Shown: positions 1 to 64,000 of the stretch, one piece after another
Layout: the number at the start of each line of letters is the position of its first letter
Position numbering within the stretch: position 1 is the stretch's first letter
Assembly (NCBI GenBank): GCA_000091205.1
Contig: AP006493.2
Length of the DNA stretch: 64,000 nt
Strand: one strand, 5' to 3'
DNA from: Cyanidioschyzon merolae
Lineage: Eukaryota
The notes under the pieces: model-generated
The model's input: the letters and a program-made list of their open reading frames with translations, nothing else
Database searches by the model: none
What the model was told of the DNA's origin: nothing
Made by a program: the position numbers and the translations under genes

Positions 1-638
1 GAGGCGATTGCTCCAACGACGCTCGTTCGAGTCCGGGTCCCTCGTCGATGCAAACCGCAGAGACTGGAGTCTCCCGGTGCGTATACCGATCGATATATCT
101 CGCTGTTGCGGAATGCCGTCTCGTTAACCGCCACGAAGCACAGAGGATTCGTCTTTCAAACGGGACTTATGATTGTTCGTGACAAGTCCGGACCACTTTG
201 GGGCAGGCGCTTGCGGCCAGGTTACCAAACGACGTCGTCGATACAGGTCTTCATGGTCAGTCCAGCGGCGCGACTGGTATTGAAACAGATACATCCATGA
301 ACGATAATGTGTGATGCTCATTTGCAACACGTCAGGAACTGAGAAGCATTGGAGGCTGCAACGTAAGCACCGGGCAGTGGTATCGGGTATTCCAGGATCA
401 CGCTTGGTGGCGGGCGTTGTAACTCATCCTGATTCCAGTGTCGTACCGAATACTTGCGACAAAGCATCGCAGGTCCCGGTCCTGAACCAAGACCCAGAAT
501 CCTGAAACGAGGTATGCATCCGGCATTGCGTATGATTTCTCCTCGAGTATCGAGACTGAGCATCCGAGAAAACGGCTGGTAAGATTTGAAGCCAGAATCA
601 CAGCGAGCATTCCAGAGCTTCACTCTAATCTGAGACGC
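1..638. repeat. Copy A of a long dispersed/direct repeat of at least 638 bp, truncated at the window start; its partner is at 24634-25271
   Basis: Positions 1-638 align base-for-base with 24634-25271 with about 10 mismatches (about 98% identity). Both copies end at the same right boundary '...cattccagagcttcactctaatctgagacgc'. The flanks then diverge completely ('atctagatcctgagc' at copy A, 'ttgcgggtgctattcgc' at copy B). The ORF-track peptides are duplicated (106..300 matches the end of 24511..24933; 124..330 matches 24757..24963; 311..505 matches 24944..25138). Confidence 0.9.
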
Positions 639-1126
639 ATCTAGATCCTGAGCACATCCTTTCTGGCTCAGTGGCATGCGCCCAATCTGCGAGGACTTTC
701 TCGAAAGCATTCGCTTTACGCCGTACTTCTTCATCACGTACTGATTAGAAACGGAGGCTGCGTCAAAAAGCGAGCGAGGTAGGCGCTCCGGGGTCCACGG
801 ATCACAAGCCAAGCACCATGCATCCCGCATGACGACGTTACCTGCATCCGAGCATACAGATGCGCTATTGCAGGGCATCATGTCGCAGAGACGCATACAA
901 GCTGCAGCGCATACCTGCAAGCGCTGGACGTGCTCTCTCGGACACTGTCCAACGGCGCCCCGGTCAAGCACTGCGGAACCAGGAAAGCATCCAAAATGCG
1001 CTATCCATTATGAATCTAGAAGCAGATCTGCACGACCTCGTCGAGGGCATCTTCTGATGCGCGTCAACGAAGTTGTTTCCGCTTTACATCCGAACCGACC
1101 GCTCTCTGTGTGGAACACGCGTACAG

Positions 1127-2755
1127 TCAGCGTCGGGCCAGCTGCCCAAGTTCCTGGAGTACAATGTTGCGCATCTCCTGTGCCGGGGCCCTCAAGCCCG
1201 TCCAGATGGTAAACTGGGCTGCGGCCTGTCGGACGAACATCTCGACCCCGTCCACTGTGAGACAACCTCGTCGCTTTGCCAGACTCAGAAGCCGCGTTTC
1301 TATTGGATTATAGACGGCGTCGAACACGAGGCAGTGCGGCTCCAGAATCTCCTCTGGAACCGGAACGACATTCACATCTGGATGCATGCCAATGGAGGTG
1401 GAATTCATCAGAATATCGATTCGCTCTCGGGTAGCAGGGTTCCTCTGCTGTTGACAAAAGTCCTCTAGTGAGAGCGCAACTAGCTCTGTCTTCCCGAAAG
1501 GACTCAAATCATTTGCGAGCGATCTTGCTCTTTCCAGGGTACGATTCACGATAGTGAGTTTGCCGCAGCCGCAGTGTACGACCCCGAAGGCGATCGCCCG
1601 TGCCGCACCACCGGCTCCCAGGAGGACGACATGGCGTCGCTGGAGTGCCGTCAAGCGAGCCTGCCCCTGTTCGATTCCGGGCATCAAGGTCTCGGATACT
1701 GCATCTACCGCTGCCTGCCAATCGGTGTTATAGCCCTTGCGTCGGCCCGTGAGCGGATCCACCACGATCGTATTCACTGCCCCGATCTGCTTCGCCACAT
1801 CATCCAATTCGTCCAGGCACTCCATGATGCGCTGCTTATGGGGAATGGTCACACTGGCCCCGCGCAAGCCAAACTGCGTCATGGTATCGAGAAACTTTTG
1901 CAACTTAGAGCCGTCCTGAACGAGAAAGGGAAGGTAGACGTGGTTCAGACGGCAGAGTCCAAAGGCGTGGTTATGGATCCGCGGGCTCATTGAATGCCTG
2001 ACGGGTGCCCCGATAACCCCATAGACTGTGGTATCAGGGTTCAGGCTATGGAAACGATAATGATCGATGAGTTCTTCGATCCGGAATTGACCCGGTGCAG
2101 ACGCCCGTGCCTCGCTCAGCGTTGTGAACGTCAGCATTGCAGGTCCAAACTTGGCGGCAAGAACTCGGCTGATCTGCCCATACTCTCCCATTCCTATAGC
2201 AATCGTAGGTTTGCTGCCAGCAGTGCGCTTCAGTAAGGCAAATAGTCGCGCGTTGTCGCACAAGTCGTGGCACATCATGGCGATCTTGCAAATATCAGCT
2301 CCGGTTGCCACGATTGCCGTGTAGATTTCAGCGAGCTCCGCTTCAGTTAATGGTCGCGTGAAGCTATGATAGGAGACGATGAGTCGTGGACGAGTGGATG
2401 CATCTTGGAGCTGGACGCTCTCCGGCATCCGAAACAGGTCCATGTTCGCGAGTTCGACGTCCACGTACTCAACGCCGTGTTGAACAGCGCGCTGCAACAG
2501 CCTCACTCGCTCGTGATCGTTCATATCGGATAAACCTCCCTCACAAACAGGACGATATGTGAAAACCATAGGCAGAGGCCGTTGATCTACTACCCGCTCC
2601 CAGGACTCCCCCTCGGCGAGGTAGTCGGCACGGAACTCGACGAGGTCAGCGCCGGCCCTTCGTGCCTCGTACATGTCGGCTATCGCTTCTTCTGCAGAGT
2701 TCGCTGTTATAGATGTACATATTAGACAGCGAATTCCTGCACCTGAAACAGGCAT
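1127..2755 (-). CDS. Bifunctional 3-dehydroquinate dehydratase (type I) / shikimate 5-dehydrogenase (DHQ-SDH, plant/algal-type shikimate pathway enzyme)
   Basis: 542-aa ORF. The N-terminal half has type I DHQase motifs ('ICTSITANSAEEAIADMYEARRAGADLVEFRADYL', 'ICKIAMMCHDLCDNARLFALLK...KPTIAIGMGEYGQISRVLAAKFG'). The C-terminal half is shikimate dehydrogenase ('VYGVIGAPVRHSMSPRIHNHAFG', 'LRGASVTIPHKQ', Rossmann motif 'VVLLGAGGAARAIAFG', 'NRT'). This matches the known plant bifunctional enzyme architecture. Confidence 0.85.
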   Translation of the reverse strand: MPVSGAGIRCLICTSITANSAEEAIADMYEARRAGADLVEFRADYLAEGESWERVVDQRPLPMVFTYRPVCEGGLSDMNDHERVRLLQRAVQHGVEYVDVELANMDLFRMPESVQLQDASTRPRLIVSYHSFTRPLTEAELAEIYTAIVATGADICKIAMMCHDLCDNARLFALLKRTAGSKPTIAIGMGEYGQISRVLAAKFGPAMLTFTTLSEARASAPGQFRIEELIDHYRFHSLNPDTTVYGVIGAPVRHSMSPRIHNHAFGLCRLNHVYLPFLVQDGSKLQKFLDTMTQFGLRGASVTIPHKQRIMECLDELDDVAKQIGAVNTIVVDPLTGRRKGYNTDWQAAVDAVSETLMPGIEQGQARLTALQRRHVVLLGAGGAARAIAFGVVHCGCGKLTIVNRTLERARSLANDLSPFGKTELVALSLEDFCQQQRNPATRERIDILMNSTSIGMHPDVNVVPVPEEILEPHCLVFDAVYNPIETRLLSLAKRRGCLTVDGVEMFVRQAAAQFTIWTGLRAPAQEMRNIVLQELGQLARR

Positions 2756-2844
2756 TAAGCGTCGTTATACCGGTGAACACACCAAGGTGTTCTGGAACTC
2801 GCAGATGTCGCGAGAGAGGCACACCTGGCGTGTGCTCAGCGTAG

Positions 2845-4705
2845 GCGCTGCTGGCCCGCCTCGTATCCCAATGTGGGATCAGCAGCGGTACGAATGCTGA
2901 ATGCTGCGGGTGTTGTTCGACGGACAGTTTCTGGCTATCGAAAGCGTTGACGCTTTTAAGGGCTACTGTTCCGCTGTCCCGCCTCGTATCCCAATGTGGG
3001 ATCAGCAGCGGTACGAATGCTGAATGCTGCGGGTGTTGTTCGACGGACAGTTTCTGGCTATCGAAAGCGTTGACGCTTTCAAGGGCTACTGTTCCGCTGT
3101 CCCGCCTCGTATCCCAATGTGGGATCAGCAGCGGTACGAATGCTGAATGCTGCGGGTGTTGTTCGACGGACAGTTTCTGGCTATCGAAAGCGTTGACGCT
3201 TTCAAGGGCTACTGTTCCGCTGTCCCGCCTCGTATCCCAATGTGGGATCAGCAGCGGTACGAATGCTGAATGCTGCGGGTGTTGTTCGACGGACAGTTTC
3301 TGGCTATCGAAAGCGTTGACGCTTTTAAGGGCTACTGTTCCGCTGTCCCGCCTCGTATCCCAATGTGGGATCAGCAGCGGTACGAATGCCGAATGCTGCG
3401 GGTGTTGTTCGACGGACAGTTTCTGGCTATCGAAAGCGTTGACGCTTTCAAGGGCTACTGTTCCGCTGTCCCGCCTCGTATCCCAATGTGGGATCAGCAG
3501 CGGTACGAATGCCGAATGCTGCGGGTGTTGTTCGACGGACAGTTTCTGGCTATCGAAAGCGTTGACGCTTTCAAGGGCTACTGTTCCGCTGTCCCGCCTC
3601 GTATCCCAATGTGGGATCAGCAGCGGTACGAATGCCGAATGCTGCGGGTGTTGTTCGACGGACAGTTTCTGGCTATCGAAAGCGTTGACGCTTTCAAGGG
3701 CTACTGTTCCGCTGTCCCGCCTCGTATCCCAATGTGGGATCAGCAGCGGTACGAATGCCGAATGCTGCGGGTGTTGTTCGACGGACAGTTTCTGGCTATC
3801 GAAAGCGTTGACGCTTTCAAGGGCTACTGTTCCGCTGTCCCGCCTCGTATCCCAATGTGGGATCAGCAGCGGTACGAATGCCGAATGCTGCGGGTGTTGT
3901 TCGACGGACAGTTTCTGGCTATCGAAAGCGTTGACGCTTTCAAGGGCTACTGTTCCGCTGTCCCGCCTCGTATCCCAATGTGGGATCAGCAGCGGTACGA
4001 ATGCTGAATGCTGCGGGTGTTGTTCGACGGACAGTTTCTGGCTATCGAAAGCGTTGACGCTTTCAAGGGCTACTGTTCCGCTGTCCCGCCTCGTATCCCA
4101 ATGTGGGATCAGCAGCGGTACGAATGCTGAATGCTGCGGGTGTTGTTCGACGGACAGTTTCTGGCTATCGAAAGCGTTGACGCTTTCAAGGGCTACTGTT
4201 CCGCTGTCCCGCCTCGTATCCCAATGTGGGATCAGCAGCGGTACGAATGCCGAATGCTGCGGGTGTTGTTCGACGGACAGTTTCTGGCTATCGAAAGCGT
4301 TGACGCTTTCAAGGGCTACTGTTCCGCTGTCCCGCCTCGTATCCCAATGTGGGATCAGCAGCGGTACGAATGCTGAATGCTGCGGGTGTTGTTCGACGGA
4401 CAGTTTCTGGCTATCGAAAGCGTTGACGCTTTCAAGGGCTACTGTTCCGCTGTCCCGCCTCGTATCCCAATGTGGGATCAGCAGCGGTACGAATGCCGAA
4501 TGCTGCGGGTGTTGTTCGACGGACAGTTTCTGGCTATCGAAAGCGTTGACGCTTTCAAGGGCTACTGTTCCGCTGTCCCGCCTCGTATCCCAATGTGGGA
4601 TCAGCAGCGGTACGAATGCTGAATGCTGCGGGTGTTGTTCGACGGACAGTTTCTGGCTATCGAAAGCGTTGACGCTTTCAAGGGCTACTGTTCCGCTGTC
4701 CCGAT
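2845..4705. repeat. Tandem array (satellite/minisatellite) of a 123-bp unit, about 15 copies, over 98% inter-copy identity
   Basis: The unit 'cccgcctcgtatcccaatgtgggatcagcagcggtacgaatgc[t/c]gaatgctgcgggtgttgttcgacggacagtttctggctatcgaaagcgttgacgcttt[c/t]aagggctactgttccgctgtc' repeats head-to-tail. The ORF track shows the same 41-aa peptide repeated 15 times in frame (2947..4833). Two SNP variants segregate among copies. Each unit contains the palindrome gaaagcgTTGAcgctttc. Confidence 0.95.
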
Positions 4706-5613
4706 CATATCAGGTGAGGACTATGATCGATACTGCGGGTTTGGAGCGCGTTTCCAGGGCCAAACAAGGGGCGTTCCGCACAAGCGGGACGAGTTGGACT
4801 TTTCTGGACGGTTGTCAAGGGCGTCGGCGTTGAGCGGTCGTACGAGTTTCTGCTTCGAGCTTGCAGAGGGAAAGCAGAATCGACATGCATATGTGACTGC
4901 GATGAGCAGATGCTTTTAGTGTTCAAAGCCGTTTGGCGAGTTGATGACGAGTTCAAGATCGTCGGTTGCAGCGTGCGCTGCTTCGTAGAGAGGAACAAGG
5001 ACACGAAAACCTCGAACTCGTTGTGGCGTGTCTGAAACCAATCGTGAAAGAAATCGCCAAGCATCGCTTCCAATGAGTAAATAATATATCGATACGAGAG
5101 GGTTCTGGTTAGCCTACGGATCGCTGTATGCTGTCTGCATGCGTGGGGCGCCTCTACAGCACCTATGAGAACGCGGCGATGCTCAGAAGCGAGTCCATGA
5201 CCTTGACATGACGCTGTGTACAGAGGACCTGAGGCTGTTCGTGAACAAGCTGCTGACTCTGGAATGCCCGTATCTCTTCAGTCTGGCGATAGATCGTTGA
5301 TCTGAACGTCCGAGTCCAAATCCTGTGTTCCAGGCACCGCAACTGGTTCAGTACCCGCAGTGCCCGCATCCCCGAGAGACATCATCGTATGTAGGACGTG
5401 GCGGGTGTCCCTGAACGCTTCTCGTTAACTAGACAACATGAGCGTTTGCGTTAGCCCCCCTACAAGAACATTTTAGCGAGTCTGGGTGGCGCCCAGAGCG
5501 CCCAGCTCGAATAATCTGCCTTTTGCGACAGCGTGGCAGCGGTGGATCCAACGCCCACTGGGTACCGGCTTCTGAAATCGCAAAACGTTTCCTCTGCGAG
5601 CGCGTTGCAATGG

Positions 5614-7175
5614 CTAGTCTTGTCCCCGGGGACATACATTCGCTTTCTCGTCGACGCTAGCGCGAGCGGCGCTTTCGCCGAGCGGCCACCCGGTACGCTG
5701 CGCAACCAGGTTCCAGACTCGTGTTCGAATGCGAGCGCTACATCCATCGGGACGCTCAACAAAACGGTAGACCAGACGCTTGATTTTGAACGACTGCTGA
5801 TAACGCCATTGTCGCGCCCATTCGCTGAATACCTCTCGAACTGATGACGCATCAGGTGGATCTCGAAATACTCCCTGTTGACCGACAGTTGGCCGCTGTG
5901 GCAAAGACCCCGCTGCTGGTATTCGTAAAGCGTCGCGATCATCAGCCAGACCGTCCGTTGCCGTATGACGACCCGGGTATGGATGCTGGACTCCATCCAC
6001 AGTGATATATTCGGCTTCTTGGATATGAAGTAGGCGCATGAGGCCCGCAAAGAATCGATCAACGGGGGTATGCGCTCGACCTGTTCGCAAGATGGCGTGC
6101 CGCAGCTCAGCAGCTGCGTTAATGAGCGTATCACCGAGCGTCCCGCAGCGGCGTGGCTCAAAGTCGGCGGCGACCCAGACAGCGAACAAGAGCTCGATTG
6201 TCGTTCCCAGATACGAGAGGAGATATTCGTCATCTGTCTGGGGATTCTGCTCAGAACTCCGTTTCAAACGCCGCCAGAAGTGTGCAAACAACTGCCACAG
6301 GCGACTAGCGAGGTGAGAAGGAAGCGGACCTTCGCGCGCCGCCACGGCTGCTGCCGTCACCGCTCCAGGCGCGATACCAACGAGCATTGCCAACGCCATG
6401 CGGATACAGGGACTCTTCAGCGGCTGGCGTCGAATACATCGCACGAGCACACCAATCACGATATCGACAAGTGTGCAACGGTCTGCATCGAGGCTGGTCT
6501 CGCGGTACCATGTAACGGGCTGCTCAAGGACGTGGCTCGCAAGCGCTCGAGACCAGCCCTCATCCTCAGTGAGCAGAAGAAGCGTTGCGAGTCGCAACTC
6601 CGTGACGTCTACCGAACTCTCTACGTAGAGCAAGCGCAGCAGCGTTAGCAGAAAGATCTCGGGATCCGTTCGGACGGCCAAGTAGCGCCGCCAATGCTCC
6701 GCGGAATCATACGTTAAAAAATAGAACAAGTACGAGCCTTCTGGATAATGGAGCCACCAAACGCATACATCATGCAGGTTGGATAGCGTCAGCGGCTGCA
6801 CTGAATGCAGCCCAGTCTGCACCGCATCGTTGCCAAAGTCCGCAGCAGCGCCAGCAGCAGCTGTTGTTGTTATTGTTGTTCGTTGATGCTCGCTGTTCGC
6901 ATCAACAACGGCTGGGAGCGTTTCGCAGGAGGTACGCGCAAGCACACCAGCGAGTGCCTGGCGAAATGGTTGACCGGCTCTCTGATTTGGAAACAGCGGC
7001 TGCGCTAGCTCGTCTGGATCGTCAGTCACGAGCGATAACAGGGTTAGCAAGAGCCCCATGCATACCACAGTTTTCCGAGCGATTGGATCCTCCGGTAGTG
7101 CACTCGATCGATGCATATGCAGCGTTCCAGCTGGTGCAATGGCTTCGGCTGCTCGAGAATGCATCCTCGAGGGGC

Positions 7176-7207
<32 letters not shown>

Positions 7208-8562
7208 ATCGAAACTACTGGTTCCTGTGAGGGTTCTGCGAGCTGGTCGGCCTCAGCCGCGTCTGCGAGTACCCGTTCAGCGTTGGCATGCTCGCTGACG
7301 AATGGCCAAAACTGGAACCAAGACCAGTTCGATCTCTTCGCTACGGCGGCATGCAGCGCAGCTGGACGTGCGCTTTGCGTTGCCAACGCTTCCTCGGTGG
7401 ACCTTTCTGCGAAATGTTTTCCGTCTAGTTCGAGAAAGTTGAGGCCCTGCCCTCTCGTTGCCATTTGTAGGAGCACGCTCTCCAAGGTCGTTGCGTCGTG
7501 AATTGTTCCGCTACCCAAGCCTGCCATCTTCCGAATTCTCGATAGCGTGTCGCGAACTAGGCACCCCAGCAAGAGCTCGATGCATCGATGGATTCTTGCG
7601 TCTAGGCGTCGAATGAGCGCATAGGTTTTCGTTGTATCCATCCAGTCAAGCAAATGGAGCAACAGGCAGCTGCTCCAGAAAAAAGTCTCCTGATCGCGGT
7701 CAGCAGACAGCATGAGGTACTCGACGCTCAGGATCAGCATGATATACTGGCAATGCTCAAGTGCTGTCTGGTCGGGGAGAAGAGATTCCCCGCGCTGAGC
7801 CCAGCTTCGCCTCACCGCTGGCCGCAAAAAGTTGCACAAGAACCAGAAGGCCCCATGCACAGCGGCGTGCCAATCACCGGTATTGGCGATACGTGGTTGC
7901 TGATCACCAGGATCCTGCAAAGCATAGACTGCTTTCAGCTGATCCAGGGCACCCAGCGTCGCCAGTAGAACAACAGGTGCTAGTGATTCAAACGCATGCA
8001 GTGATGTCACTAGCCGTTGCATGACAAGCCCGAGCAGAGATTCCTGCTGGTCGTCCAGTGCTGCTCTAGCTGCAGATGGTGTTCCTGGATCACGCGGGAG
8101 TGCATTCGCAGCTCTGGTGTGTACAGTACCGGGGTTCACGACTTCACGCTCGAGGAAGATCAGCGCTCGAAGCCAGAGGCGATCCCCAATGGGCGGCACC
8201 GAAATCCCCTGTTGATTCGTTGGGGTGACACCAGCACCGCCAGCTGCGCTTGTTGGAACTGTGCTCTGCGCTCGGCTGTCGGATGACCAGTGCGCAGTGG
8301 CGTGCGCGACTTGTCTGTGCCAGTAGTGGGCTCCCAGGAGCCGTAGACTTTGCGCAACGCTCTCTGGGTGCACGCTGCCGCTCGCTGCACCAGTGCCCGA
8401 CACGTTTGCGTCCGCTGCTGAAGCCGCAATAGCGCTCGCAGCGTCTTGGTCTTTTGAGCGCCATGACGGGCTCAGGAGGAGGTTTGGGGGCACTTGCTTC
8501 GACTCCGGAAACTCGTTACCGTCTGCGAGTGCCTCCGCTTGGGTGTTTAACGCGTTTCCCAT
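5614..8562 (-). CDS. Large hypothetical protein (982 aa) with a poly-Gln tract; no recognisable catalytic domain
   Basis: Long uninterrupted ORF in a GC-rich genome. N-terminus 'MGNALNT' has an N-myristoylation-like start. The internal (CTG)9 microsatellite encodes Q10 in frame. A divergent intergenic region of about 480 bp is shared with the next gene. No homology could be assigned by eye. Confidence 0.5.
7187..7215. repeat. (CTG)9 / (CAG)9 microsatellite, in frame within the 982-aa gene (poly-Gln)
   Basis: 'ctgctgctgctgctgctgctgctgctg'; the minus-strand translation gives QQQQQQQQQQ in ORF 5614..8562. Confidence 0.9.
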
Positions 8563-9042
8563 ATGCCAGTAGCGTCAGGGGCCAGCATGTGGTACCGTTA
8601 GGTGCAGCACCTTGCAGGTTGGCTGCCTGCTGCTCCAGAATCGTCGACAGCCGCGAACAACTCCAGGATTCTCTGAGTGGCTCCGGATTCGAGAACGGGT
8701 CTATGCTCGTCCACTAGTTCTGCAGACAGGCCGGTTTGGGGACCAGAGAGACCCTGGGTGCTCCGCGGAAGCTCAACGTAAACGATAGCTCTGCGATCAC
8801 TGGCAACTGATGCTCCTGGTGAGCTATTCCCGCTTCAGTGATAGCAGAGTTTGAGGTAACAACTTCGAGACCTGGAGCCGTTGGAAAAGCGAGCTTCGGG
8901 AAGAAGCTCCCTTAGATCTCCGTGGAATAAAACGGTACTCGCTCGCCCTTCTATAACCGCGATATTCTCTCCTTGAGCTCTAACGAACGTGCCAGCACCC
9001 ACTAGCCCTTCCACAACGGCAGACTAACCTGGACTTGCGCTC

Positions 9043-12000
9043 GTGGAGTCTGTCAACACGCTGCAGCACTCGAGGAGACGGCAACCTTCTTCGGTGACCC
9101 TGAATTCGGATGCTGCAACTGTCCATGGAACGCTATTCGCTGTGCAGCTATCGCCGACGCGTTTTCAAACCGCTTTCGCCTTTCGTACGTTCTCATGCAG
9201 CACTTTCTACAGTTATATGAGCACGGACGTTCTTGTAACAGCAGACACCACACTAGCCGACCTTGCGTGGCCAATAGTATCAGCGGCAATACGCTCCGCA
9301 ACCTTCATTGCGTTTTCGCTTAGAACGACGGTGTCGGTGCAAGACTGCGAACGCCAGCTAGGGTCTCTTGCAACGGATACGTTGACTTTGGACGCTGTTC
9401 CAGATTCCTCCGAACCTAAGCATGCCGGGGAATCATTTTCTCCTGCCGACGAGTGTCACATTGCCGCTAGTGGCGCGGGACATCACCAGTCGCTACAGCG
9501 TCGGTACGCAGTCTATCGTGAGTGGATCACGCGTCAGTCCGTGATAGAGCTGGGTATGACGACGTTCAGGCGGAGGCCGATGGATCGCCCCTGGGTTTCA
9601 AAAGCGCGTGGAAAATTGAGCGGGGAGCGAGAGCCTTCGGTAGCTTCAGGTCCAGGGGCCGAGCAAAGCACGAAATCATCCGAAACAGCAGCTTTTGATG
9701 TACAGACTTTTCGTTTTATTTTCCTCCTCGACAACAAGGGTACCGGATCCGTCATTCCATGTTTCCTGGTGACACCGACAGCGCTGAGACAGCTCAGTGG
9801 ACGGCAATATAAGGAGTACAGTGGCCAACTTGAGGTTGATGCTGGGGCGGTCGTCGGGAGCCCGCTGTACAGCGACACCTCTGACGACGACGACAATGAT
9901 GAAGACGATTTTGACGATGTTGATGTTGACGACGACGTCGCGCATGCGTGTACAACAGTCACTGCGGCACTGAGCAAGAGTGAACCGTACGAGTCCGCAA
10001 CTCAGCAACGCGTTCCAGAGATAGCGGCTTCTACAGAGTCTCTGGGCTGGGATCGAACGGCAGAGAACGTGCTCGGCCTGGCGCTGCGACAAGGTATTCG
10101 GTATCTGCCGCCGCGAAGCCAGGTAACGATGGAGACGACGCCGAACTCCCTACCACAACCGGCGGTGCCCTTGTGTTCCGCTGCGTCCTTCGAGACGAAT
10201 GCTCAGCGAGAGTGCCCTTCGTTGAACAGCGTCGATGTAGCCGGAGGTACGCTGCAGGGCTTGGCGACCTCAACAGCTCACGCAGCATCGCTGAAAACTG
10301 CAGGATTAGGGGCTCGGTCCAGGGAGTGGGCGTCGCTGCCGCCGTCGACGGCCAAGGGCGAAGGTGCGCAACTTTTTCGGATGTTAGCAGAGTCGGGCGT
10401 CCCGCTCGTATTCTTTGATGGCCTCTTCGAGATTATGTCCATGTATGAGGCTTTTTATGCCCCGCTTCCGCCAGACCTTGATGCATTTATTGCCACGCTT
10501 GGCATCGTGACTCCGCGAGTTGTCGACGTTCGCTGTATGACTGCACTCATGAACTTGCACGGCAGCAGAAAGACGCGAGCACCTTGTCGAGCGAACGCGA
10601 ACGACCTCCGTCCGGGTGAGGCGTTGCTGGCGCTGATGGTACGCGTCGCCCTTCAAAGTGCAAGCGTGAAGCATCGCCATCTGCTGGAGTCTATTCGTGG
10701 TGGGAGGTGCTTCGTCAACCATCCTCACGCGCAAGCATTACGTCGACAGGCGCAAGCTTTCGCGCAACAGCATAACAACACATCAGCACGCCAACGCGAT
10801 GGCACCGGGTCGGATGCATCCCTGGACAACGCTGGCAAGCAAGTGGGCATCATCCTGGACGGGCAGCAGCCTCCGAACGAGAGCGCCGATTCGGGAGCAG
10901 CAGGGCTTGCCACCTGGGACCTAGAGCAAATGCTCACGGAGAATAGCGAGCCTGCGAATGCTGGCGAGTATGCGAGCATGCTTTTGGTGCCGCTGGCGAG
11001 AGCGCAAACGAATGCGCTCGAACGCTATGGACAAAGCAGCAGCGACGGCACTGCCGCAGGCTCTTGGCCGGCGCCTGGCGTACCGGCTGATGCTCTTGCC
11101 GATTGCACGCCTCTCAATGAAGCGGACGCATGTGAGCTCATTGCCGCGCTTGAAGACCAAGAATTGCCGGATGATGCACTAGCGGATTTCGATATGCCTC
11201 CGCAAAACGTGTCTGGAAACACAAGAGGAGCGGCGCTTCGTGCCTTTCATGTGGGCGCAGTTTTGGCGTACTTACTTGAGCGTCACGGCTGGTCTGCGAT
11301 CATGGATCGATTCCGCGGTTGCATCAGCTCCGGCTATGGAGACGACGCAATCCGCTTACGCGAGCCGGGAAGCGATGCGAATGCTGCGATGTACACGGGC
11401 AGCACTGGCTCCGGGCCAGACGTAATACAGGGCAAGCTGACGTTTCCGGTGACGTCGGCTGCGTCTTGGCGCTCGAGGGTCGGCGGGTTTGTATCCGCCA
11501 GCGACAGCAAGCGGATCACGAGCCCAGAATCCCAGGCGGATGCTGATCGTGTTCCCGCCGAAGCTCGTGACTGGGATCAGCGACACCAGGCGCGTTCGAC
11601 ACTCCACCAGGGCCAGCATGCCGAGGCATCTCCACCAGCGAATGCGTTTCTTTCCGAAACGCCTACCATAAGAACGACGGTGAGCGCAGCAGCAGTAGCA
11701 GCGCCAACGCCTACGTTGCATCAGCAGAGCAAAGCTGCGTCACTGACGCCGTCCAGCACCGTAGGGCATGCGCTGGCTGATGAATGGATTAGCCGACTTG
11801 TGAGTCTGCTCGCGCCGAACCGCCTAACCGAGATGCTCTACGAGCGAACACTCATGGCGGCAAGTAGCATCGCACAACGAGCATTAGGTGCACACTCGTT
11901 TGCAGTCGGATCTTATGCAGAGAAAACGTATCTATGGGAGAGCGGCCTCGACGTTGGCGTTTTCATTGCAGGCGCCACCAACAACAACAACAAGTGCACG

Positions 12001-14160
12001 CATACGCAGGGACACGTGTCCGGTGTCACGGGCTCGCCGCGGCGCGCCGCCACCCCCAACCCCAATGATGATGTTCATGATGATGCATCGTGCATCAGCG
12101 ATGCGTGGCCAACGCGCCTTGCCGCAGCGTTGTGTGCGCGCGCCACGCTGCTTGCGTTTCGGCGATCGACGGCGGTACCAGCGTCGATCGCTGATCACAG
12201 CAGCGAATCGTGCATGCCGGCGAACGCGCACCCTCAACTGCTGTCATCGTCGCAGTCGATGGAGTCTCCAGTACACGCATGGATGCGCGATGCGGACACG
12301 CATTCGCAGGCGGCGTGGCATGCTGCTGCGCGGCAACGTTCACGGCGACGACGGCGACGGCGACGGCAGCAGCAGCAGCAGCAGCAGCAGCAGGAACAGG
12401 AACATGTTGTTGCAGCGGCGATATCTGGGGCGGTAACGACGGGTGATCTGGGCACTGTTGAGGCGCGCTCGGGTCCTGCGACTGTGGACAGCGATGCATC
12501 GTCGTCGTCATGCTCGGGCGGCGAGCGCGCTACTACATGGCGTACGCAGGGAAACGATGGTACATTTCAGGGAGTCTCAGCTGGCAATGCCCAGTGCGCC
12601 ACGAGCTTGCATTCGCCCTGTATGGAGCAACTGGACTCTATATGTGTTGAGCGGACGCTTACCGACGACGACAACGCAGGCGACGGTGCCGTTGTTGTGC
12701 GATGTCGCACGAATGGGCTGACGACACAGTTCCTACTGAACCCGGCCGTAGCGCTTTGCAGGTCATGTTTTCTAGTCGAATGTGATGAATTGATCGGGCG
12801 GAGGCACTTGCTCATTCGCTGTCTAATTTTGCTGAAGGTTTGGTGGCGCCACAGCCTGGCCACTGCGCAGGCACGAGCTTTGTTGTCGCCGCTCTCCGGG
12901 TCGCTTGTCTCGCCGTTCCTAGCATTGTTGTTACTGAGCTATTTGAATTGCAGAGGCCTTCCTGGTGATGAACCAGCACATGTTTTACAAGGGCTCTTCT
13001 CTTTCTACGGATTCGATATGGACTGGTCTCGTTGCGGTATGAGCATCTATGGGCCGTTTGACATCCAAAGTGGCGCGCTGATGACGCATTTGACGACGCG
13101 CCAACCGCTTATCCCAGACGCGATGCTTCGCGCGCATCAGCTCGAGTACGCTACCTGTCGTCTGCGGTATCGGGGCAGTGGCGAAGGCAGTGCTCGCGAC
13201 CTAGGCGACACTGATGCCGGAACGCGCACTGGCTACTGCGACGAAAACGACGACAACGAGGGTGCTGGAGAGCTACGCGCCCGAACTGGTCGCCAGCGAG
13301 CGCACTTGGGTCATTTTCCCCTCAACGTATTGGATGCTCTGGACCCAGGCTGGAATATTGGGCTCCAGATGGCACCGAGCCCATCTCTAGCATTCGCACT
13401 TGTGGGGGCATTTCGCGCGACGGCACAAAAGCTGGGCGAGTTCCGGGATCGCCCCAGCCGTATGCACTTGGACTTCATCTGGGGCATCGACGGTGCGCTA
13501 AAGCCCATCTGGTCCCTAATCCATGAGCACTGTGGATCGGATGCGGTCTTGTTGCTGCAAAGAGCATTCGATGATACGCCTGCTGAGTACGCATCGGGTG
13601 AACGCGCTGCGGACGGGCTCGACCAACTGAGCAGCGGAGTCGTTCCCGCAATGCCGTCCACAACGGTACTGCGCTTTTGGGAGCTGCGGCATCTCTGTGG
13701 CCTTGCGCTCGCCCCAGAAGCCGTATCCACGTCGCCATGTTCCGACAAACGCACTGGATTACGGCAGGTGCACACATACGCATCCAGTGCTACGCGCGAA
13801 GAGCTTGGCGCTTTGCCCGATATCGGCGAGCTGAAGCAAATCCTAGCCTACGTGCGATTTCTCATTCTATTCGATACTTCCGAGGCTGGTATTTTGGCGT
13901 TCCTGCTGCAAACGCTCCGACGCAAGCGCTCGCTACTCGTTGGAGAACTTGGTCAGCTGCTGCGAAGCCGTATGAACAAGAGCGCATGGCAGACGCTCTT
14001 CAAAACACGCCACGGGGGCTTGAAGCGTTTCCTTGAACGGTATCCCGATCTTTTCCAAATCGAAAATGATCATCCGCTGAATCCGCACGTCTCACTGCGC
14101 ATTCGGGACCTCGGCCAGAACATGCACCGCAGACACCGTGGTGAAGCAACAGCTACCTGA
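9043..14160 (+). CDS. Very large low-complexity protein (1705 aa) containing a Cid1/poly(A)-polymerase-like nucleotidyltransferase core with a degenerate catalytic motif
   Basis: Single ORF of 5.1 kb with acidic (DDDDNDEDDFDDVDVDDD), poly-Q and poly-R tracts. An NTase-fold motif 'LGAHSFAVGSYAEKTYLWESGLDVGVFIAG' resembles the Cid1/TUTase 'FGS...SDIDL' motif, but the first catalytic Asp is replaced ('SGLDV'). Downstream, a PAP/25A-associated-like segment 'LLIRCLILLKVWWRH...VLQGLFSFYGFDMDWSRCGMSIYGP' is present. The true start codon is uncertain. Confidence 0.55.
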   Translation: MESVNTLQHSRRRQPSSVTLNSDAATVHGTLFAVQLSPTRFQTAFAFRTFSCSTFYSYMSTDVLVTADTTLADLAWPIVSAAIRSATFIAFSLRTTVSVQDCERQLGSLATDTLTLDAVPDSSEPKHAGESFSPADECHIAASGAGHHQSLQRRYAVYREWITRQSVIELGMTTFRRRPMDRPWVSKARGKLSGEREPSVASGPGAEQSTKSSETAAFDVQTFRFIFLLDNKGTGSVIPCFLVTPTALRQLSGRQYKEYSGQLEVDAGAVVGSPLYSDTSDDDDNDEDDFDDVDVDDDVAHACTTVTAALSKSEPYESATQQRVPEIAASTESLGWDRTAENVLGLALRQGIRYLPPRSQVTMETTPNSLPQPAVPLCSAASFETNAQRECPSLNSVDVAGGTLQGLATSTAHAASLKTAGLGARSREWASLPPSTAKGEGAQLFRMLAESGVPLVFFDGLFEIMSMYEAFYAPLPPDLDAFIATLGIVTPRVVDVRCMTALMNLHGSRKTRAPCRANANDLRPGEALLALMVRVALQSASVKHRHLLESIRGGRCFVNHPHAQALRRQAQAFAQQHNNTSARQRDGTGSDASLDNAGKQVGIILDGQQPPNESADSGAAGLATWDLEQMLTENSEPANAGEYASMLLVPLARAQTNALERYGQSSSDGTAAGSWPAPGVPADALADCTPLNEADACELIAALEDQELPDDALADFDMPPQNVSGNTRGAALRAFHVGAVLAYLLERHGWSAIMDRFRGCISSGYGDDAIRLREPGSDANAAMYTGSTGSGPDVIQGKLTFPVTSAASWRSRVGGFVSASDSKRITSPESQADADRVPAEARDWDQRHQARSTLHQGQHAEASPPANAFLSETPTIRTTVSAAAVAAPTPTLHQQSKAASLTPSSTVGHALADEWISRLVSLLAPNRLTEMLYERTLMAASSIAQRALGAHSFAVGSYAEKTYLWESGLDVGVFIAGATNNNNKCTHTQGHVSGVTGSPRRAATPNPNDDVHDDASCISDAWPTRLAAALCARATLLAFRRSTAVPASIADHSSESCMPANAHPQLLSSSQSMESPVHAWMRDADTHSQAAWHAAARQRSRRRRRRRRQQQQQQQQQEQEHVVAAAISGAVTTGDLGTVEARSGPATVDSDASSSSCSGGERATTWRTQGNDGTFQGVSAGNAQCATSLHSPCMEQLDSICVERTLTDDDNAGDGAVVVRCRTNGLTTQFLLNPAVALCRSCFLVECDELIGRRHLLIRCLILLKVWWRHSLATAQARALLSPLSGSLVSPFLALLLLSYLNCRGLPGDEPAHVLQGLFSFYGFDMDWSRCGMSIYGPFDIQSGALMTHLTTRQPLIPDAMLRAHQLEYATCRLRYRGSGEGSARDLGDTDAGTRTGYCDENDDNEGAGELRARTGRQRAHLGHFPLNVLDALDPGWNIGLQMAPSPSLAFALVGAFRATAQKLGEFRDRPSRMHLDFIWGIDGALKPIWSLIHEHCGSDAVLLLQRAFDDTPAEYASGERAADGLDQLSSGVVPAMPSTTVLRFWELRHLCGLALAPEAVSTSPCSDKRTGLRQVHTYASSATREELGALPDIGELKQILAYVRFLILFDTSEAGILAFLLQTLRRKRSLLVGELGQLLRSRMNKSAWQTLFKTRHGGLKRFLERYPDLFQIENDHPLNPHVSLRIRDLGQNMHRRHRGEATAT
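12365..12392. repeat. (CAG)9 microsatellite preceded by a (CGA/CGG)n run, in frame in the 1705-aa gene (R9-Q11 tract)
   Basis: 'cgacgacggcgacggcgacggcagcagcagcagcagcagcagcagcag' encodes 'RRRRRRRQQQQQQQQQEQEH'. Confidence 0.9.
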
Positions 14161-16279
14161 CAAGTGGCGGCTTTCGAGCTGGACTCGAAATCCAGGTCCA
14201 TTCAAGAATCGTCCATATCCTGTTATGGAACGGAATCGTTTGCAAGTGGAAGTCGACTGCACTCGCCGTGTCTGAATGGGCCCCGGCGGCGAGCCGGCAC
14301 GTACATCGACAAAACGCGTGCCACAGGTTGGATCACTCGGACACGAGTTGTTCTGGGCACCTTTTCGTGGCTTTCGCTGAGATGCATCTTTCGGGAGTCG
14401 TTGGAGCGCTCGCACTCCACCGATTTACCGCAGCATCCACTACAGGGCAGCGCCGGGCGCTTTCGTATTCCAGCACTGGTTTGCGTGGCTGGTTCGGACA
14501 GGCAAGTAGAACGCGAATCTCGGCGACGTCTGCAAGTCAGCTCGAGGCGTATCGACAGCGTCCAGCGGGGAGGCAGTTGATGACGCGCGCGACTGGCACG
14601 CCCGGGCTACTACCCGGGCTCATCGTCATCGACCGTACACCACAGAGCGATCGATCTTCGAATCATTGATTGGAATTCTGGCCCGTATTCGTCGCCTGTT
14701 GACCGTAAGAAATGCGATCTCCAAAGAATTAGCAGGGAGCTGTGTTCATATGCATCGATTGGAGACCATACATCCATGTGTGAAGAAAATGGAACGGGTA
14801 TACGTTCCTAACTCGGACGTAAAAACCAGATATCGGGGTTTGCTTTCCACGACGATCAAGAGAAGCCTCTGCGAAATTTTTCTATGACTGCTTGCTTTTT
14901 TCCTCGTTATCTCCGGTTTCAGTGACGCGGGTCTCTCCGTTTTCCCGCAGTTCTGTTATCAGCAGTGCATGGATGGGTGATGAGGATGACGGTGATTACG
15001 GCAGCGTTCAAGTTCCAACTGTGCTGCGTCCGGCTATTATCAACGCGCGCACTGCATAGACGGTTGCTGTGATCGACGCTGTCCTTTACATTTTCATTCT
15101 CTACATTTCCATGCTCGGTGCGCGCTTCGTAGCAGTGACTCCGGAGTTTGGTCAGGTGTTATCGTATGCTCATTACTCCGTCTTCGCCGCCGAGAGCTGC
15201 CCAGTGGTGCATGAACGATTGCTACATGGCGCGGTACGTGGCCTTGACGAGTACCGCTGGCGGTCGTCGATGCCCTCCTCCGTTTCCCGCGCCTAGCACG
15301 ATACCTTAGGATCACGGGCTTCTTCCGGGTGTATTCCCTTGGCGAGTACGCTGCCCCATTCAATAGCAGGTTTCGGAACGATATGTTGTCTAGAAGAAAA
15401 TAAGCATCGGAATGAAAATCTGCGCTGAGGAACGCAATTTCAGAATTTCGAACGGTCGACGCTCCGTTCTTGCGAAACGGTGACGCACGCTTCTCTCGAA
15501 TCGATTTCGGTGATGCCTCAAGTCCGAATCCAGGTCTCGTTTCCACGCGAGCAGCAGAGACGGGAGCATCTGCGCGCAAATCCCAGGAGAGGTATCATGT
15601 GTGTTCGGAATGCTGTTTCGTCGATGACCGGAGAGAGAAGCGAATTTGTCTTTGAAACAGAGTGAATTATTTGATGGGATAAGATTTGTGAACATTCAGC
15701 GTGGGCCAGTGAACAAATCGACAAGCGATGCCAACGAGTTGCCTAGAAACCGAATGATCGACAACCAGAACATTGCATAACACGGGCATGATACACGTAT
15801 GGCAAGGAGAAGCATCCGGGTTTTCACGAACGAGTTGGATCATCATATCGCTTCCATGACCCAGCCTTTTGTTAAACAACGTCAGGAATTATCTTGATTC
15901 TGGTGACGCAACGAGCTTCAGTATCAAAGAGTGGAAGGACCCGCTCCGGATAGACGACCGAGAACCCGACCAATATCAATGCATCTGTAAGCCCATGTTA
16001 GCGCAGTCTGGATCCGCAGGCGGTGCATCAAAGGAAACGTGCTGCGTAAACAGGACGTAGAGGAACAGATCGCCCAGTTCAGCGTACCCGAATCATCTGT
16101 CCCGAATATACCTATTTAGCGTCTTAGCGAACCAAAAGGACTTGTAGGTATTTTACTGGAAAAACTAGCCATTCGCGCGGCGATGCTCGGCGATCGCGTC
16201 CTGCGCTGGCGCCGCCCCTGCCAATCCTACTACTTCGCCATCCAGCCTGCTTCTCTGCTTTCAGCCTATCGCTGCGCCC

Positions 16280-16720
16280 ATGCCCCGTATCAGGAAAGGC
16301 TTAGCCAAGACAAAGGCAGTGGCCAAGGTAGTTCGATCGGGATCCACTCCAAAAATCCTGGCCAAGGCCCACGAGAAAGTGCGTTTCAGAAAGCCGAAGA
16401 CGCGAAAACTCGCACGAGCGCCCAAGTACCCTCGCAAGTCTGCGCCTGCGACGCCGTGGATCGATGAGTTCGGCGTTATTAAACACCCACTGACGACGGA
16501 GAGCGCAATGAAACTAATGGAAGATCACAATACGCTGGTGTTTATTGTAGACGTTAGGTCTGACAAGCGGAAAATTCGTCAAGCGGTCGCGAAGCTCTAC
16601 GGTGTTCAAGCGAGCAAAGTGAACACGCTCATTCGTCCCGACGGGAAGAAGAAGGCGTTCGTTCGATTGGCTGCCAACTACGACGCACTTGATGTTGCGA
16701 ATAAGATCGGAATAATCTAA
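16280..16720 (+). CDS. RPL23A: 60S ribosomal protein L23a (uL23 family)
   Basis: 146-aa ORF. 'KYPRKSAP', '[24 protein letters not shown]', '[33 protein letters not shown]' are near-identical to conserved eukaryotic L23a/L25 blocks. Confidence 0.9.
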
Positions 16721-17728
16721 AGGTACCTGGTTTCGCTTGGCACCAAAGGGAAAACCGTCGGTGAAGTGCACAGCGGAAACAGCATTTTCATGCATTGCAG
16801 GACGCACTCGGCGGCGGAAGCGGCGGCGAAGCGTTCAGCAGACGCAGTAAGCACTGCGGTGCCAGGTGATCCTCGAAATCGCTGTTCATCGTAGCAACGT
16901 GCTCCCTCGGGCGCCTGGATACTGGCATCACATTCTGCAGCAGAGTCATATGGGTCGCGGATCAGGTGTGTTCGCTGCGAACCCGGAACGGAGCATTCCG
17001 TCACAGTGGATGATGTTGCAGCACAGAGAGAGCCCTGTGGAGCATACAACCCCAACATGGATGCTTTCAGCGCGAAGAGCGCATACATGCCATCGTTTCC
17101 CGGAACAGATAATTCGCAGTTGCTGGTTTCGAGTGCTGCCGCCTGTCGTTTCAGAGGTTTCTCAGACCGGATTTGCGGAGCGTCGGCAAAACCGAGCTTG
17201 ATGCCCTCTGCCGCTACACTGTACGTATTATTCGCGAGCGATACTACCACCGGGATCTGGGCACTCTCTCCGGGGGTGTCTGTCATTTACCGTATCTGCG
17301 CTGCGTCGAAAGACCGTCTACAAGCTGGTACGTCGTTAAATGAGAGGCCAGCGATCCTTCTTGATTGTGCGTCGGCAACCGCCATATTTAGACCGCTCAG
17401 ATCGAGCGAATAAAGGCGAATGCGACGGAGCATCAGGCGGCGAACTCCCGCTACTGTCTAGACTCGCGAACAACGAACCTGGTAGAGCGTAGTCGTAAAC
17501 CCGTGCGTCGGTCGCGAACGAGAGCATCACCAGTTGCAAATGCGACACACCACGGTCGTGCGCTGGTCATCGTCGATTCAGAACCCGAACTCGTAAAATA
17601 CTCCGAAACGCCAGGTATCATCCTGTGGTCTGAATTGAGGCATTTGGCATTCGGTTTCTAACCACGAACGGCGTCCGTGACTGCTATTCCCGTTCCATGC
17701 CGCGAACGTCTAGCCGGCCACGAACGGA

Positions 17729-19156
17729 TCAAGGGCGCAGCAGCGCTGTCTGTAGCTTGCCCTCTATATAGGAGCTGAGGTCCACGACGCGATAGCCTCG
17801 AGACTTTGCGACATCCACGGGGTCATGTATCTGCTTGAGCGCCTCAAAAAGCGCCTTGAGGGCATTGATTCGGTTGCGAGATCCATGCAGCTTGGCGCCT
17901 GCGTCCTTCACTCCGATCACATCCAATGCGCACTGGTAAAAGTAATTCATGCGCAGCCCGGTGTTCGACTTGAGCGGCCACAAGTACACGAGACATCGCC
18001 CAAATCGTGCAGTTGATTCATGCGGTATCGTTCGTTGTTCATAGAGCGGCACGTAGATGAGGTTCCGCCGCGCCTCACGAGTTGCTCGCCTAATAGCGCC
18101 CTGCACCGTACGCGCCTTGCCATCCCCGTAGCCGCCAACGCCTTTCCCGTTTCCGATACAGACTGCAGCTCGGTAACTGAGCCTGGTGGAGCCTTCGGTC
18201 ACCTTTGCGACTCGTTTCATATCCAAAAGCACGGTATGAAAGCCCCGCAGCAGCGTGCGTGGATCAGACGAGTCCTCGTACCACTGGGCGTAGCCACCGC
18301 TGGGACACTCGTCGCTGTTCTCGTATTGGACGTTATCACGCGCATCTGCCACCGGTCCGTAGAGCTCGCGGTACCTGCGTTCCTGGAGCGCGGACTCCGC
18401 CTCCTGCTCCGCAAGGATCTTATCTCGCTTGGTCAGGCGGCGTTTCTCCTCGAGTTCTGGCTGCGGCACCATTCCCGGTGGGTAAGCTTCGATTGGCACC
18501 GCAACACGCAGACCAAAACTCAAGTCCAGAAGGGCCTCGCGGGTGCGATACACTTGTGCGAGCTGTTCGAAAGAGAGTAACGCATCACCAGAGGTTTGCA
18601 GATGCGCTTTCAGCGTCTCGACCAGCTTCTTGGCATCGTAGAGCGTGGCGGAAACTCGTTCGCGCATGATACCTACGAGCGCCTTCGACTCCTGTGGGTA
18701 GGCGCTCATCACTTCCTGTAGAAAAATGCTCAAACGTTGGACCTCCTGCTCATGCTCGGAACGTAAACCGGCTGTATCCAACTTGGCAACGCAGGACCAG
18801 GTCTCCGTGACGAGACCTCGTTTCAAGAACTGACGCGGTTCACAAGCAACCGTAATTTGCTTTCGGAAGGCTTCCTGACAGCCCCGCATTCGGGTGATAG
18901 CGATGGGGTTGGCGCCAGCGGACCTGCTCGCTCCCCACGGGAAAGCACGAAAACCGCGAACGAGGACAGAAAGGAGAGAATGCAACCCGTCCGCTCTAGG
19001 AATATGACCTCTGTCGCTGCCGTGCAGGCTGCTCCATTTGAGGCCTCCAAGCGCCGAAGCGGACCCTAGAATGCCACTGCGGTGGTGGCCTGCAGTCCCG
19101 GTGCGCGCACCGTGCAGTGCGCCTAACGCAGCAGCCAGCCGAGGTGCCAGACGCAT
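17729..19156 (-). CDS. MRPS5: Mitochondrial ribosomal protein S5 (uS5m)
   Basis: 475-aa ORF with an Arg/Ala-rich presequence ('MRLAPRLAAALGALHGARTG'). The C-terminal S5 domain reads 'GNGKGVGGYGDGKARTVQGAIRRATREARRNLIYVPLYEQRTIPHESTARFGRCLVYLWPLKSNTGLRMN...VIGVKDAGAKLHGSRNRINALKALFEAL', matching S5 N- and C-domain signatures. Confidence 0.7.
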   Translation of the reverse strand: MRLAPRLAAALGALHGARTGTAGHHRSGILGSASALGGLKWSSLHGSDRGHIPRADGLHSLLSVLVRGFRAFPWGASRSAGANPIAITRMRGCQEAFRKQITVACEPRQFLKRGLVTETWSCVAKLDTAGLRSEHEQEVQRLSIFLQEVMSAYPQESKALVGIMRERVSATLYDAKKLVETLKAHLQTSGDALLSFEQLAQVYRTREALLDLSFGLRVAVPIEAYPPGMVPQPELEEKRRLTKRDKILAEQEAESALQERRYRELYGPVADARDNVQYENSDECPSGGYAQWYEDSSDPRTLLRGFHTVLLDMKRVAKVTEGSTRLSYRAAVCIGNGKGVGGYGDGKARTVQGAIRRATREARRNLIYVPLYEQRTIPHESTARFGRCLVYLWPLKSNTGLRMNYFYQCALDVIGVKDAGAKLHGSRNRINALKALFEALKQIHDPVDVAKSRGYRVVDLSSYIEGKLQTALLRP

Positions 19157-20283
19157 GGCGGGTCACGCTGCTGGCCTAGAGTGGTGCCTCTGCGAAACCG
19201 TTCTACACAAGTGCTCGTCTTCAATGCGCCGCACACGTGTGCGATGAACCCGAACGGGTACACGCAACGCGAAGAGCTCGAGCGCCCGTCGCCAGATCTA
19301 CACACGCGGGCAAGTAAAGATGCACACCCACCGGCTGCAGTGCCTTGAGGCAAAGGATTGCGCTATGCTCGTGGACACCGTACTGCCCGATCGTCTGCCA
19401 GTCAGTCCTAGTCCCAGAACTGCTCTGCCCTGACGACTAGGCTCGATACCGGTAAAGAGGCACAAGCGTCAGGGGGCGTCAGCACCTCGACAGTGCGCCT
19501 CATGGTCTGGGTTTCCAATGGGACAAATATTGAATTTTCTATATGTTTATGGACTCTTCTCGATGCACGCCAGACCCTGTGCCGCTTTTTATACCAACGC
19601 GTGGATCGTCGCTACGAGCCGCGGAAACGCCTTTCCCAACGAAGGACTCCGTCCACGTGTATCTACCTTTGGTTATGCGTCTATCGAAGGTTTGTGATGC
19701 GTTTCCAGGGGGTCAACCCTGGAAACGGCAGCAAGAGCGCCGGCTGCAACTGGCGCTCGAGTGGAGAGCTCGTCTATCGAGGAACGGTGTCCGCGCGGCA
19801 TCGCCTGGTACCCCGTGACGGCATCTGCGAGTTCGTTGCAAACATACCAACACTGCAGACCAGGAGGCGTCCAAAATGTCAGGATCATCTCATGCGCGGC
19901 CTGCCCGAAGCCGAACATTGACGCACATGATGCTACAGCTCCATGCCAAACTACAAGTTGTCAGGATACGGCACCCAGATTCGCCCGCGTGATCCACATG
20001 GGCGCTACGCAGTACCCGATTCCAGGGATGCAACGATGTCTTCCATTCCTCGATCAGCGATGCCGAGCTGGACATGCGGCACAATGCACGTCTGCGTACG
20101 CGACCTGCAGTCGTCACCTTGCACGCCACTTGCAGAGACAATGCTCTACAGACTGTTATTCCAGCGCTGGTTCTCGCCAAAGCTCTGCACCGGTCAATGA
20201 ACACCCGCTGTCCGTTCCGCAGCGAGACCCGCGAACCGCTGGTCATCTACGACGCTATCGCGTGCCGCAACATGTCCGCGCGC

Positions 20284-23200
20284 TCAGCGGCTGTGCGGGC
20301 GCCGCTGCGCATCCGGACCCGTCATCGACTCGTGGTACGCCTGCAACACGTGCTTGCCAAGTCCAGCGGGATCGCGTCGTAACAGGTCTTGAAAGGCAGC
20401 GGTTTCAATCACCTCCGCGAAATGGTGCGTGATGTACGCCAGGCAATACGCTTTGAGGCCGCCCATGCCGTCCTCACGTTGCGCGGCGATTTCCAAGACA
20501 AACGCAACATTTTCAGGACGTATGGCTCGTTCAACCAGCGCAACACAAAAATTCCGCAGCTCATCCAGACGCAGCATATCTGCCGTTCGCAAACATTCAA
20601 GCAGGAACCGACCATCACGCTCACTCGTCGATGCCACGGAAAGCATCGCACTAGCGTCCATCGCGTTATCGTGACAAGCGCGCCCACTAGCCCTGGCAGC
20701 GATGCGCGCATCGTGTACCGGCAACTCGCCCGTATACAAGTAGCGCAGCACTGCCTCAAATACCGGTGCCGATACATCCGGTAAATGGATCACGCGAGGC
20801 CATTCCCCGTGAAGCGACTCTCGTAGACCCGAGTGAAACATATCTGCAAAATACTCGGATCGAGCAGCCAGGATCACCCGGTGCGCGTAGAAAAGGCGGC
20901 ATCGTGAGGCGCGCTGCTGCCGCTGCCGCTGCTGCGTCGCCTCACGCGGGAACCCAGCGGCGCATTGCCCAGCGTTCATGGCGGCGGACACGTGGCGGGT
21001 GCGTGCGCTCGTCGCGCCTTGCACGCATGCATTGCTGGCGTCGATGCGATCGCATCGAGCGTCTACGGGCGACGCTGTGTGCGCTGTTGCCACAGCGGGC
21101 CCTGCGGGTTGATCCTCTTCGGGGAGCGCGTCCAGGGATTCGGGAACCTCGAAGATCACATCAGCAAGGGTCGGCTCGTGGAGTGCTTTTCCGAGCTCAG
21201 TGCAAAATCGACACGGTTGCAGGACGTCACCACGGTCGGTACCAAGACCATAAAATACGTACATATCTCCGAAGAAGCGATCTTTGGCTCTGTTTGTCCC
21301 GCCAAACAGATACATGGAACAGCGTAGCGGATCGCGGGGTGCCACCACAGCGGCGCTCGCCAGTTGCCTCGGATGCAGCTCGACGCGCACGCGCTCTGCC
21401 GAGGCCTGACCCAGAGACGCCTCCGTGAGCTCATCGAGTGCGATTCGCTGCCACATGTTCAGGTGAAAGTGGTATTTCCAAATATCTCGACTCAGGTCTG
21501 AGGAACGCAGCTCTGACGGGGTAGGTGACGTGTCTGCTGATACAGCGCTCGTCAATGCATGAGGCGGTAGCGAATGTTCGGGCCGCTCCGCAAGCACCGG
21601 CTGTGCGGCGCGCTGCGTGGCATCGAGGCGCACCTTGCCGCCGAAAACGTACATGGCACCGGCACCGGCGACCGCGCAGTGGCCGTGAACCGCCTGCGGT
21701 CCACCGCCGTGCATCAGCACCGGACAATGCCAGGACCAGGTGCATAAATTCAGCACAAAAAGATCAGAACATCCATAGTTGAGCTTGTTGCGATACTGAA
21801 AGCCCCCGAAAACATACATCGTATCGTCGTAGACAACTGCGGAATGCTTGCAGCGCCGATGTGGGTAATCGATCCCAGGGCGACCAGTTGCCATCGTCTC
21901 CTGTAGCGCACGTGGACAAAACCATTTGCCGGAACGCAGATCGCAGACAGCAGTGGTGTTGACCTTGCGACGTCCATCGTAACCACCAAAAACGATCATC
22001 AAATGGCCATAGGTCACTGCCGAGTGCTCAGCACGCCCCGAGGTCGGGCCACCTTCGGGCAATGGGATCATCTGTACAGAAGTGGCGTGCTCGGGGGTTG
22101 CGCTGAGCCCAGCACCTATCGACGGATGTGGAGCTCGGAAGCTTTCGCGCCGCCCTGACCTGGATTGGCCGCGTTCGACCGCCCTGAATCGTACTTCAGA
22201 TCCCCTGACATTGGACGTACCTGTTGTTGTTGTTGCAGCAGCTGCTGCTGTTGGAACGCGAGCTAATGAGATGGATGTCGCCGCGCCTAGTGCTGCGTCA
22301 GAGGCGGTCTCGGTCGCACGGTGCTCGGCATGCCCGACATTCTCCAACAGTGCGCCGGGTGCTCGCGCCCTGCCCTGGCACGATACCAGCACCCATCGTC
22401 GCTCTGAATGCAAATCGAAGCGCCAAAGATCTCCCAGCACATGATTCTCCGCATCAAAGCCTCCGTAAACGTACAGGGATCCATCGAAGCTCACCATGGT
22501 CGCATGGCGTCGTGGTGCCGGCTGCTCGTCAGCAGCATTGCTCATCAAGCGCCAAAGACGAGTTTCGCCATCAAGTTCTATTAGATCGCAAAAATGCACC
22601 GTATATCTTTTTTGTCCATCTGTTGTAACCCGATAGAGTCCTGGTGGAGGCAAGGTGTCTGGGTCTGGTGTTCCAGTCGCGCTCCGATGCCCGCCAAAGA
22701 TGTACACGCGGTTGTCAACCGAAGCCATAGCGTGGCCAGCCCGGCCCGCACTAAGATAACGAAGGTTCCCAGACACCGGAATCGACTGGAAGCGCATTCG
22801 GGTTGCGTATCTGCTTCCGGAGCCACTGGAATCCATCGAGTCCTTCCCGTTTTCGGCGCCGAACGTGTTTCCTTCACAGGTTCGGTCAACTGCGGTGCCC
22901 GCAGGTCCTTGCTGGGGCGCTGCCGCCGCGCGCTCGACCACCTGTCGGTGCTGCGGCTGGCTGCCAGCGGCGTCTGTGTGATCACCGACAGAAGCGGATC
23001 GCTGGACGTCCGCGTCTACTGACGCCAGCGGTACCGCACGCGGCTGTACGCGTCCCGGTGCCGCAAACGTCGGTTCCTCCGGGCACTCCGTCGTGTGTGT
23101 GCACCCGGCTGCGCTTTTTTCAGTTCGGTCTGGTGCGTCCAACGTTCCCACTGTTTGTGAAGAAAACCCGACGCCGACTCCGACGCCAATGTGCCGCGAG

Positions 23201-23571
23201 CGCTTCACCCAGCTCTCGGGAGAGTGCTCGCAGCCGCCAGCGTTCCAGGCCACGTTTCCGTGTCGTGACTCGTAAGCTACGGGATCATGGGACTGACCGA
23301 GGTTCAAACGGTTCAGTGTCCTCGCATCCGTCACTAGACACGACGACGCTCTTGAACTGGAGTCCTCAGAACCCGAAACGTTTCCCTCAGAGCTCCCGGC
23401 CGTCGACGGTGGTGATGGTGCGTTTGACCGGTGTGCGCCCTTAGCGCGCTGCATCCGTAGACTCGTACAACAAGTACACGTCACTCCAGGCGCCTTAGTT
23501 GCGCTCGGGCGTGTGAAGCCGATGTAAACGTGTGCAGGATCCAAGCAATCGACAGTGTCGTCCGCTTCCAA
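20284..23571 (-). CDS. Kelch-repeat + BTB/POZ domain protein (LZTR1-like architecture) with a long low-complexity N-terminus
   Basis: 1095-aa ORF. Repeated kelch signatures ('VYIFGGH', 'LYVYGGFD', 'MIVFGGYDG', 'MYVFGGF', 'MYVFGGK', 'MYLFGG') are followed by a BTB block ('LADVIFEVPE...CRLFYAHRVILAARSEYFADMFHSGLRES', 'FEAVLRYLYTGEL'). Ser/Gly/Ala-rich N-terminal region. Confidence 0.75.
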   Translation of the reverse strand: MEADDTVDCLDPAHVYIGFTRPSATKAPGVTCTCCTSLRMQRAKGAHRSNAPSPPSTAGSSEGNVSGSEDSSSRASSCLVTDARTLNRLNLGQSHDPVAYESRHGNVAWNAGGCEHSPESWVKRSRHIGVGVGVGFSSQTVGTLDAPDRTEKSAAGCTHTTECPEEPTFAAPGRVQPRAVPLASVDADVQRSASVGDHTDAAGSQPQHRQVVERAAAAPQQGPAGTAVDRTCEGNTFGAENGKDSMDSSGSGSRYATRMRFQSIPVSGNLRYLSAGRAGHAMASVDNRVYIFGGHRSATGTPDPDTLPPPGLYRVTTDGQKRYTVHFCDLIELDGETRLWRLMSNAADEQPAPRRHATMVSFDGSLYVYGGFDAENHVLGDLWRFDLHSERRWVLVSCQGRARAPGALLENVGHAEHRATETASDAALGAATSISLARVPTAAAAATTTTGTSNVRGSEVRFRAVERGQSRSGRRESFRAPHPSIGAGLSATPEHATSVQMIPLPEGGPTSGRAEHSAVTYGHLMIVFGGYDGRRKVNTTAVCDLRSGKWFCPRALQETMATGRPGIDYPHRRCKHSAVVYDDTMYVFGGFQYRNKLNYGCSDLFVLNLCTWSWHCPVLMHGGGPQAVHGHCAVAGAGAMYVFGGKVRLDATQRAAQPVLAERPEHSLPPHALTSAVSADTSPTPSELRSSDLSRDIWKYHFHLNMWQRIALDELTEASLGQASAERVRVELHPRQLASAAVVAPRDPLRCSMYLFGGTNRAKDRFFGDMYVFYGLGTDRGDVLQPCRFCTELGKALHEPTLADVIFEVPESLDALPEEDQPAGPAVATAHTASPVDARCDRIDASNACVQGATSARTRHVSAAMNAGQCAAGFPREATQQRQRQQRASRCRLFYAHRVILAARSEYFADMFHSGLRESLHGEWPRVIHLPDVSAPVFEAVLRYLYTGELPVHDARIAARASGRACHDNAMDASAMLSVASTSERDGRFLLECLRTADMLRLDELRNFCVALVERAIRPENVAFVLEIAAQREDGMGGLKAYCLAYITHHFAEVIETAAFQDLLRRDPAGLGKHVLQAYHESMTGPDAQRRPHSR

Positions 23572-24633
23572 AACGCGTTAGCAGTGCAGTTGCAGCGTCT
23601 ACGCAGTGCCGTTGCGTTCTTTTCGGTTTTCGACACGACGTTTCGATGCGCCATGGATTCCATCCTGCTGGACGGATACTGGTATTCGTGGAAGCGTTCA
23701 TCACCATGTTGCACTCTACTTCCAGGTTCCATGGACCGTAGTTCGTTTCGGAGGAACTGTTATCTTGTTGCTAGTTACTGGATAGTTTATGTTCGTTTTC
23801 CGCACCGTTGCAGCTAGTAAATGGTTTGTTTCTGGGCTTTTTTTTCTCGCGCAGCGAATCGATGCTATCGTATGCTTTTTAGGGACCAGTAGCGTCGCTG
23901 ATGCTGGTGGCAACCCATATCCATCGATCGATAAGGTTGTACACGTCTCAGACAAGAATGGAACGGGTGCACTTGGGTAACTCGGGTGTACAGACTCCAG
24001 TTTGGGCTCTCTTTGCTCTGTCATAGACAGAAGCTTATGCAGGACGTTGCTTCTCCGGTATCCTCGTCTTCAAATACGACGGTATCTGGGGTGCCTTCAG
24101 GTCCCTTGTCAGCAGTGGACAGGTACGAACGATGGCAGCGATACCCAAGTGCCGATTGCTCTGCTTCCGGTGCTTATCGACGACGCATTCAATGGACCGG
24201 CAAAAGATGCGACCCGTGCTGCACTTGCCGTTCCCCATGTCCTATGCATCAAGCCTTGACGTACCGTTCGCAGTGCCGGCACTTGACTGCTTGCAGGGAT
24301 TTTCATGCGTCTAGTACATGTCTCATTCTCCGCCGAGGCCTACCCTGCGGTGCTCCAAGCCTGGCTACAGAGCGCTCCACTCGATACCCGCGTTCGATTT
24401 TCGCACCCAGTGCAGTGTCCTAGGAGCACGCGCTTCTTCCAGGCGATTCTCTCAGCGAGTACGCGATCCGCTGCATACGCAAGCGCATACTCTGGTAATC
24501 GATCGGGGGTTTGCGGACTCCGATGCCGTCCCTGATGACGAAACGATCACAGCAGCGAAAACAATGCAGCAAGTTGAGAAGTATCGATGCATCGAGGCTC
24601 CCGCAGTGCAACGCGGTGACGTACGCTCCACTC

Positions 24634-25271
24634 GAAGCGATTGCTCCAACGACGCTCGTTCGAGTCCGGGTCCCTCGTCGATGCAAACCGCAGAGACTGG
24701 AGTCTCCCGGTGCGTATACCGATCGATGTATCTCGCTGTTGCGGAATGCCGTCTCGTTAACCGTCACGAAGCACAGAGGATTCGTCTTTCAAACGGGACC
24801 GATGATTGTTCGTGACAAGTCCGGTACACTTTGGGGCAGGCGCTTGCGGCCAGGTTACCAAACGACGTCGTCGATACAGGTCTTCATGGTCAGTCCAGCG
24901 GCGCGACTGGTATTGAAACAGATACATCCATGAACGATAATGTGTGATGCTCATTTGCAACACGTCAGGAACTGAGAAGCATTGGAGGCTGCAACGTAAG
25001 CACCGGGCAGTGGTATCGGGTATTCCAGGATCACGCTTGGTGGCGGGCGTTGTAACTCATCGTGATTCCAGTGTCGTACCGAATACTTGCGACAAAGCAT
25101 CGCAGGTCCCGGTCCTGAACCAAGACCCAGAATCCTGAAACGAGGTATGCATCCGGCATTGCATATGATTTCTCCTCGAGTGTCGAGACTGAGCATCCGA
25201 GAAAACGGCTGGTAAGATTTGAAGCCAGAATCACAGCGAGCATTCCAGAGCTTCACTCTAATCTGAGACGC
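24634..25271. repeat. Copy B of the direct repeat of at least 638 bp (partner of 1-638)
   Basis: See copy A. Same orientation, about 98% identity, identical right boundary, 24.6 kb apart. Confidence 0.9.
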
Positions 25272-27880
25272 TTGCGGGTGCTATTCGCAGGCCGCGGCAC
25301 ACGGCGTCAGCAAGTCGACACACAAGTGACGCACGCATGTGTGCGACCTAGAGCTGACTGCCCCACTAGCAAAGAAATGTCGTCTTGTCTCCGCGTTGTG
25401 ATCGCAGGGGCGCATGTAGCTTCGCAACAAGCGCTCGCAGTCGCCGCCGCACGCTGCTTGTGCCAGGATCGATAGCGCACCCATATTTCTGGTGCGGGAT
25501 CTATGCTGGAGCTCTTGAACCGCAGGTGCTTCCAGACGACGACAGCCTTGTCTTCGCTTGTTGCCGAGAATGAAGGCATCGAAAGAAAACTCGGACCCGG
25601 TTCATCTTTTCATACCATGAAGCATCGGAGCCGGCGCTATCGTTGTCGATGTAGCATGGAAGCAGCAGTAACCGCTCGGTGCCTCCGCTCGAGTCAATCT
25701 TCGGCCAGAGGTCTCCGAGCAGGACAACGATCACGGGGGAACCTGTGGATGAGCTGGCGCAGATCCAACTGGAACAATCGTGTTTTATGTCCGCATCACC
25801 CTGTGGATCTGGATGCGCGAACAGCAGCTTACAATCCGCGAGCCTACATTTCGAAAAGAGGTCGAAGAGGTAGCTAGATTGTAACCTGACCGCATGTTCG
25901 TCGACTTGAATCTGCCGATCAAAGGGGTATTCGCTGGTGTTTGGGCAACATTTGCGTGGATACCCGATAGAAAGTCCTGCGTCCATAAATGTTGCATGCC
26001 TCGGGACGCAAATGCCTCCGCATCGCATAGCGTAGTCCACGACAGCCTCGAATCGCACGGCCTGGCTGGTTCTCCCGTATGCAGAACGCAGGCTCTGGAA
26101 TTCGTTTTCGGGACTGCGTCGACACACGCTGCAAGACGGGCTTCCTAGAGGTGCTCCTGAGGGTTTTCGGCAGCCGCTCCACGGGCTCCTGCATCTACAC
26201 CGGAGAATTTATCGTAGTACCAGCTTGCCGATTAGACACTGCTGATCGTGGTGTTCTTCGCCATGACGACGCACGCCGTTTCCGAAGCTCTGCATCACTC
26301 GCAACTTGGAATGTGCATGGATCGAATGCGACGCCTGCGGAGGAACGGGGCTTCTCACGAGAACCGCGCCTCTGCAAGCGCACGCTTCGGGCGTTATGCT
26401 GTGATCCACACAGTTCTCTGCAGCGACAGCACCTGAAAGCAATGCGCCTCGCTCCGGCGAGCGCGCTCCAGTGGTTGCATGGGATGAACGCCACTCCGAA
26501 CAGTCGTGGGCAGAAGCGATCTCCTCAAAGCTTCCGGATGCTGACGGAATTCAGGGTACAATGTCGATAAAACGAACATGGGAACCATGTGCATAGAAAC
26601 GGTGATACAAGACATCTGTTCGGAGCGTCTGGATGCTGGTACCATGGAAGCTGCATCGTCGCTGAAGGAATCCGCGTGTCTCTGAGCACAGAAACGAATA
26701 GCAAGCCTTCTGGGAAACGAAAGCGCATGCCGCGCTGCCAGCAGCGCGCGATTCCGAGAAGCTGGCCATAAATGGACTAAAAAGATTCTAATTCTACAAG
26801 CTTTCCGCGACGTAGCCCCCGGTTGCCGCAAACGTGCGCGCTGAAGTCGCTCTTGCGTTTGCGTTTCTCATGGTGTATCGAGAGCTTCAAGCTTCGATAT
26901 TTTGGTAGTTTCTGTTCTTTCTACCGTAACAGGTAGAAGCAGCTCATGGGATATTTTATATTCCAGGGAGCCTGCATCTCTTAACTAATTTTTCGTTCTC
27001 TTTTCCCTCGACCTCGAGTCTCACTGTTGTCCACGCGAGCGTCGTTGTTACAGGGTGCCAGTCCAGCACTGTTCGCGAAATCGCCTACAGATCGCAAACC
27101 CGGTGTCCGCTGCGGTTTCCTCGGGTTTTCGTTTTCGTCCGGGGTGACGGGTTTCACGGTTAGCCACAGTCAAAGTCCCGGGTGCGGTGGCAGTTGCTAT
27201 TCGCAACGATGGCTTCTCGGAAGAGTCGACCGCTCCCGGCACACGGACTCGAAGTCGGACGTGCGCTGCTTCTAAACCTGCGCGCGACTTGACAAGGCCT
27301 CAGTTCTGTCTCCTTCCAAGTTAAGCGTCCTGAGCACTAGTCCAAGAAACTTGTCCGCTAGACTAGGGTACAAGCTGCTCATCGCGACTGGGCGAAGCAG
27401 ACACCTCTGAAGGTGTCCGAGTGCTTCGCGTTTGACGCACACGTTTCCGACGGTCACCTGGCCTGCGCAGCTGTTCAAATGTAGTAGAAGGCCTAGAGAG
27501 CATCGCGCTGGAGAAGCCGCAGTGTGGAACCGTGCCCGGGAGCAGGCTTCCTGGCTATCGCTGGCAGTCCAGCGTCGTTCGCGTCGGGTACGGCGCCTCA
27601 GTACTTTAAGAGCGGGCTATTCGCATCAATAAGCTTCCGCCCAGGAGGCAGTTTTGCTCGTCACCATCACTCTAAGCGGAAAAGTTTGATCAGTGTTCTT
27701 CAATGCCGGCATAAGAAAAGCCTTCGCTTGACGCCTGTCCAATGGTTTGCTGGCGGGGGCCACGGCACGAGCGCTCCTCAATAGCATGGACTTGCTGCCT
27801 TCGTTTCTTTCTACGAATTAGTTTTCATGAACCGAAACGGATTTCCCCGGAAACGCGACGGCTGCTGGTGAATAGCGGCG

Positions 27881-27897
27881 CCGCCCCCCCCCCCCCC
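27881..27897. repeat. Homopolymer tract: 14 consecutive C (ccg + C14)
   Basis: 'gcgccgcccccccccccccccagt', read directly from the sequence, in a gene-poor stretch. Confidence 0.95.
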
Positions 27898-29679
27898 AGT
27901 TATCTGGATGCAGCTCTATGGTTGCACCAGACTCTGACTGTTGGCTCCTGAGCCTCAGAGACGTGATTCATGAACACAGCAGCTGTCAGGGTACCGCGCT
28001 CGTTGCGCCTCTATAGTTGCCATGCGGAGACGTAGCGGCTTTTCGTATTCATTGTGGGCGTGAGCCCGATGCAATCAATAGCGGAGTTCCCTGCAACACG
28101 CTCACGGACTGCATCAATACTCGCAAAGACCAACTTGAAGATGAGGATCATGAACGCTTTCAAATCGTTTCTAGGTCGATCACGAGGTGCTGTTGACGAT
28201 ACATCAGGCTCGCAGGAACGCCTGGGTGTACCGGAATGTCGCGGGCTCCGATGCTTCTGCGAGTCAAAGCGGACGCGGTGCACCTCTGACACCGCTCACT
28301 GCTTGTCCGCGTGACGTACCGTTGGCGACTCGTGTGCTATGTATTTCAAGTCGTTCACAGGTTTGCGGGTATGCGCGTGTGCAGACGGCGGATCCTCAAG
28401 CATGCGGCACCGCTTGAGCTCCCGTCCAAAGACTTAAACTACATCAAGTGTCCGACTCGTGGCAAACTCCCACTGCACTACGCGCGTATGCGCCGATCCG
28501 CGGCACCCCCAGCACGTGGCTGACATTCTGCAATGGATGACGTGCCTTGATTGCGTGTAAAGTTGCGCTATAGGATCTGGGATCCTCACTCTGTCAGGAA
28601 TATGGAGGGCAACGCAGTAGATACACGATGAATTTCAACGGACCGCGGGTAGCGAGCACCAATTTGATGGGGTGTTCTGTCCGACGCTTTCGGGGTTTGT
28701 GGAACGTGGCCGGCGCGTCCGTCTCCCATTCGCTGGATAGCGAGCGTCGCTGTATTCATGGACGCTGGCGTTGGACGCACCACGCGCCTTTACGTATTCG
28801 TGTCTCGCTCCCGATGATGGTGCCTGCGGCTTGCGTAAACAGACGCACGCCATCACAGAGTGTGTTAGACCAAAAGCCGCGGTAGCTTTGGTGCGGGTCT
28901 TGGAATCGCTCGACTCGTTCTTCTAAGAATACGAATCGAATCGCATTTCATTTCCCGGGGATGGGCGTTTATATGGATGGTACAGGTCTCACAATGCACC
29001 CATGCAAAGAAGTTGTAAAATTGGAAACATTCAATTGCGACAAGAGTCTACAGAAAACTCGCAACGCGAAAAGCGGCGAAACTTTTGGAGATTCTTGCAT
29101 CTACCATCCATGGCATCCGTTGCCATGGTCGCTGGCACCACCTCTGCGGAAGCTAACGCCCTGTATCGTCGAGCTAGAACCGCAGGGCGGCGTCAATGCA
29201 AACTTGTTCAGGGCGCTACTGGATTCTATCTTCCGGGCGCAAGGTGCGGCTTCTGGCGCTGACCACGGCACAAGCTGATCAGATGACGCTGCAGAGTCCT
29301 CGCGCCAAAATTTGCAAGTCGCACAGCTCTATAGCGATACCCGAGAAGCCACAAATACAATCAAAGATAGAATTCCAAACCACGGGTCGTATACCTTTTC
29401 ACGAAACCTGCAGCAAGCGCGCACACACGCTTCGACATGCGGATTCCGAATGCACTGGGTCGCACCTCTAAACACGCTGCGGCTGCAGCGTGCGAGTCGA
29501 GTGCGCATACACGTGCCTCGAAGGCGTAGGGCTTCCCACCAAAAACCCAGTAGGCGTGCTTAGCTGCCGTGAGCGTCGGCACCGCTGCTCATGGTGGTGT
29601 ACAGGCCGCCGCACCTATAGGTCCCGCACGCACGTTTCTACGGCAACCTAGGCGCGGGCGAATAAACGCATCAGTACGC

Positions 29680-30687
29680 TCACAGAAACTTGTCCCGTGC
29701 CGTCGGTGAGTAGACTCCCCCAGGTGCTGGTCTCGAGAGCGAGGTCTCTCGAAATTTCCCACGCTGACGTTTCCAATACGAAGGGCTCAAAAACGCGAGC
29801 GTCCACCAGAACTGCAAGGCCACCACTACGACAAAGGAGACCTTGGTGGACCAGGCGGCAGCTGGATGCGGGAGCACCTTATAAAATAGGATATAGGGGT
29901 ACCAAACGATGCGTATGCCGAGCCAGCTGGCATAAAAAAGAACCTCAAACACCCAACCGCCTCGAATGTTTCGGCGCAGTAGGAGAAACAGCGTATTCAA
30001 TTCAACAATAAGGATATCCGCGGTTATGGCGGTAAAAGCTAGCGCCAAGGACGCCAGATCCCCGATCTCGAAGCAGCGCGTGGTCACGCGTCGACACTCT
30101 CCAACAAGGTTGGCCAGTCGCAGAAGAGCCGTTGTCGGCTGCATGAGCAACACCATCGCCACAAGGTGATGCACCAGAATGGCCCACGGTTGTTTCACGA
30201 TGTAGGGCGCAAACAGAATCCACATTGTGTCGCTCAAAAAGTACAAGTCAGCGTAGACCACGAGCGTTGCATGCACCCACACACGGTCCGTAATCATGCT
30301 CGCAACAGATAACAGGAAAAGCATGGGGATTTGTGCCATGTTCACATAGTCGTGGATGCGCGCACCCAGCCCAGGCCGCCACACCTCTCGGGTCGCTATT
30401 CGATCCCCGGAGCCAGGTTCGGACGTAGCGTCGGCCCCGTCAGAAGTGATGCCTCTCAACCCCACCATACGAACATTCTCACTGTTCCTGGACTTGTCCA
30501 TGGTTCGCACGCTGTCTCCGGTATACAACGGAGACCTGCGCGTACGCCTCTTCGGTGCTTTTATCGCTGCCGTGCGGAGCGCGCGCATCCGGGCTGCGCC
30601 TGTGGCACCGCAGCGGCGCACGCGCCACGTAAGCGAAGCGAAGCGTTGCGATGCGTCGCTTGCGCAGGCGGAGGCACGCGCATCCAA
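29680..30687 (-). CDS. Multi-pass membrane protein (at least 5 predicted TM helices), possibly a TLC (TRAM/LAG1/CLN8)-like domain protein; function unknown
   Basis: 335-aa ORF. Hydrophobic segments 'IPMLFLLSVASMI', 'VWVHATLVVYADLYFL', 'PWAILVHHLVAMVLLM' (conserved HH inside a TM helix, as in TLC domains), 'LASLALAFTAITADILIVELNTLFLLL', 'WVFEVLFYASWLGIRIVWYPYILFY', 'VSFVVVVALQFWWTLAFL'. The true start is probably an internal Met (MDKSRN... or MAQIPM...). Confidence 0.45.
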   Translation of the reverse strand: MDARASACASDASQRFASLTWRVRRCGATGAARMRALRTAAIKAPKRRTRRSPLYTGDSVRTMDKSRNSENVRMVGLRGITSDGADATSEPGSGDRIATREVWRPGLGARIHDYVNMAQIPMLFLLSVASMITDRVWVHATLVVYADLYFLSDTMWILFAPYIVKQPWAILVHHLVAMVLLMQPTTALLRLANLVGECRRVTTRCFEIGDLASLALAFTAITADILIVELNTLFLLLRRNIRGGWVFEVLFYASWLGIRIVWYPYILFYKVLPHPAAAWSTKVSFVVVVALQFWWTLAFLSPSYWKRQRGKFRETSLSRPAPGGVYSPTARDKFL

Positions 30688-30964
30688 CGTCCATGCGCGT
30701 ATGAATGAATCATCTTAGAACAAAAAGGGATCTATCTGATCGTTTGCGCCTCAACGCCGAAACGGCGTATGCGGGGATGGGCGCTCGCCCCGCAAGACGA
30801 CGGCCGGCATTGGATAGCGCCAGTGTTCTTGCGTTGGCGGCCCTGTCGTTTACCATTCGGCAAGCAGCTGTAGTGTGTCAGCGGTTTGGGCGGACAACGC
30901 GTCTGGTGTCGCCTGTTGGTAGAGATCTCTGTTGTGCGAACAACTTCTGTTAGCACTGTTTTGC

Positions 30965-30983
30965 GTGTGTGTGTGAGTGTGAG
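30965..30983. repeat. (GT)n dinucleotide microsatellite
   Basis: 'gtgtgtgtgtgagtgtgag', upstream of the thioredoxin-domain gene. Confidence 0.8.
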
Positions 30984-31154
30984 GCAGCCTGGTCGCGAAA
31001 CACTGGTACGGGCTCTAGCCACGAGCAGCATCGCCGTCCTGAGTAGTCGACAGCGCTCAGGTGTTTTACCTGATAGATTCGGCGCGCTCTGGTTTCAGGA
31101 AAAGTTGCATCCGAGCCAGACAAAATCAATCCTGGAGCGTGGTGTTCGACAACG

Positions 31155-31991
31155 ATGCGAGTTTCCGTGAGCGATCCGAAGGTGTTTCGAGGTCAGGGCT
31201 TGTCGAGTTCGTTACGGCCAGTGTACCGCAAGTCGTGCGCATTGTGGATCAAGTTTGCGGGCATTTTTCTTGCACTGAGCCTGTTTAGCGAATGCTCAAA
31301 CCTAGCGCTCGTCCTCGGCACCGATCATGAGCTGTCCAGGAACGACACGCTTCTGGAGCTCACCAGATACAGCTTTGATCGAAAAGTGAAAGAGTTGCTT
31401 TCAGACCACCCTGCAATGTTGTTACAGGTGTACGCGCCATGGTGTGGGCACTGTCGTCGCTTTGAACCTACTTTGCGCAGAATTTCACAGCAGTTAGCAG
31501 GGGGTTGCCGGGACCCGCCCACACACCCGTGTATCCCGGTCGCCAGAATCGACGGAGATCGCGAAATGGTCCTTGCGCTGCGCCTGGGGGTCTGGGGATT
31601 TCCCTCGTTTTACGGGCTCAGGGCGAATCCGGATAATCCGAATCGACCAGTCGTTCTGTTCTACAATGGCTCACATGATCAGGATGCACTCGTGGCTTTT
31701 GTGGATAGAGTAGCCAAACAGGTGCCCATTGACGCTATACCAGACGCGGTGCGTCTGGATGGGTGGCGTCATCCGTTTGGCGCCATCCTACGGCTGGCCT
31801 CTGCGGGTGTTTTGGCGCCGTATCAGGCGGCAGCGGGGCTCTCCTCACTGATGACGCGTTGGCAGTTCTGGGCTGTATTTGCGGTCGCTCTAACAGGTAG
31901 CCTGCTTTACTGGCGTCGTCGGCGACCATGGATGCCGCGACAATACACGCGGACAGCCACCATGAACGGACACGTGAAAAAACCCCAATGA
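31155..31991 (+). CDS. Thioredoxin-domain transmembrane protein (TMX/PDI-like, CGHC active site)
   Basis: 278-aa ORF. N-terminal hydrophobic signal/anchor 'FAGIFLALSLFSECSNLALVLG'. Thioredoxin active site 'VYAPWCGHCRRFEPTL'. C-terminal TM 'WQFWAVFAVALTGSLLYW' followed by a basic tail 'RRRRPW'. Confidence 0.7.
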   Translation: MRVSVSDPKVFRGQGLSSSLRPVYRKSCALWIKFAGIFLALSLFSECSNLALVLGTDHELSRNDTLLELTRYSFDRKVKELLSDHPAMLLQVYAPWCGHCRRFEPTLRRISQQLAGGCRDPPTHPCIPVARIDGDREMVLALRLGVWGFPSFYGLRANPDNPNRPVVLFYNGSHDQDALVAFVDRVAKQVPIDAIPDAVRLDGWRHPFGAILRLASAGVLAPYQAAAGLSSLMTRWQFWAVFAVALTGSLLYWRRRRPWMPRQYTRTATMNGHVKKPQ

Positions 31992-33881
31992 ACAGACGAT
32001 TTGACCGATGGTATCGGTATGTACCTGCACGCTTGCGCGGGCTGAAGGCTTCACTTTGCGAGTACGAGTGCTCTGCAGCCTCCAGGTTATCGCACAGTCT
32101 CCAGCAGATGCGCTTGGCATATGCAGGAATCTGGACGATTCAGTTTCTGGATGATTTACAGAAAAGCGAGGCACATTGAATACCCTTGTCGGAATAAGAC
32201 GGTACTGGGGTGTCGGACACCGGCGAATAAGGTCAGTTTTTGGTCTCTTCCAATGATCAGAAGCATCAGCCTCTGCGGACTTTTTCTGGGAGTTCGTTCC
32301 TTGAACACTCGCTGCTCTCCGAATTGGAATGCACTGGCGTCTCCTGTCTCTCTCGCTTCGTTTTCAGCATTCGAAGGATATTGATGACAGCGTTCTAGTT
32401 CCGATTTCACAACCTTGAGCTGTCGTTGACGTATTTCCTGTACATACAAAACCTGCGATCCGCGGTTCGCCCGCCATTCTCATCTTGAGTGAACACCGGC
32501 TCGGTGCGCCCATTGCAGCGGTGACACTTGGACATGCTCAGGAACGAGTAAATGTCGATCGGGCCTGCTCGTGCTCCCCATCGAGGCTTCACCCAGTGGC
32601 GCTTGAAGACTTGCTTAATGGCTCGGTACATGTACTTAAACAGCGCAGATGGGTCAACTGGATGCCCTCTTCCGTTGCAGCGCCCATGCACGCTCTGCGG
32701 TCGCGGGCATCTACTGGGCGATCTCGTCGGTGCAGACGCTGTCTGCTGCACAAATACATGTACGCTGTTCGATTCGATAAAGAATTTGTGGCACGAGATG
32801 TTGCCCGTGATGAAATAAGTACCGGAAAAGCACCATCCCGGCTTGAGAACAAGTCGAGATGACTCGATTCCTCTATGTAGTCTTCGGGCAAATCGGTGAC
32901 CCACGCTCTACTCGACGCGATCACTTCGATGAATCAAGTCCGAGCCCACGACCCGTTTTTCACACAAGCGGAAGCCGTATGAGCCTCGGTATGCATAAGT
33001 TTTGTGGGATATGATGCTTCTGTTGGATTCCGTCTCGTCCATGGTGACAATCGTATGAGGATTTGTGGTTCGAACGGAGTCGCTTATTTGGTATGCCAAG
33101 TCCCGGTACGGTTCGGCATCAGCTTATGAACAATCATCATGCGACGACGTAGAGTACCTTTATCGTCATTCAACGGCGCCACTGGTGTTGCCCGCGATTT
33201 GCCTTCAAACAGAAAGACAGATAAAAGAGAATGAGTGAAGTGAGTGTGTTACATGAAAGGAACTAACAAAACCGGAGAAATGTACATATGATTTGGATAG
33301 TCGCATAGTTTATTTTACAAAGCCTCTCTTCAGGGACGTCACGAATCCTCTTGATTCCGGTGACGAGAAGAGTTTCGAGCAGCAATGCGTTGAAGGTGCC
33401 ACCCGAAAAAGCGACCTTGAATCATAGAACGACACATACATCCGTTATGCCTTTTTGCTGTAACTAGAATGTAAAGGATCCACATCTTAAGAGACGGTCG
33501 ACGAAAACTCGAGAGGCTGGAACAGAGTGCGCACTTATGGATTCCGTTTCAATCTGAAGCGGGTGCAGAGGCTCCGACAGGTACGCACTGGTTGCAGTGG
33601 GCGCTGACATGCTCGTCGGCCAGGCGCAAGCGTACCTAAGTGTACGCCATTCCTCTTCCATGCGAGGCGAAGTCGTCATCGGAAGATCCTGGTCACGATC
33701 GTTGACATCTGTGGGACGCGTCGCCGCACGGTGTTCTCTACCACGACTGGCTGCCGGCATATCGATGCAAGAACAGAAGCGATAGCCAAGGAGCATCATC
33801 TCGTACTTCATTTTTAGCGGTGGCGTCTTCGTAACGACCCGAAGCTGTGCAAAACGCTGCTGGGCAAAGGCGTCTGCCTAC

Positions 33882-35549
33882 TCAGAGACCAAGCGCCTGA
33901 TTCTGTGCTTTGCTGCAGCCGACAATGTAAAACAGAAGAATCGACCCAAAGACAACACAAAGAATGAAACCAATAAAAGCCAACAGGGCCGCTTGAATTC
34001 CGCTGTTACACTGCTCCTGCAGCGCATCCGCTAAAATGTTCAGGACGGGTCCACAGGCTCGCCACTGCTCCAGAATTTGCGTTCCGTTGCTCAACATGTC
34101 AAGAATGTGTTCGCCCTCAGTCAGAACGCCGTGGAGGAGCGTCGCGCGGAACCCTCCGGTGGATTCAAAGTCCTGAATAACTTGTTTGTAATTCTGCAGT
34201 GTGATGTTGTGATGCAGCAGCGGCTCCAGCGCAGTTGAGACTTTGTCCAGATCTCTCTGTTGTTCATCCAAGACATGCGTGAGGCTGGTTACAGCAGGAC
34301 AGTAGATCAAATGGTCTAGCGAGTGAGACGATATGTGATCGGGACCACCAGTTTCCCCATGAATGTTCTCACCGCGAAGCAACTGTACCTGGCGTGCACT
34401 CGCGGCCGAGCAGAGGTCCCCATTGAGCACACCGTAGACAACAGAGGCGCCCAGACCTACCCAAGAAAGCGCTGCAAACAAGACTGGAGCCAGGAGCGTG
34501 ATTCGCAGGAACCATTTCGTCCACCGAGACCTTCTCTGATTCAGTGTAACCGGGTCATCCGAATGGACTCGTGCGGTTTCCACGGAAGCGCTCCGGATCG
34601 CAAAACGGTTTGACAAGTAGAATGCCGCAGCAGTCAAGAAAGCCAACACCAAAAGCACAATCGCACAGGCCAACATCAAACCGAAGTGGATCGATTCTGC
34701 GAGATTCACCGATCCCAAGCCACTGTCGAGACTGTTCAGAACGTTCGCCACGTCGCGGTAGATGCTCCTCGCCTGAGCTGGTATATCGCTAAAGTTCAGC
34801 CCCGAAAGCGAACTCGAGCTCACCACCGACTCCAAACTCGTCACCAGGCTCTGAAGCTCCCCCGAAGCGTTCGTGTAGAGGGAGACAACGGCACGGCCCT
34901 CGAGGCGTACCGCGTGGGATCCCCCGCGCACCACACCGAGCGTATCGTCCAGGGTCTGGTGAGAGACGATCACACCTGCAAGAGCAACGGCAGCTGCACC
35001 TGCCATGAGCACGAGTCCGATCGTTGCGCTCACCGGGTACACGGCGCACAGCGGCGGAGGGAGAAACCGACAACCGTTAGAAGCTGGAGGAGCTGTCTCC
35101 GCTGCCACCGTTGATATTTCCTCGTCTAGTACAGGTGCTGATGGTTCTGTACTCGTGTCTTCCTCAGAAAAAAGATCGGGACTTTTCTCATCGGACGCTA
35201 CCTTTTTCGCGTAGAAGAAGGTTGCGGGCTCGGGAGCGGAGACCAGCGGACGAGGCCGTCGTCGAGGTAAGCAGAGCAACACACGCCAAGGGACACAAAC
35301 GAAGACTACACCAACAATAAGGAAAAATAGCGCAACAGCCAAATAAGGTATCGCAGTATACCCAATCCCAGCAAAGTATCCTACGGTTACCTGAAAGTCG
35401 TTACTCGCACCGATGATGCGTGGGTACTCGTGAAAAAAGGACACCAGACTTGCGTCCGTCGGTGTTGCGTTACCAGGTGTCGATGCACGTATGACACTAT
35501 CCATGAAGCTCACCAACGCAAAACAAAAACAATAGAGTTGTCGACTCAC
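33882..35549 (-). CDS. Hypothetical polytopic membrane glycoprotein (555 aa, signal peptide + about 5 TM helices); family not recognised
   Basis: N-terminal signal 'LYCFCFALVSFMDSVIRAS'. TM segments 'IPYLAVALFFLIVGVVFVCVPWRVLL', 'IGLVLMAGAAAVALAGVIVS', 'FGLMLACAIVLLVLAFLTAAAFYL', 'ITLLAPVLFAALSWVGLGASVVYGVL', 'LLAFIGFILCVVFGSILLFYIVG'. Several N-x-S/T sites lie in the loops. Confidence 0.5.
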   Translation of the reverse strand: MSRQLYCFCFALVSFMDSVIRASTPGNATPTDASLVSFFHEYPRIIGASNDFQVTVGYFAGIGYTAIPYLAVALFFLIVGVVFVCVPWRVLLCLPRRRPRPLVSAPEPATFFYAKKVASDEKSPDLFSEEDTSTEPSAPVLDEEISTVAAETAPPASNGCRFLPPPLCAVYPVSATIGLVLMAGAAAVALAGVIVSHQTLDDTLGVVRGGSHAVRLEGRAVVSLYTNASGELQSLVTSLESVVSSSSLSGLNFSDIPAQARSIYRDVANVLNSLDSGLGSVNLAESIHFGLMLACAIVLLVLAFLTAAAFYLSNRFAIRSASVETARVHSDDPVTLNQRRSRWTKWFLRITLLAPVLFAALSWVGLGASVVYGVLNGDLCSAASARQVQLLRGENIHGETGGPDHISSHSLDHLIYCPAVTSLTHVLDEQQRDLDKVSTALEPLLHHNITLQNYKQVIQDFESTGGFRATLLHGVLTEGEHILDMLSNGTQILEQWRACGPVLNILADALQEQCNSGIQAALLAFIGFILCVVFGSILLFYIVGCSKAQNQALGL

Positions 35550-38474
35550 CCAGGCGCTGGCCTTATCTCCCCAGAATCAAACACGACTCGGGACAGCAAA
35601 CAAGATCTCGTGTCGCGGGAGAAATGCCGGCGGCACAGCGCCCGATTCGGCAGCTGCAGCGGCGGCCGCCTGTGACGTGTCGGCCGGCACGCCCCCCGCA
35701 CGGATGCTGCTCGGGGCGTTGCACACAGGCCACGCTCGGATACACGTGCGTGGCTTGGTATCGGGGAAGGGGTGCTCGTTCCTCGACAGGTATGTCTGTG
35801 TCGTGATTCATCCAGAGCAAAGTTGTCCTCGGGAACGGAGGTTATGAAAAGCAGCGAACAGTCGGCTGCCCGCTATCCGTAGATCGCTGCAGTGTGAAGC
35901 GCCTCGTCTCCCTGATGGTACAGCGTGCGTGGGTACCGAGCCTTCTGTGCAGAATGAGCAATTCAGCTTGACTCGTGGTGGAGTCACGTTGCATCTGCGG
36001 AATGGTACTTTATGGTCGAGAATCGCTCGATCCGAGCGCATATCGTACCCGCATGATTTCGTGAACGCTGCCAGATGACTGCAATGGTGCGGTGTCGGTG
36101 TCGGTGCGGCACCTGCTGCTGGCGACCGCTTCCAAATGTACGCTGTGCGCGGGATTTTTTTAACGTATGTGCTTCGTATACCAGTCGATGATGGCGGTGC
36201 TTTGGCTTTGAATTGGACAGCCATTGCTGGTATATTTCTGTCGGAATCGTGGACACAGACTGGCCATCCGTCGATTCCAGCGGGGGTTTCCGTGGCGCGC
36301 CCGCTAGACCCGTGTCAGATGCATACGGAACCCTGAACTGCTTGTGCGGTTCTGGGCTTTCAATTTGGTTCCGAATTTTTGATGGACGTACGGCGTCGGC
36401 ATTCCAAGTGCAGTGAGAAGCGCATACGGATGCATGTGAGGTTTTAGGGTCGGCGCTCGTGTTTCCGGGGTGTCTGGTTCGACGCTCCGCCGCTGGAGTT
36501 CATCACGCTAATGGAATCACGATGATTCACAAGGTCATCGAACAGGAGTTTGTAACATTACCGGTACCGCGATCCCATTCATAGGTAAAAGCTTCTACTT
36601 GTCACTGTTCTTTACGAGCAGCATGCTCAAAGAATACATTTTTCCAGTTTTCCAATTTTCCGGTGCATGGCAGCTCGTGGGCGCGGCAATCGGCGTCGCT
36701 GGATCGTCCAGGGACAAGAGCTCTCTGTCGTATCATAAGAACATTTTCATATGCACATGCAGCACGGTTATTGAGCTTGTCACGTCAAATGCTCGATGCC
36801 GCTCAAGAGACGAACCTGCATGCTTTTCTCGGCCATCGACGACAGAGCATTCCACAGTATCATTACATCTCTGGCGGCGTACGCTCCGAGAGCCTCCCGC
36901 TTCTTCTTTTCGCATGGCAAAGTGCCTTGGACCTGCTCTTGGGTCATCGCAGCGATCGCTGGCAGCGGAGCGTACGTTAACGCCTCGCACGAAGCAACTG
37001 TAAACGGTTCGAAGTTTCCAGACTTGATGGCCGACCTGGGTTTTCCTCTCGGTACTTGTTTCATCACCGACAACACAGCGTTCCACAAATATTCTATCGA
37101 ACCGAGCAGCGTGCGCTTGCGCGTGGAGCGGACAGCGTACTCGCGGAGCGGCGTGCCACAAGAAGCCCGTGATCGGAGGACACGGCACCGGGCGCCGTAA
37201 AGGAAGCGGTTATCGAGGCGAGCCTTCGGTATCCGTTCATGGCATGAAGCGAGCGACCCTGCAAGCGTTCACGCGCCCTAGAACGGTTCTCGGAACAGGA
37301 GCAGGAGCAGGCGAGTTCGACCGACGGGTACGCCCAACGACAGGCACGTGTTACCATTGCGACCGGCGCACCGAGGCTACATACGAGCAACATGAAAATA
37401 GCAAGCGAGCTGTACATCGCTACGCGCACCTGTACATGAACTGCGTCGTGAACAGCTGGTCGCAGCTGTCTGGAATTGAACGCTGCCATCAACATCCATT
37501 GACTGCTAACAATAGAGCTCGAGCGAAAGGAGAGCCAGGTGTGTGTCAAGCTGGAGATAAGAGGGAAGCGGCGGAAGCAGTCCCAGAAAAAGTCCGCAAA
37601 GGCTGGTTTTCGTTGTTCTGGGAAGAATTTGCGATGCTCGAGCGCGTACGCCCGAGCAAGACACCTCGACCCATCCATGGTGTTCTGAAACGGTCAGTGC
37701 TAATAGCTGGTGCGCTTTGCAATCTTTGATTGCTGCGTATGCAAACCATACATTTAGTGACGCACACTCACATGTCAGGAAATGCCATGCGCCCATCGCA
37801 CTCACAGCACCAGAGAAGTTGTGTGCGCTGAGACTCGCAAAGTCGCCCAGCATGATGGCATCCATCTCTATCTGTGTATCCATCCTTGTCTAGCTGAGCT
37901 GCACTCCAGAGCGTCCAGAATACATCAACTTCCTGGTGTTTTTCCGGACTTGTGTAACCTGAAAGGAATGCTCCAGCTGTTCATATAGACACGATTTCGC
38001 CGGAAAACGCCTCCAGGGAACACGCCGTAGAAAACAGCGCGGCGTTCGCTCAACTGCGAATAGCCCGCTCGCTGGCAAAGCACAGCACTGGCAATGACTA
38101 GTTGCAATCGCTGGCGTTGTCGCGCTCGAGCGATTTCCTCGTGACCCGAAGAACCCAAGTTTACTCGACAGGGGACTTGAACCGAGCCATAAGGCAATCG
38201 CTCTCTTGGGGTCCTGCAACCACCGGTTGCGGGAGAGTCTTCAACGTTTGTCTGGGCCTGTTTTCCTCGAGTAGAAGATTATTTCCCGCAAGCAGTGCAG
38301 TATACGGAAATCGTCGACCAACCGCCTCTAGCAAGCCCGACCACTGTTCCAAAGACGAGGTCAGCGCAAACACCGGCTGCGATGACCCACGGGTTTTGCG
38401 CTGAACCTGGCTGCTGCACTCCGTCGTGAGACGATCGCGTTGTAAACACCCGAGTTGAACCAGGTCATGAGCGC

Positions 38475-40052
38475 TCATTCGTTGAGCAAGTACCGTAACT
38501 GGTCGTCAAGCAACTCGCTACGGGATGTATGAGAACCAATGGGCAACTTTTCCGAGACTTGGACGTTGGGTCGCAGGGTCACCGGTGTTATGAGTGCGTC
38601 GTAGTACGCTGGCGAGGTCGCTGTCGTGTCACCGGGCTGGCTTTCGGTGTTGGCGCTCTCCGCTTTCGTGAGCAGTAGACTCGGAGCTCGTGAAGAACCT
38701 ACTTCGCGGACAGCGTCCCGCGAGGTACCCGTCTGCTGCTCGGCAAATTTCAGGTTTGCATACTTATCGAGAAGAGAGCACTCCTCCTCGCTAAGCACAT
38801 TGCGCAATGCGTCAAACCTGGCTGGAGATGCCGTCTGCTCTGGAAAGAGCACCGATTTGATATCGCTCAGGACTGGAGATGTGAGCTCGGCACCGATCGC
38901 ATTTTCATGCGACAAAAACGAGTCAGGTGAGGATCGTAGAAAGGCCACCTCAATACGGTGTTCAATATCGGTTTCATAGGGCGGCAATTCGACGTCTTGA
39001 TGGAGTCGAGCTGTCGTCTCAGCACCGGATGCAAGCAGCGGCTGCGCGAGCGCCTCTGATCCCAGCGCACTAAACGATGTGCTCGTGGAGGAGCGCTCAC
39101 CGCTTCGTCTGCGCTTGAGTTCTGGCCTGGAACAGGTCGTTCGAACATCATGGATGTGCAAATTTCCCGAAAACGACCGCGGTAAGGATTCGATCCCGCG
39201 GGGTGAGGTCACTGCGGCTGCGTCCTCATCGGGTACCGGAATCGCCAAAGCGGCAGGGCGTACGTCTGGGAGCTTTTCTCGTCGTTTCGACGGATTTTGC
39301 TTACTGATTTCCTCAGTGATACGCGCGCGTTCTTGCCGAAGTCGTTCTTTCTTCAGGGCTTCTGTTTGCTGGCGCTTTTGGTACTCCAGCCTCCTCAGGT
39401 AACTATTGAACCTATTTTTGACAGCATTATCTGTTCGACCGGGAAACTCTTTCGCAATGACCGACCAGCGGTTTCCATAGATCGCTTGTAATTGCACGAG
39501 ACGCATTTCCTCGTTGCGCGTCCACTCGGTTTTGACGATTCCCGGAGCCAAGTTGTTGATATACCGTTCGCGACATTGTTTCCCGGAGCGATTGACCATG
39601 TACTGCGCAATTCGTGGCCAAGCACCGACGCCAAGCATATTCACCAGGGCCTTGAGCCTCTCATCTTCACATGGTTGCCACGGTCCGCGTCCATTCACAC
39701 TGGGTGGTATTTGCGGTAGTTTGGACTCGTCCACGTAGTCCAGTTGTGTTGACGCCGTAGGTCGCGTCGCCCGACGACAGCTCGTCTGTCCGTATTGACC
39801 GGTGTCGAGCGCGGCACTCGTTACCGTCGGTGAGCGGTTCGCCGACTTGCTCGGACGTTCCGAGTCAGCGTTGAACACGCTGCCTGCTTGCCTGCTGGAC
39901 GCTGCACGCATCGCTGAAGAGGTAGGCGTTGCGGAGTCGACGGTCGGCGGGCCGCCGAGCACGCGGTCGTCCGAAGGTAGACAGGTCCGCTGTTCAGAAG
40001 AGAACTCGCTTTGTGCCTGGTTCCTCGTCCGAGCCATACCCAGCTTCTCCAC
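38475..40052 (-). CDS. R2R3-type MYB DNA-binding transcription factor
   Basis: 525-aa ORF with two adjacent Myb/SANT repeats. The R2-like repeat is 'GPWQPCEDERLKALVNMLGVGAWPRIAQYMVNRSGKQCRERYINNLAP'. The R3-like repeat is 'KTEWTRNEEMRLVQLQAIYGNRWSVIAKEFPGRTDNAVKNRFNSYLRR', matching c-Myb R3 ('W..EED....A....GNRWA.IAK.LPGRTDNA.KN.WNS..RR'). Confidence 0.8.
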   Translation of the reverse strand: MEKLGMARTRNQAQSEFSSEQRTCLPSDDRVLGGPPTVDSATPTSSAMRAASSRQAGSVFNADSERPSKSANRSPTVTSAALDTGQYGQTSCRRATRPTASTQLDYVDESKLPQIPPSVNGRGPWQPCEDERLKALVNMLGVGAWPRIAQYMVNRSGKQCRERYINNLAPGIVKTEWTRNEEMRLVQLQAIYGNRWSVIAKEFPGRTDNAVKNRFNSYLRRLEYQKRQQTEALKKERLRQERARITEEISKQNPSKRREKLPDVRPAALAIPVPDEDAAAVTSPRGIESLPRSFSGNLHIHDVRTTCSRPELKRRRSGERSSTSTSFSALGSEALAQPLLASGAETTARLHQDVELPPYETDIEHRIEVAFLRSSPDSFLSHENAIGAELTSPVLSDIKSVLFPEQTASPARFDALRNVLSEEECSLLDKYANLKFAEQQTGTSRDAVREVGSSRAPSLLLTKAESANTESQPGDTTATSPAYYDALITPVTLRPNVQVSEKLPIGSHTSRSELLDDQLRYLLNE

Positions 40053-40992
40053 TCAAGGACAGCGAATCGCTTTGCACGAGTCACTTGAGGCGAGCACTCG
40101 CCGAGCACAGCGCTGCGCCTCATGACCCAGACAGCTGAACGAATTTCTCCTTGAAATTTGAAAATGAATCAGACTCGATCCCTGTCCGATATGTCCCGTT
40201 TCTAAAAGTAACGCATTGGTGCGCTGCAGCGCGCGATCAGGCTCTTCGCCGGTGCACTCGGGGCGGATGGGTGTACAGCCTTTCGCCGTATACGGCCTTG
40301 CTGCGCTTACTTTATGCCCAATGAGGCGAGCCCGCTCATAGGACTCAAAGACCACGCTCAAGGGTGTTTGTGTGCTGCTTCTGTAGTGTCCTGCGCGATG
40401 GCGAGCTTCCTCGGGTTGGCTTTCGCAGATCAAACTTTAGAAAGCAATGCGCGGTTTCACCTAGTGCCTTACGGGAAGCGTGTACGTGCGTGCGCGGTAC
40501 ATCGATAGAGCAAGCGTCCGCAGAACATATGCGTAGGTGCGTGCCCTTGGGCGAATGCCGCCGCAAAAGCGCCAAAACCGGCCGTGCAGCCTGGCTGCGT
40601 TGCGTTTTTTGTGCAGTGCGAAAGGAGCTGCTCCCCAAGTGCGACTGAGTCGCCCTTCTAGCGTGAAACCGCATCTGCGGTGTTACAGCGTCGTTGGTAG
40701 CTCGGCGTTGACGGCGGTAGTGGTAAACTGCCCGTATGGCGCGTCGATTACATTCGTCGCAGGCGAGGCAGAGCGCCACGAGGCGAACAAAAACCGATTG
40801 CCCTTTCGGCTAATGGAACTGGGATCGGGGTTCAGAGCTATCTGCAGTCGTGTGCTTTCGCCAAAAATCAATAACGGGCACGAGTTCAGCACCAGACACT
40901 GGATGGCTGCATCGGCGCCTTTGCAGCAGCCCGTGCGCCCAGCGCTGTGGCTGAGGCCCAGTCTGGAAAGCCTCTCTACGAATCCCGACGGA

Positions 40993-41036
40993 GATGACGA
41001 CGACGACGACGACGATGATGATGATGATAATGATAA
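40993..41036. repeat. (GAC)7(GAT)5-type trinucleotide microsatellite in the MYB/primase divergent intergenic region
   Basis: 'gatgacgacgacgacgacgacgatgatgatgatgataatgataa'. Confidence 0.9.
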
Positions 41037-41667
41037 ACGACGTGTCACGTGCTGCACAAGCAACGTCGTTGCTTACAAATCCGGGGGCGGCATTCGGTCT
41101 GAGGTTCTCCCCAGGATTCCCATTGTCCCGGGGTGTCTGCATCGGTACCTTTCGACGGATACCATTGTCGCCATAAACCACGTACCTCTATTTCGTGGGT
41201 TTGCAGGCGCGGACGCTACTGCGCTGAGTAGCTCCCGTAGCATGAGACGTAACCAAGCAAGCCGTTACCTGTGCACCATTCTGCCAGCATCTGCCAGTGG
41301 AGCGTGGTCGACGTAAGCGCAAACGCAACCCGCCCTGCAACAAGACAAAGCTCGGGCGCACACTATCCGCAACGCACTCCCATTCACGATGCAATCGAGA
41401 TCCAGGGCGATCGCGAGGCATATTCGAGGTGACCAGTCATTAGCAGGGTCCTCGAGCTGAAGATGCCCGGCAGCACTGATTTGACGCACGGTTCCGGGTG
41501 AATACACTGGGTCGATTTCGCGTTAGTGAAGCGAAACCTCAGTTCCGCCGCCAGCTGGTCCGGTCGACTGCGGTACGTGCCTCAGCACGTCATGATGGAT
41601 GATAGCTGTTGTTGGTCGAATGATGGACTGCCACGCGAACGCGTCGTACGATATGGATGGCGTTGTA

Positions 41668-41697
41668 TCGATCGATCGATCGATTGATCGATCGACA
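41668..41697. repeat. (GATC)n tetranucleotide, self-complementary microsatellite
   Basis: 'atcgatcgatcgatcgattgatcgatcgac'. Confidence 0.9.
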
Positions 41698-42696
41698 TAC
41701 AGCATCGCCTGATGGCGCGCGTCCAGCCAGCGACCCGAAGCATACCGCCGTGCTTTGAGGTGCGTCTTCACGTTTCCGTTAGCCCGAGTCACGATTCCTC
41801 CTTGTGAACTGAATTTTGGTCGTTCCGTTGACGCACTGGAAGAGACATGGAAACCGGATAGCTTTGTGAAACACTCATAGGCGTTGCGTGGAGGCATGGC
41901 TGACCTGGCGCGAGGCTGGGTCTCTCTCGGTCGCAGCTCCGCTGAGCAATAAATCGGCAAAGCCGTTGGCCACTGCGTGCAACGACACGGTGTTGGAACG
42001 CTGCAACTGAGGCAAATTTCGGGTATTGGGCGCCTCTCTGTCTTGTCCTGCTTTTCCTCAGCCAACAAGAACTGCGTTGCGGTGAAGTCGCGCGAGTCGC
42101 ACTGCAGCGCTTGCCACGACGCAGCGCACATAGCCCCAGTGCAGCAGTCGATTCCTTCGCGCCCTCGGAGTTTGCACCACAAACGTTCCCCCGTTTCCAG
42201 TCTTGTGATACGCAGGCACCACCAGGGGAGCGATCCCTACCACCCCTCGTCCATGGTGTACGTGTCCGCCGGCTAGTAGCGAGCCCCCGCGACACCCCGC
42301 AGCGCAAACGCGCGTGAATACGGCAGAACACACGAAATGACCATTTCGTCTGAGATCGATCATGGAGCAATGGACGCGTTCCCCGACTGCCTGCGTATCC
42401 AGGATGCAATCGAATTCGCGTGTGGTGCGCGCACCCGTCGATCGATACAACCCAGAGAGCGTCGATTTGGCGCGAAACACACCAGATGGCGCGATGCTGG
42501 CTGCACAGCTGGCGCCATCGGCGATCGGGCGATCCAGCGCGGCCTCCTGGGTTCCTGTCTCTCTCGGGCACAGCCACCTAGATACATACACAGAAACGGG
42601 GACAGGGTGCTCGCAGCGGCTCTTCCAGACTTGATTGACCAAAGACAAGTTTAATCTTAGCGTCGATCCGCAAGCCTGGGGGTTCCTGTAATAGGC

Positions 42697-44355
42697 ATGG
42701 CGCTACATAGCAGAAGAGCCTCTGGCGGCCTCGTCTTCTTGCAAAGTACAGGTGATGCAGGCGCTGCGAACGCTACCGAACACGCGCTTTACCTCACGTG
42801 TTCAGCGGGTTCTTGCACCTTGCGTGAGCTTCTCGGTTGGGGTTTGCAGCGACTCGCGCTTCTCCAAGAGCTGAGCGACTCGGAGTTGGAGCCGGCTGAG
42901 GCTGAGGCGCAAATCGAGCGTATGTTACGCTCGCCTGCCTACCGGTTTCTGCAGGAGTACCCTGGAAAGGCCGACGCTTGGTCGCACTTTATTCTGCGAC
43001 TGGCGCTCGGTTCATTTGAGTTCGCGCGAGACTGGTGGATCCAAGCGGAACGGCAACTTTTGCGCTTTCGACTGCGACGACGTGCCCTGAGTTTGCGCAG
43101 CATCGACAGCCTCGTTGCGCTAGCCGAGCAGGTGGCACCACCCGAGCTGCGTGCTGCCCCGCGGCCGCTCTTGGAGGCGGTACCTGGCGAAAAGGCCCCG
43201 AAAGAAGTCTACGATACGTTGCGAGGCGATGGCTATCCGTTGATCCACGAACAGCTCAAAAACCTGGGACACACTGGGACTGGTAACCTGGAGAACATGG
43301 GTCTGCCCATGTTTCGCGTGCCGTTCGAGCTCGTCTTGCAATGGGTACGTCACCGACAACTCTGGCTACAAGCCGGCTACGCCTGGGTACCGGCATTAGC
43401 CGTAAATGAACTCGTCCTCGGGTGGTATGAAATATTCCTGCGCCGAGGTACCGCAACCGCGGAGCAGCACTTCGCGGTGGCGCCCAAAGCAACCCGTCTC
43501 CGTGAGCGCCTGACCCCGATTCTGCTCTACCTGCGAGAACAACACAGTGCTTGGAAGCGAACCCGAATACGCGGCACTGGACGCTTGCACGGCATCGATC
43601 GACCACTGGGTACCGAGTTGCATTTGACGGAGCTCGATACCGCCATTCCGGATATGCCGCTGTGTATGCGACTGCTGCTGGAGCGCTTACGACAATGCGG
43701 ACATCTGCGGCACGGAGGGCGCCTCCAGCTCGGTCTCTTTCTCAAAGAGGCTGGATTCACGCTATCCGACTCGCTCCAGTTCTGGCGAGACGCTCTTCGC
43801 GTCAACAGTAATGGACGACCTATCGCGAATCATGAATTTGAACGCGAGTACGCGTACGGCATTCGCTATAATTACGGCCTCGAGGGCAAACGGAAAAATT
43901 GTCCAGCCTTTAGTTGTGCGCGCATACTAGACATGCGCCCGGGGGCAGGTGAGCACCACGGATGTCCTTTTCAAGAGCTCGCCCAGCCAGCGCTTGAACA
44001 AGCCGTGCGAACGCACTTACGGATCACAGATCCCATGGACATTGAGGAAATAACTCGGTATGCTGCAGCTGGACAGCCACAGCGTGCGTGCGCGGGCTGC
44101 TTACGATCCGGGCTGCAGCATCGCGGTAACCGGTTTGAGGAGGAGGAGGAGCAGCAGCAGCAGCAGCAGCATGAGGCCGGCACTGCTGCTCCATCGGAGA
44201 CACTGACACGGGTTTACGGCGATTCGCAGCGACTATCGATAGCCTCTCTGCGACTTGTCGAGCATCCGAATGAATACTTTGCGCAAATGCGTCTGGCTAG
44301 ACACATGGAGCCGGGGACACCACAGAGCACTGCTCTCGACGGCGTTGCTCATTAG
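42697..44355 (+). CDS. PRIM2: DNA primase large subunit (PriL/PRIM2)
   Basis: 552-aa ORF. 'DAWSHFILRLALGSFEFARDWWIQAERQLLRFRL' and 'MPLCMRLLLERLRQCGHLRHGGRLQLGLFLKEAGFTLSDSLQFWR' match the conserved PriL blocks (human 'FPPCMRQLH...[29 protein letters not shown]'). The Fe-S cluster region 'YGIRYNYGLEGKRKNCPAFSCARIL...GEHHGCPF' is present. Confidence 0.85.
   Translation: MALHSRRASGGLVFLQSTGDAGAANATEHALYLTCSAGSCTLRELLGWGLQRLALLQELSDSELEPAEAEAQIERMLRSPAYRFLQEYPGKADAWSHFILRLALGSFEFARDWWIQAERQLLRFRLRRRALSLRSIDSLVALAEQVAPPELRAAPRPLLEAVPGEKAPKEVYDTLRGDGYPLIHEQLKNLGHTGTGNLENMGLPMFRVPFELVLQWVRHRQLWLQAGYAWVPALAVNELVLGWYEIFLRRGTATAEQHFAVAPKATRLRERLTPILLYLREQHSAWKRTRIRGTGRLHGIDRPLGTELHLTELDTAIPDMPLCMRLLLERLRQCGHLRHGGRLQLGLFLKEAGFTLSDSLQFWRDALRVNSNGRPIANHEFEREYAYGIRYNYGLEGKRKNCPAFSCARILDMRPGAGEHHGCPFQELAQPALEQAVRTHLRITDPMDIEEITRYAAAGQPQRACAGCLRSGLQHRGNRFEEEEEQQQQQQHEAGTAAPSETLTRVYGDSQRLSIASLRLVEHPNEYFAQMRLARHMEPGTPQSTALDGVAH
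44139..44171. repeat. (GAG)4(CAG)7 microsatellite, in frame in the primase large-subunit C-terminal tail (EEEEEQQQQQQ)
   Basis: 'gaggaggaggaggagcagcagcagcagcagcagcat' encodes 'FEEEEEQQQQQQHEAG'. Confidence 0.9.
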
Positions 44356-44809
44356 GATACGATATCGCGGGCGCATGATTGCCGGCGCTCGTTTCAAGTA
44401 CGCATTGATCCCTGCTCCCGACCGAGTGGTCGGTACGAACACGAAATCGCGAGCGGGTTATCGCCAGTACTCGTTTCCATTGCATTCGAGCGCAAGTCTT
44501 GCTACGCGCTCAGCCGCAACACGTCGCGTCTAAAGCGTGTTGCCGCGCCAGCAGGCAGCACGGTCCCTGTATGACTCGTCCAGACGCTCTCGGGAAATCG
44601 GGACCCCATCGGAGCGCATCCAACCAAACCGCGCGGACAGCAGGTGGCACTCGCGTTCTCATCAGCTCGTGTGTCCGGCATATGCAGTCCTAGAGACACC
44701 GCCTCAGCTGCAACGGCATCCTCAGACGGCTTGTTCGCGTCGCGGTCCACTATATAGCTGAGCACGCGCCAATGTAGGTCGCTGAATCCCAGGCCAACGA
44801 TGCTCACGT

Positions 44810-47167
44810 TCAGTCCCGCTCGTCGTTCTCGTCCAAATATTTTTCGAGCACCTTTTCTTCGACCTCAAGGACTTGTTCGACCCATTCTTCGAGGACTTCG
44901 TCGTCACCGGGAGCAGCGCCTTCCGCATCCGCTGCGAGCGCATCGGTGATATGGCGCTCGCCCCCGGGGATATGCTTCCATAGCGCTGCACGTTTTTCTG
45001 TCTCCGCTCGATACCGCGCACGGTTGCGTTCCACAAGTTTCTGCCATTCCGCGAGCGCGTCCCGGCGGGCAACTCGAATGTCACGACGTCGATGGGCGCG
45101 CATCGCTGTATCCTCGGCTTCGTACTTGGCACGGTACTGTTTCAGATTCTTGCGTACTTCCCGCTCCTCCTGCTCAGATAGGAACCACTTGGCGGGGCGC
45201 GGGCGCCAGGAAAACTCAAAAAGGTTCTCCATAAAATGGGGCGCACCAAGTTTCCGCCCGTAAAACGTCCAGAGTTGATATCCATGCTCAATACGGGAAG
45301 CGCTCGCATTCACCCAGGTGCACACGAAGCGGCCACTCGGATCCCAGCAGATGTCGGAGCAGGCAAAGTGTTCATCAACGCCCATGAGCTCATGGTCGGC
45401 AACATTCCACCACTCGAGGACGCCTCCCATGCTGCCGAGGCCTGCCAGCAGAACATGCCCCATACCTGTCGGTGACCAGCAGATTCGATTGCACTGCTTC
45501 CGTTCGAGCCTGAACAGGGTCCGTACGGTATCCTTCTGGACCTCGTAGAAAGTCACCATGGGGCGCGTCGAGCCGCTTGCCAGGCCCATGGCACCGGCAA
45601 CGCCTCCAGCAGCGGTTCCGAGCCCGCCCAATGGCGTCGTCGTCGTTGCTGCTGCTGCTGCTGCTGCTGCTGTATTCGGTGGCAAATGTTGCTGATGCAG
45701 AATCGCGAATCGGTCGCTTTTGGGTTCCCACGCAAACGCTAGTACCTTATCGCGTTCGGAGAACTCAAGCGTCTCCACTGGTACGTCTTTTTCATTCACA
45801 CGGAATATTTCAAAGTTTGTGAATCGACCTTTTCTGCTGCGTGTATACCGCTCGACTCTGCAGGCGAGGTACTTGCCCTGCGGGTGCCAGATGAGTTCGA
45901 TATTCGCGACCGAGTACAGGGCTTTCTGTCGCAGTTCGCGGCGGCTTGGCATCTCCAGCAGCAAGACGCGTGCGGGCGACTGGCCCTCCTCGGGCGTCCA
46001 GATGGCCAGGAGGTTCGGCGTGGTGGGTGACCACGCAAACCCGAGCGCAGCCGGAACGCTCACCGGACGATGATCGAGTAGCTCAATCCGATCAGGCAAC
46101 ATCTCAAACACGTGAATGCAGTCCTCTCCGAGTCGCGCCATCATTGTCTCGTCAGCGGAGAACTGCACGAGGGGCCACGGGAAGCGCCCAATATCTGGAG
46201 GCGGCATCCCACGTTCCCGTTCTGTTTCCATACGCTTCCACTCCGCGGACTGCATGGACGCGAGCATTGGGTTCGCTGCATCCGCTCGTGCCCGTTCCTC
46301 AAGAACATCGCTCCAGAGACGCTCCAAGAGGCGCGGCGGCAGACGCAGGGGCGACTCGAAAACCTTTAGGCGGCGACCAGTGCCGGTTTCCCACACGACC
46401 AAGGGCTCTGGCGAGTCCGGGGCATTAAACGTAACTAGATACCGCTCGTTTCCAGAGAAATGTATCAGACGGGGTTGTGGATGCTCGAAGCGTACGATCT
46501 TCTGGAACTCGCTGCCGCCCCAGAGGGCAATGCCCTGCCGATGAAAAGTCGCCAAATAGAGGCCCTGCGGAGACCAGGCTACGTCAGACTCTGTCCAGTT
46601 TGCTCGCTCGTGCTCAAGTTCCGGAGGCAACAGTGGGTCAACCCAGTACACGGCAGTGTCGACGCCCGTGCAGACGACGAACTGATCGCGCCCGCGTGGA
46701 TCCGCCAAGTGTGATAGCAAGTTCGGCCGAGTTTCCATGTGTCGCGCGGTCTCGTCACTCAGCTCCGCAAGCAGCTCTGCTGGTGGCTCAAAAGAAGCAT
46801 CCGGAGGCAGCTGACGCAACCGCTCCACATCGCTAAGAAGACTCACTTGAAAGCGGTGCGCTTTATCGAGCTGAAAACCGTCCGTCTGCTTCCGAGCCCG
46901 CTCTGCCTCTTCTGCAGTAGCATATTCCACGATCCCATAACCCCCGGTCGGCGGAATTTCAAGATACTTGATCACACCCAACGGGGAAAAGATCTTTTGA
47001 ATCACGTTCACGAGTTTCGCGTGTTTGCTTTCCGGGATCACGGGAACGTTTTCGACGACAAGCGTTGAAGCCAGGGCGTCATTGACCGCTCTGTCTACGA
47101 GCGCTTGCTTTGCATTAACTTTGGATGTTTTCCAGGTATCCGCGCCTGATGAAGCAGCGCGCGTCAT
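44810..47167 (-). CDS. EIF3B: Eukaryotic translation initiation factor 3 subunit B (eIF3b/PRT1): RRM + WD40 beta-propeller
   Basis: 785-aa ORF. N-terminal RRM 'TLVVENVPVIPESKHAKLVNVIQKIFSPLGVIKYLEIP...YGIVEYATAEEAERARKQTDGFQLDKAHRFQV'. WD40 core 'VAWSPQGLYLATFHRQGIALWGG..FQKIVRFEHPQPRLIHFSGNERYLVTF'. Charged C-terminal coiled-coil 'WRPRPAKWFLSEQEEREVRKNLKQYRAKYEAED'. Confidence 0.88.
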   Translation of the reverse strand: MTRAASSGADTWKTSKVNAKQALVDRAVNDALASTLVVENVPVIPESKHAKLVNVIQKIFSPLGVIKYLEIPPTGGYGIVEYATAEEAERARKQTDGFQLDKAHRFQVSLLSDVERLRQLPPDASFEPPAELLAELSDETARHMETRPNLLSHLADPRGRDQFVVCTGVDTAVYWVDPLLPPELEHERANWTESDVAWSPQGLYLATFHRQGIALWGGSEFQKIVRFEHPQPRLIHFSGNERYLVTFNAPDSPEPLVVWETGTGRRLKVFESPLRLPPRLLERLWSDVLEERARADAANPMLASMQSAEWKRMETERERGMPPPDIGRFPWPLVQFSADETMMARLGEDCIHVFEMLPDRIELLDHRPVSVPAALGFAWSPTTPNLLAIWTPEEGQSPARVLLLEMPSRRELRQKALYSVANIELIWHPQGKYLACRVERYTRSRKGRFTNFEIFRVNEKDVPVETLEFSERDKVLAFAWEPKSDRFAILHQQHLPPNTAAAAAAAATTTTPLGGLGTAAGGVAGAMGLASGSTRPMVTFYEVQKDTVRTLFRLERKQCNRICWSPTGMGHVLLAGLGSMGGVLEWWNVADHELMGVDEHFACSDICWDPSGRFVCTWVNASASRIEHGYQLWTFYGRKLGAPHFMENLFEFSWRPRPAKWFLSEQEEREVRKNLKQYRAKYEAEDTAMRAHRRRDIRVARRDALAEWQKLVERNRARYRAETEKRAALWKHIPGGERHITDALAADAEGAAPGDDEVLEEWVEQVLEVEEKVLEKYLDENDERD
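45645..45672. repeat. (GCT)9 microsatellite, in frame in the eIF3b gene (poly-Ala/Thr insertion 'AAAAAAATTTT')
   Basis: 'gttgctgctgctgctgctgctgctgctgtat'; the minus-strand translation gives 'NTAAAAAAATTTTP'. Confidence 0.9.
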
Positions 47168-50100
47168 GGCCTAACCCCAGCAACGAACACGGTGTCTTCG
47201 TAGGCGGCGGGGGTTCGTAGAGGCCCTGCGAGCACGAAAACCTCGACCTGCACGACTGCAGCGTCTGACGTCCGCGCGCGCGCGCGGCGACGGCATCGCG
47301 TGGCTAGCAAGTCGCCGAGGACGATGGTATCGAACACCTCGACACCTTCCAGGTATGAGGTCCAGCGAAACGGATACGCACACGGGCACAGTGCGCTTTC
47401 TGCAGTTACCCACTATGGTGGGTGTCAAGCACAAACCCGCATTGCCAGCCGAAAACAACGCATTCCATGCATGATCACGAAGGAGAGAGGCGGCTCCCAG
47501 GATATATCCTAACAGCCACGTTTCTCCAGCGTGTCGTGCAGCGAAGACAAGCCTGCATCCGCAGACTCGCTGAGCACATACCGACGACGAGACCCAATTC
47601 TACGTCGGATGAAGCACACCTCAAGCCGACGCCCTCTGTGTGGCACTGCAACGCCGTTCTAGCTCGATGAACTATCTGCTCTAGCATGTAAGGTGCAAAG
47701 GCGAATACGGAACTGCAGGTACTAGGCACACTCGATAGGACGTATGAAACGACCAGAATATCCGAGATGAAGTATAGGTAATGTAACTTGGAGGTAGGAT
47801 GTTTGATGGATACTTTACTGTGCACTGAAAAAATAACGCAAAAAAGTAAGAAAAGAATAAAGCGCACAATCGGAGAACGCTGACACAGGTAAACGTTTTT
47901 TCAATGGAGCAAAATCGAACACCTCGAGACAGACGGTTGCACCTGCGAAGACGTGTCAGCAGACACGGAGATTGTCGACGTTATTTTCTGTGTGGGTTGG
48001 TGCTGCTCACGTTCAAGACAGGTGCGATGACTTGGAACCGTGACTGGCTCTGTTCGGGGCATCCGACGGCTGCCGAGTCTACGGTGAACACGCTTAGCCA
48101 GCTGCCAGTGGCGATTACCGGGTACGTAGGCGCGGCGTGGGCGGGCCGGGTGCCTCTGCCTCGGGGCTCTGATCGGACACCGTGGATACTTCGCACAGGT
48201 GGACAGTAACCTGCATATGTAGGCAACGTGAGTCGCTTAGTGGTGTATGTGGTCCGGTCGCTTGCACTCTTGGCTTGTTCATTCGGCGCTACATCGCGGA
48301 AACGTTCGACCGTGGATGCCAGGCCTTGCGTCGTGATTCGCATTGAGCGACCTGATTCGGGCTGACCAGTGACCGAGACGCCGTACCGGAACGGCTGATT
48401 TTACAGTCAGGATGGAAATCGCAAGGTGTCTTGACCTGAGCTTTCGAGTTACGGGGCGTCGAGGCCTTTTTAAGCGGAGTCAAACACATCCTGTGCATGA
48501 GGTAGCGGATTCATAGGCCACACTGTGGATCGGGTCACTGATATGCAATGGTATCGAATCAGGGAACACGATTTTCACCCTCGTATAGAGCAGGAGAATC
48601 GTTTCCGGTCTATACATGCGGCGATGCAGCCTTGCTGGATTCCCGCCTGGACCAATCTTGTGCCTCGCTCCAGCTCGGGAAGCAATGCCTGCTCTCTCCT
48701 GGCCACGGATGATGTTCTTCGTCGACTATCTTCAGCGTTTGAGCACAATCTCCATACGGTGCTCCCAACGAGTTGCAGGATTGTTTGCTCGACACAAAGC
48801 CGATGGATACTCCGGGCGCACGCCACACCTCCAGATATTGATTGATTGTGCTCAGGTAGCAGTGCAGAAACCGCTTACTCGCGTGCTCGCTGATGGAATC
48901 GCAATATAACTGACATTCGATCAGCTTCAAGTACAAGAATCTCTTGTAGCCCGACTCTGGTTTACGCGCTTCTCCTCTCTAACGGATTACGCGCGCATTC
49001 GTGCTCATCATGTGTGTATGTCGTGCGAGACGCATTGATAGGCTTGCAAGCAATCGATTCCTGCGCGCACTCAACGCTGTCGCCGAAGAGACAGGAGTGC
49101 AGTCCTTTCGCGCTCCAGCACGTCCGGTGCTGTGGGCCTGCACCTAACAACGGGACGTTTCGCTTATGTCGCCTTCCGACTCCGTGCTCAGGTTGGTGGA
49201 TGCAGGCCTCTGGCCTCTGGACGCCCGAAACCTTTGCCGACCCCCATGTGGTCTCTTACGGTCCTGCCCGAGGTCGTGCGCGTGAGCGATCTCCACGTTC
49301 ATGGGCGCTGTGCGTGAAGCGTAGAATCCCCTCCATCAGTCTCCATTTTTCGGGCTAGATACATGAGGGTACAACGCGTATAACGCACCCAGGGAGCTTG
49401 TCATGTAGCGCTCGATATTGACCCGCACATAGGTTTGGAGTATGTTTGGATGCATTTTAGCAGATGCGCTGTCGATTTTTTCGAAGCTTACGTTGTGCAG
49501 CGGCGTATCAAGGTAGCCCAGGAAGCACATGTGCGAATCTCTGATCCTACTTTTCGACCGTATTCGCCTCCTGTCCCGATTATCAGTTATTTCGCCGCAC
49601 GAAGGTTTGATCAAAACAAAATTTCAGAGGAATCTGGACAACTGGCAGCGCAGCGTCTGAAACTCCAGTGAACAATTGTTCGACGAGGTGCATCACGTCG
49701 AGGCAATCTAGACGAACCTTCTTCGAGTACCAAGCTACGTGTTCCTTCATGGTGTTCGAAGTCGCTCGTTTTGGAAGCTTCTCCCCGGTGACGTGTTCGT
49801 GTTCCGGAGTGATGCTCATGTCAGGCAAATTTCCCTTCCTGTCATTCGTTGTCCTCTTCTCTGGATTCTCTTGCTCTGTTTTGTCTGGTGGTTTCTTCTC
49901 CCTCTCCTTGCTCGCCTTCTATTCTACTAGGCGGCGTGGCATAGACGTGGTCGATTGACTCCACACGCGCTTTTTTTTTCTGGGCTCAGACGTGCTGAAT
50001 GACCGCTGAGCCCGAAGATCGCTTTTGGATGGATGTATGCATGCATGCAGCTGCCATTTCTGAAGTAAATTTTCTTCAGCTTTTCCGTCGCGAGCGCTCC

Positions 50101-52015
50101 TGCCTTCTATATATCGTGCACGAGCAGAGGAGCAATACGAAAGCTCAGGGCTGATGGAGGCTGGAAACGACTCGTCGGATAGCGGTATCACGGATGCATG
50201 CGACTTGGACGTGGATTCGTGAGCGTTGCAATGAAGTTGGGCGAGAGATAAAACGCCTTCGACTCGATTGACACTGGACAAATACACTTGCACGAAGAGC
50301 ACCTCAACGCCGATCTCAACTGCGTGCTCTTTCACCGATTTCGGATGATCCAAATCAACGTTGTCTAACTGCGAAGGAGAAGCCGCCGAGTGTGCTTCGA
50401 CGAAGAATGGAGTGGTGCAGGATCCTGTGCCTTTGGCGGCTCGAAGGCGACCGCACGATAGCATCGTCGCTAGAGCGCATACCATTGGCATGCTCGGTTG
50501 TCTCTCCTGAGCGGACGCCGGTTTGCCGCTCTTCGAGTACCCATACACAGGTTTACTGTATCTCCCGAATCATCGCTCGTCAAGTGAGACAAATGCCTCT
50601 GTACCATTTGTCGTACGCGTTCACGTTTCAGTGCGAACTCGATGCTCCATGTTGCCCAGCATGCGACTGACTAAAATTGAGGCACGCTTGTTTCATCGTC
50701 TATTCTGTGTGTATTTATCAACGTGCGTACCAAAGAATCGGAAATTTCATATCGTCGAGCGTCTGGGGTAGTATTTCTGGGATATCCCACCGGATGGAGC
50801 ACATTGACGACGACGCTTTCGTACAGATAGAGTCTGATGTGTTCTCCTTTGAATACATGGCGTTCAGGGTACGGACGACGAGAAGCGTGATTCACGTGCT
50901 TGCGACCCATGGAGTGACCGACTAGGACAAGGTAGCTCGTGCATCTCTGGCGATTATTTACAGCATAAAGTCTTTTCGAGACCTATCTTATATCTATAGG
51001 ATACAGTTCCGTTCTTAAATGCATGCACGACTATGAAGCAAAAAAAGGCATGGTGGTATCCGTGTTCCGGAATGCAGTGCACGGCGTAGAACCGCAGTTT
51101 CCTCCTTTTTCGTTTTTGCAATCGAAGAACGCCCCATCATTTCACCGGCAAGTTCCGTGCTCTGCAGCATTCCCTGCCGAGCTCTGTATGCGATGCCCGA
51201 ACCTCATGGTTAGCACTTCGAATGCACAAGTGCAGCGCCATGCCAAACCTAGGCAACCGGCCAGGCATGCACTGCCTCGCGCCAGCTGCATGCGTCCATC
51301 GCCCGGCACCTTCTACCTTCCAGGTGGAAAGTTCCGCGATCCGCATGAAAAATCCGACCCACTTTTTCGTACGCCTCTTCACGAGACGTTGCGGAGCAGG
51401 TGCTAGCGTCACGAAACGGGGACGAGTTTCACATATGGTAGCAAAGGCGAGACTCGGTCCCTGGGGTGCTCGCCAACGACCAAGCTTCTCCAACGCGTCG
51501 TAACGCGAACACAGACCTCGGCAAGCAGACTCTCTATACTCAAATCAAAGACGATGCGTCCCGAACCCGACTCGGTTGACCCATACCTCGATTCGACGCC
51601 CGCAGTAGTATACCAGAGCCGCTCTGCTTCCGTGCTGCGTCCGCAGCGGCACCGCTAGAGACGCAGTTGCGGACGCTCAAGACAAGCTCTGCGTACTCAG
51701 GTACCTATACAGTGGCCAGTGCGTCCGACGAGACGGACTAGCAACGGATTCTGGAGTCGGGATATGGGATGTTGGACGCTCTCCCGACCGTTGATATCAA
51801 GTGCCTATGCGCGGATACCTGCTCTTTCTACGAAAATGCGCTGAAAAAATCGCGACGCGCCCTGACTAGAACGTCGTCGGCTGAACGCCCATTGCCGGTG
51901 AAGTGCGGAATCCTGCTACTGCTACTACTGCTTCTGGACACAGTGTTCGTGCTGGTGTCAGGCTGCGTGGGGACGCAAAAGCACGCTGCAGACGGTACTA
52001 TTCGTCTCTTGGTCA

Positions 52016-54466
52016 ATGCAGTGCGTTTCCTGCAGCGCCAGAGTCCGAGTTACAACCCAGGCGTACCCAGCGAGGCTTTCAGCGTGGGTTGTTTCCGCGA
52101 AGGCACCAGCGCTAACGCATTCACGAGGCGAACGCCCAAACTGCTGTGCAGCGAACGTTGACCGCTGCAATGTGTCGCGAAGTGGCACGAAACCTTGCTC
52201 AGCAAGGCACATCTTTTCCGGGCAGTTTGCTCCTCGGCGGCGCTTGGCGCTACCTGGGACCTCGCGAGTGAACACTGGTCGTTGCACGGCGTTTACCTTG
52301 CGGAACCTGGTGAGCGAGAGTGGTGGCACTGCGTTTGCGCTGCGGGACGCACTTGAACTGCTTGCGGCGACGGTGTTGACGATTCCCGTGTTCAAGAAAC
52401 TCCGTTTGTCGCCCATACTAGGTTTCCTGCTTGCTGGTGTTATCTTGGGGCCGCACGGACTGCGCCTCGTCCGTGATGTGGAGGATATCACGGCGCTTGC
52501 TGACTTTGGTGTCCTATTCTTATTGTTTGAAATGGGCCTTGAACTGTCCTTGAAACGACTGCGCGTGCTGCGCAAGTACGTCTTCGGATTCGGAACCCTG
52601 CAAATGGCGATGACAACGGCAATACTCGGGCTCGGTGCATACTTGGTTGGTGGCGACGGTGTCAGTTGGCAAGAGGCGACCGTTATTGGCGGGGCGCTCT
52701 CGCTGTCGTCTTCCGCCTTCGTCCTGCGGCTTCTACAGGAGCGTGGAGAGCAGAACTCCCGAATTGGTTTGGCTACGTTCGGGGTGCTCCTTTTTCAGGA
52801 TCTTGCGGTGATTCCGCTCCTCGTGCTGCTGCCGTTGTTGTCTGATCTAGGCGAAGTCGCTGAAAGCATGGGCACTCCGAGTGGATTCTGGCACGAGTTG
52901 CAGCAGATATCGGAGCAACTCGGTTTGACTGTAATCAAGGCGATTGGCGGTCTCGCAGCGCTCGTTCTTGTGGGCGGGGCGGCGTTGCGCTTCATTTTCG
53001 ATCTCGTGAAGGAGTCCAAGTCTCCGGAAACTTTCACAGCGATGGTCTTGCTCACGGTACTGGGGACGGCTTGGGTGACAGACCACATGGGCTTGTCGAT
53101 GACGCTGGGAGCATTCATGTCAGGTGTGCTCCTCTCGGAGAGCGACTATCGAAACGAGATTTCTGTGGATGTAGAGCCGTTCCGCGGAATGCTCCTAGGC
53201 TTATTCTTTATCACGACCGGCATGTCTGCTGATCTGAATCTTTTCTGGCAGGAGCCGCTGCTTCTAACTGCGCTAATTGCAACACTGCTCGTGGCAAAGT
53301 CGTCGATCGCGACGCTCGTGGGGCGTCCTTTTCTCCCGACCTGGTCGGAGGCGGCACGAGTTGGTCTGCTTCTCGGACAGGGAGGTGAGTTCGCCTTTGT
53401 CGCGTTTGCATTGGCGAAACGTTTGGGATATCTGCCGGAACCCGTGAACGCACTTCTGATTGATGCGGTCGTAGCATCGATGGCCTTGACACCGGCTCTG
53501 GCAGAGGTTGGCGCCCGCCTCTTCCGTCCTTCGGGTTCGGCTGCAAACGCGCCAGAAAAGCCTGCCATGGAAGCAGACATTTCAGCTACCGCAAAAGGCG
53601 ACCACGCTCCGGAGACGGAGGAGCAGGCCGCCATGGCGCCTGTGCCCTCCGACAGCGACACCGCCGTCGTTGCTGCAAGTGCGGTACCGTCTGAGTCCAC
53701 ACAGACGCTGCCGGGAGATGTGGTCGACGCAAATACTATACCAGGACCCGAGGAACTGAAGGCGATCATCCCTGGTGATCATGCCCTCAACGATATGGTT
53801 GTCATTTGTGGCTATGGCTTGGCCGGACGGATTGTCAGCTGTATGCTGGCAAAGAAAATTATACCCTACATCGCCTTTGATCGTGATGCACTCGTCGTGA
53901 GGCGCGCCGTAGAGCTCAGCGTTCCCTGTGTCTGTGCAGACGTTCGAAATGTAGATGCGCTGCGGGCAATGGGGATTGTAGCGCCTGCCGCTTTCGTGAT
54001 CACCTTCCATGGGAGTCACTTTATGGACACCAAGGATTTTCGTGAAACAATTGAAACGATTCGAAATGCTTTTCGTGAGATTCCGATTTTTGCCCGGGCA
54101 CGCAATCTCGAAGAGCGACGCTACCTCGAAAGCATTGGGGTGCACGCATCCTTTCCGGAGAGTTTCGAGACGAGCCTCTTTCTCGGCCGCGAAGTGCTCA
54201 AATCGTTCACTCGTCGCGAGGCTGAAGTCGAAGCCATTGTCACTGAGATACGACGCAACGAGCAGCTTCGGGAGGAGTTTCAGCAATGGGAAATCTGGCA
54301 CAACGCCGCACTGAGCCGCCGTTCTGCTGAGGCGGCCATCGCGAGCTGGCCAACTGCTGCTCCCGAATCGCCGACTCTGGACCACAACGGGACATCTAAT
54401 GGAACCGTAACGGATCCGAGTTCACGAGAAGCTCAAACCGCAGAGGAAGCTCGGCACAGTCGCTGA
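52016..54466 (+). CDS. KEA/KefB-type K+(cation)/H+ antiporter (CPA2 transporter domain + KTN/TrkA-N regulatory domain) with a Ser/Arg/Ala-rich N-terminal presequence
   Basis: 816-aa ORF. CPA2 membrane domain 'LELLAATVLTIPVFKKLRLSPILGFLLAGVILGPHGL...DFGVLFLLFEMGLELSL...IGGALSLSSSAFVL..LGLFFITTGMS'. KTN/Rossmann domain 'HALNDMVVICGYGLAGRIVSCMLAKKIIPYIAFDRDALVV...CADVRNVDALRAMGI'. The first ~100 aa are rich in S/R/A/C without acidic residues, typical of an organellar transit peptide. Confidence 0.8.
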   Translation: MQCVSCSARVRVTTQAYPARLSAWVVSAKAPALTHSRGERPNCCAANVDRCNVSRSGTKPCSARHIFSGQFAPRRRLALPGTSRVNTGRCTAFTLRNLVSESGGTAFALRDALELLAATVLTIPVFKKLRLSPILGFLLAGVILGPHGLRLVRDVEDITALADFGVLFLLFEMGLELSLKRLRVLRKYVFGFGTLQMAMTTAILGLGAYLVGGDGVSWQEATVIGGALSLSSSAFVLRLLQERGEQNSRIGLATFGVLLFQDLAVIPLLVLLPLLSDLGEVAESMGTPSGFWHELQQISEQLGLTVIKAIGGLAALVLVGGAALRFIFDLVKESKSPETFTAMVLLTVLGTAWVTDHMGLSMTLGAFMSGVLLSESDYRNEISVDVEPFRGMLLGLFFITTGMSADLNLFWQEPLLLTALIATLLVAKSSIATLVGRPFLPTWSEAARVGLLLGQGGEFAFVAFALAKRLGYLPEPVNALLIDAVVASMALTPALAEVGARLFRPSGSAANAPEKPAMEADISATAKGDHAPETEEQAAMAPVPSDSDTAVVAASAVPSESTQTLPGDVVDANTIPGPEELKAIIPGDHALNDMVVICGYGLAGRIVSCMLAKKIIPYIAFDRDALVVRRAVELSVPCVCADVRNVDALRAMGIVAPAAFVITFHGSHFMDTKDFRETIETIRNAFREIPIFARARNLEERRYLESIGVHASFPESFETSLFLGREVLKSFTRREAEVEAIVTEIRRNEQLREEFQQWEIWHNAALSRRSAEAAIASWPTAAPESPTLDHNGTSNGTVTDPSSREAQTAEEARHSR

Positions 54467-55309
54467 TGCAACGCTCCTAGGCGATGTGGCAGCGGACTCG
54501 CGCCACCGCCAAGGCAGTCTGGAGTATACGCTGTGCCAGTGCCGAACTCATTGCGATGTGCAAAAGCCGTCACATCGCGTAAGGACTCGCTAACTTGTAC
54601 TGCTACGCGATCGAGTAAGCAGCCAGAATAGCACCGCACGCATGTTCCCGCTGGTGACGGAGCAGATGTCGTGCGGAATATATGCAACAGTGCGGTACAG
54701 TCGGCGTGCGAACGGCGAACTTGGGCGCACGACTGCTCCAGAATGGGAACCGAACGTGTCGCCCGCAGGGCCGCGGCGGAGTCGGAGCGGAGTCCTCAGA
54801 CAGAGCGACAGGCGTGCCCGTGAGGCAGCCAAGCGCATAGACTTTGCTGATTTGCGAAACGCAGAACATTACCATACCGTATCGAGATTGAATACGCACT
54901 TGTTTCCGATGCTCACGAGATGAGCTCACATGATCATTTGCGTATAGCCTACTGATCGAGGTCAGAGAGATCGTGCTTCAGGGTCTCGGGGCATGGATCG
55001 TTTTTGAAAACGACGCAAACGGTCGGCTCTTGATCTCTGTCTTTTCTAACCTAATATCGCAACGCGAAATAGTCTTGAACTTCTGGAGAGCACACTGCCT
55101 CTACCAATGCACGGGGAGCATCAAGCGATGCACCCGATCTGCCAGAGGCGCGCTACTCGACTCAGGTCGTGTGCGCGAGTTCCTCATACTTTCCAGGGAT
55201 GCGACGTCTACCAGACACGCGCTGTTCAATAGAAATCCTGCCGGTATGCCGTGCAAGCTGTTCGTGACGCTCACACTCCGGCACAGATGTGTGAAAGTTG
55301 CCGCTGCGC

Positions 55310-56149
55310 TCACAAATCGGAGACGACGCGCGTTACTTGAACGTATTTGCGCAGCTCTTGTGCAAGGACAGCTGTCGTGCCACGCGCGAACACGTGCCCT
55401 GTAGGTTTTCGGTAAACACGAACGTTTTCCTTCGCATAGCCCCGCAGGTAATCGACTGCCCTGCCACCGTTCTTCACGACACACAGGTCAACATTAGAAC
55501 CGGAGCCCAGGTCGTTCTCGATTCCCGCCGAGATCGCTTCGTATACAAGACATTTTGCCTCTTCTTCAGTGAGCGCTTCATGCCAACGCGCTTCAAACAC
55601 AGCCATTGCCGCTAGCGAGCCACTACCCATTGATACATAGGGCAACTGGTCAACGCTTCCGTGCGGGTATACCGTGTACAGCGAAGGGCCATTCAGCTCG
55701 TCAACTCCACCTAGAACAAGCGCCGCGGATATGTATCCTTGGTAGCGAAATAAGTAGTGTTTTAATCTCGTCATTGCAGCGGCCACCGGAACCAAGTCGC
55801 GATCGACGGCCTGCCGGTGCAGCTCCATTTGGCTCGCGATCAACTGCGTCGTGGCTTCCGTGTCCGCAGCCGTTCCAGCTCCACAGCAGTAAATATTTGA
55901 TGCTATGTAGTGAATCTTGCTGCAGTTTTTATCAGCCACAACGTTTCCTTCCGTCGCGCGCGTGTCTGCTCCGAGCACGACACCGCCAGCGAAGAGTACG
56001 CCAGCAATGGTCGTCCCGGTTTTGCGTGGCGGCTTTGCCAGGACGTTTTCGATCCTCTCCTTGGATTCGTTAGACCAGCGTCTTAAAAGCTGCTGGTTGC
56101 GCAGAAACAAGTCAAAACTAAATCCCTGGAAGTCCTGCTCGAGAAGCAT
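55310..56149 (-). CDS. PSMB7: Proteasome subunit beta type-2 (beta-2, trypsin-like; PSMB7/PUP1 orthologue) with propeptide
   Basis: 279-aa ORF. '[67 protein letters not shown]' is near-identical to human PSMB7 ('[59 protein letters not shown]'). The catalytic Thr follows a Gly-Thr cleavage site. Confidence 0.9.
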
Positions 56150-56521
56150 GTTTAGCAGGCAAAGAGAAACGGGTCAAGAACTGCGCTGAGGCGCACTCCT
56201 AACGCGGATGTGTGCGTTTGCAGGACGCTGCACGGATGCGTAGATTCAGCTGGAGCTTTTCGGGTCGCTCTGTTTCAACCCGTCCCAAATATGCATCATT
56301 GGGTCATGATTTCCGTCTGAGGATGCCCTGGATGCGATAGGAACGAATCAGTATAAATTATTCCTAAATGGTATCTTACTGCCATCTGTGCATTGCACGC
56401 GAACAGAGACCTCTGCGCTGCAGGCACAGGCGACTGTCGCCGTTTTGCGATCGCCTCCGACCGAGGCCAGGAATTTAGGCGCCCTCAGCGCGATCCGAGC
56501 GCATTCGCCGAATAGCGCATT

Positions 56522-56548
56522 AGATGGATGGATGGATGGATGGATGGT
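56522..56548. repeat. (GGAT)6 tetranucleotide microsatellite
   Basis: 'gatggatggatggatggatggatgg', about 370 bp upstream of the proteasome beta-2 start on the minus strand. Confidence 0.9.
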
Positions 56549-57103
56549 GAGCGGGTCCACCTCGGCAGTGGGCTTGCGAAGGGCACGATGCATCCGAGTG
56601 ATCGTCTTGCCAGACTTGTTTTTTATACGGTGAGCGCTGGAACACTTGCATCCACGGTGCTGCTCACACCTCTAGTCCAGCACCGTCGACGCCGACGCAA
56701 GGCGCGCGAAGCAGAGCGCCTCGAGCGTTGACTTTGCTATTCGTGGTGGGGAGGCGTAGCCTCGGGGGACGCAAAGCGCACACCTGAAACGCTTCTGCAA
56801 GTAAATGGTTCCAGCGCAGTGTCAAGTTGCACGACACCGGAACGCAGCTGTGGCAGGAGCAGGTCGCGGTAGCGTTGTCCGAGGTACGGGCACGGCTTGT
56901 CGCTTGAACTACCCCAGTGAATGAGATTGTGAGAGCCCGCTGCGCACGCACCGGTAAAACGGTTGCGCTCCACTACTAAAGCGGGAAACAGTTAGGTGCA
57001 AGATCGACGCAAAATTACGCTTCACGTTTAGGACTGGAGGAGCTGCGTCAGCTGCTCTGCTCCGCCGGCCTGCCACACAACGGATGCTGGTCGTGTAATC
57101 GGT

Positions 57104-58441
57104 TTAGGCCGTTTTCTGTGCTTTGCGAACGGCGTTATCAACGGCGCGCTCATTCATTTCCTCTTCGCCGCAGGATACAGTGTACACCCAGAGATCTCCG
57201 ACTTGCCGAACTGCGACGCAGTTGCATCCTATGCGCCAGATCGCCTGGAGAATTGGTGTAGGATCATACAGATAATGTTCGGGAAAAGCCTTCTTGAGAG
57301 CCTCTGTGGCTTTCTTACCATGGTAATGGGGTATTCTCGAGCATACGTGATGCACCACGTGCGTAGTCCCGATGTGATGGTGCAAAAAGTCGATGAGCTT
57401 TGGATACGGCCGGTCGACAGTCAGCAGCGCGCCCTTGTTCCAGCTCCAGTGCTGCGAGTCATAGTGCGGAATATCCACGTCCGTGTGCTGAAGCCATGTA
57501 TATAGTACAAGCCACATGTTTGTGACCAAATATGGCAAGCCGTACACAACGCAAACGCGCACCGGCCCGTCGTATTGGGCCCAGCTATAGAGTAGCCCTA
57601 GCGTCGCCAGTACCCCCAGATCTGAGGCTAGCACTCTGAGCTTCCATCGCCAACCGGGATACAGCGATACTGGTCTCGGCAAGGTCTCGTTCACAGATTG
57701 CAGCTCACCTTGTCCAAACGAGAACGGTATAAAGTGATTGGTCAGGCCACGAACTGGCCCGCCCGTGGCACCGTACAAAAGATATGCTGGCCAACCCAGG
57801 ACCAAATGCATGAAAACGTTGAGGGCTCCAAAAGCATCATCTCCAATCCAGTGCATGATGCGTAGATTTGTCTTCCCTGAAACACTATTTGCGGTATGCG
57901 GAACGTGCGTCTCGCCCTCATCCAAATGGTTTGTACGGGCATGATGCACTGCATGAGAGCGTTGCCAACTGAAGTAAGGCACCAACAAGCTTGAATGGAG
58001 CACAAATCCGATCAGATCCTGCAGCCATGCCGCCGAGCAGAATGCACCGTGCCCACACTCGTGTGCGATGACCCAGACGCCGGTGGCGATCGTTCCGGTT
58101 ACCGCAGCGTATAGCGCCCAGAGCACGAGCATGCCAACTTTGGCCAGCGACGCCCAGCCCGCCATACGCGACACTACGCCGACCTGGAGGTTCCATAGAT
58201 ACGTGTATCCAAACCAGCCACAGGCAAGCGTCAGCAACACAGACATGGCCGCGTATGCCGACGAGCGCACGAAGGAGCGTTCGTAGCACTCGTCCGGAAT
58301 GGCGGCCAGCAGCGCCTTGACCGAAGGAAACTCCCGATTCGTAATCATCGCCTGATGACCAGTCCCTCCAAGAACAGATACGTCCGTCAGCACCTTGTCA
58401 CAAGCCTGGGCGTCAGAACGGGCCTGGTCCGACGCGCACAT
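57104..58441 (-). CDS. FAD2: Delta-12 (omega-6) fatty-acid desaturase, FAD2-type membrane desaturase
   Basis: Three His boxes: 'HECGHGAF', 'WQRSHAVHHARTNH', 'HHIGTTHVVHH'. FAD2-like N-terminal block 'FPSVKALLAAIPDECYERSFVRSSAYA' (compare plant '[23 protein letters not shown]'). The full six-frame ORF runs 57104..58822 (572 aa), but its first ~130-160 aa have no desaturase homology. The true start is probably an internal Met (about 58441 or about 58348). Confidence 0.85.
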   Translation of the reverse strand: MCASDQARSDAQACDKVLTDVSVLGGTGHQAMITNREFPSVKALLAAIPDECYERSFVRSSAYAAMSVLLTLACGWFGYTYLWNLQVGVVSRMAGWASLAKVGMLVLWALYAAVTGTIATGVWVIAHECGHGAFCSAAWLQDLIGFVLHSSLLVPYFSWQRSHAVHHARTNHLDEGETHVPHTANSVSGKTNLRIMHWIGDDAFGALNVFMHLVLGWPAYLLYGATGGPVRGLTNHFIPFSFGQGELQSVNETLPRPVSLYPGWRWKLRVLASDLGVLATLGLLYSWAQYDGPVRVCVVYGLPYLVTNMWLVLYTWLQHTDVDIPHYDSQHWSWNKGALLTVDRPYPKLIDFLHHHIGTTHVVHHVCSRIPHYHGKKATEALKKAFPEHYLYDPTPILQAIWRIGCNCVAVRQVGDLWVYTVSCGEEEMNERAVDNAVRKAQKTA

Positions 58442-59262
58442 CGTACCGCACGCAGTGCTGGCGTGCGGGCAAGCGTCAGCCACACCGCCAGTCCGCCCTG
58501 AGCATCCAACGGAAAAACACCGTTTTGCCTCTGGTGTACCTTGTTTTACAGTATCATTCGACTTTTCGCCTCTGATTCGACTTTCATATATGCTTGTATT
58601 CATAGATGGCGCCGCTGTGTTTCCAAACAACTCCAACTTTACAGTGTGAAAATACGAAAAGCTTCTAGGGCGAAGAGCGCGCTCGACGGCTGAACGTATC
58701 GATCGATCGACCGGATCCGTGGCGAGGATGCCGCGGCCGCTCAGGGCGCCGCATCGCCGCAGAAAGCACGACGAGATGAGCGCGCGCGCGCTCCGGCGGA
58801 TCATCACGCCGTACCGCGACACGACGCTCGAACGAATGCGTACGCTGCGGCTTGCGCACGCGGTAGCATTCTAGGCGGGCAGCAGCGGGATCTCTGCCGC
58901 GTGCGAAGGGCAATCGCAGCGCGATGTGGTGCGCTCGATGATGCTGGGGCGTGCTGTCGATATCCTCCCATCAGATACAGAAAGGTATGATATTAGATGC
59001 GGCCTGTTCGGTGAACCGCTCGGACGACGCGCGCACGCCCGCTGCGTCATCGATGCGTCGGTGTGCGGGAGCGGCGCGCGTTGCTTGCATTCCTCGACGC
59101 TAGGCACCGTGTGCAAGTGCCCGAAGAAAGCCGTCGTTGTCGACTGGTGGCTTGTTAGAGCGGAGCGTCGCAGCTCGTGCGTCTGCAGCGACTCTCGTTG
59201 TTACTGGGACGACCTTGGGAAGCGACATGGTTTGCGGGTTCCCAAACTAGGGTTCTATTCGT

Positions 59263-60318
59263 TTGCAGATTCAATCTTCGTTCAGGATGACGAACATTTG
59301 TTTCATAGACCAGGGGCTGCTGCTTCGGAAACGAGGATTTTCCTGTCGTCGCTGTAGCGTCTGCTGCGACACACAGCGTCGTGCTCGCTTGGGCGCGTTG
59401 CCGCGCAGAGCTGGTGCCTCTCGGCTCGTGAATAGCAGCATACAGGTAACTGCTGAGTACGCCCAAGCGTTAGCTCAAGCGAATGAGCTCTTCAATCTGT
59501 ACAATGCGGACGTACCGTGGCCATGGTTCATACGCGGCGTCGTCCACTTGCAGCATAATCGCGCGGCGCTAGCGGTAGCTGATCTTGAGCGAGCGCTTCT
59601 CATGGGTTTTCGGGGTTCCGAGGTGCGTATTTTCGCAGCGGCCGCGCTATTCCGTGCCGGCAAGGTTTCAGACGCCGTTACATACTATCTAGAAGTCATG
59701 CGAAATGAGATCGGGAGTGTAGGGAACCCATTGGCCGAGCCGAATGAGCTGCGAAAGCTCATAGGTCCCTATATTCCGCTGTGGAAACCACCGGGAAAGC
59801 TCTTTCAGCAGGCAGTGTGTTTCTATTGCGCCCGCAGGTTTGAGGACGCGTTCCAGGCCCTGGATAAAGTTGTTGCGCTCGGTCGGGACTACATCTACGC
59901 TGGCAACGAAGACACTGGAGATCCCCTGACCTGGGAGCACGTTTTGTGGCGGATAGCATCGTACCGTCGGCTCAAGGGACAAACGCCAATACTATCACAG
60001 AGCGAGCTCGCGGCCGTTCCAACAAGTGATATACCTCTGTCTCTGATCGACTTGTACAGGACGAATGACGTTGCGGTTGAGGAAGCGCTCTGCCAGCACG
60101 AAAGCGAAATAGCGACATTGAGCGACCAGATTCGCTTCCAGTTCTATCGTGGTCTCTTCTGGCAGCATCGCACCGATTCTCAGTTGCATCAGCGAGCGCT
60201 TCGCCATTTCGAGCAGGTCGCGAAACAGATACCTGACGAAAACACCCTGGATTCTCTCGATGATTCGGCGGCTTTTCTGGTGGATGTCACCCGCATCATG
60301 CTCCATCGAACGTTGTAA
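59263..60318 (+). CDS. Hypothetical protein, possibly TPR-like helical repeat protein (351-aa ORF)
   Basis: ORF fills the gap between two confident minus-strand genes. Helical repeat-like segments ('AEYAQALAQANELFNLYNADVPWPWFIRGVVHLQHNRAALAVADLERALLMG', 'FRAGKVSDAVTYYLEVM', 'AFQALDKVVALGRDYIYAG'). No confident family assignment, and the start is uncertain. Confidence 0.4.
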   Translation: MQIQSSFRMTNICFIDQGLLLRKRGFSCRRCSVCCDTQRRARLGALPRRAGASRLVNSSIQVTAEYAQALAQANELFNLYNADVPWPWFIRGVVHLQHNRAALAVADLERALLMGFRGSEVRIFAAAALFRAGKVSDAVTYYLEVMRNEIGSVGNPLAEPNELRKLIGPYIPLWKPPGKLFQQAVCFYCARRFEDAFQALDKVVALGRDYIYAGNEDTGDPLTWEHVLWRIASYRRLKGQTPILSQSELAAVPTSDIPLSLIDLYRTNDVAVEEALCQHESEIATLSDQIRFQFYRGLFWQHRTDSQLHQRALRHFEQVAKQIPDENTLDSLDDSAAFLVDVTRIMLHRTL

Positions 60319-60867
60319 TTAGACGTGGGCCATCATCATCCGATATATTTGCGTACAGCAGCGCTTTATATGTGAGAGAATGTTTTGTTGCGCTTCCGCT
60401 GCGCGTCGTATGGGCAACGCAAGATTCTGGCCAACAGAGTTGCCAGCAAACCTTGCAATAACCTCTAGACCGCCAGTGCCGATTCCCCTGTTGTCCGAGG
60501 AACAAAAACAGGCGGACAACTGGTGACCCTCAAAGCGTATGAACGAGCCCAGGGATGCGCCTCGAGATACAGTGAATAAGCGCGTACCACGTTTTTAAAT
60601 GCCGCTCTCCGGAACTGATCGAGGATCGATATGACCAGGAAAGAACGATGCACACACGTCTTCATGTATCTGGGCTGCAGTGTCGTGCGCGGTATTCTAC
60701 GCTCCTCTTCGAGGCCATACGCGCGATAATACCCCCAGTGCATGAATGCGTCTTCTGCGTCGTACGTGCCACGTCTTGGATGATGGCTCGTGCGATTCAG
60801 CAATGCCCTGTGAGACGCGCATGCACGCATGCATGCAGTCGTGCATGTACCAGGGGCTTAGTGAGCC

Positions 60868-63030
60868 TCACGGTGCTTGCTCGCATCCAGTGAGCTCAGC
60901 TTGTCGCGAGACAAGGTCGAAACATAGCTGCTCGATCGCAGCGCAGCTCCAGCCGTCTGTCTGGGCAACTAGTTCATCCAAAGCAACGGAACCAGGAAGC
61001 AAAGCCGTCTCTGATGCTTGTTGGTCAAACGTGGTTCGCATGGGCGTCTCAGTTGGCGCCCGGGTGAGGTAGAGTTCAAGGATCGCTCGCCGATCGACTG
61101 CGCTGGGCAACGGTACCTCGAGCTGCAGGTCAAAGCGTCCCGGGCGCAGTAGCGCCGCATCGACGCGATCGATACGATTGGTAGCTCCAGTCAACACTAC
61201 ATGCGCATCTGTTTCGTTCATAGCATCTATTTCGGTGAGGAGCGTCCCCAAGAGACGATTGGCGACATCAGATGCCCCTGCCGACGTGTCTGCATTTCGG
61301 ATTCCTATAAGGTTGTCGATTTCGTCGAGAAAAACGAGCGCGGGACTCGAGCTGCGTGCGATCGAGAAAATTTCACGTAGCGTTCGCTCGGATTCTCCCA
61401 GATACGCGGAATAAAGATCGGCGCTGCTAACATGAATGAAGGTGAACGGAGCTCCTTGTCGCCAGAGCGTCTCCACTGCAGCCCGAACGAGACGCGTTTT
61501 CCCGCATCCTGGTGGGCCGTAGAGCAGCACTGCACGAGCAGGTCGCACTCCCAGTCGCACACAGGTACTGCGGTACAGGAGAGGCCAGGCCAACGCGCGG
61601 AACAGCGCTTCTTTTGTGGCGTGGTGTCCACCGAGGGCATCGAATCCACGAAACTGATGTCGCAAACTTGACGCATTAGTTCCGTCCACGAGAACATCCA
61701 GGCATTTTGGGTGCTCAATTCGATACGTCTGGTGCGCTCGCGCGGCAACGCCACCGGCTCTCTGAAAAGAAAATCCACAACTGGCGAGGCGAACGTAATC
61801 ACTGGCCACGTAGCCGGGCGTTTGTGCCGCCAGAGACGCCGGGTCCGGTGCTCCAAGCGCTCGCATCAGCGCGATCCGCTCCTCGAATGTAGGTACCGTG
61901 GCGTGAATGAGTCCTTCGAAGCGACCCCCTCGTCGCAAAGAGACCGGCATGTCGCCGAGCCTTCTCACAGTCGCCACACAAACGACTCGCGAACGCCCAG
62001 CCGACAGTCGATGCTCGATCGTATCAAACCAGTTCACAAGTAGAAGCGGAAGCGCGTCCGTTGCTTCAGAAGCGTTTCTCGCGGCGAAAGGCGCTCGCTC
62101 ACCACACACTCGATCAATATCTTCGAAGAGAATGATGGTGTTTTTGCAAGGGCGTTCTTCGCAGGACGCTCTACTCAGTCGCCAAAATATCTCAGCGGTT
62201 AGCGCCTCTAGATTTGAGCGAAGCGTCCCCAGGTCGCGCCCCTTTTCTCGGAGCCTGAAAGTAATGTGCTCCGCTTCCAAGTCCTGCGATGCTTGCCTGA
62301 CGGCGTACGTCTTGCCGACCCCGGCAGGGCCTGCCAAAATACACCCATGAATGACGCCGCCGCCATATGCTCGAGGCAGGCACCAGAGCGTCTTGATGTA
62401 ATCAATGAGCTTCTTCGCAAAACGGAAGTAAACTTGAGTATCGGGGGTCGCGTCCCCGATAGCGCGCACGAGCGTATGTTCAACTCGTTTGGGCGTTCGG
62501 TGGATTTGGGTTGCGAGCGTAATCCAATTTCCTCCGTGGACTCGAAGGACTCGCCAACGTTGGTGAATCACTGCACCGGCAACGACAGGCAAATAGAGCA
62601 GAAGCGCTCGCAGTGAGGCGGAATCTTCGCACTGTGGTGGACCAAGCGATGCATCTGCCTCGGGGAACAACAACTCCTCGAGCCAGAGCTCAGATGCAGG
62701 AGCCCGGGGACCAATGACCTGCACGCATGCTCGGTTCTGCTCTGGAGGGGCTCCTTTGTCTGCAACTGCGTCAAACGCAGCAGCTGGTGCTGCAATACGC
62801 ACTGCGTTGACGTCGTGCAGCTCTGAACGCACCAGGTGCGGCGGGTTCTCATCGCACACGAGCGGAGCGTCCACCACCTCCCGAGCACTGCTTGGCCAGA
62901 GCGTACAAAGCGCAGACCCGTAGAGCGTGACGACTGAGCCTACGGTGACATCTTTTGGCCACTCGCTAAGCGATAAAAATGCTTTCCCGGAACTCGTGGT
63001 TCTCCCGTTGCAGCTTGTCATTCCAAACAC
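60868..63030 (-). CDS. Tandem-domain AAA+ ATPase (two AAA cassettes; PEX1/PEX6/AFG2/NVL-like family)
   Basis: 720-aa ORF. D1 has Walker A 'ILAGPAGVGKTYAV' and a Walker-B-like 'IILFEDIDRV'. D2 is canonical: Walker A 'VLLYGPPGCGKTRLV', Walker B 'ALVFLDEIDNL', sensor-1 'VVLTGATNRIDRVD', Arg-finger region 'ALLRPGRFDLQLEVPLP'. Confidence 0.8.
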   Translation of the reverse strand: MFGMTSCNGRTTSSGKAFLSLSEWPKDVTVGSVVTLYGSALCTLWPSSAREVVDAPLVCDENPPHLVRSELHDVNAVRIAAPAAAFDAVADKGAPPEQNRACVQVIGPRAPASELWLEELLFPEADASLGPPQCEDSASLRALLLYLPVVAGAVIHQRWRVLRVHGGNWITLATQIHRTPKRVEHTLVRAIGDATPDTQVYFRFAKKLIDYIKTLWCLPRAYGGGVIHGCILAGPAGVGKTYAVRQASQDLEAEHITFRLREKGRDLGTLRSNLEALTAEIFWRLSRASCEERPCKNTIILFEDIDRVCGERAPFAARNASEATDALPLLLVNWFDTIEHRLSAGRSRVVCVATVRRLGDMPVSLRRGGRFEGLIHATVPTFEERIALMRALGAPDPASLAAQTPGYVASDYVRLASCGFSFQRAGGVAARAHQTYRIEHPKCLDVLVDGTNASSLRHQFRGFDALGGHHATKEALFRALAWPLLYRSTCVRLGVRPARAVLLYGPPGCGKTRLVRAAVETLWRQGAPFTFIHVSSADLYSAYLGESERTLREIFSIARSSSPALVFLDEIDNLIGIRNADTSAGASDVANRLLGTLLTEIDAMNETDAHVVLTGATNRIDRVDAALLRPGRFDLQLEVPLPSAVDRRAILELYLTRAPTETPMRTTFDQQASETALLPGSVALDELVAQTDGWSCAAIEQLCFDLVSRQAELTGCEQAP

Positions 63031-64000
63031 TTCGGTGAAGCGTCTGCCAGCTTGAGGTGTTTGGCTCTCTTACACCGTGCGCTTACGCTGATCGAACCAA
63101 CTTGGTACCTTAAGCACGTCGTAAATCGTCAACCAGCTGCCAACACGTGTACTCTTGGCGGCCTTGTACCGGCGTCGCTGGAGCCGCACCGCCCCAGGAG
63201 TAGAACGCTTGTCCTGGTTATGCCAGTGCCAACTGCTCCTAATGGTGTGTGCTCCACAGCGTACTCGTGACAAATAGCAGTCACCAGTAGAATGTCATGC
63301 CATTATAAAAACAACGCTAGGCACAAGAACGAGCCTTATTGTCATTTTGGCGACTACAGCACCGAAGCGGGAAACCTTCCCGACACCTTCAATACGTCGA
63401 GCAGTAGGAAGTGCAGGAACGAGTCCAGCGCTCACGCCTTCATTCATCGGGGGATAAAATGGAACAGGTCCAGCAGCTCGGTTGTGGGCGTCCATGTTCA
63501 GGGGTCGCTTTGTATTCTCATCATCACCAGACTCGGCAGGCTCTTTTTGCGACTGATTCACGCTCTTCTCTAGTGTAGCCTTTCAGCTCGGTTTGGTTTC
63601 ATCCACGTTGGAGAGTAAAGCAGGAGATCGAAATCACGATGCAATATTCCGTATAGATCGTAGACGGATTGTCTGTAGGATATATATTCTCTAGTGAACA
63701 GTGAAAGGAGAACCGCAATCATCATCCTTTAGCTCTGCCATGCCACGGTGCTAAGATAGTTGAGGAACACTGGATGAACGAAGTACATGCGTTCTGCGCC
63801 AAAAACCGATATTGTGAATGACTGCTGTTGTTCAATGGTGGATAACGATCCGCTGATCACCACACGGAAAGCAAAAGTGAAGATAACAGCCACCAGGGGC
63901 GTGCCTGTTTCTCAACAGCTTGTTCGTGTGGTCCTGAAAACACTGGGATACAGTCGCAAAAAAGGGTCCTGGTTCATACACAGCCAGCTTCCATGGGAAT

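Follow-up and report, generated by a model that had tools for sequence, protein, structure and literature searches.

The direct repeat that brackets a block of housekeeping genes in Cyanidioschyzon merolae very probably consists of two paralogous, non-autonomous, and non-coding relics derived from a Fanzor1 element (copies A and B), which have most likely been made or kept alike by gene conversion. The repeat lies in a stretch of 64,000 nucleotides from contig AP006493.2 (assembly GCA_000091205.1), referred to hereafter as the window. The evidence comes from the extent and ends of the repeat, from older copies of the same family in the window, from the remains of a coding sequence on the opposite strand, and from the comparison of the copies among related strains.

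Results

Extent and ends of the direct repeat

Alignment of positions 1–638 with positions 24634–25271 of the window revealed an ungapped, collinear match on the same strand with 628 of 638 nucleotides identical (98.4%), on which MAFFT, a repeat finder, and BLASTN agreed. The spacing from copy A to copy B is 24,633 bp, and the ten substitutions are located at copy A positions 3, 95, 131, 167, 168, 192, 193, 429, 530, and 549. These values reproduce those given in the first-pass annotation of this DNA (638 bp, about 98% identity, about ten substitutions, 24.6 kb apart). The identical right boundary that it described was also recovered, since both copies stop at ...CTCTAATCTGAGACGC and no relatedness is found past that point. 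At BLASTN sensitivity, the 64-kb window contained no further copy of the 1–638 segment besides A and B.

The proposal that copy A is cut by the window start and reaches further upstream was borne out by contigs of relatives, taken from metagenome (JGI, ENA) and Logan assemblies and corresponding to strains 99.5% identical to the window, in which the remaining 672 bp of copy A were located upstream of the window start. In contig L009, the copy-A locus can be aligned with copy B along 1,162 bp (99% identity), up to the B-equivalent position 24110. In contigs L018–L025, the left boundary of copy A corresponds to B coordinate 23962 (AACGGGTGCAC...), and the preceding flank is unrelated to that of B. 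Most of the relatives' contigs carrying the DHQ-SDH gene end 30–213 bp inside the right edge of the repeat, as expected from assemblies breaking at repeats, and L009 reads on.

The unit was defined as 23962–25271 (1,310 bp) from the points where the flanks of A, B, and a third copy (X, described below) diverge. Copy B (23962..25271, minus strand) is a complete unit that reads AACGGGTGCAC...TCTGAGACGC in window orientation, and copy A (1..638, minus strand in coding orientation) represents the right-hand 638 bp of the unit, that is, the 5′ part of the element. The left end common to A and B is AACGGGTG..., and the right end common to A, B, and X is ...TCTGAGA(C/T)GC. The flanks of the three copies are unrelated to one another on both sides, copy A being bordered by GGATAA and ATCTAG and copy B by GAATGG and TTGCGG. 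No target-site duplication or terminal inverted repeat was found at the junctions of A, B, and X, and the ends do not show the TG..CA structure either.

The annotation had also considered that one copy could be an assembly artefact. Such an origin of the A/B pair is unlikely, because the copies differ at ten positions, because three of the four junctions (all except the right one of B) were assembled independently in metagenome or Logan data (A's right junction in L001–L013, A's left junction in L018–L025, and B's left junction in L014 and L015), and because one 22-kb contig of a relative spans from inside copy A to inside copy B. A metagenome scan with a pattern beginning 7 bp beyond the shared unit, within the flank of B, returned contigs of the B locus exclusively.

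A third near-identical copy upstream of copy A

The gene upstream of copy A in strain 10D, located through Cyanidiococcus synteny, is BAM80611.1, which encodes a 660-aa TIGR03492/lipid-A-disaccharide-synthase-like protein. Eight contigs of relatives containing this gene presented element sequence on both of its sides, corresponding to the left end of copy A and to a third near-identical copy, X. Copy X is located one gene upstream of A, 356 bp beyond the 660-aa gene and in the same orientation; its right end is that of A and B, and unrelated sequence follows. X, A, and B are contained within ~28 kb, all of them co-oriented and separated by intervals of 2.7 kb and 24.6 kb.

Immediately outside the element, the right flank of X (L018, 2919–2968) contains a perfect palindrome with a 9-bp stem (AGAACGCAT-tcgt-ATGCGTTCT; fold z −4.1), which, instead of being a target motif, may signal the 3′ end of the adjacent gene. 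A flank hairpin was discarded as a target signal for being inconsistent among copies: strong at X (z −4.1), weaker at A, and not present at B. A different arrangement was observed in contig L011 (JGI 3300057248, Ga0556024_00864), where a zf-AN1 gene and a 413-aa ORF precede DHQ-SDH in place of the Dymeclin-like gene, which suggests that the locus has been rearranged or belongs to a different lineage. Downstream of DHQ-SDH, this contig still has the junction with the element.

Genes between copies A and B

The ordinary cellular genes listed in the annotation between both copies were all verified. DHQ-SDH (1127–2755, minus strand) is an ORF identical to BAM80612.1/XP_005536648.1 of C. merolae 10D, the two large ORFs are Dymeclin-like and CAF1-like, and RPL23A (16280–16720), mS5, and kelch-BTB are also found between A and B. 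The satellite, with a 123-bp period, occupies positions 2727–4748 between DHQ-SDH and the Dymeclin-like gene, and consists of ~15 in-register copies with 98–99% identity; one frame of the array is open over 628 codons. The A-to-B contig of the relative is ~1.6 kb shorter than the corresponding interval of the window, which suggests that the length of the 123-bp array differs between strains. Scans of the window with Rfam (gathering thresholds) and for tRNAs found nothing, and the repeat is therefore no RNA gene. A region of ~4.4 kb right of copy B (25272–29680) contains no ORF longer than 210 codons, being unusually empty for such a compact genome, and resembles neither of the repeat families nor any other part of the window.

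It is reasonable to consider, as the annotation did, that the 24.6-kb interval could be deleted or duplicated by way of the A/B pair; the same could happen to the 2.7-kb interval through the 1.3-kb direct repeats. Deletion of the 24.6-kb interval would take out RPL23A and mS5, and would hence presumably be lethal. All the related strains sampled keep the reference arrangement around A and B.

Older copies of the family in the window

A search with copy B as query in nhmmer revealed three additional full-length copies in the window, at 14.7, 32.2, and 36.3 kb, which had been overlooked in the first-pass annotation along with the coding relic on the opposite strand. Copy C (14746..16083; E 1.7e-63) lies between the CAF1-like ORF and RPL23A and is 55% identical to B, and copy E (32197..33575; E 1.8e-61) lies between a thioredoxin-like ORF and the ORF at 33882–35549; both have their coding orientation on the minus strand, the same orientation as B. 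Copy D (36291..37692; E 5.8e-65), with its coding orientation on the plus strand, is inverted with regard to A, B, C, and E and contains the best-preserved gene relic. In addition, a family fragment at 63442..63570 (minus strand) corresponds to the 3′ end in coding orientation (family HMM positions 42–175, E 7.1e-9).

The old copies C, D, and E are 54–58% identical to B and among themselves, and each of them almost fills its intergenic spacer. Their ends match those of B to within ~20 bp: the nhmmer alignment of B to the old copies spans from 23915/23944 to 25284/25287, and the ends of A, B, and X are located ~7–22 bp from the family-level ends. A 9-bp inverted repeat is present at copy B (CGTCTCAGA at 23944–23952 and TCTGAGACG at 25262–25270), with an 8/9 counterpart in D. 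Copies E and D, 64.5% identical in self-BLAST, form an inverted pair at both sides of the lone ORF 33882–35549 (minus strand), which has no Pfam hit.

Conservation along the element is flat, and neither codon periodicity nor an excess of synonymous changes was present in the family in any frame, so the old copies look as if they were decaying neutrally. The syntenic 21.6-kb locus of Cyanidiococcus yangmingshanensis gave no hit to the family, and its spacers are ~1.3 kb shorter at the sites of A and C; insertion of the copies in the C. merolae lineage would fit these data.

A gene relic of probable Fanzor1/TnpB type

On the strand opposite to the orientation used in the annotation, the element retains, in decayed form, the C-terminal third of a Fanzor1/TnpB-like gene, with the translation ...KPVI.GHGTG...GEPSV.VK.MYRA...HLTT.KCHHCERRTE...DRSFRLY.KC...RNRNLNAAIN. 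The family consensus motif (HLTTVKCHHCERRTE...DRSFRLY.KC...RNRNLNAAIN) is partly kept in C, D, and E and degenerate in B, and it contains the Fanzor motif of Bao & Jurka, [TS][TS]-x-x-C4 zinc ribbon-x(5,50)-RD, which covers RuvC-II, the zinc ribbon, and RuvC-III. Copy D retains an ORF of 233 codons (37028–37726; KKPVIGGHGTG...GEPSVSV...TGTCYHCDRRTE). When this ORF was compared with 1.84 billion representatives using HMMER, 30 hits were obtained: 27 short relics elsewhere, the ORF itself, and two intact proteins, namely P0155 (756 aa), which was hit directly, and P0164 (551 aa), which has a 692-aa cluster-mate, P0171. The long relatives carry GLDPGRVNLYT ... EHYTTQKCHRC ... CEHC ... RNRDFNAAINI, which corresponds to the D/E/C4/RD constellation of TnpB/Fanzor.

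The reverse-complemented family consensus aligned with residues 416–666 of P0171 (E 4e-26), and a profile of the intact proteins matched the element at nt ~790–1350, with iE values of 1e-13 to 1e-8. Among the individual copies, the relic was detected in C at 15126–15323 (minus strand; E 1.9e-8 to P0155) and in E at 32299–32685 (minus strand; residues 590–754 of P0155, E 4.6e-9), where the motif reads KCHRCNGRTE...NAVINI. The relic of copy B is weak (24397–24501, minus strand; residues 457–491 of P0171, profile iE 0.005) and contains several in-frame stops. Furthermore, P0171 and the published Fanzor1 protein CMe-1 could be aligned collinearly (27% identity, E 1e-7). In Pfam, domain PF07282 (OrfB zinc ribbon/Cas12f1-like TNB) ranked first, or was the sole match, on P0164, P0166, P0169, P0171, and P0173. 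Its scores there (23.4–25.8 bits) fall just short of the cut-off of 26.3; a ~70-aa insertion interrupts the match in the intact relatives, and the window consensus scored 14.7 bits. NCBIfam gave nothing, PDB sequence and profile searches with the intact relatives and the consensus gave no meaningful match, and the AlphaFold model of P0171 was poor (pLDDT 36.5). Motifs, sub-threshold Pfam scores, and pairwise and profile similarities together indicate a predicted origin of the family in a Fanzor1 gene, encoding a eukaryotic TnpB-like protein with RuvC and zinc-ribbon regions.

No protein similarity was found in the first ~790 nt of the element in coding orientation, a part that includes all of the 638 bp first described. 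A complete ORF including RuvC-I is absent: the N-terminal two thirds are missing and every copy in the window is riddled with stops, so the window copies cannot make a nuclease. No intact member of the family was found in C. merolae-like contigs. An exact look-up of two repeat ORFs (165 aa and 186 aa) returned no record, a query with six ORFs of copy B returned nothing, and a scan of bacterial and archaeal genomes and viral contigs for the element terminus gave 0 hits. A 290-codon ORF on the plus strand of a crude majority consensus was discarded as a frame-hybrid artefact, with no Pfam or PHROGs match, codon periodicity, or synonymous excess.

The closest intact relative is the P0171 gene (3344–5422), located on the 6,177-bp contig L017 (ENA ERZ27315599 k141_70426; 55% G+C) in the neighbourhood of genes for an RNA ligase, 2H-SAK, and Peptidase_S74, a virus-like context. 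The family HMM also matches this contig at the DNA level (E 7.7e-12). The intact gene and matching G+C content of this virus-like contig hint at a viral source of the lineage, for which L017 could be either the source or a carrier.

Relationship to CMe-1A and other known systems

Nozaki et al. (2007) described 253 copies of a 3.2-kb interspersed element in C. merolae, with a truncated ORF weakly similar to WSV486 of WSSV (PMC1955436). Later, Bao & Jurka (2013; PMC3627910) reported CMe-1A, a Fanzor1 element of 3,169 bp that lacks inverted repeats and whose target-site duplication was given as unknown, in ~150 copies, along with ~70 copies of the 635-bp TE-N2_CMe; their list of Fanzor1 elements also includes one from WSSV. 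CMe-1A and TE-N2_CMe are probably the "novel interspersed repetitive element" of the former study.

Membership of copies A–E in CMe-1A was expected from this literature and had to be discarded. The 3,169-bp CMe-1A consensus, taken from the supplement of the paper, did not match copies A–E in nhmmer or BLASTN searches, and the CMe-1 protein did not match A–E or their consensus in tblastn. The same consensus matched other segments of the window, at 47344–47903, 48777–49133, and 51312–51827 on the minus strand and at 41800–42158 and 23632–23797 on the plus strand (E 2.5e-33 to 6.7e-6). Since the CMe-1A consensus matches these segments and never A–E, the family of A–E appears to be a second, distinct, and older Fanzor1-type family of C. 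merolae. Regarding the CMe-1A segments themselves, those at 51312–51827 and 48777–49133 look like one decayed ~3-kb copy, the ORF-poor region at ~47.2–52.0 kb looks like a solo 5′ module plus that decayed copy, and the fragment of ~165 bp at 23632–23797 lies directly left of copy B.

The two families share several traits: they inhabit the same genome, are intergenic and Fanzor1-derived, lack terminal inverted repeats and detectable target-site duplications, and consist mostly of decayed copies. In addition, the CMe-1 protein and the intact relatives of the present family share the collinear motifs IETDGV / DPG..N / NRDFNAAINI. On the other hand, the unit is 1.31–1.4 kb long here vs 3.2 kb for CMe-1A and 635 bp for TE-N2_CMe, and the old copies are 54–58% identical to each other whereas CMe-1A copies are ~80% identical to their consensus.

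With Fanzor1/TnpB (OMEGA) systems, the family shares the C-terminal RuvC-II/zinc ribbon/RuvC-III relic, including [TS][TS]xxCxxC and R[ND]xNAAxNI, and with TnpB-only elements the lack of target-site duplications and inverted repeats. Unlike the nucleases of IS200/IS605-type elements and eukaryotic transposons, the window copies do not contain RuvC-I, and they are not accompanied by TnpA or another transposase. The 5′ flanks in coding orientation (ending in CGCAA, TAGAT, and TATAA) show no clear consensus from the three sites.

Gene conversion among copies X, A, and B

Orthologous X copies from different strain groups (L018 vs L020, L021, and L022) differ at 25–26 of 787 sites (~3.2%), whereas the unique 2,330 bp adjoining X differ at 6–11 sites (0.3–0.5%) between the same groups, so that divergence is ~10-fold higher within X. 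Moreover, X is 98–100% identical to B only from position 24110 rightwards; to the left of this position, and for ~55–75 bp, identity is only ~60–75%. The alignment of X to the family HMM starts at 197, vs 102–112 for B and A, so X is a truncated copy, and several contigs of relatives break exactly at 24110. Copy A also presents a mosaic pattern, with alleles at six sites that are reciprocal, X-like or B-like, between 10D and L009. These comparisons were made on short-read contigs, in which chimeras inside repeats are possible; each X haplotype was found in two to three independent assemblies.

The excess divergence of X over its flanks, the identity tract ending at 24110, and the mosaics in A indicate, in this comparison of strains' contigs, that X, A, and B undergo non-allelic gene conversion. 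Conversion rather than a single very recent transposition is the most likely explanation for the near-identity of A and B. As conversion needs similar partners, A, B, and X must already have formed a subfamily of similar copies beforehand, and a comparatively recent event of local copying or transposition may have given rise to the cluster. With conversion acting on the copies, a recent insertion need not follow from the 98% identity, a point that the annotation missed.

Discussion

The data can be accommodated in the following model. The family would have descended from a Fanzor1 gene, with each unit keeping ~520 nt of decayed C-terminal coding sequence together with the 3′ end; this relic would be preceded by ~790 nt without recognisable coding, in which the 638 bp of the first description fall. 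The copies would have reached intergenic sites by insertion, as judged from their unrelated flanks, their shared ends, and their absence at the syntenic sites of the sister genus, and the linked, co-oriented copies X, A, and B would have been made or kept near-identical through non-allelic gene conversion. The housekeeping genes between A and B would be bystanders. Concerted evolution of linked paralogous repeats by this mechanism is known in tandem gene families and in some transposon copies. The present case resembles it in that orthologous copies are more different than their flanks, alleles are shared in a mosaic fashion, and an identity tract ends within an older copy; it differs in that the repeats are relics of dead transposons, separated by 2.7 and 24.6 kb and located in a haploid and very compact genome.

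The main alternative account, in which a non-autonomous element that can still be mobilised by a transposase in trans would have transposed or hopped locally very recently, conversion being a minor overlay, is possible but doubtful. It would explain why A, B, and X stop at exactly the same right terminus, and A and B also at the same left one, ~7–22 bp from the family-level ends, and why the copies are clustered and co-oriented. The 9-bp inverted repeat of B, with its counterpart in D, could also be taken in its favour, but the left arm lies outside the A/B unit, which starts at 23962, and hence does not mark a mobile end. Target-site duplications are missing, stops abound in the copies, and C. 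merolae-like contigs provided no intact member; furthermore, recent transposition leaves unexplained both the end of the X tract at 24110 and the ~10-fold higher divergence of X with regard to its flank. A variant of the conversion model itself, in which breaks produced by an active Fanzor in trans would trigger the conversion that homogenises the dead copies of this second Fanzor1 lineage, as in a homing-like, TnpB-style "copy retention" through homologous repair, is quite improbable.

Same orientation, high identity, and a single 24.6-kb spacing would also be expected if ~24.6 kb had recently been duplicated in tandem, with the copies as the edges of this segmental duplication, or if the assembly had duplicated the sequence. 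The annotation had offered the former as one of its readings, and it is now very hard to sustain: homology is confined to the 1.31-kb unit, self-BLAST finds no other duplicated segment, the unrelated flanks of A, B, and X diverge immediately, and the unit has its ends in common with three old family copies elsewhere. The ten A/B differences and the three independently assembled junctions stand likewise against assembly duplication. The chance that the copies are LTRs or solo LTRs of a retroelement is practically negligible, as only the direct orientation and the similar length class are suggestive of it. The annotation had correctly set aside the LTRs of an intact retroelement, there being no gag/pol between the copies; in addition, the ends are AACGGG...GACGC (AACGGGTG...GAGACGC) instead of TG...CA, no target-site duplication exists, the unit contains a TnpB/Fanzor-type relic, and the C. 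merolae genome has no LTR retrotransposons according to Nozaki et al. (2007; PMC1955436). From the remaining pair of options given there, a dispersed non-autonomous family stands, given the old copies and their shared ends, and a solo LTR falls, given the Fanzor relic and the lack of TG..CA ends.

With the copies taken as conversion-homogenised Fanzor1 relics, the same-orientation repeat around housekeeping genes would amount to two insertions of a dispersed element and not to a special locus architecture; the A/B pair would be an ordinary outcome of a dead dispersed transposon family within a known class of repeats. To this can be added that this family is other than the CMe-1A already described in C. 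merolae, and that concerted evolution is seen among its linked copies. With conversion active between linked copies, the identity among A, B, and X is unusable as a clock. Direct repeats of 1.3 kb with 98–99% identity break short-read assemblies at predictable places, and they might undergo non-allelic recombination in C. merolae, a model alga in which homologous recombination is used for engineering. Finally, C. merolae is cited as a near transposon-free organism (0.7%, plus 5% of "WSV repeats"). About 10% of the window corresponds to a second family derived from Fanzor, which goes undetected with the published CMe-1A consensus, and the repeat content of C. merolae may therefore be under-annotated.

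What the first reader, a model, noticed from the sequence alone, without database searches (positions are those of the whole stretch)
2845..4705. Highly homogenised 123-bp satellite array (about 15 copies) with an 18-bp palindrome per unit, starting about 90 bp from the DHQ-SDH start codon
Seen directly: a 123-bp unit repeats head-to-tail about 15 times with only two polymorphic sites. The first is c/t in 'gaatgc[t/c]gaatg'. Across copies it runs t,t,t,t,c,c,c,c,c,t,t,c,t,c,t. This block pattern indicates recent unequal exchange or concerted evolution rather than ancient decay. The second is c/t in 'cgcttt[c/t]aag'. Every unit carries the near-perfect palindrome gaaagcg-ttga-cgctttc (7-bp arms). 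In two copies the 'ttttaag' variant breaks one arm. Every unit also carries a short internal direct repeat 'gaatgctgaatgctg'. The array lies between two minus-strand genes and ends only about 90 bp upstream of the DHQ-SDH ATG (2755). The promoter or 5'UTR of that gene must therefore lie inside or abut the array. The array looks like a multimerised binding-site or enhancer-like array, or a locus-specific minisatellite. It is too short and too GC-rich to be a canonical centromere. A 123-bp period is also close to short-linker nucleosome-phasing lengths.
Basis: seen in the sequence. Interest (0 to 1): 0.7.

Follow-up and report, generated by a model that had tools for sequence, protein, structure and literature searches.

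The report
Strain-variable 123-bp promoter-proximal minisatellite

Summary

The window is Cyanidioschyzon merolae 10D chromosome 11. The array lies in the unannotated spacer between CMK271C and CMK270C (DHQ-SDH), 94 bp from the DHQ-SDH ATG.

Conspecific metagenome contigs (98-99.8% identical) carry 1, 2 or at least 3 copies at the same site. In single-copy alleles the unit is bracketed by a 9-bp near-direct repeat (GCTGGCCCG/GCTGTCCCG). This points to microhomology-mediated duplication followed by unequal exchange or slippage, that is, a VNTR.

- Function: no reading frame behaves as coding, and there is no Rfam, tRNA or covariation signal.
- Palindromes: both are broken in some natural alleles.
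- Conservation: the unit is undetectable in Cyanidiococcus despite conserved synteny.
- Divergence: unit plus spacer differ about 5% between haplotype groups, against about 1% at neutral sites. That indicates instability rather than constraint.

A regulatory effect on DHQ-SDH, like fungal CYP51 promoter repeats, is neither excluded nor supported. Interest is low to moderate: a new member of a known kind.

The parts
2850..4703 (.). Tandem array: 15 full 123-bp units plus a 9-bp partial unit. GC is 55%, the same as the surrounding genome.
   Evidence: TRF; copies compared in register; unit GC.
2850..2858 (.). Proximal copy of the 9-bp near-direct repeat (GCTGGCCCG). It brackets the unit in single-copy alleles and is the proposed microhomology for the first duplication.
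   Evidence: Single-copy alleles L002, L003, L005, L011, L012, L013, L020 and L021 have GCTGGCCCG at this end and GCTGTCCCG at the other; L006 has GCTGTCCCG at both ends.
4695..4703 (.). Distal copy of the 9-bp near-direct repeat (GCTGTCCCG). This is the 0.07 partial unit that ends the array.
3063..3080 (.). 18-bp perfect palindrome GAAAGCGT-TG-ACGCTTTC, shown for copy 2 and recurring every 123 bp. One arm is broken by the C-to-T variant in the copies at 2850 and 3219.
   Evidence: Chance of about 0.01 per random unit.
2988..3002 (.). Second palindrome ATCCCA-ATG-TGGGAT, which contains a CCAAT pentamer. Shown for copy 2 and recurring every 123 bp.
   Evidence: Broken in natural alleles L003 and L012 (G to C) and L006 and L010 (T to C).
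2756..2849 (-). 94-bp unique spacer between the array and the DHQ-SDH ATG. By inference it holds the 5'UTR and/or core promoter. It carries an in-frame TAA three codons upstream of the ATG.
   Evidence: It differs 5/94 between 10D and group-B haplotypes.
1127..2755 (-). CMK270C, the bifunctional 3-dehydroquinate dehydratase / shikimate dehydrogenase gene. It lies immediately downstream of the array on the minus strand.
   Evidence: Pfam DHquinase_I, Shikimate_dh_N, Shikimate_DH and SDH_C; exact match to BAM80612.1.
4704..5613 (.). Non-repetitive remainder of the intergenic spacer. No ORF here is conserved in more distant relatives.
   Evidence: 1.3% divergence from group B.
5614..8562 (-). CMK271C, a Dymeclin-domain hypothetical protein and the upstream neighbour.
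   Evidence: Pfam Dymeclin; exact match to BAM80613.1. Its accession is consecutive with CMK270C, so nothing is annotated between the two genes.

Best explanation
The array is a young, unstable, non-coding minisatellite (VNTR) in the CMK271C-CMK270C intergenic spacer of Cyanidioschyzon merolae 10D chromosome 11.

Shown: in the species' ancestral state the 123-bp segment is single-copy. It lies about 95-226 bp upstream of the DHQ-SDH start codon and is bracketed by a 9-bp near-direct repeat.

Inferred: mispairing or template switching between those two 9-mers produced a first duplication. This happened more than once, because the junction sequences differ between alleles. Once two copies existed, unequal exchange and/or replication slippage changed the copy number and spread variants in blocks. 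The unit's own hairpin-forming dyads may have helped. The result is 15 nearly identical copies in strain 10D.

The DNA most likely has no sequence-specific function of its own. Any effect would be a by-product on the DHQ-SDH promoter, through extra copies of promoter-proximal sequence and about 1.7 kb more distance to upstream DNA.
For: 1. The array is real and highly homogeneous.

2. Organism and context come from exact protein matches. No gene is annotated between the flanking genes.

3. Conspecific contigs that are 98-99.8% identical across the spacer carry different copy numbers.
- One unit with both flanks: L002, L003, L005, L006, L011, L012, L013, L020, L021.
- Two units with both flanks: L004/L008, L010.
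- At least two or three units, running off the contig end: L007, L009, L026, L027.
- L003 is a MEGAHIT k=141 contig. By my inference, a collapsed multi-copy array could not give fewer than 2.07 copies at k=141, so this single-copy allele is genuine.
- The two units of L010 differ from each other at two sites, so that allele is not a loop artefact.

4. Junction types differ: GGGACAGC in 10D, L004 and L009, against GGGCCAGC in L010 and between two of the L007 units. This argues for recurrent duplication.

5. L001, a Logan contig encoding the exact 10D protein, stops 30 nt past the only unique variant of the first copy. That is expected for k=31 unitigs entering a multi-copy array.

6. There is no functional signal.
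- Pfam hits are only summed repeat noise with no single stretch passing.
- There is no Rfam hit at E<=1 and no tRNA.
- There are 0 compensatory pairs, and 3 predicted pairs are broken in natural alleles.
- Between haplotype groups, changes are 2 synonymous to 3-4 non-synonymous in the open minus frame and 1 to 4 in the open plus frame. The ATG of the third plus frame is lost in group B (read).
- Each open frame finds only one metagenome ORF, from a contig of this same locus, among 5.8 billion proteins.

7. The unit is not detectable in Cyanidiococcus or a 53%-identity relative, although CAF1-Dymeclin-DHQ-SDH synteny is conserved.

8. Unit plus spacer diverge 5.1%, against 1.0% at codon third positions plus distal spacer (Fisher p=6e-5). 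This is the behaviour of an unstable repeat, not of a constrained element.
Against: - No read-level or long-read data were available. The exact number 15 in 10D rests on the published Sanger/BAC assembly.
- One-copy SPAdes-type contigs could in principle be collapsed arrays.
- The unit is more self-complementary than shuffled controls (RNA z=-2.6 to -3.5 on the minus strand, DNA z=-2.9 on the plus strand). It also carries an 18-bp perfect dyad expected only about 1% of the time.
- An unrelated 56-bp x 6.8 array sits at the equivalent position upstream of DHQ-SDH in Cyanidiococcus yangmingshanensis. This could hint at something locus-specific.
- Fast divergence of unit plus spacer could also reflect positive selection on the promoter.
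- Expression was not tested.
Confidence: 0.7

Rival explanations
1. Copy-number-dependent cis-regulatory array. The unit carries promoter-proximal factor sites (the 18-bp dyad with a TGACG core, and a CCAAT box inside the second dyad). Multiplying it raises or tunes transcription of DHQ-SDH, as tandem duplication of enhancer segments does upstream of fungal CYP51 genes. The 15-copy state of 10D would then be functional and possibly selected.
For: - Position: the unit lies 95-226 bp upstream of the ATG in single-copy alleles.
- The dyad is unlikely by chance, at about 0.01, and CCAAT and TGACG motifs are present.
- Copy number varies among natural alleles.
- Unit plus spacer diverge faster than neutral sites.
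- An independent array sits at the same promoter in Cyanidiococcus.
- Precedent: the 126-bp tandem repeat upstream of P. digitatum cyp51, and TR34 in A. fumigatus, where duplication doubles expression (PMC4954732).
Against: - There is no expression or binding data.
- The dyads are broken in several natural alleles and in 2 of 15 copies of 10D, without compensation.
- No 8-mer is shared with the upstream regions of three more distant orthologues, and the CCAAT and TGACG motifs have no counterpart near the same position there.
- CCAAT in 123 bp is expected about 23% of the time by chance (my arithmetic).
- Cyanidiococcus shows two minisatellites in 17.6 kb, so a coincidental array there is not surprising.
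Confidence: 0.2
2. Tandemly amplified small structured RNA gene on the minus strand. For example, an H/ACA-like snoRNA reading hairpin - ACAACA - hairpin - ACA, of about 125 nt, roughly the length of one unit.
For: - Minus-strand folds have z=-2.6 to -3.5.
- In internal units, two hairpins are separated by GAACAACA and followed by ACA (read).
Against: - Most single-copy alleles (all but L006) have CCA, not ACA, after the second hairpin.
- Neither hairpin has a canonical pseudouridylation pocket.
- There is no Rfam hit at E<=1.
- There are 0 compensatory changes and 3 broken pairs.
- No homologue exists in syntenic loci of relatives.
- The unit diverges faster than neutral sites.
- No C-box is present, so it is not a C/D snoRNA.
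Confidence: 0.04
3. Expressed protein-coding repeat. The candidates are the 41-aa Cys-rich plus-strand frame, the open minus-strand frame, or the MLRVL... micro-ORFs, which the C variant fuses by turning TGA into CGA.
For: - 123 is 3 x 41, and two of the six frames are open through the array.
- The C/T site is synonymous in both open frames.
Against: - Neither open frame has an ATG.
- About one open frame in six is expected by chance for a 41-codon unit (my arithmetic).
- No gene is annotated between BAM80612 and BAM80613, and the exact ORFs are absent from NCBI and UniProt.
- Pfam hits are not real.
- Searches of 5.8 billion proteins return only one ORF call per frame, both from contigs of this same locus.
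- Changes between haplotypes are mostly non-synonymous, and one destroys the MLRVL start codon.
- No conserved ORF is found in relatives.
Confidence: 0.02
4. The array is real but its length in the reference is an assembly artefact. The true 10D copy number differs substantially from 15.
For: - Near-identical 123-bp units are hard to count with about 700-nt Sanger reads.
- Every short-read contig either collapses or breaks at the array.
Against: - The ordered pattern of variants (T4 C5 T2 C T C T, plus two 'ttttaag' copies) gives landmarks that Sanger reads with mate pairs or BAC subclones can order.
- The genome was finished BAC by BAC (PMC1955436).
- Independent contigs confirm at least 3 copies in nature.
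Confidence: 0.1

Closest known systems
Classical eukaryotic minisatellites / VNTR loci
   Same: - Head-to-tail units in the tens to low hundreds of bp, at a single locus.
- Very high identity between copies, with variant units arranged in blocks.
- Edge copies are the most divergent (first copy in 10D; first unit in L026 and L027).
- Copy number differs between conspecific genomes.
- Sequence in and next to the repeat diverges faster than elsewhere.
   Different: - The unit, at 123 bp, is at the long end of the range.
- The genome is famous for having almost no repeats.
- A single-copy progenitor allele bracketed by a 9-bp microhomology can still be seen in wild haplotypes.
Tandem duplication of enhancer segments in fungal CYP51 promoters: the P. 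digitatum 126-bp repeat and A. fumigatus TR34/TR46/TR53 (PMC4954732, citing Hamamoto et al. 2000)
   Same: - A promoter-proximal segment of very similar size (126 against 123 bp) lies upstream of a metabolic gene.
- It is single-copy in some strains and tandemly multiplied in others.
- The unit contains a CCAAT-type motif.
   Different: [quoted passage not shown] Here there is no expression, binding or selective agent known, and copy number reaches 15. This is a resemblance in architecture only.
Unstable tandem repeats in yeast promoters that tune expression through nucleosome occupancy (Vinces et al., Science 2009; recalled from my own knowledge, not read here)
   Same: A variable-length tandem repeat lies within a few hundred bp of a start codon in a compact, intron-poor genome.
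   Different: The yeast cases are mostly short, AT-rich units that exclude nucleosomes. This unit is long, has average GC (55%), and is nearly as long as a nucleosome core, so the mechanism need not carry over.

Membership tests
Minisatellite / VNTR | Head-to-tail array of units about 10-100+ bp long with high identity | tested here: met
   Period 123, 15.1 copies, 99% matches.
Minisatellite / VNTR | Copy number polymorphic among individuals of the species | tested here: met
   There are 1, 2, at least 3 and 15 copies at the same site in contigs 98-99.8% identical in the flanks. Caveat: these are short-read assemblies. L003 (k=141) and L010 (non-identical copies) cannot be collapse artefacts, by my inference.
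Minisatellite / VNTR | Locus-specific rather than dispersed through the genome | tested here: inconclusive
   No other copy is present in the 64-kb window. The metagenome pattern scan hit only this locus, on 2 contigs. The rest of the 16.5-Mb genome was not available.
Minisatellite / VNTR | Non-coding | tested here: met
   plus the substitution pattern read.
Promoter tandem-repeat enhancer (TR34 / PdCYP51 126-bp type) | Repeat lies in the 5' non-transcribed or 5'UTR region of the regulated gene, with single-copy and multi-copy alleles | tested here: met
   The array is 94 bp from the ATG. Alleles carry 1 to 15 copies.
Promoter tandem-repeat enhancer (TR34 / PdCYP51 126-bp type) | Unit binds a transcription factor and copy number changes transcript level | not testable with these tools
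   There is no expression or binding data. Indirect tests are negative: the motifs are not conserved in orthologous promoters, and the dyads are broken in natural alleles.
H/ACA box snoRNA | Hairpin - H box (ANANNA) - hairpin - ACA located 3 nt from the 3' end | tested here: not met
   Internal units read ...ACAACA...GGCGGG-ACA-GC. The single-copy alleles L002, L003, L005, L011, L012, L013, L020 and L021 have CCA in place of ACA; only L006 has ACA.
H/ACA box snoRNA | Pseudouridylation pocket (large internal loop) in at least one hairpin, with rRNA or snRNA complementarity | tested here: not met
   Predicted hairpins have only small bulges or a multibranch loop. rRNA complementarity could not be tested because no C. 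merolae rRNA was available.
H/ACA box snoRNA | Structure maintained in evolution, or a match to a curated family | tested here: not met
   There are 0 compensatory pairs and 3 broken pairs. There is no Rfam hit at E<=1 and no homologue in syntenic loci.
Centromeric satellite | Present and required on the chromosome, enriched in CENH3, and (as I recall for C. merolae) AT-rich | tested here: not met
   Unit GC is 55%, equal to the genome average. The array is reduced to one copy in conspecific alleles. CENH3 occupancy is not testable, and the centromere-mapping paper (Kanesaki 2015) was not available.
Tandem-repeat protein gene | Start codon, purifying selection, and homologues or annotation | tested here: not met

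The most novel reading that the evidence does not exclude
The array may be a tunable promoter amplifier. The 123-bp promoter-proximal module of the DHQ-SDH gene expands and contracts recurrently in natural Cyanidioschyzon populations, and its copy number sets expression of this shikimate-pathway step. The 15-copy allele would have been fixed in the 10D lineage. The unrelated 56-bp array at the same promoter in Cyanidiococcus would be a convergent solution. That would be an algal counterpart of the fungal CYP51 promoter repeats, in one of the most repeat-poor eukaryotic genomes known.
Probability: 0.12. Interest if true: 0.5.

Novelty: new member of a known kind. Interest (0 to 1): 0.22.

Why it matters
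C. merolae 10D is a reference model, valued for its '100% complete', almost repeat-free genome.

- **Strain marker.** A 1.85-kb hypervariable minisatellite is a ready-made marker for typing strains or populations.
- **Assembly trouble spot.** Short-read assemblies and read mapping break here. Every short-read contig examined either collapses or ends at the array.
- **Engineering caveat.** Anyone modifying or measuring CMK270C (DHQ-SDH) expression should know the array is there.
- **Repeat birth.** The progenitor single-copy allele, its 9-bp microhomology and several intermediate copy numbers are all visible together. The locus therefore gives a clean natural example of how a minisatellite arises.

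If copy number turned out to control DHQ-SDH expression, it would be a simple, genetically tractable case of promoter evolvability driven by a repeat. Nothing found here indicates a new kind of element.

Tried and rejected
- **H/ACA snoRNA array on the minus strand.** This was suggested by two hairpins, an ACAACA hinge and a trailing ACA. I rejected it because ACA is CCA in all but one of the single-copy alleles, there is no pocket, no covariation, no Rfam hit and no conservation.
- **C/D snoRNA.** There is no C box in the unit, read directly from the sequence.
- **tRNA or permuted tRNA.** ARAGORN found nothing. Permuted genes would not be detected by this tool.
- **Coding repeat in any of six frames.** Rejected.
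- **MITE or insertion with a target-site duplication.** The 9-bp flanking repeat could be read as a TSD. However, the 114-bp interior has no terminal inverted repeats, read directly from the sequence.
- **Conservation of the unit or of any motif in Cyanidiococcus and a more distant relative.** None was found by blastn with word size 7, tblastn of all intergenic ORFs, or a shared 8-mer scan.
- **Metagenome-wide pattern scan for further loci.** It returned only two contigs, both from this locus, so it says little about genome-wide distribution.
- **Literature.** No description of this array was found in the papers I could search or open: the genome paper, the resequencing note, the dispersed-repeat study, the recent life-cycle paper, and a search for CMK270C. 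The centromere-mapping paper and Hamamoto 2000 are not held.
- **Bacterial promoter/terminator scan.** Not run, because it is irrelevant to a eukaryote.
Full report
**Observation**

Tandem Repeats Finder reports one large array in the window: 2850-4703, period 123, 15.1 copies, 99% matches, no indels. Laying the copies in register gives three variable columns.

- The C-to-T 'ttttaag' variant is in the copies starting at 2850 and 3219.
- A G at position 5 occurs in the first copy only.

The 18-bp palindrome is real. It is perfect as 8-bp arms with a 2-nt spacer, and about a 1% event for a random unit. A second palindrome, ATCCCA-ATG-TGGGAT, is also present in every unit. The unit does not occur elsewhere in the window.

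**Where it is**

Six long ORFs of the window are exact matches to proteins of Cyanidioschyzon merolae 10D on an 852,849-bp record, chromosome 11 by the CMK gene names.

- The gene at 1127-2755 (minus strand) is CMK270C, a DHquinase_I plus shikimate dehydrogenase fusion.
- The gene at 5614-8562 (minus strand) is CMK271C, a Dymeclin-domain protein.
- Their protein accessions are consecutive, so the 2.86-kb spacer holding the array is unannotated.

I found no description of the array in the papers I could search or read.

**Comparative evidence: same species**

Looking up near-identical DHQ-SDH proteins returned many metagenome and Logan contigs that span or enter this spacer. The pattern scan and the two protein searches added four more. 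Flanks are 98-99.8% identical to the window.

| Copies | Contigs |
|---|---|
| One unit, both flanks present | L002, L003, L005, L006, L011, L012, L013, L020, L021 |
| Two units, both flanks present | L004 (= L008), L010 |
| Ends inside an array after at least 2-3 units | L007, L009, L026, L027 |
| Ends within the first unit | L001, L014-L017, L022 |

Short-read assemblers can collapse tandem arrays, so I weighed the single-copy contigs by inference.

- L003 is a MEGAHIT k=141 contig. A walk through a multi-copy array at k=141 cannot be shorter than two units plus 9 bp, so its 132-bp state needs reads that span both flanks.
- The two units of L010 differ from each other at two positions, so they are not a loop traversal.
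- L001 encodes the exact 10D protein. It stops 30 nt beyond the only unique variant of the proximal unit, as expected when a k=31 unitig enters a multi-copy array.

I therefore accept that copy number ranges from 1 to at least 15 within the species complex.

**Origin**

In single-copy alleles the unit is bracketed by a 9-bp near-direct repeat. This is GCTGGCCCG proximally and GCTGTCCCG distally in all of them except L006, which has GCTGTCCCG at both ends. The '15.1' copies of 10D are 15 units plus that distal 9-mer.

Junctions between units read GGGACAGC (minus strand) in 10D, L004 and L009. They read GGGCCAGC in L010 and between two of the L007 units. The first duplication therefore occurred more than once, with the exchange point on either side of the mismatch.

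Arrays entered from the distal side on group-B flanks (L026, L027) have a B-type first unit followed by a 10D-type unit. This shows mosaic arrays.

The C variant of the polymorphic site is the state found in group-B units. It sits in a CpG. Its blockwise distribution in 10D fits the spread of two unit types by unequal exchange, which is inference.

**Is the unit functional?**

*Coding.* Two of the six frames are open through the array, about what chance predicts for 41 codons.

- Neither open frame has an ATG.
- Pfam hits are summed repeat noise with no passing stretch.
- The exact ORFs are absent from NCBI and UniProt.
- Searching both open frames against 5.8 billion proteins returns only one ORF call each. 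Both come from contigs of this same locus.
- Differences between haplotype groups are mostly non-synonymous in every frame, and one removes the ATG of the MLRVL micro-ORF.

*RNA.* The minus strand folds better than shuffles (z=-2.6 to -3.5), and internal units look superficially like hairpin-ACAACA-hairpin-ACA.

- Most single-copy alleles have CCA instead of ACA, and the hairpins lack pockets.
- Rfam gives nothing at E<=1, and ARAGORN finds nothing.
- An alignment of 11 distinct unit variants shows 0 compensatory pairs and 3 broken pairs, including breaks in both palindromes.

*Regulatory.* The unit contains CCAAT and TGACG.

- Synteny (CAF1-Dymeclin-DHQ-SDH) is conserved in Cyanidiococcus yangmingshanensis (81% protein identity), a second 81% relative and a 53% relative.
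- Even so, no similarity to the unit, no conserved intergenic ORF and no shared 8-mer was found upstream of their DHQ-SDH genes.

**Rate of change**

Between 10D and the group-B haplotypes, the unit differs at 6 of 123 positions, not counting the site shared with the first 10D copy. The 94-bp spacer differs at 5 of 94. Together that is 5.1%.

By comparison, the distal spacer differs at 12 of 910 positions, and third codon positions of the two flanking genes at 12 of 1523. Together that is 1.0%. The difference is significant (Fisher p=6e-5).

The repeat and its immediate flank thus change about five times faster than neutral sites. This is the opposite of a constrained element. It is typical of unstable tandem repeats, although positive selection on the promoter cannot be excluded.

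**Mechanism proposed**

- Shown: the progenitor is a single-copy promoter-proximal segment with a 9-bp flanking microhomology.
- Inferred: duplication occurred by slipped or unequal pairing of the 9-mers.
- Inferred: unequal exchange or replication slippage followed, possibly favoured by the unit's hairpin-forming dyads (DNA fold z=-2.9). This produced a 15-copy, nearly homogeneous array in 10D.

The most probable functional status is neutral or nearly so. The only plausible effect is on CMK270C transcription, because the proximal unit lies 94 bp from the ATG and the array adds about 1.7 kb between the gene and its former upstream DNA.

**Comparison with known systems**

The array meets the defining features of a minisatellite/VNTR. 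The one feature I could test only partially is genome-wide locus specificity.

Architecturally it resembles the tandemly repeated enhancer segments upstream of fungal CYP51 genes: the 126-bp repeat of P. digitatum and TR34 of A. fumigatus (PMC4954732). The defining property of those, factor binding with increased transcription, could not be tested here, and the indirect tests are negative.

It fails the tests for H/ACA snoRNA, for a centromeric satellite (average GC, dispensable in conspecifics) and for a repeat-protein gene.

**Verdict**

Its enhancer half is unsupported. This is a new member of a known kind and of low to moderate interest. It is useful mainly as a strain marker, as an assembly and engineering caveat in a model genome, and as a clear example of minisatellite birth.

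Noticed in passing
window 1-638 and 24634-25271: Two stretches on the same strand are 98.4% identical over 638 bp. The first runs to the window start, so the duplicate may be longer. This is a dispersed repeat just downstream of the DHQ-SDH gene.
   Followed up: no
L023 7469-7847 (Cyanidiococcus yangmingshanensis, GCA_013995675.1 VWRR01000010.1): An unrelated 56-bp x 6.8 tandem array (87% matches) lies about 150 bp upstream of the orthologous DHQ-SDH ATG. It is flanked by a ~17-bp near-direct repeat, TTCCC[G/T]AACGAAATTCC (7443-7459 and 7849-7865). The other 81%-identity relative (L024) has no array there. The same 17.6-kb locus has a second minisatellite (84 bp x 1.8 at 12388-12541).
   Followed up: partly
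L011 1-3633 (JGI 3300057248 Ga0556024_00864): This contig matches the window only from about 140 bp distal of the unit (window 4844) onward. Beyond that point it carries different DNA, including a zf-AN1 gene and a 413-aa ORF, instead of CMK271C. This is either a rearrangement next to the repeat or a chimeric assembly.
   Followed up: partly
window 2756-2972 versus L005, L012, L013, L020, L021: Two haplotype groups exist in the metagenomes. The unit plus the 94-bp spacer diverge about 5% between them, while third codon positions and the distal spacer diverge about 1%. The divergence hotspot is localised.
   Followed up: yes
window 2716-2767 (N-terminus of CMK270C): Only 12 residues precede the DHquinase_I domain, and an in-frame TAA lies three codons upstream of the ATG. 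The same short N-terminus occurs in Cyanidiococcus. There seems to be no room for a plastid transit peptide on this plant-type DHQ-SDH fusion.
   Followed up: no
window 4705-5073 (minus strand) and L005 6800-7366: An unannotated ORF ends one base from the distal edge of the array, with its stop at 4705-4707. Metagenome gene callers extend it to 188 aa. It has no Pfam family on record in those gene calls, no exact match in the protein collection, and no tblastn match in more distant relatives, so it is probably spurious.
   Followed up: partly
L026 5286-5410: The third unit of this contig is heavily diverged, with many scattered mismatches, while the flanking units are clean. This is probably an assembly or sequencing-error stretch at a contig end rather than an old copy.
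   Followed up: no
window 7177-7207, 12366-12393, 45647-45672: Perfect CTG/GCA/TGC trinucleotide runs of 9-10 copies lie inside long ORFs. One is the poly-Q run in CMK271C, whose length differs between conspecific contigs.
   Followed up: no
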